Positions 1 to 60,097 of a stretch of DNA of 60,097 nt are shown here, one piece after another. Where the stretch lies: NCBI RefSeq assembly GCF_018977255.1, contig NW_024705237.1:1-60097 (forward strand). The letters run 5' to 3'. The stretch is from Callorhinchus milii. Its lineage: Eukaryota. The notes beneath the pieces were generated by a model. The model was not told the DNA's origin. It was given only the letters and a program-made list of their open reading frames with translations, and did not search any database. The position numbers were made by a program, and so were the translations under genes. The first letter of the stretch is position 1; each line of letters begins with the position of its first letter.

Positions 1-3000
1 CCAGGAGCTCACGCTAGTCTCAACTGTAAATTAACCGTACCCCTGCAAGTGGTGCTGATTTTATACGCTCAGCTGGTGTGCGGTGGCCTGCCGCGTACAA
101 AGAAATATGTGATCGCCCGTCCAGTGTATATACCAGCCCGTTGCACCCGACGTCTTATTGTCTGCGTGGCTGAATTACGTCAAGTTGATGATCGATTTCC
201 GATTCGTAAACCGGGAGACCATCAGGTTGTTCATTTCTTGGACGCCTTCTGAACATCTACAATCTTTACCCAATTGAACAAAGTGAGCCATCCCGCGGGG
301 ACCCAGCATATTACGAGTCGCTTCTACACATCCAAGTACGCATCTATTTCGGCAGCGGCGATGATATAGATTTTCCAGGTGGTGTACACACCGACTAAAG
401 TCCGATTTTGAGACAGACCATCCGCGGGAAAAAGCTTACATACCCCGCTGCCGAAGCAGTTCGTATATGCCATTTAACAGCATATGAGTATTTAGAATAA
501 TTTTATTACTGGAAGCACTGTCATTATATAAAGAATCGGGGCCGTCGATAAGAGGGTGTTTTTTTCTATCTCTTGTCCTCGGATAGACTGTCACAGGCAG
601 AGGACCCCTTGGGAAAGTCACGAGTCTTGGTAGTATGGGATGTGCCTATGCAGAACACACAAACGTGTAAGGCCGTAAAAACTATGTTGAAAAAAGCGCT
701 CTCTGACCGCCCATTTTGACAGGATGAGGGGATCCGCTGTAGGATCTGGCAGGGCATGTTTACTTCGTCGCTTTTCGAAGGGCTGCCATGAGGTTAAGGT
801 GACCCTCCTCCAATAGGGTAATTTTTTTCTTGATGATCGCCTTGGGCGCTTGCAAGGTGCACCGTTAGGTGCGCCGTAAGCTTACCGCGGGTAAGCTATG
901 TAACAGAATGTAAGGACTTCAACATGGACACTCTAACTGAACTTACAACGAAGCCTTTGGTGCAGTGAGCTGTGTCTGAGGGACAGTTGGGGACAACTCC
1001 GGGTGGTGTATTCTGGCGGTGGTTACGGCCGCATAATGAGTTCGATTGCCTAGCATGACCCTTCAGGCTAGCCACTTGTAGCGTGCAAGGCGAGACCGTC
1101 GTGTCAGAGGCTCCCTAATGTACGTGTAGACTTAAGACTCTCCAGAACCGCGTTTAGTGTGGTAACGAGATCGAACCCAAATACTTCTTAGATCCTGATA
1201 GTTTACTATATCTCTAAGAAACGCTTCACCCAAAGCTACTGAACGTGTGATCTACGTTAGAACTAGGGGCATAAGCTCGGGGGAGGTAGTAACGATCAGA
1301 GCAGGTCTCATCGTCCAAATACTGAGAAACCGACTGGAAGTAGGAAACGCCGCTGGGCGAATCAGTACTCCAGGATTAAGAACTGCGCTTAAAAAGCGAC
1401 ATACAAATTAATGGATGGACGCAAAGGAATGGTGAGACATCTGTAAGTTCATCGAAAATCATGGGCAATCTCGGGTCTTGCCACGCGTTAAAGGGCTAAC
1501 GCTTGTGTCGGGTTCACCTGTGGAAACGAAACTACGCACAACCCAGACATAAGGTAGCCTAGTCGTAACGTCACTAATACGCAACACCATGAGGTCTCCA
1601 TCCCGTAGTGCATCAACGCTTGCTACTATGAATATAGAGAATTTCAACGGTAGATACATCCATTACTCTATAGCTTGGTGTGTACTGTACCCGTACGAGG
1701 GGGGTACGTCAATCGGTCCGGACATAACTTGAAAAAAACAAACTACCTACTCATTCAAGTGATTCAAGTATGAAGCGCAAATTATCGTACGCTAATTCGT
1801 GCACCAGATACTGTAACTGTGTGTTTATGATAAGCCCCCCCTATTGTAGGATCGGACTGATTCTAGTCGGGCGGTAACCTTTAATATCTGCCTATTTCGA
1901 ACCGCAGGAAGCAGCATAAGTAAGACCACCTCGTTGAATGTAAGGTCAGATGCATTGCCGTCTGTTGCTGTCCTATGTGTAGAGGCTTTTTTAGCCCCTA
2001 GGCCGGAAAGTATAAGGGTCTCTAGCTATATTCGAACACATAAGGAGGTAAACGAATAGCCCTCACTAACGGCAGCTGTCCACGTTACCCGAGGATCGCA
2101 CAGGGTGATAGAGCCGAAAAAACACAAAAAGTTTTATAATTTCCCATGGATGAACGGGCCTACGAACTCTCAGACACGTTTTTACGGCCCGAGAGAGACC
2201 CAGTATACTACCACGAACGAGGTTTGGTCAGCACCTCATCTGCTATATACATCGACCCCCGATGCAGCAGTCGATAGGCCACATAAATTCTATGAATTTT
2301 CCGGTATGCATAATATGTGCAGTCCTGTAGCAGAGCTTTAGTCCCCACGATATGGTTGTGAAGGCTACATCGCCTCCGCCTACACACACGAAAAGGCTGA
2401 TACCAGAAGACTACCGTTTAGAGGTCATTTATTCTGACGCGTCTGGCTTTCATTTACACACTGCCCTATATCATATTGCAACGCCATAAAGTGGCAAATT
2501 TTCGTGTGTCAACATGGAAGAATTGCCAAATCGCCATGTGATTAGCATCCTTAGATAGGAGTTAGATGACTATGACGAATCAACGGCCCTAAGGCCCAAC
2601 TGCCCTACACCGTGACTGGCGGCCGGGCCCTCGGCTAAATAAAACGGTATAATAAGAAGAACACGCTGCTGCGGTCAGATGAGAACTGATTGTGTCAGAC
2701 GCACTCCCTTGCAACCTTGAGACATCGGATGGCATTGAAATCCATAAACTAGCGTAAACGTATCCCATAATGGTTGGGCGTCAGCGCCAGTGTGGCGGTT
2801 TTCACTACAAGTTGTATCAGAACATGGTGTAGGCCGATGCTCTACCACTGTCTATCTGGCAAGCGGCCCGCCCTTAAGGACTGTGCACGCGACACAACCT
2901 CGGTTAGTGTTGTCCCAGTATATTTATCTCCCACTTTTTAGATATTGTCAGGCTCAAATGTAGACAACAATTTTAGGATTTAGCGTTCACCAGTTGTACA

Positions 3001-6000
3001 CCACCTCGTTAATTAACGTTTTCCTAGTGTCAGTCTTAACTTCTAACGCATCGGGCGGTGCCCATGTGTGACTTGCCGGACTTGTTCTCAGTGGCCGCGA
3101 AAGACACTCTTCACACCCCGAGGAGGGATTCTACTATACGATATGGCAAATGCGTCATGATCGACGCACACGTCTGTCCTCGCCGTCCGTGTTGACAGAG
3201 ATAGGAAACGTTTAGTGACTAGCTATGACTCTAAGCGCATATGTCCACCTGCTCACATTCTAGCGCTTCCGAAGTTTTGGGCGCGTGGCACCTGTCGTCG
3301 GGTTCCTACTGTTTGAAGGGACTCGGGGAAGTAGGCCTTATCCGCGGCGCGCACTCTCGCCTACCTGGCGAAATACTAAGAGAGGATCTCCTTCCCGCCG
3401 TTATAAGAAAGTCGCGTGTTCCCCGCGGGGGATAGTCTTCTTGACGCCAGTCCCATCAAGAATTTTAAGTTAGGAGGGCTTCTTCCTTCATGCGGACTCG
3501 TAAGGTCTTGGTACGGTAGTAATGCACCACCAGAGAGATTTCCTTAGCAAAGCAGCGGGGATGATGTGGAAACGGCGCTATGGGGTGTTTCCTCTAGAAG
3601 CGCAGAAACGCCATTAAGCGTACGAACGAAAGAAGTGTGTATAAGAACATGGTCCGAACCTGCTGCTTTACAAGTTGGGCGATTGCCTCCTAGAATCAGA
3701 ACGTCGGCAAGGCCTCATCAGTGTTAGTATTTATGTACAATAATCATAAGGACCCGGACCATATACGCAATTTATATTATTTTCACATTTCACGACAATC
3801 CGACTGTGGCGTGATGACCCATCGGTGGTTCACTAAACATGGCGTGGGAGGCTAATGTCGAGGCTCCAATTTGGCCCGCGACGTCTAGACGGCCACTAGG
3901 AGCCGAAGCTGGAATAGAAACAAGTAATCTTTGAGTCGGAAAATTTATGTGCCGGAGAGTGCATATGGCGCAGACCCCGCTAGAATGCACAAGCGGACTT
4001 CGAGCTTCTGCCACATAGTTCGCAGCAACGGCTGCAGGTGCTTACAATCGAATGAACACGGAAACGTAAAGGGCGTAGCAAGATACCTATCGCCTGTGGC
4101 CGGTACAGTGATTAACGGGTAGCCGTTCTAGTCCTAGCCACATCCGAGCAGCAGACAAACGATCACCGTTACTGTATACTTGAACCCGCAGAACACGTGT
4201 CGGCGCCAAGCGATCCTTTGAGGCGCGTCAACAAACGCCCCCTGGAAAGCGGTCTTTGATACCTGGCCACTTGGTTACCCCAATAAAGAGTGAGTACTTT
4301 GGTTGAACATAAAACGAAAGCTGAACCTGTAGGAGCATCAAGACTAGAGGGATCACTAGCCTCTCCACATAGAAAGAGGTTCGCCACGCACTCTCACCCT
4401 ACTGCATTCAAAACGTATCCATGAAAGGGGGAGATTTACCAAGAGGTGCAACCCTCTGTAACCACCCAACATTATGTGCCCAGAAAGATGTTATCCCGGG
4501 AAGGAGTGGGGGCACCGAGCGCTATGTGTTTGAGTGCGTCCGTGCCACCGGCTTTTTACTTAGCGAAGAGCGGTGCCGGTACCAGTGACGCATCGTGGTG
4601 TACTTCAAGAGATGGAGTTACATGTCTTCCGTCCAGCCACTAGGTAAAGGACCGGCCCAACGAGGGCGGATTTGATGACTTCCTGCCTGATTGGGCCGTA
4701 TGGGAGCTGCAAAACGGGAACTCTAGTTCGGGAGGAATTCGCGCAACAACCTCCCAATGGGAGGTTTCACTGCCTTGGTTGACGTGGACAGTCAAATGTG
4801 ACTCCATATCTTTACCACGGCTCAAGAGATATACAACCTCAGCAGAGCCACGCCCGCTAGGTGCAGAAGAACCCACAGTTATCTAGGTCGAACCTAACTA
4901 TGTGAGAAAATATATTTCGGTTTCTCCTTATTATCGACCGGATTGCAGCCACAAGGTGGCTGTTCCTTGACGAGTATCGAGTAGGGTTATCTTCCTAGCC
5001 TGGGAGGTCGCTGCCCGGTAAACGGGTTATGACATAAATGGGACTTGCCGTCACCGATATCCTTGCTACTGATGGGCTTGGACTCTTTGATAGTCCCCAT
5101 TACGGAGATTAACGAACATTAGAAAAGCTAGAAGAATTATTATGAGCCGGAACCTCAGCGATGTGAGACACTTCACACCCGTTACTGTACCAAGAAACGT
5201 GTCAAAACGCCTTAGCGACGGGAGGGAACCGACACTACTAGGCCAAGTGCGGATGACCCACCTTTATTCTTTTCCGGACAGGGTTCTACCCCCAGCTCAC
5301 GGCGGATTGCGCAGGTCTGCACCTTTGCGAGCCCATTGCGAATCATAAGCGATCGACCAAAGGTCCTTCTAGAACTTCTGTAAAGCATATTCTCTTTCCA
5401 ATCGCGTCTATAGCCGGAATCTCTTATATATAAGACACTTCCTCTCCGCCCGGTGCCTCCTATATTCTCCTATGTTGTTCATTCTATGCTTTCCATACAC
5501 AGCAGGGACGTTGAGCGTAGGGATAGCAATGGAGGACGCGTGCTATAGCGAAGAACACCTCTGAAGAACTGTGATTGAGCACCCTTCGCGAATGGGCGGC
5601 CAGCCTTCTACACTTCAGATCTCCATTGTGCGGCAGGCATCTCCTGTTTTTAAAATCAATGCGTGACGCTACGATCGCGGTCTACCACCGGTCTAAGCCA
5701 GGGACATACCGTATGAGCTTCAGCGGGGTGTTCGACAGAACAAGGCTGTATTTATTTGGGCAACTCAGACGCAGTAGCTTAAGTGATAGACCTAGTTCTG
5801 GACTTTGCGTATGCCAGCAGTGAGTCCAGTCAGTAAGTCGTAGAAACTGGAGGACATCCAAATCAACTACAAGAAGGGACTTGAGCTGAACTTATCAGGG
5901 GGCTGATCCGATTGACAGGGCGGTGCTCGTACCTGGAAAGTTTCACTCCCAGAGTGAGCGAAACGTCCCATCGCGAGTAAACAGGATGCTCATGTAGCCG

Positions 6001-9000
6001 TCCCTCTTATCTTCACTGCTAGGTGATACGATATGGCGTCGTAATACTCCGGCAGAAGCGAATAGACCCTGGTATTTGTTGCAAATCACCAGGGCCAAAT
6101 TTATATTGGCGCCCTCCACGTGATTCGAAATGCCGCCAAAAGGAGAAACAACCGACCACCCGTAACTTACTATATTCGTAGACGACGGCGGTCCCCGATG
6201 ATCCTATCGCCGGTATGCCTAGCGACGGGAAGCATATTCTAACGCGCACTGCGTATGAGAAATTTGACGTTCACTAACACCATGGACTCGTCTTTCCGAA
6301 CGGGGAAACGACCGTGTCTCGAGACAGGGCCTCAGTGGGGCCCTCGGAAGAACCCCCCAGCCTAGGGGTCGTGAGATACCTAAAAAAGTTGTTGCTCCAG
6401 TGTCGCAGTTGGACAGTTAGGTCCATCGCTTTCTCTTATGACTCTCGATGAATGGCGCCACTGATTGTTTGCCCGCAGAGTTCCTGATAGAGAGAATGCT
6501 AAGGACTCGCGAGCATCCGGGGGACCCGGTAGAGATTGTTTTCGCGCCTATTCTATGAGGGATGAACATTTGGGACCTCCCTAATCCTGTGGTTCACCCA
6601 TAAATTTAACCTAATTACTACTATCGGTGGATAGGGAATATCCAACTACGGCATCGGTGTTAACCCAAGCATCAGTTACTACGCTTGAGGACCCATATTA
6701 TTGCCTGCCGAACGAAGTCTCGCCTTTAAGCTCCTCCGTGAGTCTGGCTTTTGGTAAATGGCTGCATAATCCGGGCAGCATTTGTCACAGTCATTAAACC
6801 GGGACATCACGCTAAAGCCTATCTCTGCTTCATTTATAGGACCATTAGGGTAGTGCATATCTTAGGTGGCTATCTTATGACCCTATATACAGCCTGGAGT
6901 ATTGCGTCTGTTCATCGGCATGCCTCTTCGGCGTCGGTACCGTATCAGGAGTTAGGAAGATAGCGATGAGACAAGACTATTCGCCATACGGCCCGAGACA
7001 GTCTATCTCTGACTGAAATCTTCGCGAACTCCGGACGACCGATTTTGCCGCGCACCTATTGAGCCGTCTCGCTAGCTAAGTTTACTATATGCCGACAGTA
7101 GTGTCGGCGCGATAATAGCGGAAAGGATGACGCCAGGTGCGGGGTGCGAAAGCCACTGATAAAAGCATAATAATCCCATAGACGCGTGCTTGCCTAACAC
7201 TACACCTAAACATCGATCCGCAGTCGCATACACGTTCTCTAACGATTAGCATCGCTATGCCCCATAGTGAAGCAGGTTGGGGAACGAGGCGAAGCCTTCC
7301 TGTTTAGGTACTACTTACACAGTAAGTGTATGTGTCAAAGAGGCATACTCTCTGTTTGATACAAGCACGGTATTAGAACAGCATGTGAAGAACACACCTA
7401 TGCATACGATGCTGACCGGACAGCGGGTATCGACATTGCCCCCCCCATTTACCTGGCGGGAATATTTGGGCGCAAGTGAGAAATGTGGTCCATGCCTTCG
7501 ATGTAGAGGCACCCAAAGAACGACCATCGAATACGCGCAGCTCGGGTTGATTTCCAGGTAAGTACATCCCGCAACAGAGCTAACAGGGATGTGACATTCA
7601 CACGCTAAGAGTGGCGATTCGTATGGACAAACTATATACATTCTGTGAATACGCGCTTGTTAGACTAATATTTCTTACTCGAGCTTGGCGGGAGGTGTCC
7701 GTTAGGCCGGCAACAGCTCTGTCTAACTTAGAGCCCAATTTTGATTGGCTCCCATGCACCGCTATTAGTCTGTCTGACCGACGAGCCGGATTACACGGAA
7801 AGGTATAGACGAGGAGGTTACCAAAATAAGTAGAACCAAGACATCACCTACTACTTACTTGCTTGGGTTGAAGAACTAGGTGCCTAAGCTCCGCTCAATC
7901 AGGGCTGCGAGAATAGGCCACAACCATCCCGGATCGAAGCAATGATGGGCTCCATCTAACCTACCTTGCGTTCAGGAGCGTGAAAAGGAGCGATACAATT
8001 GTTTGGATTTGCTCCATTAAGGGGGCCGTGAAAGATATTAGTCGGCATCAGAAATACATTTTTTCGTATGCTATCTCATGACCATCGTCTGGGAGGGGTG
8101 CGAAAGTCGAAGTACTACAAGAGTCGAGTACTACTGGGGTTTAGACGTATCAAGCGCTTAGAGCCCGCGTTCTTTAAGAGGCAGTTTCTCGACATTGGGG
8201 GGCGTTGTCGCAGAACCTGTAGCTCCAATTACTATATAGGGGCGGACTTTACTGAAACAGGCCAGAACGAAATCCGGAGCTAAGGAGGGCGTATATTTAG
8301 TGCCGGCCCAATGCCGTCCCAGCATGCCTTCTGTCGAGCTGTCCGGCGTGATGAATCCTATTATTTAAAGCGAACTTTGCATGGGGTGACATGTAGAGAT
8401 CGACGAGTATATAGTTGCTCTACTCCGGGCTACATGTTCTGACTGCGTTCTAAGGATATTGCACGCCCCAATCCAAACCCTCAGGTTGACCTCCAAATTA
8501 GTTGGTGGCATAGCCTATGGACAGTTTTGTTGAGTTGTTATGACGACCGTGTATCTAGCGACGCGTTTCCCGGTCTAACAGAGGAATTCTGACCTTTTCT
8601 TGGGCATGCTAACGCTTTAAGCTAATGTGGGTAAAGAGGTGTGGCAAGGGACGCCGGGGAAAGAAGAGAAGCGTAATTTCTCAACCGATCCGATGTCGCT
8701 AAGTCCCACCTTAAAGTCCGCGGAGTGTCTGGTAGGGGCAGCGCAGACGATCTTTCCTCTCACTCGACTTTAAATAAAGGCTGTCCCATATGGGCCCGCG
8801 CAAAAGGTACCTTGATGGCGTACTTCGCAGGTCGGTTGGCACGACTTTCTATTTGGTCTCGTTACTGATACAGGGTAAGAGGGATTGAATACCGTCCAGG
8901 ATACAGGGCGGTCTGTAAAACTTCGCCTCTCTTCTTGTGATTTGGGGCCGGTAATTCTACGCTGGTATAATAGGGCTACACATCCTCAAAGGTTCACAAA

Positions 9001-11570
9001 GATTCGAGGTGTATGCTACCGGAGCAAATAGTACTTTACCCTCGCTTATACTGGTTTACTCATTTGCGCATGCGGGCTACAGCGGCTGAGGCGTTAATCG
9101 CAAAGGAGCCGCGCAAGTATTTGCTGAGGAAGTGATATGAATTACTGTTTCGCTCTTTACCGCCTATTACGTTAACTTCGATGTACAATTGCGCGAGGGT
9201 TAAATCGGTGAGTGCTAGAGTTACCCCCTTACTATGCAAGTACTGGTAAACACCTCTTGAGTATAACGGCGTCGATCCACGTCCGGAATCGCCTCCATAA
9301 ACACCTCTTTTAAAAGTGTTCAAACACATGGCCGGAGCGGCATGTTTAAATTTGTGTGGAATGGATGTCTCCGGGAGACGATCACTGGAGATCGAGACGG
9401 GGTCCAGGCCAAAGTACAAATCCTAACCCTCCGGTAGTCGAACCCTAAAAGCACAATATTTAAAGCATATCATTGACATGCAGACTTATCCGCCGGCAAC
9501 GATTTGTGCGTAGGTTGTTAGCAATGCTATCCGGCTACCTTCCTAGGCGGACTTATGTTGCGTCACATCAATAGAAGCGCTAACGACGTGGTAAGATGGT
9601 ATTAACCTTGCAGTCCTCCGGCATACAATAAGACGGACGTGCTTCTTCAGTTAGGGGAATATAAGGGTTATTGAACAAACGGGGATCGCCCCGGTACGTA
9701 ATCGGGAGTTTCAGCGTATATACGTAAAGAGGAAGGTATGACTGGTACTGCCGATGCCTAATTGACGAAAATCAGATGGAAGAGAGGTCAGGACACTATG
9801 CCCGGTTATTTGGTGTTCTCTTAGCGACCCCTAACAGCCTAACGTAGTCGCTTCGGGAGGTTTGGTCGACCACGCGTTAGTACTACGTGCTCCGAACTTT
9901 ATCATCATAATGGATATGGGGTGGGATGGGAAGGCTGCCTGCCTTTTCGAAATGCTAACGGGCGACAAGCTCATTATTGATTTTAGGTTAATAGACATGG
10001 TTGTCGCAGGACATACAACACATGAACCGACGCTGAATATGGGTTGTTGTAGAAAATTATAACGATTTACTGACTACGCGCCACCCGGATATCTATCCGA
10101 TAAGGGAAACATCAGCGTTTGGTACCCTACTCTAATTCAGATGGTACGATACTGAGTTCGACATTGACGTCAATTTAGTTTCCACCACATAGTAGCCACG
10201 CGCTACTATCTGATGCTGAGCAAAGTTATTCAAAGACACTGTCGCAGCCCGACCGTTATGAATGTTCGTACATAGCTTAGTTAACAGGCGAGGGTTTTAG
10301 GGGGCAGGTTGCGAAATGTAGTATGCTTTAGAAAGAGACCGGACATATGCTAGATGATTAGCCCCGATAATTGCAGGTCCAGTTCACGGGGTTAAAGGCA
10401 AGAAGCGAGAAACTTCGCCTACCTCACAACATAAACGCTTAGTATTGCCAGAAAGTGGTAGGTTGGTTTTACTCGCTGTTGGGGCAGGATAGTCATAGCC
10501 GTACTAAAATGATACGAGTGATGTTGAGAGGAAAATCTCCAAAATTAGTTCGCCAAACGGTATGCTTTGGTGCACAAGGTGTACAGCGCATTAATACGAG
10601 GATGGCCAGGGCGTGGAAACGTTGTCTAATGTAGTGATTGTTGGAGCGCCGCGAATCGATACCAAAGGGTTTACCGCGGAGAAGTTTTAGTGCCCCTCGA
10701 TTTCATTCAATATAGTTGTAAACGCCGCGCTAAGGACAAAAGGGAGCGATCGCTACTGATCAACCGTTGATAGGATGACCCCGCGTAGTTTTAGGGTTTT
10801 TCAGAAATAGCCCCGATCGGATCCCTACGGCTTAATAGGGTCCAACCATTCCGTCGCGACCTGAACTAAACCATTACTAGACTTCACTATCATGGGAAGT
10901 CAAACCCTGATCATGTTTTATTTATCGGAGATTAGCACTCCAATACCACTATCGTCCTGGGTCACCGGCCAGTATGTGCCCAAGTATTATAATCTCAAAA
11001 CCTGATAGACGCGCGTGCAGTGCCACGTTGGTTGATGCAAGTTAGAGTGGGAGGCATACTCCCAACCCGGCCCTAAACTCAACTATTCCGGAGAAGCGTC
11101 TCAGCCCTTAGGATAGGGGCTGGCGGAACAAAGCTAGAGAGGAGTTCACGTTCGCCTCAATGGGTGCTCGATTGTGCGCAGCTATATGCAAACCTCTTGC
11201 GAGGGTTAGCGTCCGTAGTTACTTCGAACAACTTGCGATGTCGGTGACCCAGCTACGTGTTGGGTACCGTTAAATGTGTAAGAGTCCTCCCTTTACCAGG
11301 GAGCTCGAAGATTACTGAAAAAGTATCCGAGATGGCATATTTATTGAATATGTACTTGCGGAGCCTCTAAATTTGTGTAGCCGAATTCTATTCTTAATTA
11401 CCAGGTTGCCGAACTAGGGCGTACCATGGGTGAATGTGTCCATGATGAACCGTACACGAGGGGGCGTACTGATAAGACCCAGAAGGGCAACACGAGTTGA
11501 GAGTTGTCGACACGACCTTAATGATTGATTATCTGGTCCCGTTTGTAATACATCATCACTGGGGAGACAA
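1..11570. other. Random-like, featureless sequence (probable synthetic or shuffled padding)
   Basis: Near-uniform base composition, frequent CpG and TAG/CTA, no SINE/LINE copies or microsatellites, longest ORF 119 aa. Abrupt switch to repeat-rich DNA at ~11,580; exact junction not determinable. Confidence 0.75.
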
Positions 11571-11584
11571 CTTCAATTGAACAA

Positions 11585-11822
11585 TTTTTTATTTTCCAGG
11601 TAAAGCTCACTGAACTATATATAACTCTATTTCAGAAGCGACGTGGCTATCACAAATTAAGTGACTTATGTGTAAAATATACAGCAACCGAACTAACTCT
11701 AAACGCACGTTTCTAAATGTGGAGGAGAAGCCGGAGGACCCTTCGATAAATCCACCCGATCACGGGAATCGATACCACGACCTCTTGCATACCAGGCGAG
11801 GTAGTTAACATCCCACCACGGT
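11585..11822 (-). mobile_element. V-SINE-like tRNA-derived SINE (family A), internally deleted copy
   Basis: Matches the other family A copies: head GGTGG..GATGTTAACTACCTCGCCTGGTATGCA and tail ..TTACCTGGAAAATAAAAAA. Confidence 0.8.
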
Positions 11823-11996
11823 GGTGGGGTGTTGGCTTCCAGCGAGAGCCCCACAGGGAGATTCACATCCTGCACGGATACTCGTTCTGTGTAAGAGACA
11901 ATGTGCTCCATTTTCAAACACTCCCAATCCCAAAAGTCCGCCAAATGTAAATGCATTTTAATGATCAACTTCGGCCATTTGAATGTCAACTAATAT

Positions 11997-12320
11997 AACA
12001 AGTATAACCCGTAAAAACAAAGTTTTTCACTATAAATCCTTTATATGCGTGGCGGCTAGAGTCCTCTGGCTTGAGATGGCTGCCACCTATGGGTCAGATG
12101 ATTGCATTGCACCATTAAGCAATTGGTAATTAAATATCATATTTTTGTCCTAAAAAGTGTAAAATTTTGGAAAAAATTTTTCACGAACATTAATTGTCAC
12201 GCACAACGAGTCTGTGTGGAAAATGTCAGCTCGATTGGATCACGGGAAGTGGGTTAAAAAACGACCGAAAGATTTGCACTGTCGTAAGCAAGCAAGCGAA
12301 CTTAATATAAAGGATTTAAA
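11997..12320 (+). mobile_element. Non-autonomous Helentron/HINE (DINE-1/Lep1-like) element
   Basis: Starts AACAAGT. Perfect 13-bp inverted repeat AAATCCTTTATAT (12034-12046) / ATATAAAGGATTT (12305-12317). Contains the CAGCTCGATTGGATCACGGGAAGTGGGT motif and a short (GCAA)n tract, the layout of this class. Confidence 0.5.
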
Positions 12321-12649
12321 AATGGTACCTTTTTGCCGGGTGTATTAGCAATACAATATGCACCGTCTGCTATACACGGGTCGTTCAAGATCCTGTGGTG
12401 TCATTCGCAAACGTTATAATGGCTGTGTTGGGGACACTGACCGAGTATTGCTTAGACCTGTGTTCGAATCCTGGTTTTAATCGGTCTTGATTAAAGTGAG
12501 TTGGTCTCAGACTGATGACCAATGAGTGCACCATACACTAAATGTAAAATGTTTTTTTCATCATCAACAATTGCCCTACATTTTTTAAATAAAACTGCGA
12601 GATTTGAAATCGGACATGGGTTTGATGACATGAAATAATAGCCTTAATG

Positions 12650-13163
12650 ATACTGTACACATGATGCATGTATTAAAGCATTTTATAAATAAAAATTACT
12701 TTGAATGACAATGACATAAAAATATAAAGAAGTTATGTACTCACTAGTGTAACTAACCGGACGCTCTCCTACCTCCGCACATCGTATAACCTTATTTTTT
12801 ACATCCATACTGATGCCTTTCCTTTGTTTAGCCACATTACCAGAACTATCACTTGCAGGCCTTTTTCCCCAGACATTGTGGGTCAAAATTGCAATCAGGA
12901 TGAAGCAACAAAACTGTTACCAAAGGTCAAATAACCAAACACACGTTCCACGGGAAGCGTTCAAGGCTGGCGGGCAGAGGCGGGAGCGCTGGTTGGCTCA
13001 GCACCACTGAGCGTGCGCTTCTCTTTCACTGATTGAGCGAGCGGCTCGGAGAAGGCAGGGAGTGTTGCATGCCGCGTGTTCTCGCGCAGGAATTTTGAAT
13101 CGTTCAGGAATTTTCCTCCAGGACAGAGCCTCGTAAGGAAATGGTGTTATAAGAGGCAGCCTG
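12650..13163 (-). mobile_element. Tigger/pogo-like DNA transposon fragment (5' end plus transposase N-terminus)
   Basis: ORF 12683-12886 (KRPASDSSGNVAKQRKGISMDVKNKVIRCAEVGE) resembles the CENP-B-type HTH start of Tigger transposases. Terminus CAGGCTGCCTCTTATAAC at 13163. Confidence 0.6.
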
Positions 13164-13349
13164 TCCATACGATAAAAATGTTTTTTTTATCATAATGGTA
13201 CTATGTAAATGTTTTCATCCTAATCATACTGCTGTTGGTGTCGTGAAATACGTGTGTTAATTTTCCTGTCATTTTACTCTAAACTTGAGATAAAACTATG
13301 TGAGCCCCTGTGCACGTGCCACTTTTCTGTGACCATGCCAGTGAGATGG

Positions 13350-13570
13350 CCAACTGTTGCCAGCAACGCATCAAACATGAGCAACTATGGTAACTCTATG
13401 CAATAGCGTAGAGCAGCAGGGTTCTGTGTAGCCGAGGCAAATGGAGATTGGTAAAAAGGTGTTGACTACCTGGGATTGGTCTAAGAGTACACAGTGTTGG
13501 GTGGTCACATGATCTCTGATTGTAAATTTCTATCCCAGTTGCTCACTAAGGACGAGCAACTATTGGACGT
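13350..13570 (+). promoter_or_regulatory. Candidate promoter of the PLA2-like gene
   Basis: RFX X-box-like GTTGCCAGCAAC (13356-13367) and GCAACTATGGTAAC (13381-13394). Inverted CCAAT (ATTGG) at 13447, 13475 and 13562. E-box GTCACATGA at 13504-13512. No clear TATA. Confidence 0.4.
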
Positions 13571-13740
13571 GTCGTTCCTTGTAAAATCGAAAATGGTGTG
13601 GCAACAACTTCAAAATTATCTGCGTATACCAGGGTGTGCGGCTGCCATTTGAGCCAACTGGAATATAATTGGGAATAAAATAAAGCACTCCAATGACTTA
13701 GACCTAACCACTCTGTGGCCGCTTCTCTCTCTCTCTCCAG

Positions 13741-14034
13741 ATGGAAACGTCCTCACGCTCAAGTTGTACCCGAGGCAAAGCGACCTCCAGCTATGGCGCC
13801 ATCTTTTCGCAGAAGCTGTCGCTGAGGCTGCTGCTGCTGTTGCTGCCACCGCTGCTGCTGCTGCTGAATGTGGCCGTGGCACAGCGCGAGAGCGCAGGCC
13901 GCGCGTCCGTCCTCTCGATGTTGCGGTGCAAGCAGGTGGACGTCGCCAAGAACCTCTCCTCCGGATACGGGTGCTTCTGCCACGCGAGATTCCGCCACGC
14001 AGAGCCCCAGGACGAATTGGACTTGTGCTGCATG
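13741..14034 (+). CDS. Secreted PLA2-like repeat protein, coding exon A (signal peptide and N-terminal half of the PLA2 domain)
   Basis: Polypyrimidine/CAG acceptor directly before 13741. Leu-rich signal peptide (LRLLLLLLPPLLLLLNVAVA). sPLA2 motif MLRC..YGCFC..P.DELDLCC. Phase-0 donor ATG|GTGAGG at 14034/14035. Confidence 0.85.
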
Positions 14035-14597
14035 GTGAGGCTTGGCTGGGGGTAATTCGTAGAGTGAGTGAGAGAGGCACCGATGCTGCGTTGGGGCGAT
14101 GGATAAAGGCCTCCCCAAACCGGATTTGCGATTGTCTCTCACAAAAACACTCATGATATAGATTTATGTATTATATGATTTTTCATAGAATTAGGACCCA
14201 TATCTAAAAAATCCTTACCCGATAAACATCTGGTAGATCACCAGCATTGGTCTAAGCCAGCGTGACTTGTGGTGATACACTGTACGTTGAGACCAGTCCA
14301 GAGTTTGCTTGTGTTCAACCCATGCTGGTTAAATTACGCACTCACAGAATGCCGTGTAGATAATGGGATGTGTTGAAAATTTTTATATTCATGTGGAGGG
14401 AGCGATATGTCAAGGAGGCATATTATCTTCTTATTTATTTCATCCATAAGTGGATTGACAAAGAGCTGTGAGAAAGAAACGAAGTTTCCTTGTTTCAGTT
14501 CATTTAGTTAATCCAGGTTCTCACCAATTTCATACTAAAACATCTGCCTGTCTGCCCACATGTTCCTTGGTCCATTCGTTCATCCCCGTGGCTAAAG

Positions 14598-14945
14598 ATG
14601 GCCCACTGCTGTGCCCGCGCCGCAATCCTCGACTACTGCCAGTCGGAGAGTGGCCTGCAAACGCTCGAGGCCAAACTCAAGGAGCAGCCCTCCTGCAAGA
14701 CACATCGGCCTGCGGCATCACGCAAGACCGACGAGCGTTCGGAGGCCACGGTGACCCGAGATGCCGTGGTAGAGGTGCTGGAGGCCGTGACAGAGGAGTT
14801 GAAGGAGATGACTGTGAAGGAAAAGCAAAGAGTGGAGCGGGAGGCCAACACGACGTGTGAGCGGGTGCTGTACGAGTGCGAGCGGGCGTTGTACATGTGC
14901 GCCAGCGATGCACCTGTGCGGCCTGATTTGGTCGGGCTCCCCCAG
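14598..14945 (+). CDS. Secreted PLA2-like repeat protein, coding exon B (C-terminal half of the PLA2 domain)
   Basis: AAG| acceptor in phase 0. Reads MAHCC..DYC..PSC..TCERVLYECERALYMC, matching sPLA2 C91-x6-C98-x6-C105 spacing. GC3-rich. Donor CAG|GTGAGT at 14945/14946, phase 0. Confidence 0.85.
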
Positions 14946-14987
14946 GTGAGTGCAGGTTGCTTCGAGATATTAACTACCTCGTGGGGT

Positions 14988-15255
14988 GCCACGGTGGCGA
15001 GATATTAACTACCTCGCCTGGTATTCAGGAGGTCGTGGGTTTGATCCCGACCCTGACGCCTGTATATTTGGAGTTTTCATGTTCTCTCCTTGGTTGTGTG
15101 GATTTTTCTTCGGGTCCTCCGGTTTTTCCCTCCTGATTTACATATTTGGCTGCTATAAATTTCCACATAAGCCACTTCATTGAGCTGTCATTTGTGGCCA
15201 AGTCGCTTCTAAAAATGAGCTATATAGCTCAGTGGGCCTTACCTGGGAAAATAAA
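14988..15255 (+). mobile_element. V-SINE-like SINE (family A)
   Basis: tRNA-like head with B box GGTTTGATCCC, V-domain-like core GGAGTTTTCATGTTCTCTCC..GGGTCCTCCGGTTT, A-rich tail. Confidence 0.85.
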
Positions 15256-16368
15256 CATTGTTATGTTTATAGTTTAATAGTATTTTTTTTATTCACACAC
15301 TGAGTATGGATTGCAAATTAAATGGGGTTTTTGGATTGGCACGTGATCTTTAAAAAAATACTTAAAACGAATTCTAGCTCCACATCGGGTGTTTACATGA
15401 ACAGGCACAATTTAATCAAAAATATTTTATTGTCTATATTCAACACAGGCCTAAAGCCCCATAATGCAAAGCAGCCAGCAACAAAACATGAATGATAAAT
15501 ACAACACATAGTATCGCCCCAATGCTCATTCGAGCAAGAAATCACCGACCGACTTTTTGGAATAGAGCAAGTCTATAAGAACTTGGGAAAATAAACAATG
15601 GGAGTTCCAAAATCAGAAACTAAGGGCACAGCAGATAAGATGAGATGTATAGACTTTATTGAACAACTTTGTAGAAACTCGGTGAAAGAGATGATAGAAA
15701 ATAACTCCTCAGTCGAACAGGTGAGAACAGGAGAATGTTAAATCTCCTGCAGTGTAGTTGTTGGACACAGTAGGGATACCAGGAAATTGTCATCTTGATA
15801 GGAAGGGCATCAATGTGTGAATTTCCTGGGCACAATGATTGGTCGTGCCCATTAAAGAGTGATAAAGAAGTAAGACAGCAACTGCAGTGAATCAATGTGT
15901 GCAGGAGGACCATTTAACTGAACTGCTCTGTTAAATTGTACAAGCAGAATTTACAGTATTCTGACCAATTCAAAACAGTGCTTATCATAGGATCTGCACA
16001 TGTCGCATGTACATCACGAGATGTCCCACACAAGTTTGAGGTTCACTTCATCATTTATTTTCAAGTTATAGTAAGCGGTGTATCATTGTGGCACTTTAGT
16101 GACGTCGCGAGACCTTTTTACAATTCAAGTTGAGGGAGCTGGATTAATTCTGGTATGGTAGGACTATAACGGATGGAGATGACATGCAGAGACCTTCATC
16201 CTGCAGTGGCTATACAATGATTGATGATGATTAATCGTATTTTATAGCCCTTAGACACAAATGAATGCATGAAAAATGAGTGTAAGCTTCTATCTTAATG
16301 AATTATAACATACCTAATGTTTGCCAACCCTGACACTCTCCCTTGTCGATACTCCCGCCGGCCTCTAG

Positions 16369-19300
16369 GATGAGGTCTGCAGGGCCAATATCGACCGGCC
16401 AGTGTGCTCGCTGGAGCCAGCACCGACCAACCAATCTACAGCCATACCTACCACCAGACCTGTTACTGGACTCACAAAACAAATTCCCAGTTCTACAGCC
16501 AGACCTACAACCAGTTCTATTACTAGACTCACAACAACACCTACCACCAGTACTACAGCCAGACCTACCAGCCGATCTTTTTCCTGGCTTACAACCAGCT
16601 ATTCGACCAGTTCTATAGCCAGATCTTCGAACAGATCTTCTGACAAATCGACAGACAGGTTCACTGAACATTTACTCAATCTGATTACTGGAAGCGAAGA
16701 GACCTCCAGAGAAATGGTGACAGGAAATGTACACTCAGCACAAAACCATGTTTGGCAACCATCCCATCTCAGAAGCGGTGATGCACACTCACACATACAA
16801 CACCTGGACCCCATTCTCAGGGTTGATAGTGATCTTACACCGAGACAATACCTGCAGCACATTCTGAGGGTTGACAAAGTACACCCACTCAGACATCATC
16901 CATGGCCCAATCTCGCTCTTGGCAGCACACATGCACACCGACAACATAGCCTCACCTGTGACCGAGCACACCCACAGACACGACAGAGTGACAATACACC
17001 CCAAGAGAGACAGCACAGTCTCAGAAACAGCGTATTGCACTTTCTGAAGCAACACCGTAGATACGCTGATTCGAACCTATACAAACAACACCGACCCATT
17101 CATGGCATTGCACATAAACGCATACAACTCTTTGACAGTACATACCCACACAGACAACACCGTGTCAAGAGTGACTATACAGACCCAGAGATACAGCACA
17201 TTCCCACAGGCAACATAATGCGCTTTCTGGGCCAACGTCCTTTTAGAATTGACGATTCACAACCATACGGACGACACCCTCCCAGAGGTGGCACTACACA
17301 CCCACGTAGACACAGTGTCGAGGGTGACAATACACAGCCAGAGAGACAGCACATTCTCAAAGAAAGCATAATGCGCTTTCTTAACCAACGCCCTTTTAGA
17401 ATTGACGATTCAGAGCGATACGGACAACACCCTCCCAGAGGTGCAGCTACAAAACCACGTGGACAATACAGTTTTGCTGATAGCATCATCAATGGACCCA
17501 CATTTGCTGACGAGAAGAATGTGGGAGATATCATCAATGAACCAACGTTCACTGACGAGTACAATGCAAGAGACACCTTTAATCGACCCACATTCGCTGA
17601 CGAGAACAATGCGGAAGACATCAATGGACCCGACAGTACACACAAACACAGACAACTCCTTGACAGTACATACTCACACAGACAACACCGTGTCAAGAGT
17701 GACTATACACACCCAGAGAGACAGCACATTCTCACAGGCAAAACAATGCGCTTTCTGGGCCAACATCCTTTTAGAATTGACAATTCACAACCATACGGAC
17801 GACATCATCCCAGAGGTCCCAATAGACACCCACACGGACATTACAGTTTAGGTGATGGCACCATCAAAGGACCCATGTTCACTGAAGAGTACAATGCAAG
17901 AGACACCACCAATGGACCCACGTTCAATGACGAGAATGATGCGGGAGACACCATCAATAGACCCACATTTCTGACGAGAATGATGCGGAAGACATCATCA
18001 ATGGACCCGACAGTACACTCAAACACAAACAACTCCTTGAGAGTACATACTCACACAGACAGCACCGTGTCAAGAGTGACAATATAGAACCAGAGCGACA
18101 ACACATTCTCACAGGCAACATGATGCACTTTCTGGGCCAGCACCCTTTTAGAATTGACGATTCACAACTCTACAGACGACACCCTCCCAGAGGTGACAAT
18201 ACACACCCACTCAGACAATATAGTTATGGTGATGGCACCATCAATGGACCCACGTTCACTGACAAGAAGGCGGGAGACACCATGGATGAACTCACATTTG
18301 CTGACGAGAACAATTTAGAAGAAAGCATGGATGGACCCAGATTTACTTATGAGAACAATGCGGAATATACCATGCATAGACCCACATTCACTGACAAGAA
18401 TACGGGAGACACTGTCAATGGACCTAAATTCGCCGAAGAGAACAATGCGGGAGACAGCATGGATGAACCCACATTAACTTATGAGAACAATGTGAGAGAC
18501 ATCATGCATAGGCCCACATTCGTTGATGAGAACAATTCGGGAGATACCATCAATGGATCCACATTCGCTGAAGAGAACAATGCGGGCGACAGCATGGATG
18601 GACCCACATTCACTAACGAGAACAATGCGGAAGACATCATCAATGGACCCGACAGTACACGCAAACACAAACAACTCCTTGACAGTACATACTCACACAG
18701 ACAACACCGTGTCAAGAGTAACAATACAGATCCAGAGCGACAACACATTCTCACAGGCAACATGATGCACTTTCTGGGCCAGCGCCCTTTTAGAATTGAC
18801 GACTCACAACTATACAGACCACACCCTCCCAGAGGTGACAATACACACCCACTCGGACAATACAGTTTTGGTGATGGCACGCCCACATTCACTGACAAGA
18901 ATGCGGGACACACCATGGATGAACCCACATTTGCTGACGGGAACAATTTAGAAGACAGCATGGATGGACCCAGATTGACTTATGAGGACAATGCTGGAGA
19001 TACCATGAATGGACCCACATTCACTGACAAGAATACGGGAAACACTGTCAATGGACCTAAATTCGCTGAAGAGACCTATGCGGGAGACAGCATGGATGGA
19101 TCCACGTTCACTGACAAGAACAATACGGGAGACACCATCAATGGATCCACATTAACTACTCAGAACAATGCGGGAGACACCATGGATGGTCCCACGTTTA
19201 CTGACGAGTACAATACGGGAGACACTGTCATTGAACCCACATTCACTGACGAAAACAATGCGGGAGACACCATGGATGAAACCACATTTGATGACGAGAA

Positions 19301-20399
19301 CAATGCGGGAGACACCATGGATGAAGCCACATTTGATGACGAGAACAATGCAGGAGACAGGATGGATGGACCCACGTTCACGGATCAGAACAATGCGGGA
19401 GACACCATGGATCGATCCACATTTGCTGAAGAGAACAATGCAGGAGACACCATCAATCGACCCACGTTCACGGATGAGAACAATGCGGAAGACACCATGG
19501 ATCTATCCACATTTGCTGAAGAAAACAATGCGGGCAACAACATGGAAGGACCCACGTTCACTTATGAGAACAATGCAAGAGACACCGTGAATGGACCCGC
19601 ATTCGCTGATGACAATCCGGGAGACACCATGGATGAACCCACATTTGATGACGAAAACAATGCTGGAGACATCATAAATAGATCCACGTTTACTGAAAAG
19701 AAAAATGCAGGAGAAACCATTCACGAACCCACATTTGCTGACGAGAACAATTTAGAAGACAGGATGCATGAACCCAGATTGACTTATGAGAACAATGCGG
19801 AAGATACCATGAATGGACCCACATTCACTGACAAGAATACGGGAAACACTGTCAATGGATCCACATTCACTAACAAGAACAATGCGGGAGACACCATTAA
19901 TGGTCCCACGTTTACTGACGAGTACAATGCAGGAGACACCATCAATGAACCCACGTTCACTGACAAGAACAATACGGGAGACACTGTCATTGAACCCACA
20001 TTCACTGACGAAAACAATGCGGGATACACCATGGATGGACCCACATTAACTGATGAGACCAATGCGGGAGACACCATGGACGGACCCACATTTACTGATG
20101 AGACCAATGCAGGAGACACCATCAATGGACCCACATTCACTTACGAGAACACTGCAGGAGACACCATGGACGGACCCACATTCACTGACGAGAACAATGT
20201 GGTAGAATCCATCGATGGACCCACGTTCACTGATGAGACCAATTCGAAAGACACCATGGGTCAATCCAAATTCGCTGAAGAGAACAATGTGGGAGACAGC
20301 ATGGATGGACCCACGTTCATTGACGAGAGCAATGCGAGACACACCTTTAATGGACCCACATTTACTGATTATAACAATGCGGGAGACACCATCAGTTGA
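16369..20399 (+). CDS. Secreted PLA2-like repeat protein, terminal exon C (last two Cys, Ser/Thr stalk, His/Arg repeats, acidic repeats); one frameshift at 17970/17971
   Basis: TAG| acceptor at 16368 is in frame with ORF 16402-18087 and gives DEVCRANIDRPVC. ORFs 16402-18087 and 18120-20399 join if one base missing from a repeat unit is restored (TTT-CTGAC versus TTTGCTGAC/TTCGCTGAC in sister units). Confidence 0.8.
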
Positions 20400-20420
20400 C
20401 CCACGTGTACTGACCAGAAA
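17130..20420 (+). repeat. Coding tandem repeats: 45-bp unit (GPTFTDENNAGDTMD) interleaved with a His/Arg-rich ~55-aa block
   Basis: Units visible directly in DNA and protein. The block DSTYSHRQHRVKS..ERQHILTGNMMHFLGQHPFRIDDSQ..HPPRG recurs near 17133, 17310 (partial), 17660, 18040 and 18680. Confidence 0.95.
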
Positions 20421-20640
20421 ATGAGGGACACACTCTTGACTGACAAGAGCAATGTAAGCTACACTCTGGATGAAGCCAGCCTCGCCCAGGGCCTCATCAA
20501 GTGATGATTAACAGTAATGCATCACTTCCACCGCTGTCACCACCATCACCAAGAGCATCACTGTGTCGGAACTGAGCTTGCAATGCGAGTATCTTTCAGT
20601 TACAGTCCTGTATGCAGTCATGTGAAAACAAAAAATGTAA

Positions 20641-20646
20641 AATAAA
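20641..20646 (+). terminator. Polyadenylation signal of the PLA2-like gene
   Basis: AATAAA ~240 nt after the stop codon, followed by a T-rich stretch. Confidence 0.55.
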
Positions 20647-21330
20647 ATAATAATAATAAATCACGTCTATTTTTATTATATATATACTTTACATCCACTT
20701 ACTTGGTCTCATTCACTTACCATTGTTCACTCAATCCCAGCTAATGCTAGCCTCCCCTTTTCTCCACTTATTCTCTACACATTTTTTCATTTATTTTTCT
20801 TCACCTCTTAACCATCATCCAGCCGTCCTCATCTATCTTCAGGCTGCAATGTCCACAATGGAGAGGGGCTATGAGATAGGGTTCAAGAGGCACATTGATT
20901 TTTAGCAGGCCAAGATTTTGTTGCAGAGCTTCACGGTTCGACTCCAGCGGCTGCCCTGGTTACTACTGAAGCGCCATCTGTTTTCACAGTGGACGTTAAA
21001 GTTCCCGTGACATATTTTGCAATAGTAGACCATTGTGTGTGCCAGAGTCATGGTCCAAATTTTGCCAAATAAAAAAAAATACCCGCAAATGACTCAATTG
21101 GTATTTATCAAAACGAGCATCGCCCCCGAGAAACCCTGGCAGGAGCCTCCTGCAAAGAGTCATGAGATGGGGGAGGCTTTCCTGGGCAACCAAGCACACT
21201 CATACAGATAAAGAGCTTGGAAACTCCTTTAGAAGAGAAGATAAATAATTCGTGAGTTTAAAGAAAATGGTATTTTATGCATGAGTGATATCTATATTAA
21301 TATGGGAATCAAGGACAAACCTTTTTCATT

Positions 21331-21403
21331 GGCTGTGTAGGGTAGTGGTGGGTTTAACGACACACTTATGTTTATGCAATCTAACCCAAAAAATACCTTT
21401 ATT
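21331..21403 (+). mobile_element. 3' end fragment of Penelope-like family B
   Basis: GGTGGGTTTAACGACACAC..CAATCTAACCCAAAA matches the reverse complement of 58585-58645. Confidence 0.6.
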
Positions 21404-22658
21404 AAGGAGCTAGATGCTAACTTAGCCGCTCAATAGTAAGTTGCTGTTATTTGACTAGAGGTGTTTGAGATATGGCGAGTGATTGCAACACAAAAGGAGG
21501 ATATTAAAGGAATTATCACCACCACCATGAGGATGACTCGGGATGTACGCTCATGTTGAGGCACGCGGTGTGGGCAGAGCGGTGGGAATGAGTTGGCTTC
21601 GCATTCTTCAGCAAGTGGCTTCGCGCTCTTAAGTGGGAGGCACCGTAGACATCGCGGTGGTACAAGGACGGCGATGACCTCACGCATCGCGAACGTGGGG
21701 GGATCAGTGAGGCTGTCGGTATTTATGGGACCTTTTTTTCCGTATCAAAACGATGAAAAATAAGAAGAGATTTTATCTTTCCTGGCAATAAAACAGGAGG
21801 TGTTAAGATGTTCAAACACCAAAATAGATACGTTTTGCAAGGCATCAAGTCTGCATTAACCACAGATATTTGTGGCAAAACATGCAAATAAACATGCTCT
21901 GATAATAATTGCATTGTCCTTAAAACTAATTGGCCTACACCAGAGACAGCCTTCTTCATGGGTTATGGCCTGGTCTCACCACCAGTGTGAGACCTGAGAA
22001 TGCCAAAGGGTGAACAGTTCCAAGGCAATGGAAGTATCAGAACACTTCTAGCTCGGGTCCAGCAGTTATATCGATGGGACCTTTTTTCCAGTGTCAACTA
22101 TGATGCAGAATAAGAATAGGTTTTCGGTGTTCACAGCTCAACTAATTTACTATTATGCACCAGTATCCTATTATTATTATTTAAATGTTCTTCACGGTTC
22201 TGCGCATGCTGTATATCACAGTGAGCTATCTTGAAACTGAAACGTGCATTATCCTTTAATGAGCTCCCACTGAAGCATTGACTGTGACATAACCCAATGC
22301 TGCTGTCAATGCATGTGGTCATACAACTTAAAATACGTGTACACTGTTTTGAAGACCATATATAGCAGGATGTGATTGCAGAATGTATGACCTGGGCAGA
22401 TTATTCACACTGTGTAGCCTGAACATTTCTGATGGCAGATACGAGTATGACGGATTACAATGTAATGTGTTGAATACAATATTGTGTAAATGACACAGCC
22501 ACCAGTGGTACAATCTCGATCCACGTCGCCTCCTCCCTTGTGACGAGGACAATCAATGAAACGTTCTTTTTTTTTAAATCTGGCACTTTTACCAATAAAA
22601 ATCGCTTCGAGGAGCTGCACAGAAATAAATCATGAAATAAGACATCGTTTACACACCT

Positions 22659-22712
22659 TCGATTAGCACGGTTGGCTACGTACGGTGCGAAAGAAGCTCA
22701 ACATACACACGT
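22659..22712 (+). mobile_element. L2-like LINE extreme 3' end
   Basis: CGATTAGCACGGTTGGCTACGTACGGTGCGAAAGAAGCTCAACATAC; the same motif occurs about 12 times in the window. Confidence 0.7.
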
Positions 22713-23950
22713 ACGAGACAACCATCAAATAAATATTGAACGTACATTAAATACTGCTCGTTAGAAATGCATATAATATGGTTAATAAGTGTACAATCCT
22801 ATACAACTAAAAAAACAGGAATGGCAACATCTGAAAACCACTGTGCAATGAGATGACAAACACACATGATCAAATATCGTCGGGTGGAGTAAAGGGCTAA
22901 TGTGGGGCACAAGGCCTCTTTGTCCTGCTGCTCGCGTGTGGTCCGTCTGTTGAGCAGCAGACACGAGCAGCAGCAGCAGCAGGGCCTGTGCAGGAGGGCG
23001 CCAGTCCACACCTCCACCTCATCGTGGCTCAAGACGCTACTTCGGTTCGCACCACGATTGAAAGAGGTCTCTCACCCCCCCCCCCCCCACATTCTACCCT
23101 CAACATTCAGTCATTGGTCGTGTGCAAAACCACTTTAAAAACGAATTGTAAAAGAGAGATGGTAAATCCTGAAGATGCAAAAGCTGTCAACATGCATACG
23201 CATATAAATGTTTAAAAAATATATTTTAAAAGTAATGTTTTAAAAACTGCAGGACCCTCTGCGCATTCACAGATCCGAGGCGAATCATTCCCCAGCGTTG
23301 GGGGCTGTTGGAACCCTCTGCCACACCACGCATCCTGCCTCTCCGTTCGAGTGGCACACTCGGTAGACCTGCACCCTGTGACCCCCCCCACCCAGCCCCA
23401 CGTGTGATGCATGAAACAAGGGATTTAGAAAATCAAGAGCATGAATTGCCTCCTTCTGTCAAGCTGGGGTGCAATTCAATAATAAAACAGGCTTGTGATT
23501 GTATTTGCAGAAGTCTTCAGCAAATATATTTAAGACCACCGCTCTTAGCATGAATAAAGAATGTGGTTAACATTTTTAGTATTCTCTACCCCTGGGCTTC
23601 AATGGCTCGTGTTTTGAAAAGTGCTTGAACATGGCGTGGTATTCTACTGGGGATGTTAACCATCGGATTGGCTCGTGATTGGAAACTGCACGATCCATTT
23701 CATGCGAGTTACCCGGTTTGGGTTCTGAAGCTGCCAAAGTGGAGACTCTGAGAACTACATATACACCACTTAAAGGTACACTGTGTTATATGAGGCACAC
23801 ACACACACGCCGTACATAATACCCTGAAGGTTAACCACAGTTAACAGATACAATTTTTCTGCAGAGTAATTACATTTCACATTTCAGTCTTTGCTACTTA
23901 ACATGCTGCACTTAAAATGTATATAATTAACTATACTATAACAAAAAAAT

Positions 23951-24220
23951 ATTTTACTAGGTAAGGCCCACTGAGCTATATAGCTCTATTTCAGAAGTGA
24001 CCTGGTCATAATGATAGCTCAACAAAGTGGCTTATCACGTAGACATTTATCGCAGCCAAATACTCGAAACGCGTGTTCATAATTATAAATGTGGAAGGAA
24101 AAACCGGACCACGAGGAGAGAGACACGCAAACTCCAACTATACAGCAGGCGTCAGGGTCGGGATTGAACCCACGACCGCCTGCATACCAGGCGAGGTAGT
24201 TAACATCTCGCCACCGTGGC
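23951..24220 (-). mobile_element. V-SINE-like SINE (family A)
   Basis: Full-length match to the other copies. Confidence 0.85.
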
Positions 24221-25182
24221 GAGATGTATAGGTATCGTTGCATGTCGCTGAATGTTGTGAAGACAGCGCCATAGGAGACAGACCACCGAAACCTGGAGTC
24301 GAGCCAAACAGTCGGCACGCCAAGTCACTGGGGTCTGCCCTCAAGGGCGACGAGTGACTGCCATTTGGGCACAGTAGCCACTTCAACAACAACAACCAGT
24401 TCGGATTACACCCCGACCATAAGCCCATGATTTTCACAATTATTCTAGTGGCAACGCACCGCATTCCATTGATGTACCGTGCATGATGCAAATAACCTTT
24501 GAAAAGTAGCAAAGCAGTGTGTGTGTGTGCGATACAGTTTTCACCGAGAACATGAAACTTCACAAAGTCGTATCACTGAAGCAACCGTGACGGCCGTGTG
24601 TGTAGGCTCGCTTGTTGTTGCCATTACAGCCGATGTAAGATGCTTTTGGTGAAAAAAGTTGTAAGTGGAGGGAGTGTGTAAGGATGGCTATAAAACTAAC
24701 ATCATCCAAGCCCTTGCTGGACGCGGTTATTTTTGGTAGTGATTCTCCGGCGCCTTTGCACTGCGTTTGTACCAACTTCAGAAGTATGAAGATTGCACTT
24801 CGTAGTTTCATGCCGTATGTTTGTTGCCATGGCTGCGCTGCTGAGTAGAAACGAAACTTCATTACTCTACCAAACAAAAGAATGCCCCCCTTCTAGCCCA
24901 ACTGCGACTAGATGATATTGAGGCTGTACCAGGTATAATGCAGCAGTGGCTATGTGTGGACTGGCACCTGAATTCATTCCCAGCACCCACGGCTTACACC
25001 AGTGGCGAGCCATGTCTGACCCGATCCCTTCATTTGAAGTATCCCACACGGACCCCCGTGGTGAAGTATGGTCAAACAATTCCCCACGACTGATACAGCT
25101 GTTGGGAGGATCTTGCTATGGAGCCACACTGCTCTGCTGTGATTTTTCATGCAAGATTAACAATACATATTTGTTTCAATAA

Positions 25183-25616
25183 CACTGGTAAAAAAAAAAT
25201 TCTGGCCTGGACTTTTGCAACTTTTTTAGACTAATTTAAGGGTGCTGATTCCAAATCTTATCTCAGATTTGCTCTATCACATCTCATTTTATGCTATCGA
25301 CATACCCATTTTCATTGATTTTACCCGAAATTAACTCTGTCACTTATGATTGCAAGTTGTTGCGAGTCAGTGACTGCTTTAGTGTTAAAATATGGTGCTG
25401 TATTTTTAGGATAGTGTGTTTATAATATAATTTTATGTAGATATCCACATTTATTTAATATTTTTCTTCTGCCGTTTTTATTGAAAATGCAATATTTGAT
25501 ATCTCAAAAACCTGATGTGATAGACGAAAACTAATGCCTGATTTGGAATCAGCACCCAAAATTACCATAAAAAAGCGTTGGAATACCTTATGCCAGAAAA
25601 AGTGTGTTGACCAGTG
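25183..25616. mobile_element. Non-autonomous Chapaev3-type DNA transposon
   Basis: CACTGGT...ACCAGTG termini, TAA target duplication (25180-25182, 25617-25619), inverted subterminal GGTGCTGATTCCAAATC / GATTTGGAATCAGCACC and TCTATCACATC / GATGTGATAGA. Confidence 0.8.
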
Positions 25617-25939
25617 TAATCTGTCAATCGAACATGAAGAAAATTAACAATCTTATTTTGACAATACCTTTTAACTCGTCTTGCGCACTTACACTCCGTG
25701 TCTGTTCTGTATTAATGTATTAAGGTTAAAGTTATCGTACAGTGCTTCAGATGTTGTACCTGTTTTGAAAGTTGTATTCATCGCAGGATGATACCCCGTA
25801 AACTTAATATTTGTATTTTTAACTGCTAGTTACTATCTGATGCTATTTATTTGAAGGTAATTTTTTACATACTCTACATTTGTAGTCACAATGGGTATGA
25901 CAACAACAATCTAAGAACCACAATCGCCTCAACACTGCA

Positions 25940-26226
25940 AGTCATCAAGAGAATAAGGAGCAAGTGCTGTTAGCGAGCAGCACCTATGAAGGCGGCACGG
26001 CACACGAAGGGCGTGTGGGTGGCCAGCACCACGCCCGGCCACCTTTGTCTCCCGAGTGGCGATGTTGACTGCACACCGCACCAGGTTACTCATTTGAGGC
26101 TGAGTCGACCTAGGGGGTGCCCAGGACCGGTTCAGATCATCGTCACCGGTGCTGGCCGTGAGCGGGAATCGAAGCCGGGTCGCCAGTTTCGTAGCGCAAC
26201 GCGCTAACCTCAGCACCACCGCTCCC
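25940..26226 (-). mobile_element. tRNA-derived SINE (family B)
   Basis: Reverse complement of 27893-28195: tRNA-like head and CTAGGTCGACTCAGCCTCAAATGAGTA core. Confidence 0.8.
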
Positions 26227-27220
26227 TATGAGAGTACAATTCACACACACCTTATTGATGACACGGCAGTCAGGTTATTGACTCGAGCATGTGATCAGTG
26301 GAGTAGTAAGAGTTGTTGCTATTTTAATTGGAACTCCAGAAGCCAGTGGCTGACAGCAAAGGAGACACTCGCTGCTCCGGTGTCTGCTCTGTCACAACAG
26401 CCACGTGAGTTTGAGGCCAGCGATGCCTCAGCTTCTATTTATTAACACGTTAAGGAATCGCACACACACACAAATATCCGTGTGATTCAACGCGTGTTTA
26501 GAGTAGATTACAAAATAAAAATTCTGATGCTGTCAATAAATGTACAAAAACTGTGTTGCTTCAGTCAGTGCGCCGCGTTCGGGCATGAAGTCAGCCTCGT
26601 TTGGCTCGTAAGGAATGTGACCCAAATGGCTGTAAGGATAAACGGGGATAATGGTTATGTGTCCTCATCATTGCGGATTAGGATTAGGTGGGGACTGCAG
26701 GAGCAGCAATAGCAGCGTGAGACAGTACGACATCGCTTCGGGATGTGTGCGCGTGGTGCGTTACGCAGCTTCGCTTCCCATTCAAAGTATAAACCGCCCG
26801 CGTGATGTTGCAATTACACTCGGGATTTGAACAACAAGTTATGTTCACTTGAGTGCCGATGCAATTGTTAATGCGGGACTTGTAGAGAGATGACTGCACG
26901 CATCGAATCACTGTTGTTTGGGGTTTTTTGCCGGTGACAATGCGGGCTGATTGTGTTGCTCCTAAGCGACCAAACATTTTTCCCCCTCCCCAGTTCCAGA
27001 CGGGTGGCGTGCCACTTTCCCACACCGTGACCTTGACATTGAAGAGGGCATTGTCCAAACGTGACGCGGGGCTGTGTAGCACTAATGGTTGTCCTCAATC
27101 ACCATGTTGTAATCCATCTCACCCACCCAGGCCCTCGTGGCTAAATGAAAGTAATATAAAAAAAAACGCTAATATATAAGATTGTTTTTGGTTAAACGAT
27201 TGAAAGTACTATTTTGATTT

Positions 27221-27360
27221 AAAGCTTTCGTGACTGCAGGTATTCATATTCTTGGTTCTTTCGGTAAAGTCACGTAGAAGGGAAATAATAAAATAATATA
27301 AATATAAAACAATTTATATTATTTCCCTTCTACGTGACTTTACCGAAAGAACCAAGAATA
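27221..27360. mobile_element. Penelope-like family A fold-back insertion
   Basis: Perfect 44-bp inverted arms 27247-27290 / 27317-27360. The left arm carries an extra ~26-nt tail (AAGCTTTCGTGACTGCAGG). Confidence 0.75.
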
Positions 27361-27394
27361 AGATTTAAAGTACTGTTATTTGATTTTCTAAAAT

Positions 27395-27570
27395 TTCTTC
27401 CTTTCTTAATTCCGATACTAGGAAGCTACTGCAGCTATGCACTTTTAAATTTAGAATAAAAATTAAAACATTTTAGAACTGCTTTTTGTGTTAAGTTTGT
27501 TGTCCTTTCACCCCGCATCTCCGATTAGCACGGTTGGCTACGTACGGTGCGAAAGAAGCTCAACATAGGT
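27395..27570 (+). mobile_element. L2-like LINE 3' fragment
   Basis: Degenerate ORF2 end followed by the conserved 3' motif GATTAGCACGGTTGGCTACGTACGGTGC. Confidence 0.7.
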
Positions 27571-27892
27571 ACAGAATAACAACACATGTATGAAAGATTA
27601 GCATAAACAATAACCGTTAAATAATAAAAACAATGTCATGAACGCAATGGTGTAGCATAATTAAAATAGTATAACTAATGGTGTTAGTGTAACTGACAGC
27701 ATGTCTGGTGTAAGTGCTACGAATTATGATGCTGATGGAGACTCGTGACGAGGCTTAGATTGCCTGAACTGCAGGGCAAAGGAACTTTGGAGCGGTATAA
27801 TCTGTGTTCGCACTGGAAAAGTCCAGCAAATGTGGAATATAATTGCGAACGCAAGCAAATTTGATATCACTATAATGTGTGTATATGTATGT

Positions 27893-28195
27893 GGGGAGCG
27901 GTAGTGTACCGGATAACTTGCTGCGCTACGAACCCCGGTGACCCGAGTTCGATTCCCTCTCACGGCCAACACCAGTGACGATTATCTGAACCAGCTCTGG
28001 GCCTCCTCTAGGTCGACTCAGCCTCAAACGAGTACCTGGTGCGGTGTGTAAAATTCGCCACTTGTGGGACAAAGGCGGCCGGGCATGGTGCTGGCCATCC
28101 ACCCCCTCGTGTGCCGTGCTGGCTTCATAGTGCTCGCTAACAGCATCTGCCCCAACAGTCTGTTCAGGCTATACGGTGGATCTTTGTCTTTGCAT
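27893..28195 (+). mobile_element. tRNA-derived SINE (family B)
   Basis: GGGGAGCGGTAG head, B box GAGTTCGATTCCC, GTCGACTCAGCC..GAGTACCTGG core. Confidence 0.8.
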
Positions 28196-28196
28196 T

Positions 28197-28385
28197 GGAA
28201 CTTCTTTCGCACCGTACATAGCCAACCGCGGCAGGAAGGACAACAAACGAAACACAAAAAGCAGTTCTAAAGAAATGAGTTTTCAATTTAGATTATTTAA
28301 AAGTGCAATGCTCCAAGGGCCTCCTAATATCGGAAGGAAGATCGTTCCAGACGGCCGCAGAAAAACATCTGAAAGCGCGCGATGC
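28197..28385 (-). mobile_element. L2-like LINE 3' fragment
   Basis: Reverse complement of the ORF2-end plus 3' motif seen at 41005-41212. Confidence 0.7.
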
Positions 28386-29019
28386 AGTCACTGTCTTTGT
28401 TCACACTGTATCGAACCGCCACACTGCAGGTCAAAACAATGCACTCACCCACTCACTCACCGACTCACCCAGTCACTCAACCACCCACTCACCCACTCTC
28501 TCAACCAGGTGCAGGAGAACAACAATCATCGTGATCTCGTGAAAAATCGCATCACGTTGTGGAATAAAACTGGAGAGGTTGGCAGTATCGTGGGAGAAGT
28601 TTCCAAGAGTGCATCAAAGTGTCTTGTTGGGGGTTACTGTGACTCTACCGGCACATAAGTGTAGTGACGTAATGGTGTCACTCGGGTGTTCGCGACAGCT
28701 TCTGTTACAGGAGTGTAACTGTGCGTCTGGAGCTTCTCTCTAGCACCAGAGTAAGTGCGGCATGTCAGCCAGCCCCAGGGGGCATCGTCCTGGTGATGGC
28801 CTGAGAGAGTTCAAGTTCATTTATTAGGTATAGCCCTGTGAGCCTTTCGGCTCTTGAATCGGGTGCAACCGCAACAAACAAAAACATGAACAAAAAAAAA
28901 ACATCTTAAAGTGAATATGTGACTGAGTGCAAACAGAAAATCCAAGAAGACAGCTAAATATTGCAGAAAAAAACACCATACACCAACGCAGTGTGCAAAA
29001 ATCCCAATGGGATGCAAGT

Positions 29020-29299
29020 GAGGACGTGGTAGCCTGAGTGGGGCACGTGATGCTTGGTCGGGATCCTTCGGGAAAGGTCTCGAAGGGGGCGTGGCCGAGG
29101 GCGGAGCGAGGCCACGCCCAGGAGCATCAAGGGGCAGTCGCGAGAGAGTTCTTGGCTCGTCTGTGGAGTCAAGCCTGGGGTCCCGCGTCTCGTCCTCTCC
29201 TGGTCTTCGTCTCGAGTTAACTCGCTACTGACATAGCCACATCACCTACTATAGAACCCGAGTTAGGTTCAGTGTTACCCGCGAGGGAAGTTGTTACAT
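29020..29299 (+). mobile_element. Possible solo LTR
   Basis: GC-rich ~280-bp island starting TG and ending GTTACA. No clear target duplication. Confidence 0.3.
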
Positions 29300-31039
29300 A
29301 AAAGTGTTGCCTCCCAGTGCAGAGTGTGTGCCTCCGTGTTGAACACTACATAAGTATAAAATGAGATAAGGCATGCTAACATGGATAACGTAATCCATCT
29401 TAGTCGAACAAATCGTACAAAAAAAAATTGTCAGACGTAATACAAAATGTAAATTTGTTGAAATGTATTTTTTTTGTTCAGCGGAGAGACAGATTTTTGT
29501 CCGTCTTGTAAACAAACTATTTCCGGCTTCACTGCAGCTTGCAACAGAATAACCCAGCCAACTCTTAGCACTTCGCCCAAACACGAGGAGGGGAAAGACT
29601 TTCCCCTAAGGCGCCGCTTTATATCAGCCAATAACATAAATCCCTCACGTCATCATGTGGGTTAAAGGCTACAATACAGAGCAAGACCCACAGGCAGAGC
29701 AAATGCAGATCAACCAATTAACTATGTGCACCACAATTCGCTGGCTAATTTGTCTCGGCATGCCTGCTCAGGAGTAAGTGACACGCTCGGCAACATGTAC
29801 ACTTGTGGAACGGATTCTCCCCCCCCAGGCCTAGCAGAATGTGGAGGTTGTTTGACCATACTTCACCACGCTTGGCGGGTTGGTAGGTTATATAATATTT
29901 TTTTACTGGTAGGAGCCTGGTTACACCAGCCCACAGGGGATTATTGTGTCCGTCCGTCCGTCGTGGAGGGTGGGGAGGGGCTGGTCACCCCGTTGTGCCC
30001 TTATAAAACTCAACGTTTAACCTACTCACGCCGGCTTGTGCCCGCCCTCACAGTCGGGCATATTTGCGGAATACACCACGCCGCCGTTGACCCTGGCCAT
30101 TGACCGAGCAACCCAACGTTCCTACCAGCTAACCTCCGCAGGAATGTGTTTAATGTGTTTGTTCCATGCGCAGACCCTAAAAGCCGGAACACGAGTTCCG
30201 TATGGATCGTGGATCAACCACGTGCTCTCAACGCCCTTGTTGCTGAAACGAATGCTTTCTCCGATCGATATAAGTTACCACGCGCATCATCCATTCGACG
30301 ATCCGCGTGGTAGCACACAACGGCAGTCGTCGTCTCTTGTCCAGGTGCGGTGTAGTCATGGCAGGGTAATTTCAAGTAAAGCCATAATTACTGCTTTAAA
30401 AAAAAACTTTGTTTTCACATTCCTATGATGTGTCTGGGCGATGGCGATGAAAGGGGACACGGAGCGTCTCGTGCCGAGCTCGGGTGAAGCTGTCCTTCAT
30501 CTCCAGTCCAGACGAGTGGATGAGGTAGCTACTCTTTGACCTACATTTAGCGCCCCTCTCTATGCATCGCGTCAATAGCATTGGGTGGCCCCGAAGTAAA
30601 ACAGCTCAATGGCGATTGTGACTTAGTTGTTAAGGTAAAGTAGTAAATATGTGAGTAACAACTTTACTTCATAAGTTATATCAAACCAGGCGCCTCTGTG
30701 CTGCAGGTTTTACGTAAAACTATAGCCCCGTAAACACTTGGCAGTTCACGCAGCACTGGTTCAAACACGTCTCACTTTGCTGACGGCATTCTGAATGTCG
30801 AAACTTTTACAGAGTTTGCTTGTTGTTGAACCAATGAATTGGAACCGGCAGTGGTGTGTTCCCGGTGAGTAAAGCCCATTGAGCTCAGAATCAAAGGGCG
30901 ACTCGGCCGACAGACAACATGAAAGCATTCCACAATTACAGATTTAAAAATATATATAAAAAAAACGTAATAAAAGCAATTATGTTGTGGAGCTGCATTC
31001 ACACTTAAACTTTTATATAAAAAAATTATAATAGAGGCA

Positions 31040-31310
31040 GTTTAAGTGAGGACAGAGATGGCAGGACGGAGATGCCAAGGGATAAAATTCGGTGGTGGTT
31101 TCAAAGACTTTGGGGCAGCAGCGACATTCAATGCTCTTGATCCAAGTTGTGTGCGAAATCTGGGAACTATTAATAGACAACCAGACGCCCGTCGCAGATT
31201 TTTAAAAAAATCTTGTCCAATGGTAATAACAACAGTTGAGCAGGTGAGGCAAATAAAGAGTAGATCTACGGACAATAATAGCCCTGTAAATGAGAATAGA
31301 AGCTGAAATG
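31040..31310 (-). mobile_element. L2/CR1-like ORF2 C-terminal remnant
   Basis: Translation LRRASGCLLIVPRFRTQLGSRALNVAAAP is typical of L2 ORF2 ends. Confidence 0.6.
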
Positions 31311-31454
31311 ATCCACTCCCCAGAATGCCGTGTGGCTGACGGGATGTGTAAATAGTACATGTCCTTCTCTACGTGGAGGTACTATATGTGTTGTCTGCTT
31401 ATTTTTGTTAATTGCATGTTCTCACATATGGCCGTGTTGGACACAGATTAACCT

Positions 31455-31745
31455 TTTTATTTTACCAGGTAAGGCCCACAGAGCTTTTTAGCTCTTTTTC
31501 AGAAGCGACCTGGCCACAAATAATAGCTCAACGAAGTTGCTTATCACGTGGAAATGTATCGCAGCCACATACTCTAAACGCGTGTTGATTCTAACTGGAG
31601 GGAAAACCCGGAGGACCCTTCGACAAATCCACGCGATCACGAGGAAGAGACATGCAAACTCCAAATATACAGGCGTCAGGGTCATGATCGAACCCACAAC
31701 CTCCTGTATACCAGGCGAGGTAGTTAACATTTCGCCACCGTAGCG
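31455..31745 (-). mobile_element. V-SINE-like SINE (family A)
   Basis: Full-length match to the other copies. Confidence 0.85.
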
Positions 31746-31954
31746 CACGAATTAGATCCCTTATACGTGCCAACGGCCTTGGGTTGGTCGCAAGTGCCTC
31801 GCAAATGACAAAAACCTGGCGTTTACAAACTGTGACAAACTGTGACGTTCAAGCATTCCAAGGACAGCTGACCTCAAAAAGATGACAAGCCTGGGAAACC
31901 AGGAGAGGTGGCAACCCTGGTGTAAACGTGTCTACGTTGTGCGTGAATGCATAT

Positions 31955-32220
31955 TTCCGCACCTCCAAGGAGCACGGTTGGCTACGTACGGCGCGAAAGA
32001 AGTTTAATATACATAGAGGGTCACTCAATCGCGACTCTTTTAAATGCGCTTCTGCGGCCGTCTGGAACGCTCTTCCTTCCGATATTAGGAAGCCACTGGA
32101 GCTATGCACTTTTAAATCATCTAGATTTACAAACTCATTTTCTCAGAACTGCTTTTTGTGTTTAGTTTGTTGTTCTTCGATCGCACATCCGATTAGCACG
32201 GTCGGCTAAAAGTTCTACAT
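31955..32220 (+). mobile_element. Two tandem L2-like 3' fragments
   Basis: RDSFKCASAAVWNALPSDIR..FKS ORF2 end; the 3' motif occurs twice. Confidence 0.7.
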
Positions 32221-32353
32221 GCGTACGCGTGTGCACACATACGCATGCGTGCACGCGTGTGCACACATACGCATGCGCACGCGTGTGCACACATACGCAT
32301 GCGTGCACGCGTGTGCACACATACGCATGCGTACGCGTGTGCACACATACGCA
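32217..32353. repeat. Alternating purine-pyrimidine minisatellite (28/30-bp units)
   Basis: Units such as GCGTACGCGTGTGCACACATACGCAT repeated about 5 times with unbroken RY alternation. Confidence 0.9.
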
Positions 32354-32814
32354 GGGCGGAGTGGCGTTTCTTCTGCAGACGCTGCTGCGTGTGAAGGGAG
32401 CGTGTTCCGCGGTCCCCGGTGTTTGCGAGCTGCCAGCTGTTCCCACTACTTACATTAGCAGTGGCACGCGGCCCCGGCAAAGAGCCATCATCTGTGGAGA
32501 GGCGTTCCTTTGATTTGATCAAACACGTGTGCAGATATTTACAATGCACGTTGAAACAAAACGAAGGGCTAAATGCTAAAGTTCGTACCCTAATCTCTGT
32601 AATTCCCTTAAAAAATATGGCAGTAAGTTGACAATATGCCTCCATTCCATATTGGGTCTCTCCACGTAAAAAAACTAAAAGTTAAAATGTGTTAAATTAT
32701 TTTTGATTTTCGGATAAGTTATGCAACAACAAAACGAACAAAAAGTTTCATACCGGATTGTATATTTATTCAGCAAGTGTGATGTGGATATAGGTGCGAA
32801 AGAAGTTCAACATA

Positions 32815-33420
32815 TGTGCATACATAGGGCAAAAGGCATGCACACGGTCGTAATATGAGCTTGGTTCTCGTGTGGTTACGCCTGACTTACGTTCACGAAC
32901 ACGGTCCGCAGATCTGAAACACTGTAGGACCAATACCTCGGTTGTGGCTGATCATTGTTTTAATGCGGTGTGCTCACACGGAATTGATTTCTCTAAGAGT
33001 AAGGTACTTTGCAAACCCACTGGCTATCAACAAAGATTCGTCCATGAAGCCATCCATATATAGACACAGACACAATTTAAATCGAGAAGATGGGTACAAA
33101 CTGAGCAATCACTGGAAGGACGTTATCAACCAGTTTAAGTCATAACTGGCTGTGATGTTCCCATCTTACCACCTTCCGATGTTAGTTGTTACTTTCGGCT
33201 CTACATTAACATTGGCCGCTGACATTTGGGCGACGCCCATGTCAAACCTTAATAAACAGTTTCCCTTTAGAAGCTAACCCCCTCTTCCTAATGAAGAATG
33301 CTTATGTTGCAATCGAAACGTTGTAGTTTTTTGTTATTTTCTTTGAACCTATCTCCGTGACTTTACCGATAGACCCAAAGAATATGAATTCCTGCAGTCA
33401 CGACAGCTTTAAGTCAAGAT
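32815..33420 (+). mobile_element. Penelope-like element 3' part: degraded GIY-YIG endonuclease region plus pseudo-LTR (family A)
   Basis: YIGQ at 32821. SVVADHC..HGIDFSKSKVL..R..HEAIHI..HNLNREDGYKLSNHW is a typical PLE C-terminus (frameshifted). Followed by a degenerate hammerhead (33288-33322) and the family A end. Confidence 0.8.
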
Positions 33421-33666
33421 CTTCCATTCGGCATCTCCCCAGAGTCAGACATCGTTCGGTTCGCTCGACTTTTGGCCATACACACACGTTTGCATGTTTA
33501 TCTGCAGCCCGTTGTATAAACACACAACGTGTGAACTGGGTTTGCCCTTTTTTGGTGCTGATCAGCAATCACCCGTGTTCATTGAACGCTGCTGGTTGAC
33601 CAGCTGTTACTGGATAGTCTGCTCCCTCTACACCGTGCACCATCAACATCATTACTGGATTCTAGA

Positions 33667-33890
33667 TTTGAAGCTTTCGTGACTGCAATGATTGATACTC
33701 TTAGTTCTTTCGGTAAAGTCACGTAGGTAAAAAAATGAGATTAAAATTAATAAAAATAAAATAATAAAATCACGACGTTTCGGAGGCAACACAAGTCTCC
33801 GTCATCAGCAAATCTGGCTGTGACGGTCCCACCCAATTTCATTTTTTTACCTACGTGACTTTACCGAAAGAACTAAGAGTATGAATCATT
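33667..33890. mobile_element. Penelope-like family A fold-back insertion
   Basis: Inverted arms ~33685-33738 / ~33839-33890, flanked by a duplicated ATCATTACTGGA (33648-33659, 33885-33896). Confidence 0.75.
33774..33808 (-). ncRNA. Minimal hammerhead ribozyme core (PLE type), stem I degenerate
   Basis: Minus strand reads CTGATGA-CGGAG-acttgtgttgc-CTCC-GAAAC-GTC. Confidence 0.6.
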
Positions 33891-35184
33891 ACTGGACTGT
33901 ACCTTGCCTCATCGAGCGCTGCAGTAGACCGTCCAGGGTTATAAACCTCTCTCCACTCTATCTCCACAAACACACACAACGCCTTCTAATTCTAGCCCTG
34001 TGGGACTTGCTGTGTGTAAATCGGCAGCATTTGATGAACCACTGGTTTCACCCTTGCGGTCTCATCAGCAGCCTCAGGCCACGAAGAGTTAATTTATCTG
34101 CTGGGTAAATTACATGTTTAATACGCTTGGGCTTGGAGACTATAAGTGTGGTTCGTAGTCCTGGGCGTATCGTAAAGCAAGAACAATTGACCCCTTGTAT
34201 TTACAAGAGGGCCATTTTCATTCAAATTAAATTAGACTCACGCTGTCTAATTGCCGGGTTAGCAGACCTTTAAACCACAGTTATATCTGCCAGTGAGCGC
34301 AAGGTGAGACGCATCTAAATGTTCACAAATCGTGATTTGGAATCGCTCATTTTGCGCAGCCTGATCACTGCACTTTTAAATCTAGATTGATTCTTGTGTT
34401 CAGTTTGTTGTCCGTCACCTGCATCTCCGATTGGCACGGTTGGCTACGTACGATGCGAAATAAGTTCAACGTGCATACACAAATGACTGGATTATCCCAT
34501 GCAGTGCAGACAGAAGTCTGACCTGGCCTTAGTGACTGCCTGGAAATGATAAATGTGCCCACAACTGGCACAGAAACCTAATAAAGTGCAGTACCACACA
34601 ACTGTGGCTGAGAGTGCCCAATACGTCACTGCTCAATCTGTCCATATAGTTATAAATGTATAACGCTGATATATACATGCATCCTTATACTTGTATACTT
34701 ATGCAAATATGAAATAGAACTCATATATTGTTACGTTAATTATTTTTATTTTAAGTTTTGCAATCTGCAGTAACATAATAATAACAACAAGAGCAACAAC
34801 CCATAGGTACACTACAACATTATTTTACGCATTTATTGAAACAGCTGCGCTCACAACGTGAGTTTATGAACATGCCGTCAGTGGCTCACGTGTAACAGCC
34901 CGGCCCAGCACCGTGTATGGAGATAGAAACCTGCTCGCTAAGTCCTTGTGGTGGCTGGAGATGACATTATCTCACGTCTCTTAATCCGACAGGCTCCCAT
35001 GTTTTTGTTGAAGTCTGTTTTTTTTATTTTAAATCGGCGATTATTACATCACCTACACCAACCATGATGTCATGAAGCAGGACACGACATCGGGAACGCG
35101 ATGTTCCAGAACAGGAAGGTTTGCACCTGTGCTCTGCGGTTCGTGCTGCAAACTTATTTTCTGTATAGGGATCTTTTTTTCTCT

Positions 35185-35345
35185 CTCTCCGCCTGATGAA
35201 GACCGCTTGTGTTGCGATCGAAACGTCGCGGGTTTTTGCTTTAATTTTAATAAAAAATTTTTTTTATATTTATTTTCTATCTACGTGACTTTACCGAAAG
35301 AACCAAGAATATGAATTCCTGCAGTCACGAAAGTTTTAAGTCAAA
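35185..35345 (+). mobile_element. Penelope-like family A pseudo-LTR
   Basis: Hammerhead, T-rich spacer, then the family end TACGTGACTTTACCGAAAGAACCAAGAATATGAATTCCTGCAGTCACGAAAG. Confidence 0.8.
35189..35231 (+). ncRNA. Minimal type I hammerhead ribozyme in a Penelope pseudo-LTR
   Basis: CCGC-CTGATGA-A-GACCGC-ttgtgtt-GCGATC-GAAAC-GTC-GCGG: both core boxes, 4-bp stem I, stem II with one mismatch, GUC triplet (predicted cut after 35227). Confidence 0.75.
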
Positions 35346-35379
35346 ATTGAAGCACATTTATTGGGAGAGTCTCGCGCAA

Positions 35380-38300
35380 GACAACACCGACAACAACACA
35401 AACAACAACACAAACACTAACACCAACAACAACCATCATTCGCCACTAAGTGGCGGTGACGTCACCACGACGCTTGTGCCAAGCTATGTGCACGTTGAGG
35501 CCACGTGAAATGTGGAATGCCCACTGGCAGGAGGTCACGGGGCAGACCCAGGTGCCACGGGTCGACTGACTGAGATGACTGGCTGATGCACCACCTGTAC
35601 CCCCTACTGTGTCAACTTGCTATGCTTTAGCTACCCGGCGCTCCACTCGTTGTTGTGAGCGTCGCTCCTCTGCCTCTTGTTGTTGGAGGGAGACTGCTTC
35701 CAACTGCCAGTAGCGTCCTTCACGAGCCTCCTCCACAGAGGCCGATCTTGACACCGCTGGTACCAGTCATCGGCAAGTCCACTCAGCTCCATATCCTCCT
35801 GTCCCACATCACTCTGTCTCTTCTTCAGCCCGTGCCGTGCCCGTTTAGCCCCCTCATCCGGCCGAACAAAAGCTGTTTAGGCATGCGGTGGCTAGGCATG
35901 AGGGCTACATGACCCACCAACGCAGTCTTGCCTGACGGAGCTCACCGATAGGACTTTGTCCACATCTTTAAAGGATTCGTGAGCTCCTCACACAATCCAG
36001 CCTGGTTAAACCCAGGGTCGATCATAGGCAGGCCAGCCTAAATGTTTCTAACCGGCGAAGATGTTCCATTAGGGGGGTCCACGTTTCGCAAGCGTAGAGA
36101 AGGGAGGGAATGACTGTGGCCGAGAAGACCTGAAGCTTCGTGTGGAGCGAAAGACCAGGTAGCTTCCACACAGCGTTACGCAACCGATGAAAAGATAATG
36201 CCGCTTGACTGATTCGGAGTGAGACCTTTCCTCTCAAACCGGAGCCAGTCATGAGCACACTGCCCAGTTATGGGAAACTCTCCACTCTCTCCACAACTGC
36301 TCTATCACCGATTTGGAGTTGTGGGGGCAGGTGCTTAGTTTTGGTGGGCTCATGGTACGGCCCCACCTCTTAGTGGCACGATCCAGGTTCAGCAGCAGCG
36401 CCTACAACTCCTCTGAGTGAACAGTAATTAACAGATCATCGGCATACATAACATGGTTGAGAAATAGGGAGCCATCCCTTGACTGCCCTTGGGCATCGAT
36501 CAGCCTCCCATTGTATCTGTACCAGATGCCCCAGGGCATCCTTCCAATCCTGCGGAACCCGTCCAGTGGTCCAGATTGTTATGATGTCATATAGGGCAGT
36601 CTCTGCACAAACGCCACCCTTCCTAAGCATTTCGTTTGGGAGATCATCTCTGCTGGTGCCTTTCCTGGTCTCAGACGCTGGATCGCCTTCAGTACTTCCT
36701 CAACAGATGGCACCTCAGCCAGCCACTCACAGGGGGTGACTTCTTCCAATATTTGAGCCACCGCAGCCTCAGCAGGGTTATCCCTACTTTGTGCTATGAT
36801 GTTTTCCAGGCTGAGACATTTCCCCTCCCCGGATCTCACAGAAATGCTCAGCAAATCTGCAAACCTGTTCCTGGGGGTCGGAGATTGGATCACCGTTCTT
36901 TCCCCTAATGATGGTAATAGGTGTGGCGCTGCAGGTTACTTTTTTATGGAGTTAAAGAGCGATTTGTGACCACCACCCATCCTTGCAGCACCTCACGGCT
37001 CTCTTAACCTCTGAGCGAAGGCTGCGGTAAGCCTCGTTCTCTGACGTGGGATGCTGTAGACGATGAGAGTGGGCCTGTGCTTTTTCTCAGCCAGCCTGAA
37101 CACCTCTGACAACCCGGGTCTCTGGGGAGATCTGGACCGTGTACCTAAAGCAGCCATTTCAGCTGCATTAGCCACATCCTAAACCTCGCCCATTTCCCCT
37201 CGATATCAGGAGGAGTGGGGGACGATGCCAACCCCAGCCGCAAGCGATGATGAAATTCTCACTTGCAACTTTCATCAGCTAGCTGAGCCCATACCACATG
37301 GGTTTGAATGGGGTCCTGGGTATACACCCACTACCAGAGTGGAAGAATGGCAGGCGCATCTTAAATGACAAGTCGATGGTCAGTGGGCAGATCAGCTCCA
37401 CCGTAGGTCCTGGTGTCAAGGACATGGGCCCGCATCCGCTGTTCCATCACTATATAGTCCAGCAGATGTTCTTGCTTGGACCCAGCATGCATCCATATGT
37501 TGTGTGGATGCACCGATGCCTGAGCAGCGTGTTGGTAATTACAAGCCCATAAGCTGCACATAAATATAACAGCCTCCTACCGTTGTTATTGAGCTGATCT
37601 GGCCCATGCTTTCCAATCACTCCAGACCAGGTGCCAGCATCATGACCAACTCAGGCATTGAAGTCACCCAACAAGATAACTCTATCCCGAGGGGCCACTT
37701 TAGCTAGCACCTGTGACAGGATGTCATGGAAGGAATCTGACTCATCGGCCTTGTCTGCATCCCTCCACGGATGTTCGTCTTCGGTGGGGGCATAAGTAAC
37801 CACGACCACTCCTCGCCTCTGGTTGATGGGAAGGCGAGCCCAAAGTAGCCTGGGGCTTACAGCTTCCCACACCTCACTGCCATGCTCCCATGCCCCCTTC
37901 ATTATTTTGTTCAGAAGAAGATCCACTCCCTCTTGTTTGGCAGTCTCCTGCCCCTAGTAGAGGACTGTCCACCCCTCATGGTGGCAGGAGCCAGAGCTGG
38001 TCCACCGGACCTCCTGAATACCACAGAGATCCAGGCGGTACCAGTCCAGCTCCCGACAGAGGAGTGGCAGCCTCTCCTCCGCAGTGAGCGGTCGAACTTT
38101 CCACATGGCCACCGTAGTGGTTTTTTGTTGTTTCTGGAGGAGCCCCGAGGGTAAGGATTCAGTCTCCTGGCTCCGCCAAATGGGGTTTGGCCAGGAGACG
38201 TCATAGACGCCTGTCCCCCCGGGGCCTCCGGCACAAGCTTAATCACATTTTAAATCGTGTTTCGTGGTAATTAATTAAGGTGGAGGGGTTACCAGCCCCT

Positions 38301-38450
38301 CGCACCCATCCAGAGCCCGCTTTGGCCGCTGTGGTGGTTACAAACGCCATGAGGGGAATGGCCGATCTAAATTCACCTTCCCCCCACGGCACTGCCCACC
38401 ACAGCGTTGCCGTCCGGCACCAACGAGGAGGTAGGGGGTTGTTTTTGCCG
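35380..38450 (-). mobile_element. Degraded RTE-clade LINE with most of the RT core deleted
   Basis: APE motifs (SPRLLWARL, VVVTYAPT, ILLGDFNA, LLDYIV, TDHRLV), then GKAP..VPQDWKDA, then KLQVFSATVIPSLLYACETWT. (GTT)n-like tail at 35380-35435 and a similar repeat at 38451-38490. Confidence 0.85.
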
Positions 38451-39257
38451 GACACCAACAACAACACCAACACCAGCAACAACAACACAATGAATGTCAA
38501 CCGGCTACGCAAAAACAGAAAACGGGCTTTCGCTAATGCGACTCAACCCAACGCGTGGCTGATGGTGGCTCGCGAGTTTCAATCAGCCACGCGTGGCCCG
38601 GATTATCTCGTAACGAGTCCCCCGTGGGCGTGTGTTTAACCTAGCCACGCCGGGACTCGACCTGTGGTAAGTAAAGTGGAGACGAAAGCAGATGGAGTGA
38701 CGGATTGAGGACGGGTTGAGTGCTCTCACACACAGTGGGGGTGGAAGGGAGGACAGAGGGGGGTGTAGAGGGAGGGAGGGGGCGCATTTATCATCGCGAC
38801 TATTCTCCGCCAGGTTTCGTATCACCGGCTGAATCATTCATTGGCATCGTTTGTTGACAGTCGGGAATTCGGATGCTTTGTGAACTCGCAGCGCAGGCAA
38901 ACTACGGCAGCTGTGCGGCAATCGTAGATTGGCGCTGTGGCCCGTGGCTCATCAGATCGTCGGTACAAAAATAGCTTGATAGCTCATCAGATTCCTCCAT
39001 TATGAATGAATATTCTGATTGTGATCATTTGTCCGTGTAGAGTGTGTGGCTGAATGGGTTGAATGCGTCTTTGCGCGCATCTACTCTTGTTTGTTCGAAG
39101 ACACATGTTTTAGCTGTTCCTCTCCACCGATATTGTCAATCTACTTTGCACATCAGGAGATTCTTGCAAAACACACGTGCCCATTGTAAGGCTTTGCGCA
39201 CGGTCATTGTGCAAATGAAAGGTTCATCAATATTTAGCCAATATAGTTAGCACTCGG

Positions 39258-39490
39258 TGGAGTGGTGGCGCAGTGGCTATGCGCCGCAGTATGAACCCGG
39301 CAACATGAGTTCGATTGTCGGCCAAGGCGATCATCGGTGAGGAGTGCTACGTGTGAACCGGTCCTGTGCCTCACCCCTTCACCAATCCGTAGTGACCCCC
39401 GTGGTGAAGTATGGATTAACAACACATGGTGAAGTATGAATGAACAAACCCCACGACCGACGCGGTGTTGGTGGAAGGGCATTTGCCCAA
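39258..39490 (+). mobile_element. Degenerate tRNA-derived SINE
   Basis: GGTGGCGCAGTGG A box and GAGTTCGATT B box; shares GACCCCCGTGGTGAAGTATGG with 25051-25071. Confidence 0.55.
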
Positions 39491-40149
39491 CAGTGTATTG
39501 ACAAAGGGCCGTCATTAATTATTGTTGCAGATAGCTATAAGGGTTTCGTGCGCGCGGGAGGCCAGATGGGACTTGAGAAATAGGCAACACATTACAACCT
39601 GTCATTGCATCGTGGGTAGTAGAGCTGCAGCCTCTGGAAAAATACTGGGCAAATAACTCACTCGCAATCCTAATGACCCTTGTCGTAATTTGTAATTTAT
39701 AACCTGGAACTTACAATTACAACATCGGAGGCTTTATTATGGGCACATCTCTCCATGTCTCAATTCTCAATCTGTGATGTTTGTTGTTCGTGACGTTATG
39801 CCCCCAGCGCATCCCACGCGTGTGCGTCCTGAGCAAAAGCTGAAGGCGCAGCCCTGCTATTTCTTGCTCTCACCACTGCAGGCGAACGAGCCTTCAGATT
39901 GGCACGGGTGGCTACGTACGGTGCGAAAGGGGTTCTAGCAGGGTTCGGCATTCTTTTAGAATTCGGTAAAAAAAATCTAGATTTAAAGAGCCGCAATGCA
40001 TGTGAATACCAGACGGTGCTTAAGAAATAACGTCACGAAGCAGTCTTCAAGGAGCCGCATGCGGCTCTGGAGCCGCAGGTTGCCGAACCCTGTCCCAGAG
40101 GGGAATTTAGAGAGCCCCACTACAGAGAGTGTTCGGTGCACCACACTGG

Positions 40150-40350
40150 CCAGACGTGCTAGACGAGGTGAAGGTAGCCAGGCGTTACTCCACTGGCACT
40201 GACAATCGAACGTGTGGGGTGCGTAACCCATTTCTCCTGCTGGGTGCACGGAGGCAAAGGCGACGTATCCAATCGTTTCAACTGCCGTGCCTGGAGATCG
40301 ACCCGGCGACCTTCGGATCGCGAGTCCAGCGCGCGAACCAATGCACCGTA
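40150..40350 (-). mobile_element. Degenerate tRNA-derived SINE
   Basis: Minus strand TGCATTGGTTCGCGCGCTGGACTCGCGATCCGAAGGTCGCCGGGTCGATCTCC head and CACCCAGCAGGAGAAATGGGTTAC core. Confidence 0.6.
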
Positions 40351-41004
40351 ACAAGCAGCTTATATCCACGTGTTCTCGCGTGCGAACGGGGGCTAAGTTC
40401 TACTGAATTTCAGTGAAACAGACAACGCAAGGGGAGATGCGCGTGTGATGGTTTGCGTGACTCTACACAGATTCAACAACAGCGCTGTGTTGAGCAATCG
40501 GATCCAGCGATACGGCTGCCCCGTCCAATTATCGCCGATCCCTCAGCTCGCATCGTTCGCGTGTAAAGCGATGGAGTTTTCATCGATGACGGCGTCCAGG
40601 CGTCGTGCGTGCGTGGGACGCGGTGATTATGCGAACATCGCCCATGTATGGACTGCAATGGCGAAAGGCGTTCCGATAATAGACTCTATACCGTATTATA
40701 TAATATTATATACAATGCCGTATTATATACTATTATATACTATAACTAGTATATACTATTATATACTCTACCGTATCATCACAGCTGGCATAGAAAAGTG
40801 ACCGGTGCTGGACTGGGACTAAAAATCGGCCCAGGCATTTGTCAACACACCAGGCTCAAATTCGGGCTATGTCCAATCACTAATTGATGTTAAATGTGTT
40901 ATGCGATGACAACCTGTAGTAGTAGTACGAGCAGCCAGATTTGCGATGTCAGGTACAGTATGAGCTTGATTTTGCTGTGCGATGTCATTTGCCCACTGCA
41001 TCGC

Positions 41005-41212
41005 GCGGCGCTTTTAGAAGCGCTTCTGCGGCCGTCTGGAACGCTCTCCCTTCTAATATTAGGAATCTATTGGAGCGATGCGCATTTAAATCGTCTGGAT
41101 TGAAAACTCATTTCTTGAGAACAGCTTGTTGTGTTTTAGTTCGTTGTCCTTACCCCGCACCTCCGATTAGCACGGTTGGCTACGTACGGTGCGAACGAAG
41201 TTTAACGTACAT
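41005..41212 (+). mobile_element. L2-like LINE 3' fragment
   Basis: RGAFRSASAAVWNALPSNIR..FKSSGLKTHFLRTA followed by the 3' motif. Confidence 0.75.
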
Positions 41213-41672
41213 ACGTGTAGATGAGACGAAAGTCATTCTGGTAGACTGAGTCCTCCAAATCGGTGGCATCACTTAATGGGTGAAGTTCAAGGTCACGGTA
41301 ACCCTGGTGGAATCCAGGTAGGAGTGCTGATGAGATAGCGCGCGCATTCCGGGAGATTTGCTCATCGCCATCACCCGTACACCATCATCATCACCATCAT
41401 CGCGGCGCGATGACTTCACTCCATTGACGCGCTGCCGAGTGACGATCGGAGGGAGTAATGACAGTACAGTTACCAAAGCAAATAGAAAGTGCGACAGGGT
41501 GACTGGAAACTTGTGTTTTTTTTATCCACATAGTTACAATTAACAGCTGATGATGACTACACCACTAGGGCGTCTTAATTGCTCCACAGATGCAGCAGCA
41601 GCAGCAGCGGCCGCCGCTGCGGGGCCGTGTGAGGCGTGGCTCAGGGGAGGGGCCGCTGCCTCTCCCCCTCGC

Positions 41673-41680
41673 TATTTAAA
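41673..41680 (+). promoter_or_regulatory. TATA-like box of the intronless gene
   Basis: TATTTAAA inside a GC-rich island, GC-box-like GGGGAGGGG upstream, ~290 nt before the ATG. Confidence 0.55.
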
Positions 41681-41732
41681 TCCCAGCGCAGCACCTCCGC
41701 CCTCACACACCCCGAGCACCGCTTACCTCCTC

Positions 41733-41892
41733 CGCACGTGTCTCTCTCTCTGTCTGCGTGTGCGTGGCTCTCTCTGTCTCTGCGCACGTGTCTCTCTCTG
41801 TCTGCGTGTGCGTGGCTCTCTCTGTGTCTCTGCGCACGTATCTCCCTCTCTGTCTGCGTGTGCGTGGCTCTCTCTGTGTCTTGCGCACGTGT
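41733..41892 (+). repeat. ~50-bp minisatellite (three units plus a partial) in the presumed 5' UTR
   Basis: Unit CGCACGTGTCTCTCTCTGTCTGCGTGTGCGTGGCTCTCTCTGTCTCTG. Confidence 0.9.
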
Positions 41893-41961
41893 CCTCTTCT
41901 CTTTGTGCTGACGCCGAGCGGCTCTGAGTCATCTCGCCGACTCGCCGAACCCCGCGCCGAG

Positions 41962-43256
41962 ATGTTCCTCGCCACGCCGCGCGCGCTGCCCGCACCCGGC
42001 GCGACCCCGACACTCCTCAAGTCGGCCATGAAGCGCTGCCCCAGCTCGAGCGAGCGCTCTCCCGTGGAGAAGTCCAAGCGCCGCGTGCTCTTGACCTCCA
42101 GCAGACCGAGGTTCGCTACCTGCCCAGCGAGCCGCACGCCGAGATGGCGGCGCAGGCGGTGGCGCAGGGGGTGACGGCGGCGGTGGCGCGGCCCGACAAG
42201 GCGGAACTCGCCGCCTTCATCCAGCACCAGTGCGTCGCCCTCATGCACAGCCGCGAGAGGCTGCAGGAGCAGCGGGAGCGGAGACTCGTACTCAGCCCGA
42301 GCCTCGGCGGAGTTGCGCCGAGCGGGAGGGCGCCAGGGGGAGCGGTGGTGCCCGGGGAGCACGAGCCCGTCGCGGCGCGCGGAGGAGTCGCCGCCGCTCC
42401 GAGTTTCGTCCTCCCCTCCACGCACCTGCTCATGCTCAAGCAACAGCAGCAGCAGCAACAGCAGCATCAGCTCAACGGGCAGGAGCGCGTCGCCAAGGTC
42501 GGCTTCGAGAAAGCGGCGGCCACGCACGAAGAGCCGCTGCTGACGGACATCGCTGCGTCGAGACGGGCGGGTGGTGCCAGGGCAGGCGCAGGCGGAATCG
42601 CCCGCACGCCCACTTCTCCAGCTGCTCGCTGCCCGGGCACGGCCACCACCACCACCAGCAGCAGCAGCACGCCCAGCGCGGCGCCCTGCTGGGAGACTCG
42701 CCACAGACAGTCTGCTGGTGGACAGGGAGCGCAGGGAGAGATTCCACAATCTCCGCGCCAAAAGCGGCGGCGGCGGTGGTGGCCGCGTGGCGCCGGCTCT
42801 GCAGGACTTGCCCTCCATCCTCAAGACGAACGGACCCCCGCTGGAGCTGAACGTGTCCAGGCGCGGGCCGCGAGGGGGCGAGAGAATAGGAGCGAGCCTC
42901 CGCGCCCGGTGAGCTGCGGAGGATACACCAACGCCACCCTCCTATCCGCCCGCGCCATCGCGGCCACCAAGGGAGGCACGGCCGCCTCGGTCTCTCCGGG
43001 CCCCCAGGCTGCGCCACCCAGCGCGGCCTCCGCTCGCACCGCCTTCGTGAGCGCGCACCGAGGCCCCGGCTCGAAGGCCCCGTTCGCTGGACCCGCCACC
43101 CCAGCAGCGAGTGCGCAGGGCTGGCAGGCGCCGCGCAGCGGCGGGCTGCTGCTGCAGGGTTCGCAGGGCTACCTCACCCTGTCGCGGATGCCCACCAAGG
43201 GCCCCGCTGCGACTCGGAACCTTGACGGTCTGGCGGCCCAATGGGCCCGCAGGTGA
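41962..43256 (+). CDS. Intronless gene of unknown family, ~432 aa after correcting four single-base deletions; low complexity (polyQ, polyH, polyG), candidate PP1-binding motifs
   Basis: CpG island. The GC3-rich frame steps through ORFs 41758 -> 42144 -> 42230 -> 42571 -> 42144, always by -1, at ~42092, ~42552, ~42692 and ~42880. TATA upstream, TATTTAT and ATTAAA downstream. Confidence 0.7.
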
Positions 43257-43517
43257 AGAGGGCGGTGTCCCTGGCCGGAGAGACGTGGCCGCTGCACGTC
43301 TTCAAGCTGCAGCCCATTGCGTGTTGACCTCGAGGGTCAAAACTTGAGTTACTCTTGACACTGTTGGTGCCTTCACATCGGAGAGCCACATTCTCTTAGA
43401 GATGGACAAGACTTGGAACGGCATCGTTACATCCGAGCATTGTTGCTCATAAAAAAAAAAACAATGCTGTTTGCGAGCTTGCATTGATGTGATGGGCTCA
43501 TGGTTTTCACGGAGGCG

Positions 43518-43635
43518 TGTATATTTTGTAAAGTATTTATAATTGTACAGACTAAGCTTAATGCATATTGCATATATATATCACACAGCCTGGTAGCAGC
43601 ATTGCGTTTGCAGTGAATACGCCATAAAGATTAAA
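43518..43635 (+). promoter_or_regulatory. AU-rich 3' UTR elements and variant poly(A) signal
   Basis: TGTATATTTTGTAAAGTATTTATAATTGTACAG (ARE core TATTTAT at 43534-43540, TGTA motifs) and ATTAAA at 43630-43635. Confidence 0.5.
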
Positions 43636-43717
43636 GTGATCGAATATAGCACAAACAACAACATATTCGTCAATAACACTACAGTACCTTTAAGGGCAAT
43701 ACATCGGTGTCAACACA

Positions 43718-43920
43718 TGCGGTTTACCCGTATTCTTGTAGAGGGAAATTGAGTTTTTCAGGTCCATATGGCGTACATTCGTTTCAATACGAGCAACATG
43801 TTTTTGTCTATTTGTGTTTCTCCCTTGTGATGGGACTTTGTAGGATGAACGTTGAGATTTCTAAGGACACGGGGTGACCAATAAGGTCTAAATTGGTTTG
43901 TAAAATAAGCTAGGCACTGA
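43718..43920. repeat. Unclassified dispersed repeat, second copy at ~55345-55555
   Basis: CGGTT.ACCCGTATT.TTGTA..GGAC..TGTGATGGGACTTTG.A.GATGAACGTTGAGATT..CACGGGGTGACCAA shared between the two loci. Confidence 0.7.
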
Positions 43921-45563
43921 TAAGGGGTTATTGACAGGCATGGCAGTATGTATAATAGGTGAGGCGGTGGGCAAGAATCTGCCGTTCCACGCGAGTTACC
44001 CACAGCTCCATGCAAGACGCGTTGCCATTCTATGCTGTCGTAGTTCTATTGAATTCTGCCTGAGCATCATAAACAACACAAACCTCAGCGCCGACTGAAT
44101 GGTACGGTGATATAGAAAGCGTCTTCGCAGTACAAGTGGGAGTTCTCCACAGACGTTTACGGCTTGCCTTTGATACCGCTGCAACGAGAGATTATATATG
44201 CCTCTAAATAATGTATTCCCGAGGTGTTTGTGTGCTTTCCTGTAACATCCGGCAATGCTGCAGCTTGGAAGTTGTGGGTCTACAACAGCTCGCTGATGAG
44301 CTCCAAAACGCTCGAAACCTACACCCACTTATAGTTACTTTTCACAATGAACAACATGTGTGTAAATATGGACCTTACAAGTGTATAGACCGAGGTTTTT
44401 CAGGGTTCCCTGCGTACGTTAATTTTTGGGGATGCTGCAGCTTACATGGAAAGGTGGAAAGGTGGAATTTCCATTACTGGCAGAGATTGCTCGTTTGTGA
44501 ACAGCAAGAAACGTGTGTTTGATATCTGTTGATGTGTAAATGTACAAAGACTTTGCATATGCGTAAAAATAAAAACGTACCCTGAAGGTCAATGTGGTTC
44601 ATTTCCGTGTCATACAAAAGGCCGTGTGCTTTAAATACAAATCACCTGGAGGGCACGCGCGCACACAGACACACACGTCTCACCTTCAAAACACTCATCC
44701 AACACGTTACCTGACTTATTGCAGGCCAAAACATAAGATACTAAAAAAAGTTATTTCGTAATGTACAATTTTTTTTTACAGACTTTGGCCAATCTACTAT
44801 ACTGGAAGATTTCTGAAAACTGTGTTGGTCTTCAGGATGGTTTGACCATACTTCACCACTCTGGCTAGTGCGGGTTGGTGAACACAATGAGGGAGGGAAT
44901 CCAGGATCGGTGCAGATATGACTCCCGACTCATGTTCGCCGAAAGTCGAAGTCACACTTCACACACTGCGCTAACCACTGCACCACTACTCTCACTTTAG
45001 GTAGGCCTAATTCGCACGTGTTTGAAACCAGCTATTGGACATTTGGGATTGCGGCTTTTTTTCTACAATAATCTGGAACACCCCACACTGAGTGTCTCTC
45101 CATTTCGTGGAATGTACAAGAAGCACTTATTCAGACTTGCCTTCCCACAACATCAAAAATGTAAGACGGGAAAAATATATTAATGTTATTGACTAACATA
45201 TATCTTTTTTACGCTACTCGTTTCGCACCTGCGCACTTTATCTTACTCAGTCGGCGCTAGCCGCTCAGGTCTGGACGGGTTTCTTTTCTCGTCCCTGTTG
45301 CCCCGTGTCGTTCACCTTTCCACCGAAATCTGCACCTGATGGCTTCTTTACCGAGAGCGACATTTGCACGTACAATATATAATCGACTGATTGATTGATT
45401 GTCGGTGGAGTCCGCCTGTAACATCGTGCAAGAAACCGGGGAGCTCATGCATTGTACGTGCATCGTTGAACCTCTTTCGCACCGTACGTAGCCAACCGTG
45501 ATAATCGGGCCCGCAAGCAGCAGCAGCAGCATCCCCGATGGGTGAACAGTGTTCGTGAATCTA

Positions 45564-45825
45564 CACTATGGGAACCTCATTTGCCAGTAAAAATATGATA
45601 AATGGTGAGACTAGGCTCTAAGGAAAGCTGTCTCGGGTGTGGACCAATCAACTTCAAGGACAGTGCATACATTATCAGAGTTATGTTTTTTGTTTGTATT
45701 ATGACTGCAGGTATTGCGGTCTATGCAAACATGACTCCTTGTAAAAAGGTGTCAGTTTTGTTGCCAGATAGAAGGGTAAAAAAACAATTATCATATTTGT
45801 ACTGGCAAATGAGGTTCCCATGGTG
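45564..45825. mobile_element. Short TIR element (CAC..GTG ends, flanked by TA) whose interior copies adjacent DNA
   Basis: 38-bp TIRs 45564-45601 / 45788-45825 (36/38 match). Interior 45605-45793 nearly identical to 45910-46098. Confidence 0.75.
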
Positions 45826-46418
45826 TAAAGGCTTACCCCGAGCTCTCATACTCTGATGGTGCATTGTCTTTGAGTTGTGCGCCTTTTGGCGTCATCTGGT
45901 CCAACCCATGTGAGACTCGGCTCTAAGGAAAGCTGTCTCGGGTGTGGACCAATCAACTTCAAGGACAGTGCATACATTATCAGAGTTATGTCTTTTGTTT
46001 GTATTATGACTGCAGGTATTGCGGTCAATGCAAACATGACTCCTTGTAAAAAGGTGTCAGTTTTGTTGCCAGATAGAAGGGTAAAAAACCAATTATCAGT
46101 GTTCGTGAATATGTGCGACTGCCATGGCCACTCTGCGTGTGTTTTGCGGGCGTTGTTTCCATGGACACGGAATGATGGGGGAACAGTCGAGTTCGTATTT
46201 CGCTCCGACCGGTTTGGTCGAGTTTTGCAAGCCTCCACCAAGGCGTTGGCTTTGTTCCTGCGTGCTAAGGTGGCCCCGAGCTAAGACGCTCTATATATAA
46301 AAGTCAGGCGGCTGTTTTAATTTGAAGCTGTCAGTACTTTTGCTGTCGCCGATTTTTGAGCAACGCCCTTTGCTTTTGAGATGCGGTTTGTGCGGCTCAG
46401 AGGAGCAGCGCTCACTCG

Positions 46419-49400
46419 CTCCGCCACGCTGCGTGGTGGGTGTAGCGTTGTAGTAGGCCACGCTGCGTGGTGGGTTTAGCGTTGTAGTGGGCCACATTCT
46501 GCCACGCTGCGTGGTGGGTTTAGCGTTGTAGTGGGCCACGCTGCGTGGTGGGTTTAGCGACGTAGTGGGCCACACTGTGTGGTGGGTTTAGCGACGTAGT
46601 GGGACACGCTGTGTGGTGGGTTTAGCGACGTAGTGGGACACGCTGTGTGGTGGGTTTAGCGACGTAGTGGGACACGCTGTGTGGTGGGTTTAGCGACGTA
46701 GTGGGCCACACTGTGTGGTGGGTTTAGCGACGTAGTGGGCCACACTGTGTGGTGGGTTTAGCGACGTAGTGGGACACGCTGTGTGGTGGGTTTAGCGACG
46801 TAGTGGGACACGCTGTGTGGTGGGTTTAGCGACGTAGTGGGACACGCTGTGTGGTGGGTTTAGCGACGTAGTGGGACACACCTGTGTGGTGGGTTTAGCG
46901 ACGTAGTGGGACACGCTGCGTGGTGGGTTTAGCGACGTAGTGGGACACGCTGTGTGGTGGGTTTAGCGACGTAGTGGGCCACACTGTGTGGTGGGTTTAG
47001 CGACGTAGTGGGACACACTGTGTGGTGGGTTTAGCGACGTAGTGGGACACGCTGTGTGGTGGGTTTAGCGACGTAGTGGGACACGCTGTTGTGGTGGGTT
47101 TAGCGACGTAGTGGGACACGCTGTGTGGTGGGTTTAGCGACGTAGTGGGACACGCTGTGTGGTGGGTTTAGCGTTGTGGGTGGGGCCACGCTGGTGTGGT
47201 GGGGTTTAGCATTGTAGTGGGCCACGCTGTGTGGTGGTTTAGCGTGTAGTGGGCCACGCTGTGTGGTGGTTTAGCGACGTAGTGGGCCACACTGTGTGGT
47301 GGGTTTAGCGACGTAGTGGGCCACGCTGCGTGGTGGGTTTAGCGACGTAGTGGGCCACACTGTGTGGTGGGTTTAGCGACGTAGTGGGCCACACTGTGTG
47401 GTGGGTTAGCGTTGTAGTGGGCCACACTGTGTGGTGGGTTTAGCGTTGTAATGGGCACGCTGCGTGGTGGGTTTAGCGACGTAATGGGCCACACTGTGTG
47501 GTGGGTTTAGCGACGTAGTGGGCCACGCTGCGTGGTGGGTTTAGCGACGTAATGGGCCACACTGTGTGGTGGGTTTAGCGACGTAATGGGCCACACTGTG
47601 TGGTGGGTTTAGCGACGTAGTGGGCCACGCTGCGTGGTGGGTTTAGCGACGTAGTGGGACACGCTGTGTGGTGGGTTTAGCGACGTAGTGGGCCACATTC
47701 TGCCACGCTGTGTGGTGGGTTTAGCGACGTAGTGGGCCACGCTGTGTGGTGGGTTTAGCGACGTAGTGGGCCACACTCCGCCAGGCTGTGTGGTGGGTTT
47801 AGCGACGTAGTGGGCCACACTGTGTGGTGGGTTTAGCGACGTAGTGGGCCACACTGTGTGGTGGGTTTAGCGACGTAGTGGGCCACACTGTGTGGTGGGT
47901 TTAGCGACGTAGTGGGACACGCTGTGTGGTGGGTTTAGCGACGTAGTGGGACATGCTGTGTGGTGGGTTTAGCGTTGTGGTGGGCCACGCTGTGTGGTGG
48001 GTTTAGCGACGTAGTGGGACACGCTGTGTGGTGGGTTTAGCGTTGTAGTGGGCCACGCTGTGTGGTGGGTTTAGCGACGTAGTGGGACACGCTGTGTGGT
48101 GGGTTTAACGACGTAGTGGGACACGCTGTGTGGTGGGTTTAGCGACGTAGTGGGACACGCTGTGTGGTGGGTTTAGCGTTGTAGTGGGCCACGCTGCGTG
48201 GTGGGTTTAGCGACGTAGTGGGACACGCTGTGTGGTGGGTTTAGCGACGTAGTGGGACACGCTGTGTGGTGGGTTTAGCGTTGTGGTGGGCCACGCTGTG
48301 TGGTGGGTTTAGCGACGTAGTGGGACACACTGTGTGGTGGGTTTAGCGACGTAGTGGGCCACACTGTGTGGTGGGTTTAGCGACGTAGTGGGACACGCTG
48401 TGTGGTGGGTTTAGCGACGTAGTGGGACACGCTGTGTGGTGGGTTTAGCGTTGTGGTGGGCCACGCTGTGTGGTGGGTTTAGCGACGTAGTGGGACACGC
48501 TGTGTGGTGGGTTTAGCGTTGTAGTGGGCCACGCTGTGTGGTGGGTTTAGCGACGTAGTGGGACACGCTGTGTGGTGGGTTTAGCGACGTAGTGGGACAC
48601 GCTGTGTGGTGGGTTTAGCGACGTAGTGGGACACGCTGTGTGGTGGGTTTAGCGTTGTAGTGGGCCACGCTGCGTGGTGGGTTTAGCGACGTAGTGGGAC
48701 ACGCTGTGTGGTGGGTTTAGCGACGTAGTGGGACACGCTGTGTGGTGGGTTTAGCGTTGTGGTGGGCCACGCTGTGTGGTGGGTTTAGCGACGTAGTGGG
48801 ACACACTGTGTGGTGGGTTTAGCGTTGTAGTGGGCCACGCTGTGTGGTGGGTTTAGCGACGTAGTGGGCCACGCTGTGTGGTGGGTTTAGCGACGTAGTG
48901 GGACACGCTGTGTGGTGGGTTTAGCGTTGTAGTGGGCCACACTCCACTACGCTGTGTGGTGGGTTTAGCGACGTAGTGGGACACGCTGTGTGGTGGGTTT
49001 AGCGTTGTAGTGGGCCACACTCCACTACGCTGTGTGGTGGGTTTAGCGACGTAGTGGGCCACACTCCACCACGCTGTGTGGTTGGTTTAGCGACGTAGTG
49101 GGACACGCTGTGTGGTGGGTTTAGCGTTGTGGTGGGCCACACTGTGTGGTGGGTTTAGCGACGTAGTGGGACACGCTGTGTGGTGGGTTTAGCGACGTAG
49201 TGGGCCACACTCCACTACGCTGTGTGATGGGGTTAGCGACGTAGTGGGCCACACCCACACGCTGTGTGGGGGTTTAGCGACGTAGTGGGCCACACTCCAC
49301 CACGCTGTGTGATGGGTTTAGCGACGTAGTGGGCCACACTCCGCCGCGCTGTGTGGTGGGGTTAGCGACGTAGTGGGCCACACTCCACCACGCTGTGTGA

Positions 49401-49955
49401 TGGGTTTAGCGACATAGTGGGCCACACTCCACTACGCTATGTGGTGGGTTTAGCGACGTAGTGGGCCACACTCCACCACGCTGTGTGATGGGTTTAGCAA
49501 CGTAGTGGGCCACACTCCGCCGCGCTGTGTGGTGGGGTTAGCGACGTAGTGGGCCACACTCCACCACGCTGTGTGATGGGTTTAGCGACGTAGTGGGCCA
49601 CACTCCACTACGCTGTGTGGTGGGTTTAGCAACGTAGTGGGCCACACTCCACCACGCTGTGTGGTGGGTTTAGCAACGTAGTGGGCCACACTCCACTACG
49701 CTGTGTGATGGGTTTAGCGACGTAGTGGGCCACACTCCACCACGCTGTGTGATGGGTTTAGCGACGTAGTGGGCCACACTCTACTACGCTGTGTGGTGGG
49801 TTTAGCAACGTAGTGGGCCACACTCCACCACGCTGTGTGATGGGTTTAGCAACGTAGTGGGCCACACTCCGCCACGCTGTGTGGTGGGTTTAGCGACGTA
49901 GTGGGCCACACTCCGCCACGCTGTGTGATGGGTTTAGCGATGCAATGGGCCACAC
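46419..49955. repeat. Tandem satellite, 34-bp unit with a 44-bp variant (~95-100 units)
   Basis: Unit GCTGTGTGGTGGGTTTAGCGACGTAGTGGG(A/C)CAC; the variant adds ACACTCCACC-like 10 bp. Confidence 0.97.
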
Positions 49956-50207
49956 AAACGGAACGTCGGCGTGATTGTAATTTTTTGCGACACAATGCGA
50001 GGAGATTTTGGTAAACAGCTCAAGTGAGGGGAGAGTTCTAAACAGCAGCCACAGTGTGGATGAGGTTGCCGCACGCGGTTGCTTGGGGGCAAGAGGCTCG
50101 CGTCTAAATATCAGTCTTGTTTAATTAAGTTGTTGCCAGGCCTGTGTAAGTGCAACTTGAAAATTTCACGGGCGCGCCTCCGGGTAAGAGGGAACGGCCT
50201 CCCAGCG

Positions 50208-50290
50208 TTACGAGAATAACACGAGGAGAGCACGAATAGTACGAGAACAGCACGAGAACAACACGAAAACAGCACGGGGAGAGCACGAAA
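50208..50290. repeat. Short degenerate 11-13-bp tandem repeat (CACGAGAACAG)
   Basis: About 7 imperfect copies visible. Confidence 0.7.
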
Positions 50291-50887
50291 TCACCGTGGT
50301 CCAGTTAAAACCCACACCGCTGTGCCGTGCCAGCAGCTGCCACGTTGCATCAAGGCCGGCATCGTCCCCGCAGCGACGCTCGTCCACCGCGTCTGTTTAC
50401 AGCCGACAGGCTGCACGAGGCCAGCATTGTCTGCCTGCCAAAATGTCCATTACGTATACAACAATAATACAATTATTTAGCTCTCCTGGTCATGTCTGGA
50501 CTCGAAAGGAGAACGTCCATTTCGCCCAGATGACAGTCCTCGACGGAGGAGGAGGGAAAGAAAAACTACACGCACTCTCGTCGTCTCTAGCAGACTTCCA
50601 CATCGGCATCTACCTTTTGAACATATTGCCATTCGCAAAAATGGAATACACATTCCACACGTGAATACGACGACACGGATGTTCAGTAGGGGCGGTCAGA
50701 ACGTTACAACAACAAACAAAATACAAATATGATAGGAGTGCATAGGATGGGAAAGGTAAACAAATCGCAAAAAATAGAATACAAATAAAACGAAACTAGT
50801 TTTATTTAACCAGGTACGTGCTGGTAAAATATCGATCCCAACCGATGTACGTGCTGCTAGGGATGTTACTGTGAAGTTAGTCTATAT

Positions 50888-51010
50888 TTGTAACCAGGTA
50901 AGGCCCCACTGAACTATTTGCTTATTTTGTCAGAAGCGACCTGGCCACAAATACTCACTCAACGAAGTGGCTTATCACGTGGAAATGTATAGCAGCAGTC
51001 AAATGCTCTA
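50888..51010 (-). mobile_element. Family A SINE, 3' portion only
   Basis: ACCAGGTAAGGCCCCACTGA..CAGAAGCGACCTGGCCACAAAT..GTGGCTTATCACGTGG. Confidence 0.75.
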
Positions 51011-51092
51011 AATAATCTTGTAACACATACGCGTCACAAGGATATAAAGTTATATAGCGTCAGTGACTTGTCAGTGTGCACACAAATTTTTA

Positions 51093-51272
51093 TTTGAAGC
51101 TTTCGTGACTGCAGGGATTCATATTCTTGGTTCTTTCGGTAAAGTCACGTAGAAGGGAAATAATGAAATAAAAGAAATTTTTTTCTTATTTAATTATTTC
51201 CCTTCAAAAAAAGATATACTTATTATTATATTATTTTTATTCTACGTGACTTTACCGAAAGAACCAAGAATA
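51093..51272. mobile_element. Penelope-like family A fold-back insertion
   Basis: Inverted arms TATTCTTGGTTCTTTCGGTAAAGTCACGTAGAA and its reverse complement; flanking direct repeat AGTGTGCACACA (51073-51084, 51272-51283). Confidence 0.8.
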
Positions 51273-52977
51273 GTGTGCACACAGTTTGGAACAGCTGTTC
51301 CAACATGTGTACACTTATGGAGGTAAACCAATTAAACGTTGCGTTATTAACGAGTCGTAGTGTTGTGCTTTGAGTGGTAATTGATATCATATTCTTGGGA
51401 ACATACTCAGTGAAAACATTCATAAACCATGTGGAGACAATCGTAGATTTGTGATTTTGCGCTCCAGGGTTCGAACCCACATTCATGGCGATGTAGCATT
51501 ACTCATTCATCACCATGAATGTGTTATTAAATTTGACCTCTCGAACGTAAATACAACGGAGCTCGCAGAGTCGCACGCTATCATCATCATCATCAACCAT
51601 ACCCGTCCACCATAGAGGCATCCCTGGGACAGTCTGTAGAGCAAATTCCCGGTGGGTCGATCTATTCCGAGGGCCGGCAGGCCGGTCGGTTTGTATGGGA
51701 AATTTTCAAATGTGATCAGAGTAAAAAAAAAAATTAAAATATTTAATACCTCTAATGTATACACTTCATTGCTTATTTACGCTCTCTGGTGGCATAAAGT
51801 CCCCATATTTGGCAGCAACCAAATATTATTTCCTCACCGGCCACCCATTTGTTTTTGGACTCAGCCCAACTTGTCCAATGAGATGGCACAGCAAAATCAC
51901 GCCAGTGCGTCACATCGCAAATCTAGCTGCGAGTACTACTACACAGTTTGCCATCGCACAACACGTAAAAAAAATCCCTTAGCCCCAATTTGGGCCCTGT
52001 GTGGTTACAAATGCTCGGCCGATTGTTTTGTCCCAGTCCTTCACTGATCATCATCGGCCATACCTGTCCACTACAGAGGCATCAGTCCCGCAGGGCTCTT
52101 CACTGGCAATTCATCTCACGAGTCCAGTGCCCTCAATATAACTTCATATATCTTTCAATCGTCCCCTTGACACATCCCATCTCGGTAAAATGCCCATATT
52201 TATTCGATCGGTAAAATGCCCATACACTCGTAAATTGTGCCTCAGTGTACATAATTTAGCGGTGACCGTATGCCTTGACCAAGTCTATAAAGCCTGCTGA
52301 GCAGATAGATGCTACTGTGAAGGTGTCCACTACGTATGTTGTCTGTCAGAAAAGCAGTGATGGTGCAATGCTTGGTCGAAATCCAGATCGATATTCTGTT
52401 AAAATTCCGCACCAATTTAGTGAGTTGATGAACTGTTTCTGAAACAAATTTTTATCATGTTTTAGACACGATATAAAGGAGATTTGAGAAGGGGGCCGGG
52501 AATTGTATGTGCCAATTTTCAATCAGTGGGTATGTATGTTGAACTTCTTTCACCCCGTACGTAGCCAACTGTGCTAATCGGAGCTACTGAGTTGGAAACG
52601 TATTGGCTATGTAAACAAATCGTCTATCTGGGATGCAATAGCATTGGCATCTCTTATTGGGATTATTGTAACGATGCCGTCCGTCTGGTTTGGCGGTTTT
52701 GTAGGCGTTGCGTTTCGTAAGATTCGTTGCTACTTCCCTTGAAAGTTCCGAAATGAAATAGAGGGGGCCAAATAATTTCGGGTTGGGTCTGGGAGGATGA
52801 GTGACAGTAATTGACGAATGATTGCTTGTTTCAAAGTTGATCGCTGCTGTACACAAACGCTTGTTGAGGTATGAAGAAGAACTCTATTGAACATAAATCT
52901 GATATGTATACATAGACTGGGGAAAGGGGGAGTGTTGTGTTGTGGAAGTGTAAAGACTAAACCATGAACTACATTTT

Positions 52978-53279
52978 TATTTTTTATTTTACAAGGTCAT
53001 GCCCACGAAGCTGTGTAGCTCTTTTTCAGAAGCAACCTGACCACAAGTGATCGCTCAACTTAGTGGCTTATCACGTGGAAATATATAGCAGCCAAATACT
53101 CTAACCGCATGTTGATTCTAAACGTGAAGGGGAAAACCAGAGTACCCGGAAAAAAAATCCACGCGACCACGGAGAGAGAGAGAGACGCAAACTCCAAAAA
53201 TACAGGCGGTCAGGAATCGAATCGAACCCACGACCTCCTGCATACCAGGCCAGGTAGTTAACATCTCGCACACCGTGGC
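52978..53279 (-). mobile_element. V-SINE-like SINE (family A)
   Basis: Full-length match to the other copies. Confidence 0.85.
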
Positions 53280-53890
53280 GCAGACCAATTTTTGGGGGAT
53301 TCTGAACCAGGTGTCATTCTGATTTGTGCTCTTTCTTTCTGAAGAGGGCATGCAATTTGATAACACTTGCAAAATTTAAGTCTATTATTTAAACGTCACA
53401 GATTTGTATTGGAAAAGCATTGTGAAAAAAAAAATTGGTGATAGTCCATAGATAATGGTACACAAGCACGAATAACAAAAACAAACTCAACACATTCATC
53501 ATTAACGCTGATTTAAAAATAAAAAGCATAAACTGTGAAAGGCACCGTTTTGGGACAATTTGTCATTTGAAGGCAATTTTATTGACGAAAATGTGTTGAG
53601 TGTTTTCTTTTTTTCTTGAAATAATCAACACGCCACCATCCGACGTTTACATTCGCAGTGCGTGACAATCCGGACCCAAATTCGTGTCGGTATTTTCCGA
53701 TTATAAAACGCGCTCATAATGGAAGTCCTAAAGCGTCATCGACCAGTCAACACATGGAACGCGACGCGTGGCCAGCAGCAACTCGTTCACTCGTGGCTTA
53801 GTATCACATACTGTACACTTGTCCGGCTGGGGAACACGTGTGTACAGTATAAAATACATGTGTATATACTGTACAGTGTATACACATGTG

Positions 53891-54125
53891 TAGGTCGACT
53901 CAGCCACAAATGAGTACCTGGTGCGGTGTGTAAACATCAAAGGCGGCCCGACGTGGTTTTGGCCACCCATCTCCCCCGCCCGCACAACCCGATTAACACG
54001 GCTGGCTATATACGGTGCGAAAGAAATTCAACATTTTGTCGTGTGACGTGTCGGCCTTCATAGGTGCTCGCTAACAGCACTTGCCCCAACAACTCTGGTA
54101 AGCTACACGGGGGATATGTGTCTTT
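53891..54125 (+). mobile_element. 5'-truncated family B SINE interrupted by an L2 3' end (~53976-54037)
   Basis: The SINE consensus resumes after the GATTAACACGGCTGGCTATATACGGTGCG insert. Confidence 0.7.
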
Positions 54126-54284
54126 GTCGTTTGATTACATACACACGTGCGGTTTCAAAATCAAGCAGTGAAATTCGCGTTGTGAGTTTTAAACAAATTT
54201 CTCATTAATGCATCAACCACCAGCCCTAACCCTTGCCAAGTCAGGTTGATGTGTCACGCTGATTCATGGAAAAGCTTCAGATGT

Positions 54285-54583
54285 GCCGCGGTGGCGAGGA
54301 GATGTTACCTACCTCGCCTGGTATACAGGAGGTGGTGGGTTCGATCTCGACGTTGAAGCTCGTATATTTAACATTTGCATGTTCTCCCTGTGGTCGTGTG
54401 GATTTTTCTCCGGGTCCTCCGGTTTTCCCCTCCACATTTAGAAACAGGCGTTTAGAGTATTTGCCTGCAATGCATTTCCACACGATAAGCCACTTCGTCA
54501 AGCTATCATTTGTGATACCAGGTCGCTTCCGAACACGAGCGACGAGGCTCAATGGGGCCTTTCCTGGTAAAAATAAAATAAAA
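54285..54583 (+). mobile_element. V-SINE-like SINE (family A)
   Basis: Head, V core TTTGCATGTTCTCCCTGTGGTCGTGTGGATTTTTCTCCGGGTCCTCCGGTTTTCCC and A-rich tail. Confidence 0.85.
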
Positions 54584-56080
54584 AGTTTAATTAGTTTAAT
54601 GTCAACATAGCAAAGAGGCCTGAAAACGCGCCACGCGCCATTGCAGTCAACGTTACTACAGCGCACGCCGCACTGCGCGTGTGAAGCTCACCCCAACAGC
54701 CGGGAATTATTAGTATTCGTACGAATCATCATTTAATGTGCAACGTGCACAGTTTTCGTTCACTCTCAGACAGCGAGAATGAGTCAGGGGCACGTAAAAA
54801 TACAGACAAGCAGGAATTCATCCAGAAATGGCGCCGCCAGTTATTTGTTCAAGTTCTATGGTCTGGCTAACTCTGTGCGTGAGTGTTTAATATACAGGTG
54901 GCAGGAAACCAGAACACCTGGCGAAAAACCACGGGTGCGATCGGATACCACTCAATATCATGAAATGTCACTGGGAGGCACATTCGCATGAGTAGTGTAG
55001 TTAATAATAATTGTTTATATCTACACACACAGTGCCGATTAAACACGACTTAAAAATGTACTTGGCAGGACCTCGGTTTGTTTAATGCGAGCGAGGCACT
55101 CCCTTGCCTGCTGTGTCACCACTAGTGCATTTTTTGTAGCGCTATCATAGAAATATTGGCGGTACTGACTAGAACACGTGCTAAGACGTCCATTAAATTG
55201 CCTTTCAACTATCCCAAGACCGAGAATTGGAATAGGCGACTCAAAGCCTTTGCCGTTTGCAGCACCAACGTTTTGGAACGAACCTTGTCTCCTCCCTTAA
55301 CAGCGTCAATCTTTCTTCAAAAATATTCCATAGTTGTCAACTTATACGGTTCACCCGTATTATTGTACAGGTAAAATTTAGTTTTCAGGTCCACACGGCA
55401 TACAGCCGTTTCAATACGGGCAAAACACTTTTTTTTCGCCCATTTGTTTGTGTTTATTCCTTGTGATGGGACTTTGCAAGATGAACGTTGAGATTGATAA
55501 GGGCACGGGGTGACCAAGTAGGTCTGAATTTGTCTGTAATAAGGTAGGCACTGGTATGATGAATCAGAATATTAGTTATGATACAGCCACATTTGCCAAA
55601 GTTTGATCCTTAACCGTTTATCGATAGTTGAATGTTAATGTGCAAGTTTATTGATGGACTATGTGGTGTTGTCTTTCTGTGGTCTGGGACTGTTGTTGTT
55701 TTGCTGCCTTTCCCAATCTTGCATTCACATTGAAAAATCGGCAGGAACTTTATATATTTTGCAATTTGTGCTTACCGTATATACTTTATAAATTTAAAAA
55801 AATACATTTTTCGTGACTTGCTTACCTTTCATATACTTTGCAATCCTATCAGTTTTTGTATCGTTTGTCGTTGAAACTTCAGGACCACGTGCCCCCTACT
55901 GACATCTCTGAAGAAAGAGCTTCACAGCTCATCGATTCCTCCTCCTGAAGTCGAAATAAAGATTTGAAGCTTTAGGACTGCAAGGATTCATATTCTTAGG
56001 TTTTTGTCGGTAAAGTCACGTAGGTAAAACATTTTAATTAATAAAAGTAAAATAAAAATAAAATAAAAAATAAAAATCAC

Positions 56081-56115
56081 GACGTTTCAGACGCAACACA
56101 AGCTTCCGTCTTCAG
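56081..56115 (-). ncRNA. Minimal hammerhead core (degenerate)
   Basis: CTGAAGA-CGGAAGCTTGTGTTGCGTCT-GAAAC-GTC on the minus strand. Confidence 0.5.
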
Positions 56116-56138
56116 TTGGCACCGTCACAGCACGCTTG

Positions 56139-56173
56139 CTGAAGACGGAAGCTTGTGTTGCCTCCGAAACGTC
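56139..56173 (+). ncRNA. Minimal hammerhead core
   Basis: CTGAAGA-CGGAAGCTTGTGTTGCCTCC-GAAAC-GTC; stem I not evident. Confidence 0.55.
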
Positions 56174-56735
56174 GTGATTTTTTTTTTACTTTAATTAAAA
56201 AATTTGTTTTACCTACGTGACTTTACCGAAAAAACCTAAGAATATCGAAATAAAGACACAGATCCTGAATGCACGCCCACGCGCTAAAGCCTAACCGCGA
56301 CGCATTGCAGTCGTCTCTGTTGTGAAACGTCATTCATAATTCAAAGCTCTGTCAACCCACTGCTGGATTAACACTCGCCCCCCACGTCGTTTTGGTTTGT
56401 GGAGGTGAGGGTTCGGGCAGGGGTCGACAACCCGCGGCTCCAGAAGCTGCATGCGACTCTTTAAGGACCTGCTTTGTGACGTTGTTCATTAAGAACCGTC
56501 TCGTATTCACCCACAGTGCATTGTGGCTCTTGGTCTATTGCGGGGTTTTTTTTGGTTGGTGTTTCGGCCTTTCATACTATACACCCTCCCCAAAGGCGGC
56601 CAGCGACAGGGTGATCAATCCTACGCTTGCGTCCCATTCCCAATTAGTCATAGGAGTTGCCTTGTTGTTGGTAGCCAACATCCCATGGGACTATGCAATA
56701 ATCCATAAAACTAAGCCATTAAAAAAATATTAGAT

Positions 56736-57028
56736 ATTTTATTTTACCAGGTAAGGCCCATTGAGCGATAAAGTATATATATTTTTCAAAATCGACCTAT
56801 CCACAAATATAACTCAAGGAAGTGGCTTATCATTAAGACATATATAGAAGCCATATACTCTAAACCCATTTTTCGAAATGTGGAAGAAAATACCGAAGGA
56901 CCCGGAGAAAAAATCTACGCGACCACGGGGAGAGAGACACGCAAACTTCAACTATACAGGCGTCGTGGTCGGCATCCTACCCACGACCTCATGTATACTT
57001 GGCGAGGTAGCTAACATCTCGCCACCGT
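56736..57028 (-). mobile_element. V-SINE-like SINE (family A)
   Basis: Full-length, diverged match to the other copies. Confidence 0.8.
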
Positions 57029-57871
57029 GACGCCCCTGCAATAGTCGGCAACGTGACCATAGCGAGGTGAATGTGGGTGTGGTGGTGTGCCGCTTGCCCG
57101 GGCAATCTCCGCAAAAATGAAGCTATGTGCATCTCCACGTAAAGATAACCATACATTCATTTTAGTGGGTACGTTCATCGGCTTCGTGGACATGTTAGAT
57201 TGTGGTGGACTTGGCTGTCTCTAGTGGCTAGAGAAACCAGGTGAACCAATTACATGCGAGATTTAGAATGATGAAATAGAAAGAGGCTTTGGATCGGCTT
57301 GCAGACCTTCGGCATGCGATGCCAACGATGCCTTCTTGGCATCCGATGGTTCGACTTCGTCAGAAATGTCACCGTTGCATCAGCGACTGGGGATTGAAAG
57401 CTCAGTTCGAGAGAGGAGGAGACGGCTGTCGCCCGGTCTCGACGCGCAAACCTCCAGCGGCAAAACTGCGCCCCCCGTCTGGCGGATGACGTTCGAAGCG
57501 AGGACTGCGACCGCCCTCAAAGTAATTGCGCCGCCCGTCCGTGATCCGTGGATCAAACAAATCACTCGAGACGCCGGTTTACGACAGCCAAGAGGGCTTG
57601 ATGCGAACGCTGTCGCAAGAGATCACGCATTTGACGCAACGCTCCGTCGCTGTTGTGCGGTCATGAACGAACGAATGTGAACACGTTCGAAAAGGGTCCC
57701 AGAGAATACGCGATTTTAAAGTCGAAAAGAATGTCTACCCACGCACGATTCGATGCGCGGCACAGCGAGCGTAAGGATGCAAAGTTTACATCCCGATCGG
57801 GACACGACCATCAGTGACGTTTGACTCTCGCGTCGGCCCTGCACGCATCCATGTAGACTGTAGAGGGGTGT

Positions 57872-58112
57872 GAGTAAGGCGCGTGTTGGTATGCTGTGTA
57901 TCAGTGTGTGTGTGTGTAAGGCGCGTGCGTCATGCTGTGTATCAGTGTGTGTAAGGCACGTGTTGTATGCAGTGTATCAGTGTGTGTGTGTTAGTAAGCC
58001 ACGTGTTTCATGCTGTGTATCAGTGTGTTTGTGTGTGAGGCACGTGTTGTATGCTGTGTATCAGTGTGTTTGTGTGTGTAAGGCGCGTGTTTCATGCTGT
58101 GCATTAGTGTGT
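57872..58112. repeat. ~40-bp minisatellite, about 6 units
   Basis: Unit AAGGC(A/G)CGTGTTGTATGCTGTGTATCAGTGTGTGTGTGT. Confidence 0.9.
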
Positions 58113-58123
58113 TTTGGAGCGGC

Positions 58124-58412
58124 GTGGTGGCGAGATGTTAACTACCTCGAATGGTATACAGGAGTTCGTGGGTTCCCGACCCAGAGGTCGCTATAATTGG
58201 AGTTTGCGTGTCTCTCTCCCTGTGGTCGCGTGGATTTTTCTCTGGGACCTCCAGTTTTTTTCCTTCCACATTTAGAATCAACATGCGTTTGGAGTATTTG
58301 GTTTCTATAAATGTCTCAATGATAAGCCACTTTGTTGTGCTATCATTTGTAGCTGGTCGATTCTGAAAAATATCTATACTTCATAGCTCAGGGGCCTTAC
58401 CTGGTAAAATAC
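58124..58412 (+). mobile_element. V-SINE-like SINE (family A)
   Basis: Full-length match to the other copies. Confidence 0.85.
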
Positions 58413-58426
58413 TAATAGTCTTGTGT

Positions 58427-58520
58427 TACTCTTTGGTTCTTTCGGTAAAGTCACGTAGAAAGAAAATAAATTAAATAATATCATACGACGTTTCGATTGC
58501 AACACAAGCAATCATCAAGC
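58427..58520 (-). mobile_element. Penelope-like family A pseudo-LTR fragment with damaged hammerhead
   Basis: Minus strand TTGATGATTGCTTGTGTTGCAATCGAAACGTC..TACGTGACTTTACCGAAAGAACCAAAG. Confidence 0.7.
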
Positions 58521-58574
58521 TCCAAATCAAGTTTAGTCTTGTGTTAGTTTAACATGTAGGCTTTCGCGACCAAT

Positions 58575-59007
58575 ATCATCCATAATACAGTTGTTTTGGG
58601 TTAGATTGTGTAAATATATAAATGTGTCGTTAAACCCGCCACCACTTGACAGCCAACTAGTAAGGGTTGTCACGTAAACAGGAACATGCCAATTCGTTAC
58701 TAGTGCAGCACACCGGTGTGTTGGAGAGCAAATCAACAACATTTACAATCTGAGTACGACGTTTCGTTCCTCTATTTAAGGAATGAAACAGGAGGATTTA
58801 TCCACAAATCTGGCTGTCGCCTGATGACGCTAGTTGTAATTACTGGCGAAACGTCGTACTCACATTGTAAATGTTGTGGCTTTGCTCTCCAACACACCGG
58901 TTAGTGCTGTACTAGTAACGAATTGGCCACGTTCTGTTTACGTGACAAACCTTACTAATTCGCTGTGTCGGGTGGTGGCGGGTTTACCGACACATTTATA
59001 CATTTAC
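58575..59007. mobile_element. Penelope-like family B fold-back insertion
   Basis: Imperfect inverted arms of ~155 bp (~58610-58766 / ~58847-59007); the left arm has a ~30-nt unpaired tail. Confidence 0.75.
58821..58855 (+). ncRNA. Minimal hammerhead ribozyme (family B)
   Basis: CTGATGA-C-GCTAGT-tgtaatt-ACTGGC-GAAAC-GTC: intact core and 6-bp stem II with one G.U pair; stem I weak. Confidence 0.65.
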
Positions 59008-59767
59008 GCGATATAAACAAACAAAAAACCCCTGCATGATGAGTGTTGTGTTAGTAAGGCACGTGTCCCATGCGTATCAGTGCATTTTGACACCACGCCG
59101 TAGCGCTGGTGTTCTCCGCGCACGCACAATCGAAATTTCTCCTGCACGGTATCCGTGCCGCAGGGTGGGCGGTTCAAGAACCACTGCTGCAGAGCCATCG
59201 TCAGTGTGACTTGCATGCTCACGCCGCCGCGGGTACGGGCGGAGCACGGTGCTTGCAGTTGAAGTGATGATGCTGCCACTGCTGTGCGGTTTTGGTGAGC
59301 AGCCAAAGAAGATTTCAAAGAGGGCCCATTGGTGCTATTGCCTGGGGAGAGCGGGCGTCGCGTGAAGCAAGCGCGCTGAAACCCCACCACCTGCCGTCTC
59401 GACTGCCTCACAATCTTTATTTAGACTCTGAGGAATCCGATGAGCCATGAAGCTCTTTGTCATAGATGTCTCTGGCACGGGTCCCAGTCGATGCTGCATT
59501 CTGCCTGCGTCAAGAGCCATCTCAAGGAGACCTCCCTGCAGAGACATCTCGTTGAGGCGTAGATGTATCGGTATTTATTAAAAGAGTAACCTGTGGTGCT
59601 ATATGCCCCTTCATGGGATACTACTGTGACTAATCTACGGCATCTTATCAGTCAGCTGCTCAATGACGGCCTCCCCACCTCATCATACTTCACCACGCTT
59701 ATCGATGCAGGTTGGCCCTTATTTGTCACCGATGTTAACCGTACCCTGGAATCTGACTCAGGTCATA

Positions 59768-59840
59768 CGCACCTCCGATTAGGACGGTTTACAAAGTATG
59801 GAGCGAAAAGATTTCAACATACACACAACACACACACACA
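59768..59840 (+). mobile_element. L2-like 3' end (diverged)
   Basis: CGCACCTCCGATTAGGACGGTT..GCGAAAAGATTTCAACATACACAC. Confidence 0.6.
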
Positions 59841-60097
59841 TCAGGTTCTGGGCTCAGTGCACAAACCACTGCGTGGCCACTCGCAGCGAAGGGAAATTAA
59901 CCAACTACAAAAAACATGCGCCATGGCACAGGGTTGGCGCGTCCGCTCCGAATCCGATCGTCTGATTCCCGGCCACGGCTAACATCAGTGGTGAGTGACA
60001 TCCGAGGCAGCACCGAGCTTCCCCACTTCACCGTAAACCCGGCAGGTCGGCAATCAAAATAACAAGTGGAGCCATTTTTGTTCGAATTCGGTGCAAG

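Follow-up and report, generated by a model that had tools for sequence, protein, structure and literature searches.

The window, a 60,097-nucleotide stretch filed under Callorhinchus milii, is lamprey DNA within a non-lamprey assembly, and it carries a real lamprey gene, intact and spliced, with a product of 1,557 aa. Judged by its sequence, this protein joins a secretory phospholipase A2 (sPLA2)-type head that is catalytically disarmed to a charged repeat tail of 1,300 residues, and no other such protein was found; the original prediction, according to which no known protein combines both modules in one chain, agrees with searches using the tail and with phmmer, which gave no annotated counterpart. 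No prior description of the gene was found in the literature by titles and abstracts (subscription papers and bioRxiv supplements being outside the search), and the available part of PMC4944945 contains nothing on this gene. Small contigs of the host assembly include lamprey ones, and genes there should not be taken as those of the host.

Origin, structure and transcription of the gene

The lamprey origin proposed earlier is borne out by public orthologue models in lamprey genera, which are 85–98% identical to this gene over exons 1 and 2 (Table 1). The three exons, with GT donors and AG acceptors, are joined in phase 0, as predicted. Run X18 includes a contig that joins 347 nt from exon 2 directly to 424 nt from exon 3 (14,945 to 16,369), and a contig of X17, which differs from X18 in study and organism, begins at the acceptor of exon 3, preceded by a loose end of 18 nt that corresponds to the end of exon 2; both runs are RNA by guess, with no RNA label on record. 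The junction of exons 1 and 2 is absent from the listed read rows and rests on 9/9 public orthologue models and the paralogue. Moreover, the ATG of exon 1 is preceded by a polypyrimidine tract and an AG, so a further exon upstream is likely.

Read without correction, the window yields a chain that ends at 786 aa, and the full chain bears one X at the frame break. Six runs cover this site, X18 and X24 lying outside it. The extra letter is found at full contig depth in X1, X7, X12 and X17 and in 12/12 raw reads of X23 (two start sites), while the single X20 contig at the break is ambiguous (17 mismatches and one gap). Since the frameshift near 17,970 is missing in 5/6 covering runs, it is an assembly slip, and the length predicted after restoration of one base holds. 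The stop codon is unaltered in X1, X7, X12 and X17 and in contigs C1195 and C529, and the frame is intact across 1,343 codons in contigs of organisms A, C and D and, in organism B, at the break. Contig C1195 was also considered as proof of a diverged second gene, which was rejected, its differences being confined to the ragged contig end, with one substitution in the remaining exon. The frameshift, the foreign contig and the near-random sequence of the first 11.5 kb could suggest a pseudogene or an assembly artefact; however, the stretch is present in 20 runs from 11 studies, most covering runs lack the break, the splice was seen twice and exon 2 is 89–98% identical to its orthologues in three genera, and this reading, largely refuted already, is scarcely credible.

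The gene is transcribed, at a low level. In the poly(A) reads of X23, exon 3 is covered and unique intron bins are at 0, and two raw poly(A) runs indicate low expression, roughly 6 and 1 RPKM, values unlike those of a bulk structural protein in its own tissue. Intron 2 is covered in X17 and X20, unspliced RNA being common. In the available part of the germline-enriched listing (PMC10166183 supplements), there were 0 matches for phospholipase, PLA2, otoconin, OC90, MUC and ST6GAL, and 16 rows are uncharacterised.

The true gene is concealed in public annotation because the models miss its last exon: 9/9 orthologue models (a set that excludes isoforms X1/X2 of LOC133349205 and X1 of LOC144722350) lack true exon 3 and end at most 120 aa past a head, by read-through into intron 2, by skipping to downstream exons or by out-of-frame entry to exon 3. 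The two-head model P0005 is a fusion of two gene copies, and L. reissneri contains four near-identical loci.

Table 1. Features of the gene in the window and public models of its orthologues
Feature	Position	Strand	Description
Coding exon 1	13741..14034	+	98 aa: N-terminal 27 aa, hydrophobic signal segment (~aa 28-49), first half of sPLA2-type head up to CC pair
Coding exon 2	14598..14945	+	116 aa: remainder of head, degenerate catalytic helix, ~47-aa insert, last helix
Exon 3	16369..20399	+	C-terminal cysteines, stalk, basic and acidic repeats, stop
Exon 3 start	16369..16407	+	Two C-terminal cysteines completing group X/OC90-type cysteine set; paralogue starts identically
Ser/Thr/Pro-rich mucin-like stalk	16411..16683	+	~90 aa; shared with paralogue P0012
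His/Arg-rich basic region	16726..17463	+	~51-aa unit; 246 aa, 28 His, net +15, pI 10.7
Alternating blocks	17464..18881	+	Three ~75-aa His/Arg units separated by short acidic 15-mer runs
One-base assembly slip	17965..17972	+	Frame broken in window only
Terminal acidic array	18882..20399	+	45-bp/15-aa units; example unit PTFTDENNAGDTMDE at 19,236
Stop codon	20,397-20,399	+	End of acidic array
AATAAA polyadenylation signals	20641..20660	+	n=2; poly(A) read depth maximal just upstream
Alternative downstream exon of short public models skipping exon 3	22958..23066	+	P0002, P0005 and P0006 match 97-100%
Final exon of short models skipping exon 3	23273..23414	+	Short forms without the two C-terminal cysteines
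Public orthologue models, L. reissneri			LOC133349205, LOC133347783, LOC133345183, LOC133344659
Public orthologue models, L. planeri and P. marinus			LOC144722350 (L. planeri), LOC142924639 (P. marinus)

The phospholipase-type head and its relatives

The sPLA2 fold of groups I, II and X has between six and eight conserved disulfides, and residues and cysteines are numbered here as in these enzymes. Exon 1 by itself matches PF00068 (E 2.5e-4), and P0007 reaches 33.6 bits, above the curated cut-off of 32.1 bits, with P0003 (31.5) and P0006 (31.6) slightly below it. The inactive sPLA2-type head that had been anticipated is supported by this match and by the losses in it: His48, Asp49, Tyr52 and Asp99 are replaced by Ala, His, Ala and Glu in 3/3 lamprey rows, the exon 1/2 splice reads CCxxAHCCA where active sPLA2 reads CCxxHDCCY, and the calcium loop reads FCHARF instead of Y-C-G-x-G-G, the loop glycines being gone. 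Fourteen cysteines align with seven known sPLA2 disulfide pairs (pairing taken from the alignment), the last two being encoded by exon 3 in both the gene and its paralogue, and the eighth pair (84/96) is absent on both sides in 3/3 lamprey rows; the seven paired positions and this clean loss point to a folded, selected domain. The head, about neutral in net charge, also bears an insert of ~47 aa after the Cys77-type residue, which had been overlooked in the predicted architecture, although its signal, head, stalk, and basic and acidic blocks stand. In addition, a low-confidence Atlas model of the paralogue head was matched to a group IIE PLA2 cluster, with a TM of 0.63 by target (113 residues) and 0.46 by query.

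As in group X sPLA2 (PDB 1le6, 4uy1; host gene on C16), the 11-77 and 50-to-C-terminal cysteine pairs are present and 8 residues separate Cys51 from Cys61; unlike group X, the lamprey head lacks the catalytic dyad, Tyr52 and the calcium loop, and has the long insert and the tail, and the cysteines apart, identity is only 18%. The head was compared with nine sPLA2 domains of the host assembly, a set with a single OC90-type gene from one species, to which we give this name because both its domains are degenerate. Domain 2 of this gene comes nearest (profile score of 28.7 bits versus 23.5 for group X; identity 31% versus 28%). The local score to this domain is 124 versus at most 94 elsewhere, but with cysteines masked it is 30 versus 20–28, which gives no separation; a His at 49 and the loss of Tyr52 are common to both. 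Two trees of 11 rows, from which the broken host gene was excluded, place the lamprey head with the OC90-type domains (87/92 and 91/93, unstarred, on long branches); the alternative grouping with pancreatic-type genes is rejected (p 0.047 and 0.037), whereas that with group X is not (p 0.18 and 0.21). In host OC90-type domains, one intron precedes the CC pair and another the last helix; in the lamprey head the breaks come after CCM and ahead of the final two cysteines, and the introns that host genes of the OC90, group X and pancreatic types have in common are missing from it. As for the gene neighbourhood, no neighbour informative for synteny emerged: a Pfam match was obtained for two of 82 GC-rich frames (picked from 111), both to one zinc-finger fragment.

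OC90 binds otolin and has no enzyme activity. Its sPLA2-like domains are inactive, it is acidic, Cys-rich and glycosylated and sequesters calcium, and a one-domain otoconin, Oc22, is also described (available text of PMC3105080). Cyclostome ear bodies are amorphous and phosphatic (available text of PMC6937729). The lamprey protein resembles OC90/Otoc1 and Xenopus otoconin-22 in its predicted secretion, its cysteine-rich sPLA2-like domain without catalytic residues, its overall acidity (mature chain pI 4.9) and its N-glycan sequons (12 in the chain). Unlike OC90, it has a single head instead of two, without the 84/96 disulfide and with the insert and other introns, and its acidity resides in the 1,300-aa repeat tail, outside the head. 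A lamprey otoconin, that is, a relative of OC90 in the ear that would order the statolith's calcium phosphate and stabilise amorphous mineral through its tail, would agree with the top host match, the tree grouping, the precedent of Oc22 and the phosphatic ear bodies; nevertheless, the long unstarred branches, the persistence of the group X grouping, the overlap of masked-cysteine scores, the single neutral domain and the missing host-shared introns stand against it, as do the four L. reissneri loci, which suggest a fast-changing gene, and we regard it as rather unlikely. The otoconin-like character once predicted finds some support in the domain 2 match and the unstarred grouping, and none in the introns, the non-acidic head or the paralogue without the array.

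The charged repeat tail

The signal segment is the sole hydrophobic 19-mer of the chain (Kyte–Doolittle 2.35), and the hydropathy maximum in exon 3 is -0.09. The chain thus lacks a transmembrane segment, in line with the original prediction. The last 509 aa have a net charge of -93 and a pI of 4.05 (Thr 17.9%, Asp+Glu 22.2%, Asn 13.8%, Ser 2.8%), the acidic repeats being rich in Thr, Asp, Asn and Gly. The 15-mer comprises three pentapeptides, 23 TFT motifs are present, and the repeat might form a beta-solenoid. An EF-hand-like reading of the 15-mer was discarded, since no register fitted by eye.

Proteins of the DSPP/Starmaker type carry repeats rich in Ser and Asp, in which S-x-E or DSS sites are numerous. 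Like the acidic mineral regulators of the DSPP, Starmaker and SIBLING type, the lamprey protein has a long low-complexity acidic tail from one large last exon, and RGD; unlike DSPP and Starmaker, it has no Ser-Asp repeats, little Ser in the terminal array and only four S-x-E sites in exon 3 (Ser 5.7% of this exon), and the likeness to these proteins that had been put forward is not supported. Sequence searches with the tail gave no match to DSPP, Starmaker or SIBLING-type proteins. Furthermore, Pfam gave nothing below E 1 on exon 3 and no second sPLA2 domain there, an Atlas search with the repeat reached a best score of 0.84, under the lead level, and tail searches among proteins of 936–2,670 aa and 444–1,414 aa gave no match, a weak type of blank. 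Against 1.84 billion representatives, phmmer returned three matches, all lamprey. In the available part of the buccal gland peptidome (PMC10381800 supplement), five tail motifs had 0 matches, an uninformative blank, since the rows displayed bear P. marinus accessions and the database behind these is probably without the tail.

The very long branch, the recent copies and two RGD motifs could also fit a secreted ligand or effector under rapid evolution (from a gland, in immunity or in gamete recognition), whose disarmed head or RGD would act on receptors and whose tail would serve as a spacer or peptide source, and non-catalytic snake group II sPLA2 homologues can act by protein binding (available part of bioRxiv 10.1101/583344). 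However, the RGD motifs lie in the last two His/Arg units, both from one duplicated unit, and their number is near chance (two versus 0.61 expected from composition), so an integrin signal is not favoured and was rejected; moreover, exon 3 has no R-x-K/R-R furin site and a 169-kDa polyampholyte would be costly as a ligand, which makes such a role distinctly unlikely.

Alternatively, head and stalk might be the working unit and the charged tail a functionless minisatellite that expanded in a last exon under loose constraint. The tail is missing in the paralogue, the stop lies inside a repeat unit with degenerate units continuing in frame for ~35 codons beyond it, residue-level constraint is weak (repeat changes seen were 16/28 of the possible synonymous and 52/104 of the non-synonymous ones, with no clear purifying signal), and the compared runs are very close relatives. 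Nevertheless, the 15-aa array contains 0 stops in frame versus 5–51 in each of the five other frames (P(no stop) = 0.033 in a neutral-mutation simulation), its length variants are all whole codons over ~46 units, and the two-unit alternation is ordered over 4 kb; a functionless tail seems highly unlikely.

Proposed function and significance

The paralogue, P0012 (XP_061409585.1, L. reissneri, 553 aa; also CAM9408056.1 and CAM9490963.1), is uncharacterised and was named mucin-5AC-like automatically. Its head is 67% identical when the insert is left out of the comparison, and it shares the exon 3 start with two cysteines, the Ser/Thr stalk and one His/Arg-type unit, but not the acidic array or the block alternation. 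As an observation against a scaffold reading, this paralogue manages without the acidic array, and short forms without exon 3 are backed by public models.

The protein may well be a secreted non-enzymatic scaffold, a reading to which we give about even credence, in which the acidic tail would gather calcium and the scaffold would condense, through its blocks of opposite charge, to form an extracellular matrix. By analogy with OC90, the disulfide-locked head could dock on protein partners in the matrix or on other such heads. Composition suggests that the Ser/Thr/Pro stalk may be O-glycosylated and extended, that the pI 4 array could bind calcium with low affinity and high capacity, and that the pI 10.7 His/Arg blocks might pair with the acidic array or with polyanions, while the histidines of these blocks may also contribute metal cross-links. 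The family would have originated in the form that the paralogue still shows, a head with a mucin stalk, and the present copy would have acquired its charged tail by repeat expansion inside the last exon. The ear stone, the egg coat, mucus and gland secretion are candidate matrices; given a paralogue with no acidic array, a head that is not itself acidic and introns placed otherwise than in the OC90-type gene, a role in a secretion or gel is no less likely than an otoconin role.

We think it unlikely that jawless vertebrates have their missing otoconin in this protein, with an OC90-related head and the lamprey's own acidic and His/Arg tail in the SIBLING role, keeping the statolith calcium phosphate amorphous. 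If so, sPLA2-fold ear-stone scaffolds would predate the split between jawed and jawless vertebrates, and the protein would be the first candidate for the amorphous phosphate in lamprey ear stones; as an ear-stone builder, it would allow ideas on how ear mineralisation arose in vertebrates to be tested in a jawless fish. As the builder of a secretion or an egg coat, it would represent a new natural block polyampholyte and a further structural reuse of the sPLA2 fold.

Exon structure and transcription

Three exons with GT-AG ends in phase 0 were recovered at coordinates identical to those of the original prediction, and their conceptual translation, with X placed at the one-base break near 17,970, gives a product of 1,557 aa, in agreement with the length of ~1,557 aa expected once one base was restored. 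The sole hydrophobic stretch of the chain is the signal segment, and the predicted absence of a transmembrane segment thus holds.

Exons of the gene and successive parts of its tail
Feature	Window coordinates	Character	Place in tail
Exon 1	13,741-14,034	GT-AG ends, phase 0	
Exon 2	14,598-14,945	GT-AG ends, phase 0	
Exon 3	16,369-20,399	GT-AG ends, phase 0	
Stalk		90 aa, Ser/Thr/Pro-rich	First part
His/Arg region		pI 10.7	After stalk
Three further basic units		Alternate with acidic runs	After His/Arg region
Terminal array		15-aa units; net charge -93 over 509 aa; pI 4.05	

The break is an assembly slip, since one extra letter is present at full contig depth in sequencing runs X1, X7, X12 and X17 (coded organisms A, C and D; four studies) and in all 12 raw poly(A) reads that cover the site in X23 (organism B, two start sites); the X20 contig is ambiguous at the break, and X18 and X24 have no coverage there. 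The stop at 20,397 is confirmed in X1, X7, X12 and X17 (4/4). Past it, degenerate repeat units continue in frame for about 35 codons up to a double stop (20,400-20,507). Judged from sequence, this working stop resembles a recent truncation, and its read-through is possible.

The splice from exon 2 to exon 3 is real. An X18 contig spans the junction, with 347 nt and 424 nt on either side, and an X17 contig begins at the exon 3 acceptor with the final 18 nt of exon 2 as its loose end, both runs being classed as RNA by guess only; the join of 14945 to 16369, on which the prediction hung, is thus present in the former and supported by the latter. Expression, on which it also depended, was found in the poly(A) runs X23 and X24, but at a low level (roughly 6 and 1 RPKM, respectively). 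Depth in X23 is at most 41 over exon 3 bins, climbing toward the 3' end, and 0 in unique intron bins; intron 2 also has coverage in X17 and X20. That the gene is an artefact is hardly credible.

A disarmed head and its possible relation to OC90

The joined exons pass the Phospholip_A2_1 profile (PF00068) suggested as a check, with 33.6 bits against a cut-off of 32.1. In an alignment with nine host sPLA2-type domains, Ala stands in for His48, His for Asp49, Ala for Tyr52 and Glu for Asp99, and the calcium loop has lost its glycines. In sPLA2 numbering, the 14 cysteines align with seven known pairs, among them the two that characterise group X and OC90-type domains, and both partners of the 84/96 pair are lost. 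Exon 3 encodes the final two cysteines, an ending shared with human group X, within its first 13 codons, and it is therefore the in-frame splice that makes the fold complete; 9 of 9 public orthologue models, which cover exons 1-2, miss this splice. An insert of ~47 aa lies exactly at the intron position of host genes and might, as a guess, be a retained intron.

Among the host domains, the head best matches the second one (domain 2) of a degenerate gene with two domains on contig C2 (28.7 bits vs 23.5 for group X); by our own reading of its sequence this gene would be OC90, and its domain 2 and the head share a His at position 49; once cysteines are masked, scores do not separate the candidate host domains. 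In two trees (11 rows), where a single gene represents the OC90 type and the branch of the lamprey head is very long, the head groups with both OC90-type domains (support 87/92 and 91/93). The proposed phylogeny rejects a pancreatic-group placement (p 0.047 and 0.037), but not a group X placement (p 0.18 and 0.21). The introns of the lamprey gene differ from those of the C2 gene, and the surrounding sequence yielded no readable neighbour gene for synteny. The OC90 relation is a lead rather than orthology, and by the tests run here the gene does not appear to be an OC90. Another host sPLA2 gene (G000:C7, L027:1414-1968) carries signal and domain in one exon, with His-Asp intact and 16 cysteines, and groups with a frameshifted relative on G000:C1170 (L049:7360-8080).

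Lamprey origin and surroundings of the gene

Exon 2 protein matches come from lampreys only (89-98% identity), and among 1.84 billion representatives searched there were three matches, all lamprey. One of them leads to the paralogue XP_061409585.1 (553 aa), which has the same head, stalk and start of exon 3 and carries a single unit of the His/Arg type; the acidic array is missing from it. In L. reissneri the orthologue occurs at four near-identical loci, and searches at 444-1,414 aa and 936-2,670 aa found no protein with this tail. The architecture is real, unannotated and lamprey-only. The sea lamprey sialyltransferase model XP_032810396.1 starts with 40 aa of the head (88% identical), which may reflect either a displaced copy of exon 1 or a model joined in error.

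The host assembly (G000) is not from a lamprey, because its chromosome-size contigs (C2 = 125.6 Mb) have CpG ratios of 0.26-0.64 and no repeat in common with the window; all 40 scored matches of a window repeat, among 1,971 candidates, lie on high-numbered contigs (C82-C1586). Contigs C1195 and C529 overlap the gene's 3' part and flank (identity at least 99%), in two versions that split after 22,709, and could be either haplotypes or recent segmental copies; duplications within C529 reach 8.6 kb (99.5% identity).

Window 1-11,500 is near-random, its dinucleotides fitting independence (chi-square 14.7, p 0.10, vs 212 and 188 in lamprey-like parts), and neither a tandem repeat nor a 150-aa frame was found in it; depth is zero across 9,500-11,454 in four runs. 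This stretch, probably junk or replaced letters, hides the 5' neighbourhood of the gene. Downstream, a GC-rich, gene-like segment behind a TATA-like box (41,690-43,256) contains frames of 442 and 412 aa, long and overlapping, on both strands; it gave no Pfam match and is possibly a frameshifted lamprey gene. By eye, the minus strand of 35,700-38,200 resembles a decayed retroelement of the LINE type, with no Pfam match among the frames tried, and 46,423-49,955 is a G-rich satellite of 3.5 kb (periods 34, 44 and 176 bp).

The charged tail and a possible scaffold role

The terminal array is rich in Thr, Asp, Asn and Gly but has only 2.8% Ser and, thus, is not of the DSPP/Starmaker kind to which it had been likened. 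Its frame has no stops (P 0.033) and its length changes are by whole codons; the frame is protected, the residues far less so, and a functionless tail is improbable. The two RGD motifs of the tail are near chance expectation, and a role as a receptor ligand is quite unlikely.

PMC3105080 describes OC90 as sPLA2-like yet inactive, binding otolin and sequestering calcium, and proteins of this kind as acidic, cysteine-rich and glycosylated. From this precedent and the composition of the gene product, we favour a secreted scaffold, at about even odds. A lamprey otoconin with a putative ear role is attractive because the ear bodies of cyclostomes consist of amorphous, phosphatic material (PMC6937729), but is rather unlikely. 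For the secreted scaffold, we infer everything past translation: the head would dock, the stalk would act as a spacer, the acidic array would gather calcium, and opposite charges would condense the chain into a matrix. We judge the gene product to be a variant among disarmed-sPLA2 matrix proteins.

Follow-up and report, generated by a model that had tools for sequence, protein, structure and literature searches.

A predicted secreted lamprey protein with a catalytically dead phospholipase A2 head: a candidate extracellular matrix scaffold

Introduction

The locus described here raises the question of what becomes of a secreted phospholipase A2 (sPLA2) domain once its catalytic residues have been replaced, and what a protein built on such a domain might do. 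In active sPLA2s, His48, Asp49, Tyr52 and Asp99 furnish the catalytic dyad and the Ca2+ ligand, and Asp49 binds Ca2+ together with carbonyls of the Ca loop (PMC9862071). The DXCCXXHD site is part of the group definition, and group X enzymes combine six conserved disulfides with both extra bonds, eight in total (PMC3111613). A dead sPLA2 on an intact cysteine frame is already known from otoconin-90 (Oc90/Otoc1) and Xenopus otoconin-22 (Oc22), of the ear-stone matrix of jawed vertebrates, and from PLA2G12B and venom homologues. The window, meaning the whole stretch of 60,097 nucleotides analysed, holds a lamprey gene in which the remodelling goes further.

Results

Gene architecture

A gene for a predicted secreted protein of ~1,550 aa was reconstructed from three exons, with one frame break in exon C (Table 1). 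Secretion is very probable given the signal-like N-terminus, cleavage being inferred after A-V-A, and hydropathy revealed no membrane-spanning stretch in the predicted protein other than the signal. Exon A matches Pfam PF00068 with E=2.5e-4, under the curated cut-off. The junction between exons A and B, DLCCM/MAHCCA, and exon B itself are the same in 9/9 public models of the window's locus group. The exon C frame is backed by the paralog models P0013 and P0011; 0/9 models of the locus group read it in frame. A contig from run X17 has 334 letters against 333 window bases (17680-18012) and is otherwise identical, so the break probably arose in assembly or belongs to one allele. The tail is complete only if the break is an error.

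Table 1. Features of the reconstructed gene (window coordinates)
Feature	Position	Strand	Description
Exon A	13741..14034	+	ATG directly after AG acceptor; strong GTGAGG donor; agrees with public models; signal-like N-terminus, helix 1, Ca loop, beginning of helix 2
Predicted signal peptide	13741..13881	+	Residues 1-47; Leu-rich 19-mer, mean hydropathy 2.35
Remodelled Ca loop	13966..14004	+	YGCFC then HARFRHAE, not Gly-rich; C27 at 13972, C29 at 13978
Exon B	14598..14945	+	M47, A48 (14601), H49 (14604), C50, C51, A52 (14613), C61, C77-or-84 (14694), insert, C91, Y96, C98, E99 (14880), C105
Charged beta-wing insert, 51 residues	14697..14849	+	Fastest-evolving part of mature domain
Exon C head	16369..16407	+	C126 (16378) and C-terminal Cys (16405)
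Ser/Thr-rich linker	16429..16668	+	50% S+T, pI 11.8, mucin-like; similar in paralog P0013
Six His/Arg/Gln-rich modules	16900..18880	+	Core motif at 17005, 17188, 17341, 17716, 18093, 18735
Acidic 15-residue (45-nt) repeats	17484..20399	+	47 pattern matches; stop 20397-20399
One-base frame break, exon C as assembled	17962..17975	+	1/18 listed repeat copies one base short
Two AATAAA signals	20641..20660	+	~240 nt past stop

The last exon spans ~4 kb and encodes a repeat tail of ~1,320 aa, in which the His/Arg/Gln modules, the last two carrying RGD, are partly interleaved with the acidic repeats. The signal-like N-terminus, the insert and this tail add to the original description. The acidic frame (17961-20399) has a pI of 4.1, 20% D+E, 6% K+R, no Cys and eight N-glycosylation sequons. 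Paralog P0013 has the same head and a single partial His/Arg/Gln module, in a basic Thr/His tail lacking acidic repeats; thus the acidity is not family-wide. Downstream exons of four L. reissneri models (~22958-23065; 23274 onward) were left out of the gene model.

Elsewhere in the window, tblastn detected no second PLA2 domain, the neighbouring ORF at 41928-43256 gave no Pfam or atlas match, and Rfam returned no matches. P. marinus carries a broken partial copy, P0012, and the two-domain model P0006 resembles two tandem copies fused.

Family membership

Single-domain models match PF00068 with E-values of 2e-6 to 3e-7, just under the curated cut-off, and homology to the group I/II/X domain extends across the length of the domain. 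Consistent with this assignment, the atlas neighbours are PF00068 clusters (scores <0.9), and Pfam scans report PF00068 and no model of group XII. Among PDB entries, Lys49 proteins, crotoxin A, MitTx-beta and taipoxin beta match weakly (E 0.025-0.5). With a cut-off of E<=0.001, the 1.84 billion representatives yield three matches, all lamprey; at E<=10, none of 730, 8000 and 8000 scored candidates is a relative outside lampreys, both searches being too weak to show absence. Oc90 was matched neither in the set of 1.84 billion at E<=0.001 nor in 8000 longer candidates at E<=10, so orthology to Oc90 is unsupported; these searches likewise retrieved no vertebrate sPLA2 sequence. The searches made turned up no lamprey otoconin, and no paper containing any of six gene or protein identifiers.

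Catalytic residues and the Ca loop

A profile built exclusively from 13 intact animal sPLA2s aligns with the spliced domain (exons A and B plus the exon C head) as a single stretch, scoring 27.7 bits, whereas none of 500 shuffles exceeds 5.1. Its register bears out the original prediction of H48A, D49H, Y52A, D99E and replaced Ca-loop glycines, and additionally places Tyr at 96. The substitutions are common to both paralogs and to all 12 full-domain lamprey models retrieved (four species), and the HARFRHAE 8-mer occurs in 11/13 lamprey proteins, the other two differing by A>T. An alignment restoring the His/Asp dyad was sought without success: C-x-x-H-D-x-C is absent from all 13 lamprey proteins, and intron A contains no coding match to it with <=2 mismatches. 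In place of DXCCXXHD and its dyad the domain has A48, H49 and E99, and in place of the XCGXGG loop it has FCHARFRHAE. Judged from these residues, catalysis is almost certainly absent.

The cysteine frame

The predicted protein has 14 Cys after the signal, which align with group I/II/X positions and allow at most seven disulfides. Cys at 11 and the C-terminal Cys, at the position of the C50 partner, are both present, as predicted. The 84-96 bond, one of the six conserved sPLA2 disulfides, is lost; C96 is Tyr here and Asp or Asn in the paralog, whereas the C96-x-C98 spacing is kept by the 13 intact enzymes, L068 (with an extra Cys) excepted. The head therefore has neither the six conserved bonds of conventional sPLA2s nor the eight of group X, and the description of a complete group X-like network was overstated.

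The identity of the core cysteine at 14694 bears on the 11-77 bond. It lies 19 residues past C61; six of the intact enzymes show a comparable C61/C77/C84 run, with C77 12-17 and C84 15-20 residues past C61, and in the bovine enzyme the distances are 16 and 23. The residue may therefore be C77 or C84, and would be the partner of C11 by exclusion only. The 11-77 bond is to that extent ambiguous.

Predicted structure

AlphaFold models of paralog P0013 reached a mean pLDDT of 38.7 with a 7-sequence alignment and 47.0 with 20 sequences. In the better model, only two core helices of the sPLA2 fold (three helices plus a beta-wing) are confident (pLDDT 82-89); helix 1 and the Ca loop stand at 35-40, and C126/C133 below 50, so that the disulfide check proposed originally yields a partial core and no usable geometry. 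The second half of the insert is modelled as a helix; matches of this helix to Centromere protein Q and BRX_N were discounted as fortuitous similarity between helices. With these low-confidence models, Foldseek returned no match at E<=0.001 and VIA-align aligned the signal helix only (Z<=4.6), which has no bearing against a PLA2 fold; fold searches find no PLA2 because the models are poor.

Conservation and transcription

Between the window gene and its paralog, 14/14 Cys are kept against 66/107 other core residues (62%), and identity is 71/108 (66%) in the core against 16/50 (32%) in the insert (p=1.3e-4). The P. marinus ortholog likewise retains 103/108 core residues and 41/51 insert residues (p=0.006); its core is not significantly more conserved than the translated intron, 47/52 (p=0.30). 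Exons A and B are open in four lamprey species, with GC3 of 0.83 and 0.78. The replacement residues are common to the paralogs at 14/16 positions against 52/91 elsewhere (p=0.025, using a loop window picked post hoc), or 10/12 against 56/95 for a strict set (p=0.12); because these residues are common to both paralogs, constraint may extend past the fold.

In stranded RNA run X23, exon bins have depths of ~1-7 and four SINE-free intron bins 0-0.35; the gene is transcribed at a low level. Exon C reads occur in all three RNA runs compared, mostly 3-prime in two, a distribution not obviously expected of a gene confined to the ear. None of the gene's splice joints, B-C included, is among the 15 joints listed (200 more exist), because SINE reads swamp the listing.

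The excess of core over insert conservation argues for constraint over decay, and a constrained function is very likely on the protein comparisons. The proposal of selection on the fold thus stands at the protein level, where the cysteines, the core and transcription agree, and does not extend to the ortholog comparison with the translated intron.

Discussion

Taken in aggregate, these data are best explained, at a little under an even chance, by a lamprey pseudo-PLA2 of ~1,550 aa that serves as an Oc90-like extracellular matrix scaffold. The head would be a catalytically dead, disulfide-stapled sPLA2 fold, rigid and docking on matrix partners. The tail, probably disordered, would run from Ser/Thr-rich through His/Arg-rich to strongly acidic, and its polyanionic repeats would concentrate Ca2+ and shape or restrain mineral. 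By analogy, binding of cations or mineral by such a scaffold is somewhat favoured; a role specifically in the inner-ear statolith matrix is rather doubtful.

Oc90 retains more active-site residues than the lamprey protein, and the 84-96 bond. It is a secreted extracellular scaffold with inactive sPLA2-like domains and a very acidic composition (PMC3105080 and PMC8515026) and an organiser of matrix; a single domain of this kind occurs in Xenopus Oc22 (PMC3105080). The lamprey protein is alike in its predicted secretion, dead domain and acidity, the latter two by sequence only. It differs from Oc90 in having one sPLA2-like domain rather than two, and from Oc22, which has no long extension, in its insert and tail. 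Starmaker, OMM-64 and the acidic SCPP/SIBLING proteins share long acidic repeats acting on mineral; the lamprey tail has few S-x-E sites (1 in 812 aa). SIBLING proteins carry RGD; none of these acidic proteins is known to have a PLA2 domain.

Conventional group I/II/V/X enzymes, at 14-19 kDa, are far smaller than the lamprey protein. Intron positions in the mature part differ as well. The lamprey gene has the signal peptide and N-terminal half in one exon, whereas Pla2g2 genes split the signal peptide (10.1101/583344). PLA2G12B, a secreted sPLA2 homologue whose catalytic His is replaced (PMC3111613), resembles the lamprey head in that respect and differs by its group XII Cys pattern. Venom PLA2 homologues are likewise dead enzymes that keep the disulfide frame, but are ~120 aa long and tail-less, and nothing in these data points to a venom role.

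Several other functions would fit parts of the data. One possible though unlikely reading is a non-mineral gel or coat protein of skin or larval feeding mucus, egg coat, or notochord or cartilage matrix, in which the dead PLA2 would provide an anchor resistant to proteases and self-assembly would be driven by the basic and acidic blocks. The mucin-like linker in both paralogs, the NCBI name 'mucin-5AC-like' for the paralog, the alternating basic and acidic blocks and the paralog without acidic repeats are consistent with it; against it, ~500 residues have 22% D+E and 4% K+R, a composition that mineral-binding proteins show more typically than mucins do. The head could instead bind a ligand or partner in the manner of non-catalytic venom subunits or PLA2G12B, acting on a receptor, a lipid carrier or an active sPLA2 in a setting such as buccal secretion or innate immunity. 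On the former active-site face the paralogs do have the replacements in common (p=0.025, or p=0.12 for the strict set), and inactive homologues exist in the PDB lists and as PLA2G12B, but these precedents are small (~120-aa PDB chains) and lack a 1,300-aa tail. Moreover, L. planeri adults do not feed, yet the models from that species are as conserved as the rest, and the main text of one buccal-gland proteome paper names only Lp-PLA2 (PMC5964706); partner binding is thus quite improbable. A similarly low probability attaches to conversion of the old Ca2+ site into a transition-metal site of His30, His35, His49 and Glu37, which would serve structure, cross-linking or a new kind of catalysis. 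Both paralogs have His at two loop positions and at residue 49, whose Asp with the loop carbonyls holds Ca2+ in active enzymes (PMC9862071), but the clustering of these side chains comes from homologues only, the loop being modelled at pLDDT 35-40. Such a site would be compatible with the scaffold explanation.

The remaining readings deny the protein a new role. For a decaying sPLA2 duplicate, functionless today, one can cite the frame break, the low RNA depth, the ortholog-intron comparison (p=0.30) and the broken P0012; retention of every cysteine with 62% of the remaining core, the fact that exons A and B stay open in four species, and the GC3 values make it very improbable. Least credible of all is an active protein, whether because a mis-predicted splice hides a His-Asp exon or because the dyad has shifted to His49/Glu99. 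A His and an acidic residue do persist near the site, but intron A holds no His-Asp exon, all public models agree on one junction, and nothing remains of the Ca ligand Asp49, of Tyr52 or of the loop glycines; His49 sits at the Ca-ligand position because four Cys fix the helix register.

The distinctive feature is the extent of remodelling: the whole catalytic network, one core bond and a 51-aa insert, conserved in two lamprey paralogs, together with a repeat exon of 4 kb that is read in frame by none of the nine retrieved models of the locus group. The ear stones of cyclostomes are phosphatic (PMC6937729) and the searches made found no lamprey otoconin, which makes the gene a concrete, testable candidate. 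More speculatively, and by analogy, the protein might belong to the phosphatic ear-stone matrix of lampreys through an independent recruitment of the sPLA2 fold, joining in one chain an Oc90-like dead head, whose Ca site has been remade as a cluster of His residues, and an acidic RGD tail of the Starmaker/SIBLING kind. This proposal is unlikely as it stands; if true, jawless vertebrates would show calcium-phosphate mineralisation by a route unlike that of jawed vertebrates.

Loss of the catalytic residues

Scanning metagenome contigs for the canonical sPLA2 motif gave 121 loci, which served as the source of intact enzymes. Of 17 animal-type loci inspected, 13 were kept; those dropped were three intron-broken loci and one with a long insert. 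By eye, the translations of many motif matches (L004, L010, L013, L014, L033, L067 and others) suggest either C-terminal domains of bacterial Rhs proteins or small proteins of Bacillus type.

Built from the 13 enzymes alone, a profile matches the spliced lamprey domain over its full length with a score of 27.7 bits, as compared to a top score of 5.1 among 500 shuffles. In this register the substitutions are H48A, D49H, Y52A, D99E and C96Y, and HARFRHAE stands where the Gly-rich Ca loop is expected. In active sPLA2s, the His/Asp pair forms the dyad, and Ca2+ is held by the Asp next after the His together with loop carbonyls (PMC9862071). The catalytic losses originally predicted are thus borne out, and the profile does not restore the dyad. 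The same substitutions occur in all 12 full-domain lamprey models, and a search of intron A for a hidden exon with a His-Asp motif found none. Together, these observations make loss of catalysis in the window protein nearly certain; hidden phospholipase activity, which such an exon might have supplied, appears extremely improbable.

Gene structure and transcription

The dead domain is encoded by a spliced plus-strand gene whose whole product would be ~1,550 residues long. The original prediction, correct on the substitutions, missed three parts of it: the insert, the signal-like N-terminus and the ~4-kb tail exon. The N-terminus contains a Leu-rich 19-mer (mean hydropathy 2.35), with no second such span in the protein. 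Exon C encodes a Ser/Thr linker (50% S+T), six His/Arg/Gln modules and 47 matches to an acidic 15-mer; frame 17961-20399 has a pI of 4.1, 20% D+E, 6% K+R, two RGD motifs and no Cys. The frame is broken at ~17970, where one repeat copy among the 18 listed is short by a base. Across this point a contig of run X17 needs one gap to fit its 334 letters to 333 bases, and an assembly error or an allele is therefore the probable cause of the break.

Features of the window gene and of the surrounding sequence
Feature	Position	Strand	Remarks
Exon A	13741-14034	+	ATG behind acceptor; GTGAGG donor at end
Exon B	14598-14945	+	A/B and B/C junctions both phase 0
Charged insert	14697-14849	+	51 residues, in beta-wing
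Interspersed repeat	14983-15276		~290 bp, intron B; at least six further places in window
Exon C	from 16369	+	~4 kb; phase 0 junction with exon B
Stop codon	20397	+	AATAAA downstream at 20641 and 20655
Coding region	41928-43256	+	GC-rich, apparently single-exon, poly-Gln
G-rich satellite	46423-49955		34- and 44-bp units, ~3.5 kb, strong strand skew
MITE-like stretches	27244-27363, 51122-51272, 55990-56245, 58591-59024		self-complementary

The head of exon C is matched by the segment after the domain in P0013, a model of the lamprey paralog, which supports the B/C reading frame; later tail motifs are also common to both. RNA reads from three runs (X20, X21 and the stranded X23) were placed on the gene region. 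X23 depth is ~1-7 over exon bins versus 0-0.35 over SINE-free intron bins, and its first mates lie on the minus strand, which in most libraries denotes plus-strand RNA. X20 and X21 reads fall in exon C only, chiefly at the 3-prime end. The gene's own splice joints are absent among the 15 joints listed from these reads because SINE reads dominated. The interspersed repeat of intron B is abundant in the RNA reads, and one P. marinus model runs into it.

Just upstream, X23 has a depth of 2 on the opposite strand (12951-13267), a possible divergent or antisense transcript. Downstream, 22958-23065 and 23274-23514, beyond the region covered by the RNA read mapping, are taken as last exons by four Lethenteron reissneri models that skip exon C, with a weak donor. 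The coding region at 41928-43256 returned no Pfam or atlas match; an ATG near 41963 lies upstream in a different frame from its main one, suggesting a frame break near 42090.

Relatives in lampreys

The exon B search returned three clusters, in lampreys only, comprising nine models from L. reissneri, Lampetra planeri, L. fluviatilis and Petromyzon marinus, all named 'uncharacterized' or 'unnamed'. The A/B junction is used by 9/9, and the exon C frame giving the last two cysteines is read by 0/9. Against 1.84 billion representatives, phmmer gave three matches: the window gene, the paralog P0011 (which shares a cluster with P0013 and P0014) and the partial copy P0012. Vertebrate sPLA2 sequences did not come up in the searches. 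Six gene or protein identifiers are absent from the open full text searched. This is a real, under-annotated lamprey gene.

P0012, a P. marinus model, has a damaged exon A copy (C27 to R) fused to a sialyltransferase, and is probably a partial third copy adjoining an ST6GAL gene. Four L. reissneri loci (P0003, P0006, P0007, P0009) are nearly identical and hold five domain copies; three lie on contigs of equal size. These represent either recent duplication or assembly duplicates. The paralog insert (P0011/P0013/P0014) ends in R-E-K-R, a furin-type site, where the window gene has K-Q-R; R-Q-H-R occurs in four of the latter's tail modules (17152, 17680, 18057, 18699). Proteolytic processing at such sites is possible.

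Cysteines and fold

In conventional sPLA2s six disulfides are conserved and up to two are added; group X enzymes carry the full pair of additions (PMC3111613). The mature window domain has 14 cysteines, or seven bonds at most with 84-96 missing; the predicted complete group X-like network therefore fails, and group X identity is ruled out. In the proposed 11-77 bond, C11 is present, and the 'C77' may be C84. This ninth Cys (14694) lies 19 residues past C61. Of the 13 intact enzymes, six can be compared over this run; their C77 falls 12-17 residues past C61 and their C84 15-20, and the bovine enzyme has these two at 16 and 23. The ninth Cys may therefore descend from C84 and would then pair with C11 only by default, no other Cys being free.

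In the AlphaFold check of the disulfides, the better of the models, made for P0013 from 20 sequences, reaches high confidence in just two helices, 97-116 and 194-211 (pLDDT 82-89). Fold searches with the predicted models returned no PLA2; the predicted sPLA2 fold rests on sequence evidence.

Constraint and possible function

Between the window gene and P. marinus, identity is 103/108 in the core and 41/51 in the insert (p=0.006); against the paralog it is 71/108 and 16/50 (p=1.3e-4), with 14/14 Cys kept versus 66/107 other core residues. This argues against decay, which we consider very improbable. In favor of decay, 52 intron codons translated in a P. marinus read-through model agree at 47/52 positions, which is lower than in the core but not significantly so (p=0.30). 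Selection on fold, as first proposed, is supported by the paralog comparison, which carries the case for constraint, with gene conversion a possibility. Replacement residues are common to the paralogs at 14/16 positions versus 52/91 elsewhere (p=0.025) when the loop is extended post hoc to residue 37; stricter sets give 10/12 versus 56/95 (p=0.12) and 8/9 versus 58/98 (p=0.15). This hints that the former active-site face may have a new role, possibly as a His-based metal site.

With a rigid dead-enzyme head joined to a very acidic chain, the secreted protein would share the design of otoconin-90. The latter carries two inactive sPLA2-like domains; its predicted pI is 4.5, and it both binds otolin and organises the matrix of otoconia (PMC3105080, PMC8515026, PMC6531356). 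Xenopus Oc22 has one domain (PMC3105080). This likeness, together with the phosphatic ear stones of living cyclostomes (PMC6937729), leads us to favor, tentatively, an extracellular cation- or mineral-binding scaffold, of which the inner ear would be one candidate site, itself a doubtful one. Counting against such a scaffold, Oc90 is absent among the relatives retrieved, including by phmmer, and the paralog model has the same head with no acidic repeats. A mucus or coat protein is conceivable though rather unlikely. A ligand-type head is less probable again; one buccal proteome paper names Lp-PLA2 alone in its main text (PMC5964706).

Several identities were rejected: an active sPLA2, which the lost dyad and Ca-ligand residues would rule out; PLA2G12B; and two-domain Oc90, the window gene having one domain. 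Pla2g2 genes split the signal peptide across two exons (10.1101/583344), unlike exon A. The scaffold reading would place the window protein beside otoconin-90 in design. Its mature-region introns, which we take to differ from those of vertebrate group I/II/X and Oc90 genes, would favor independent recruitment.
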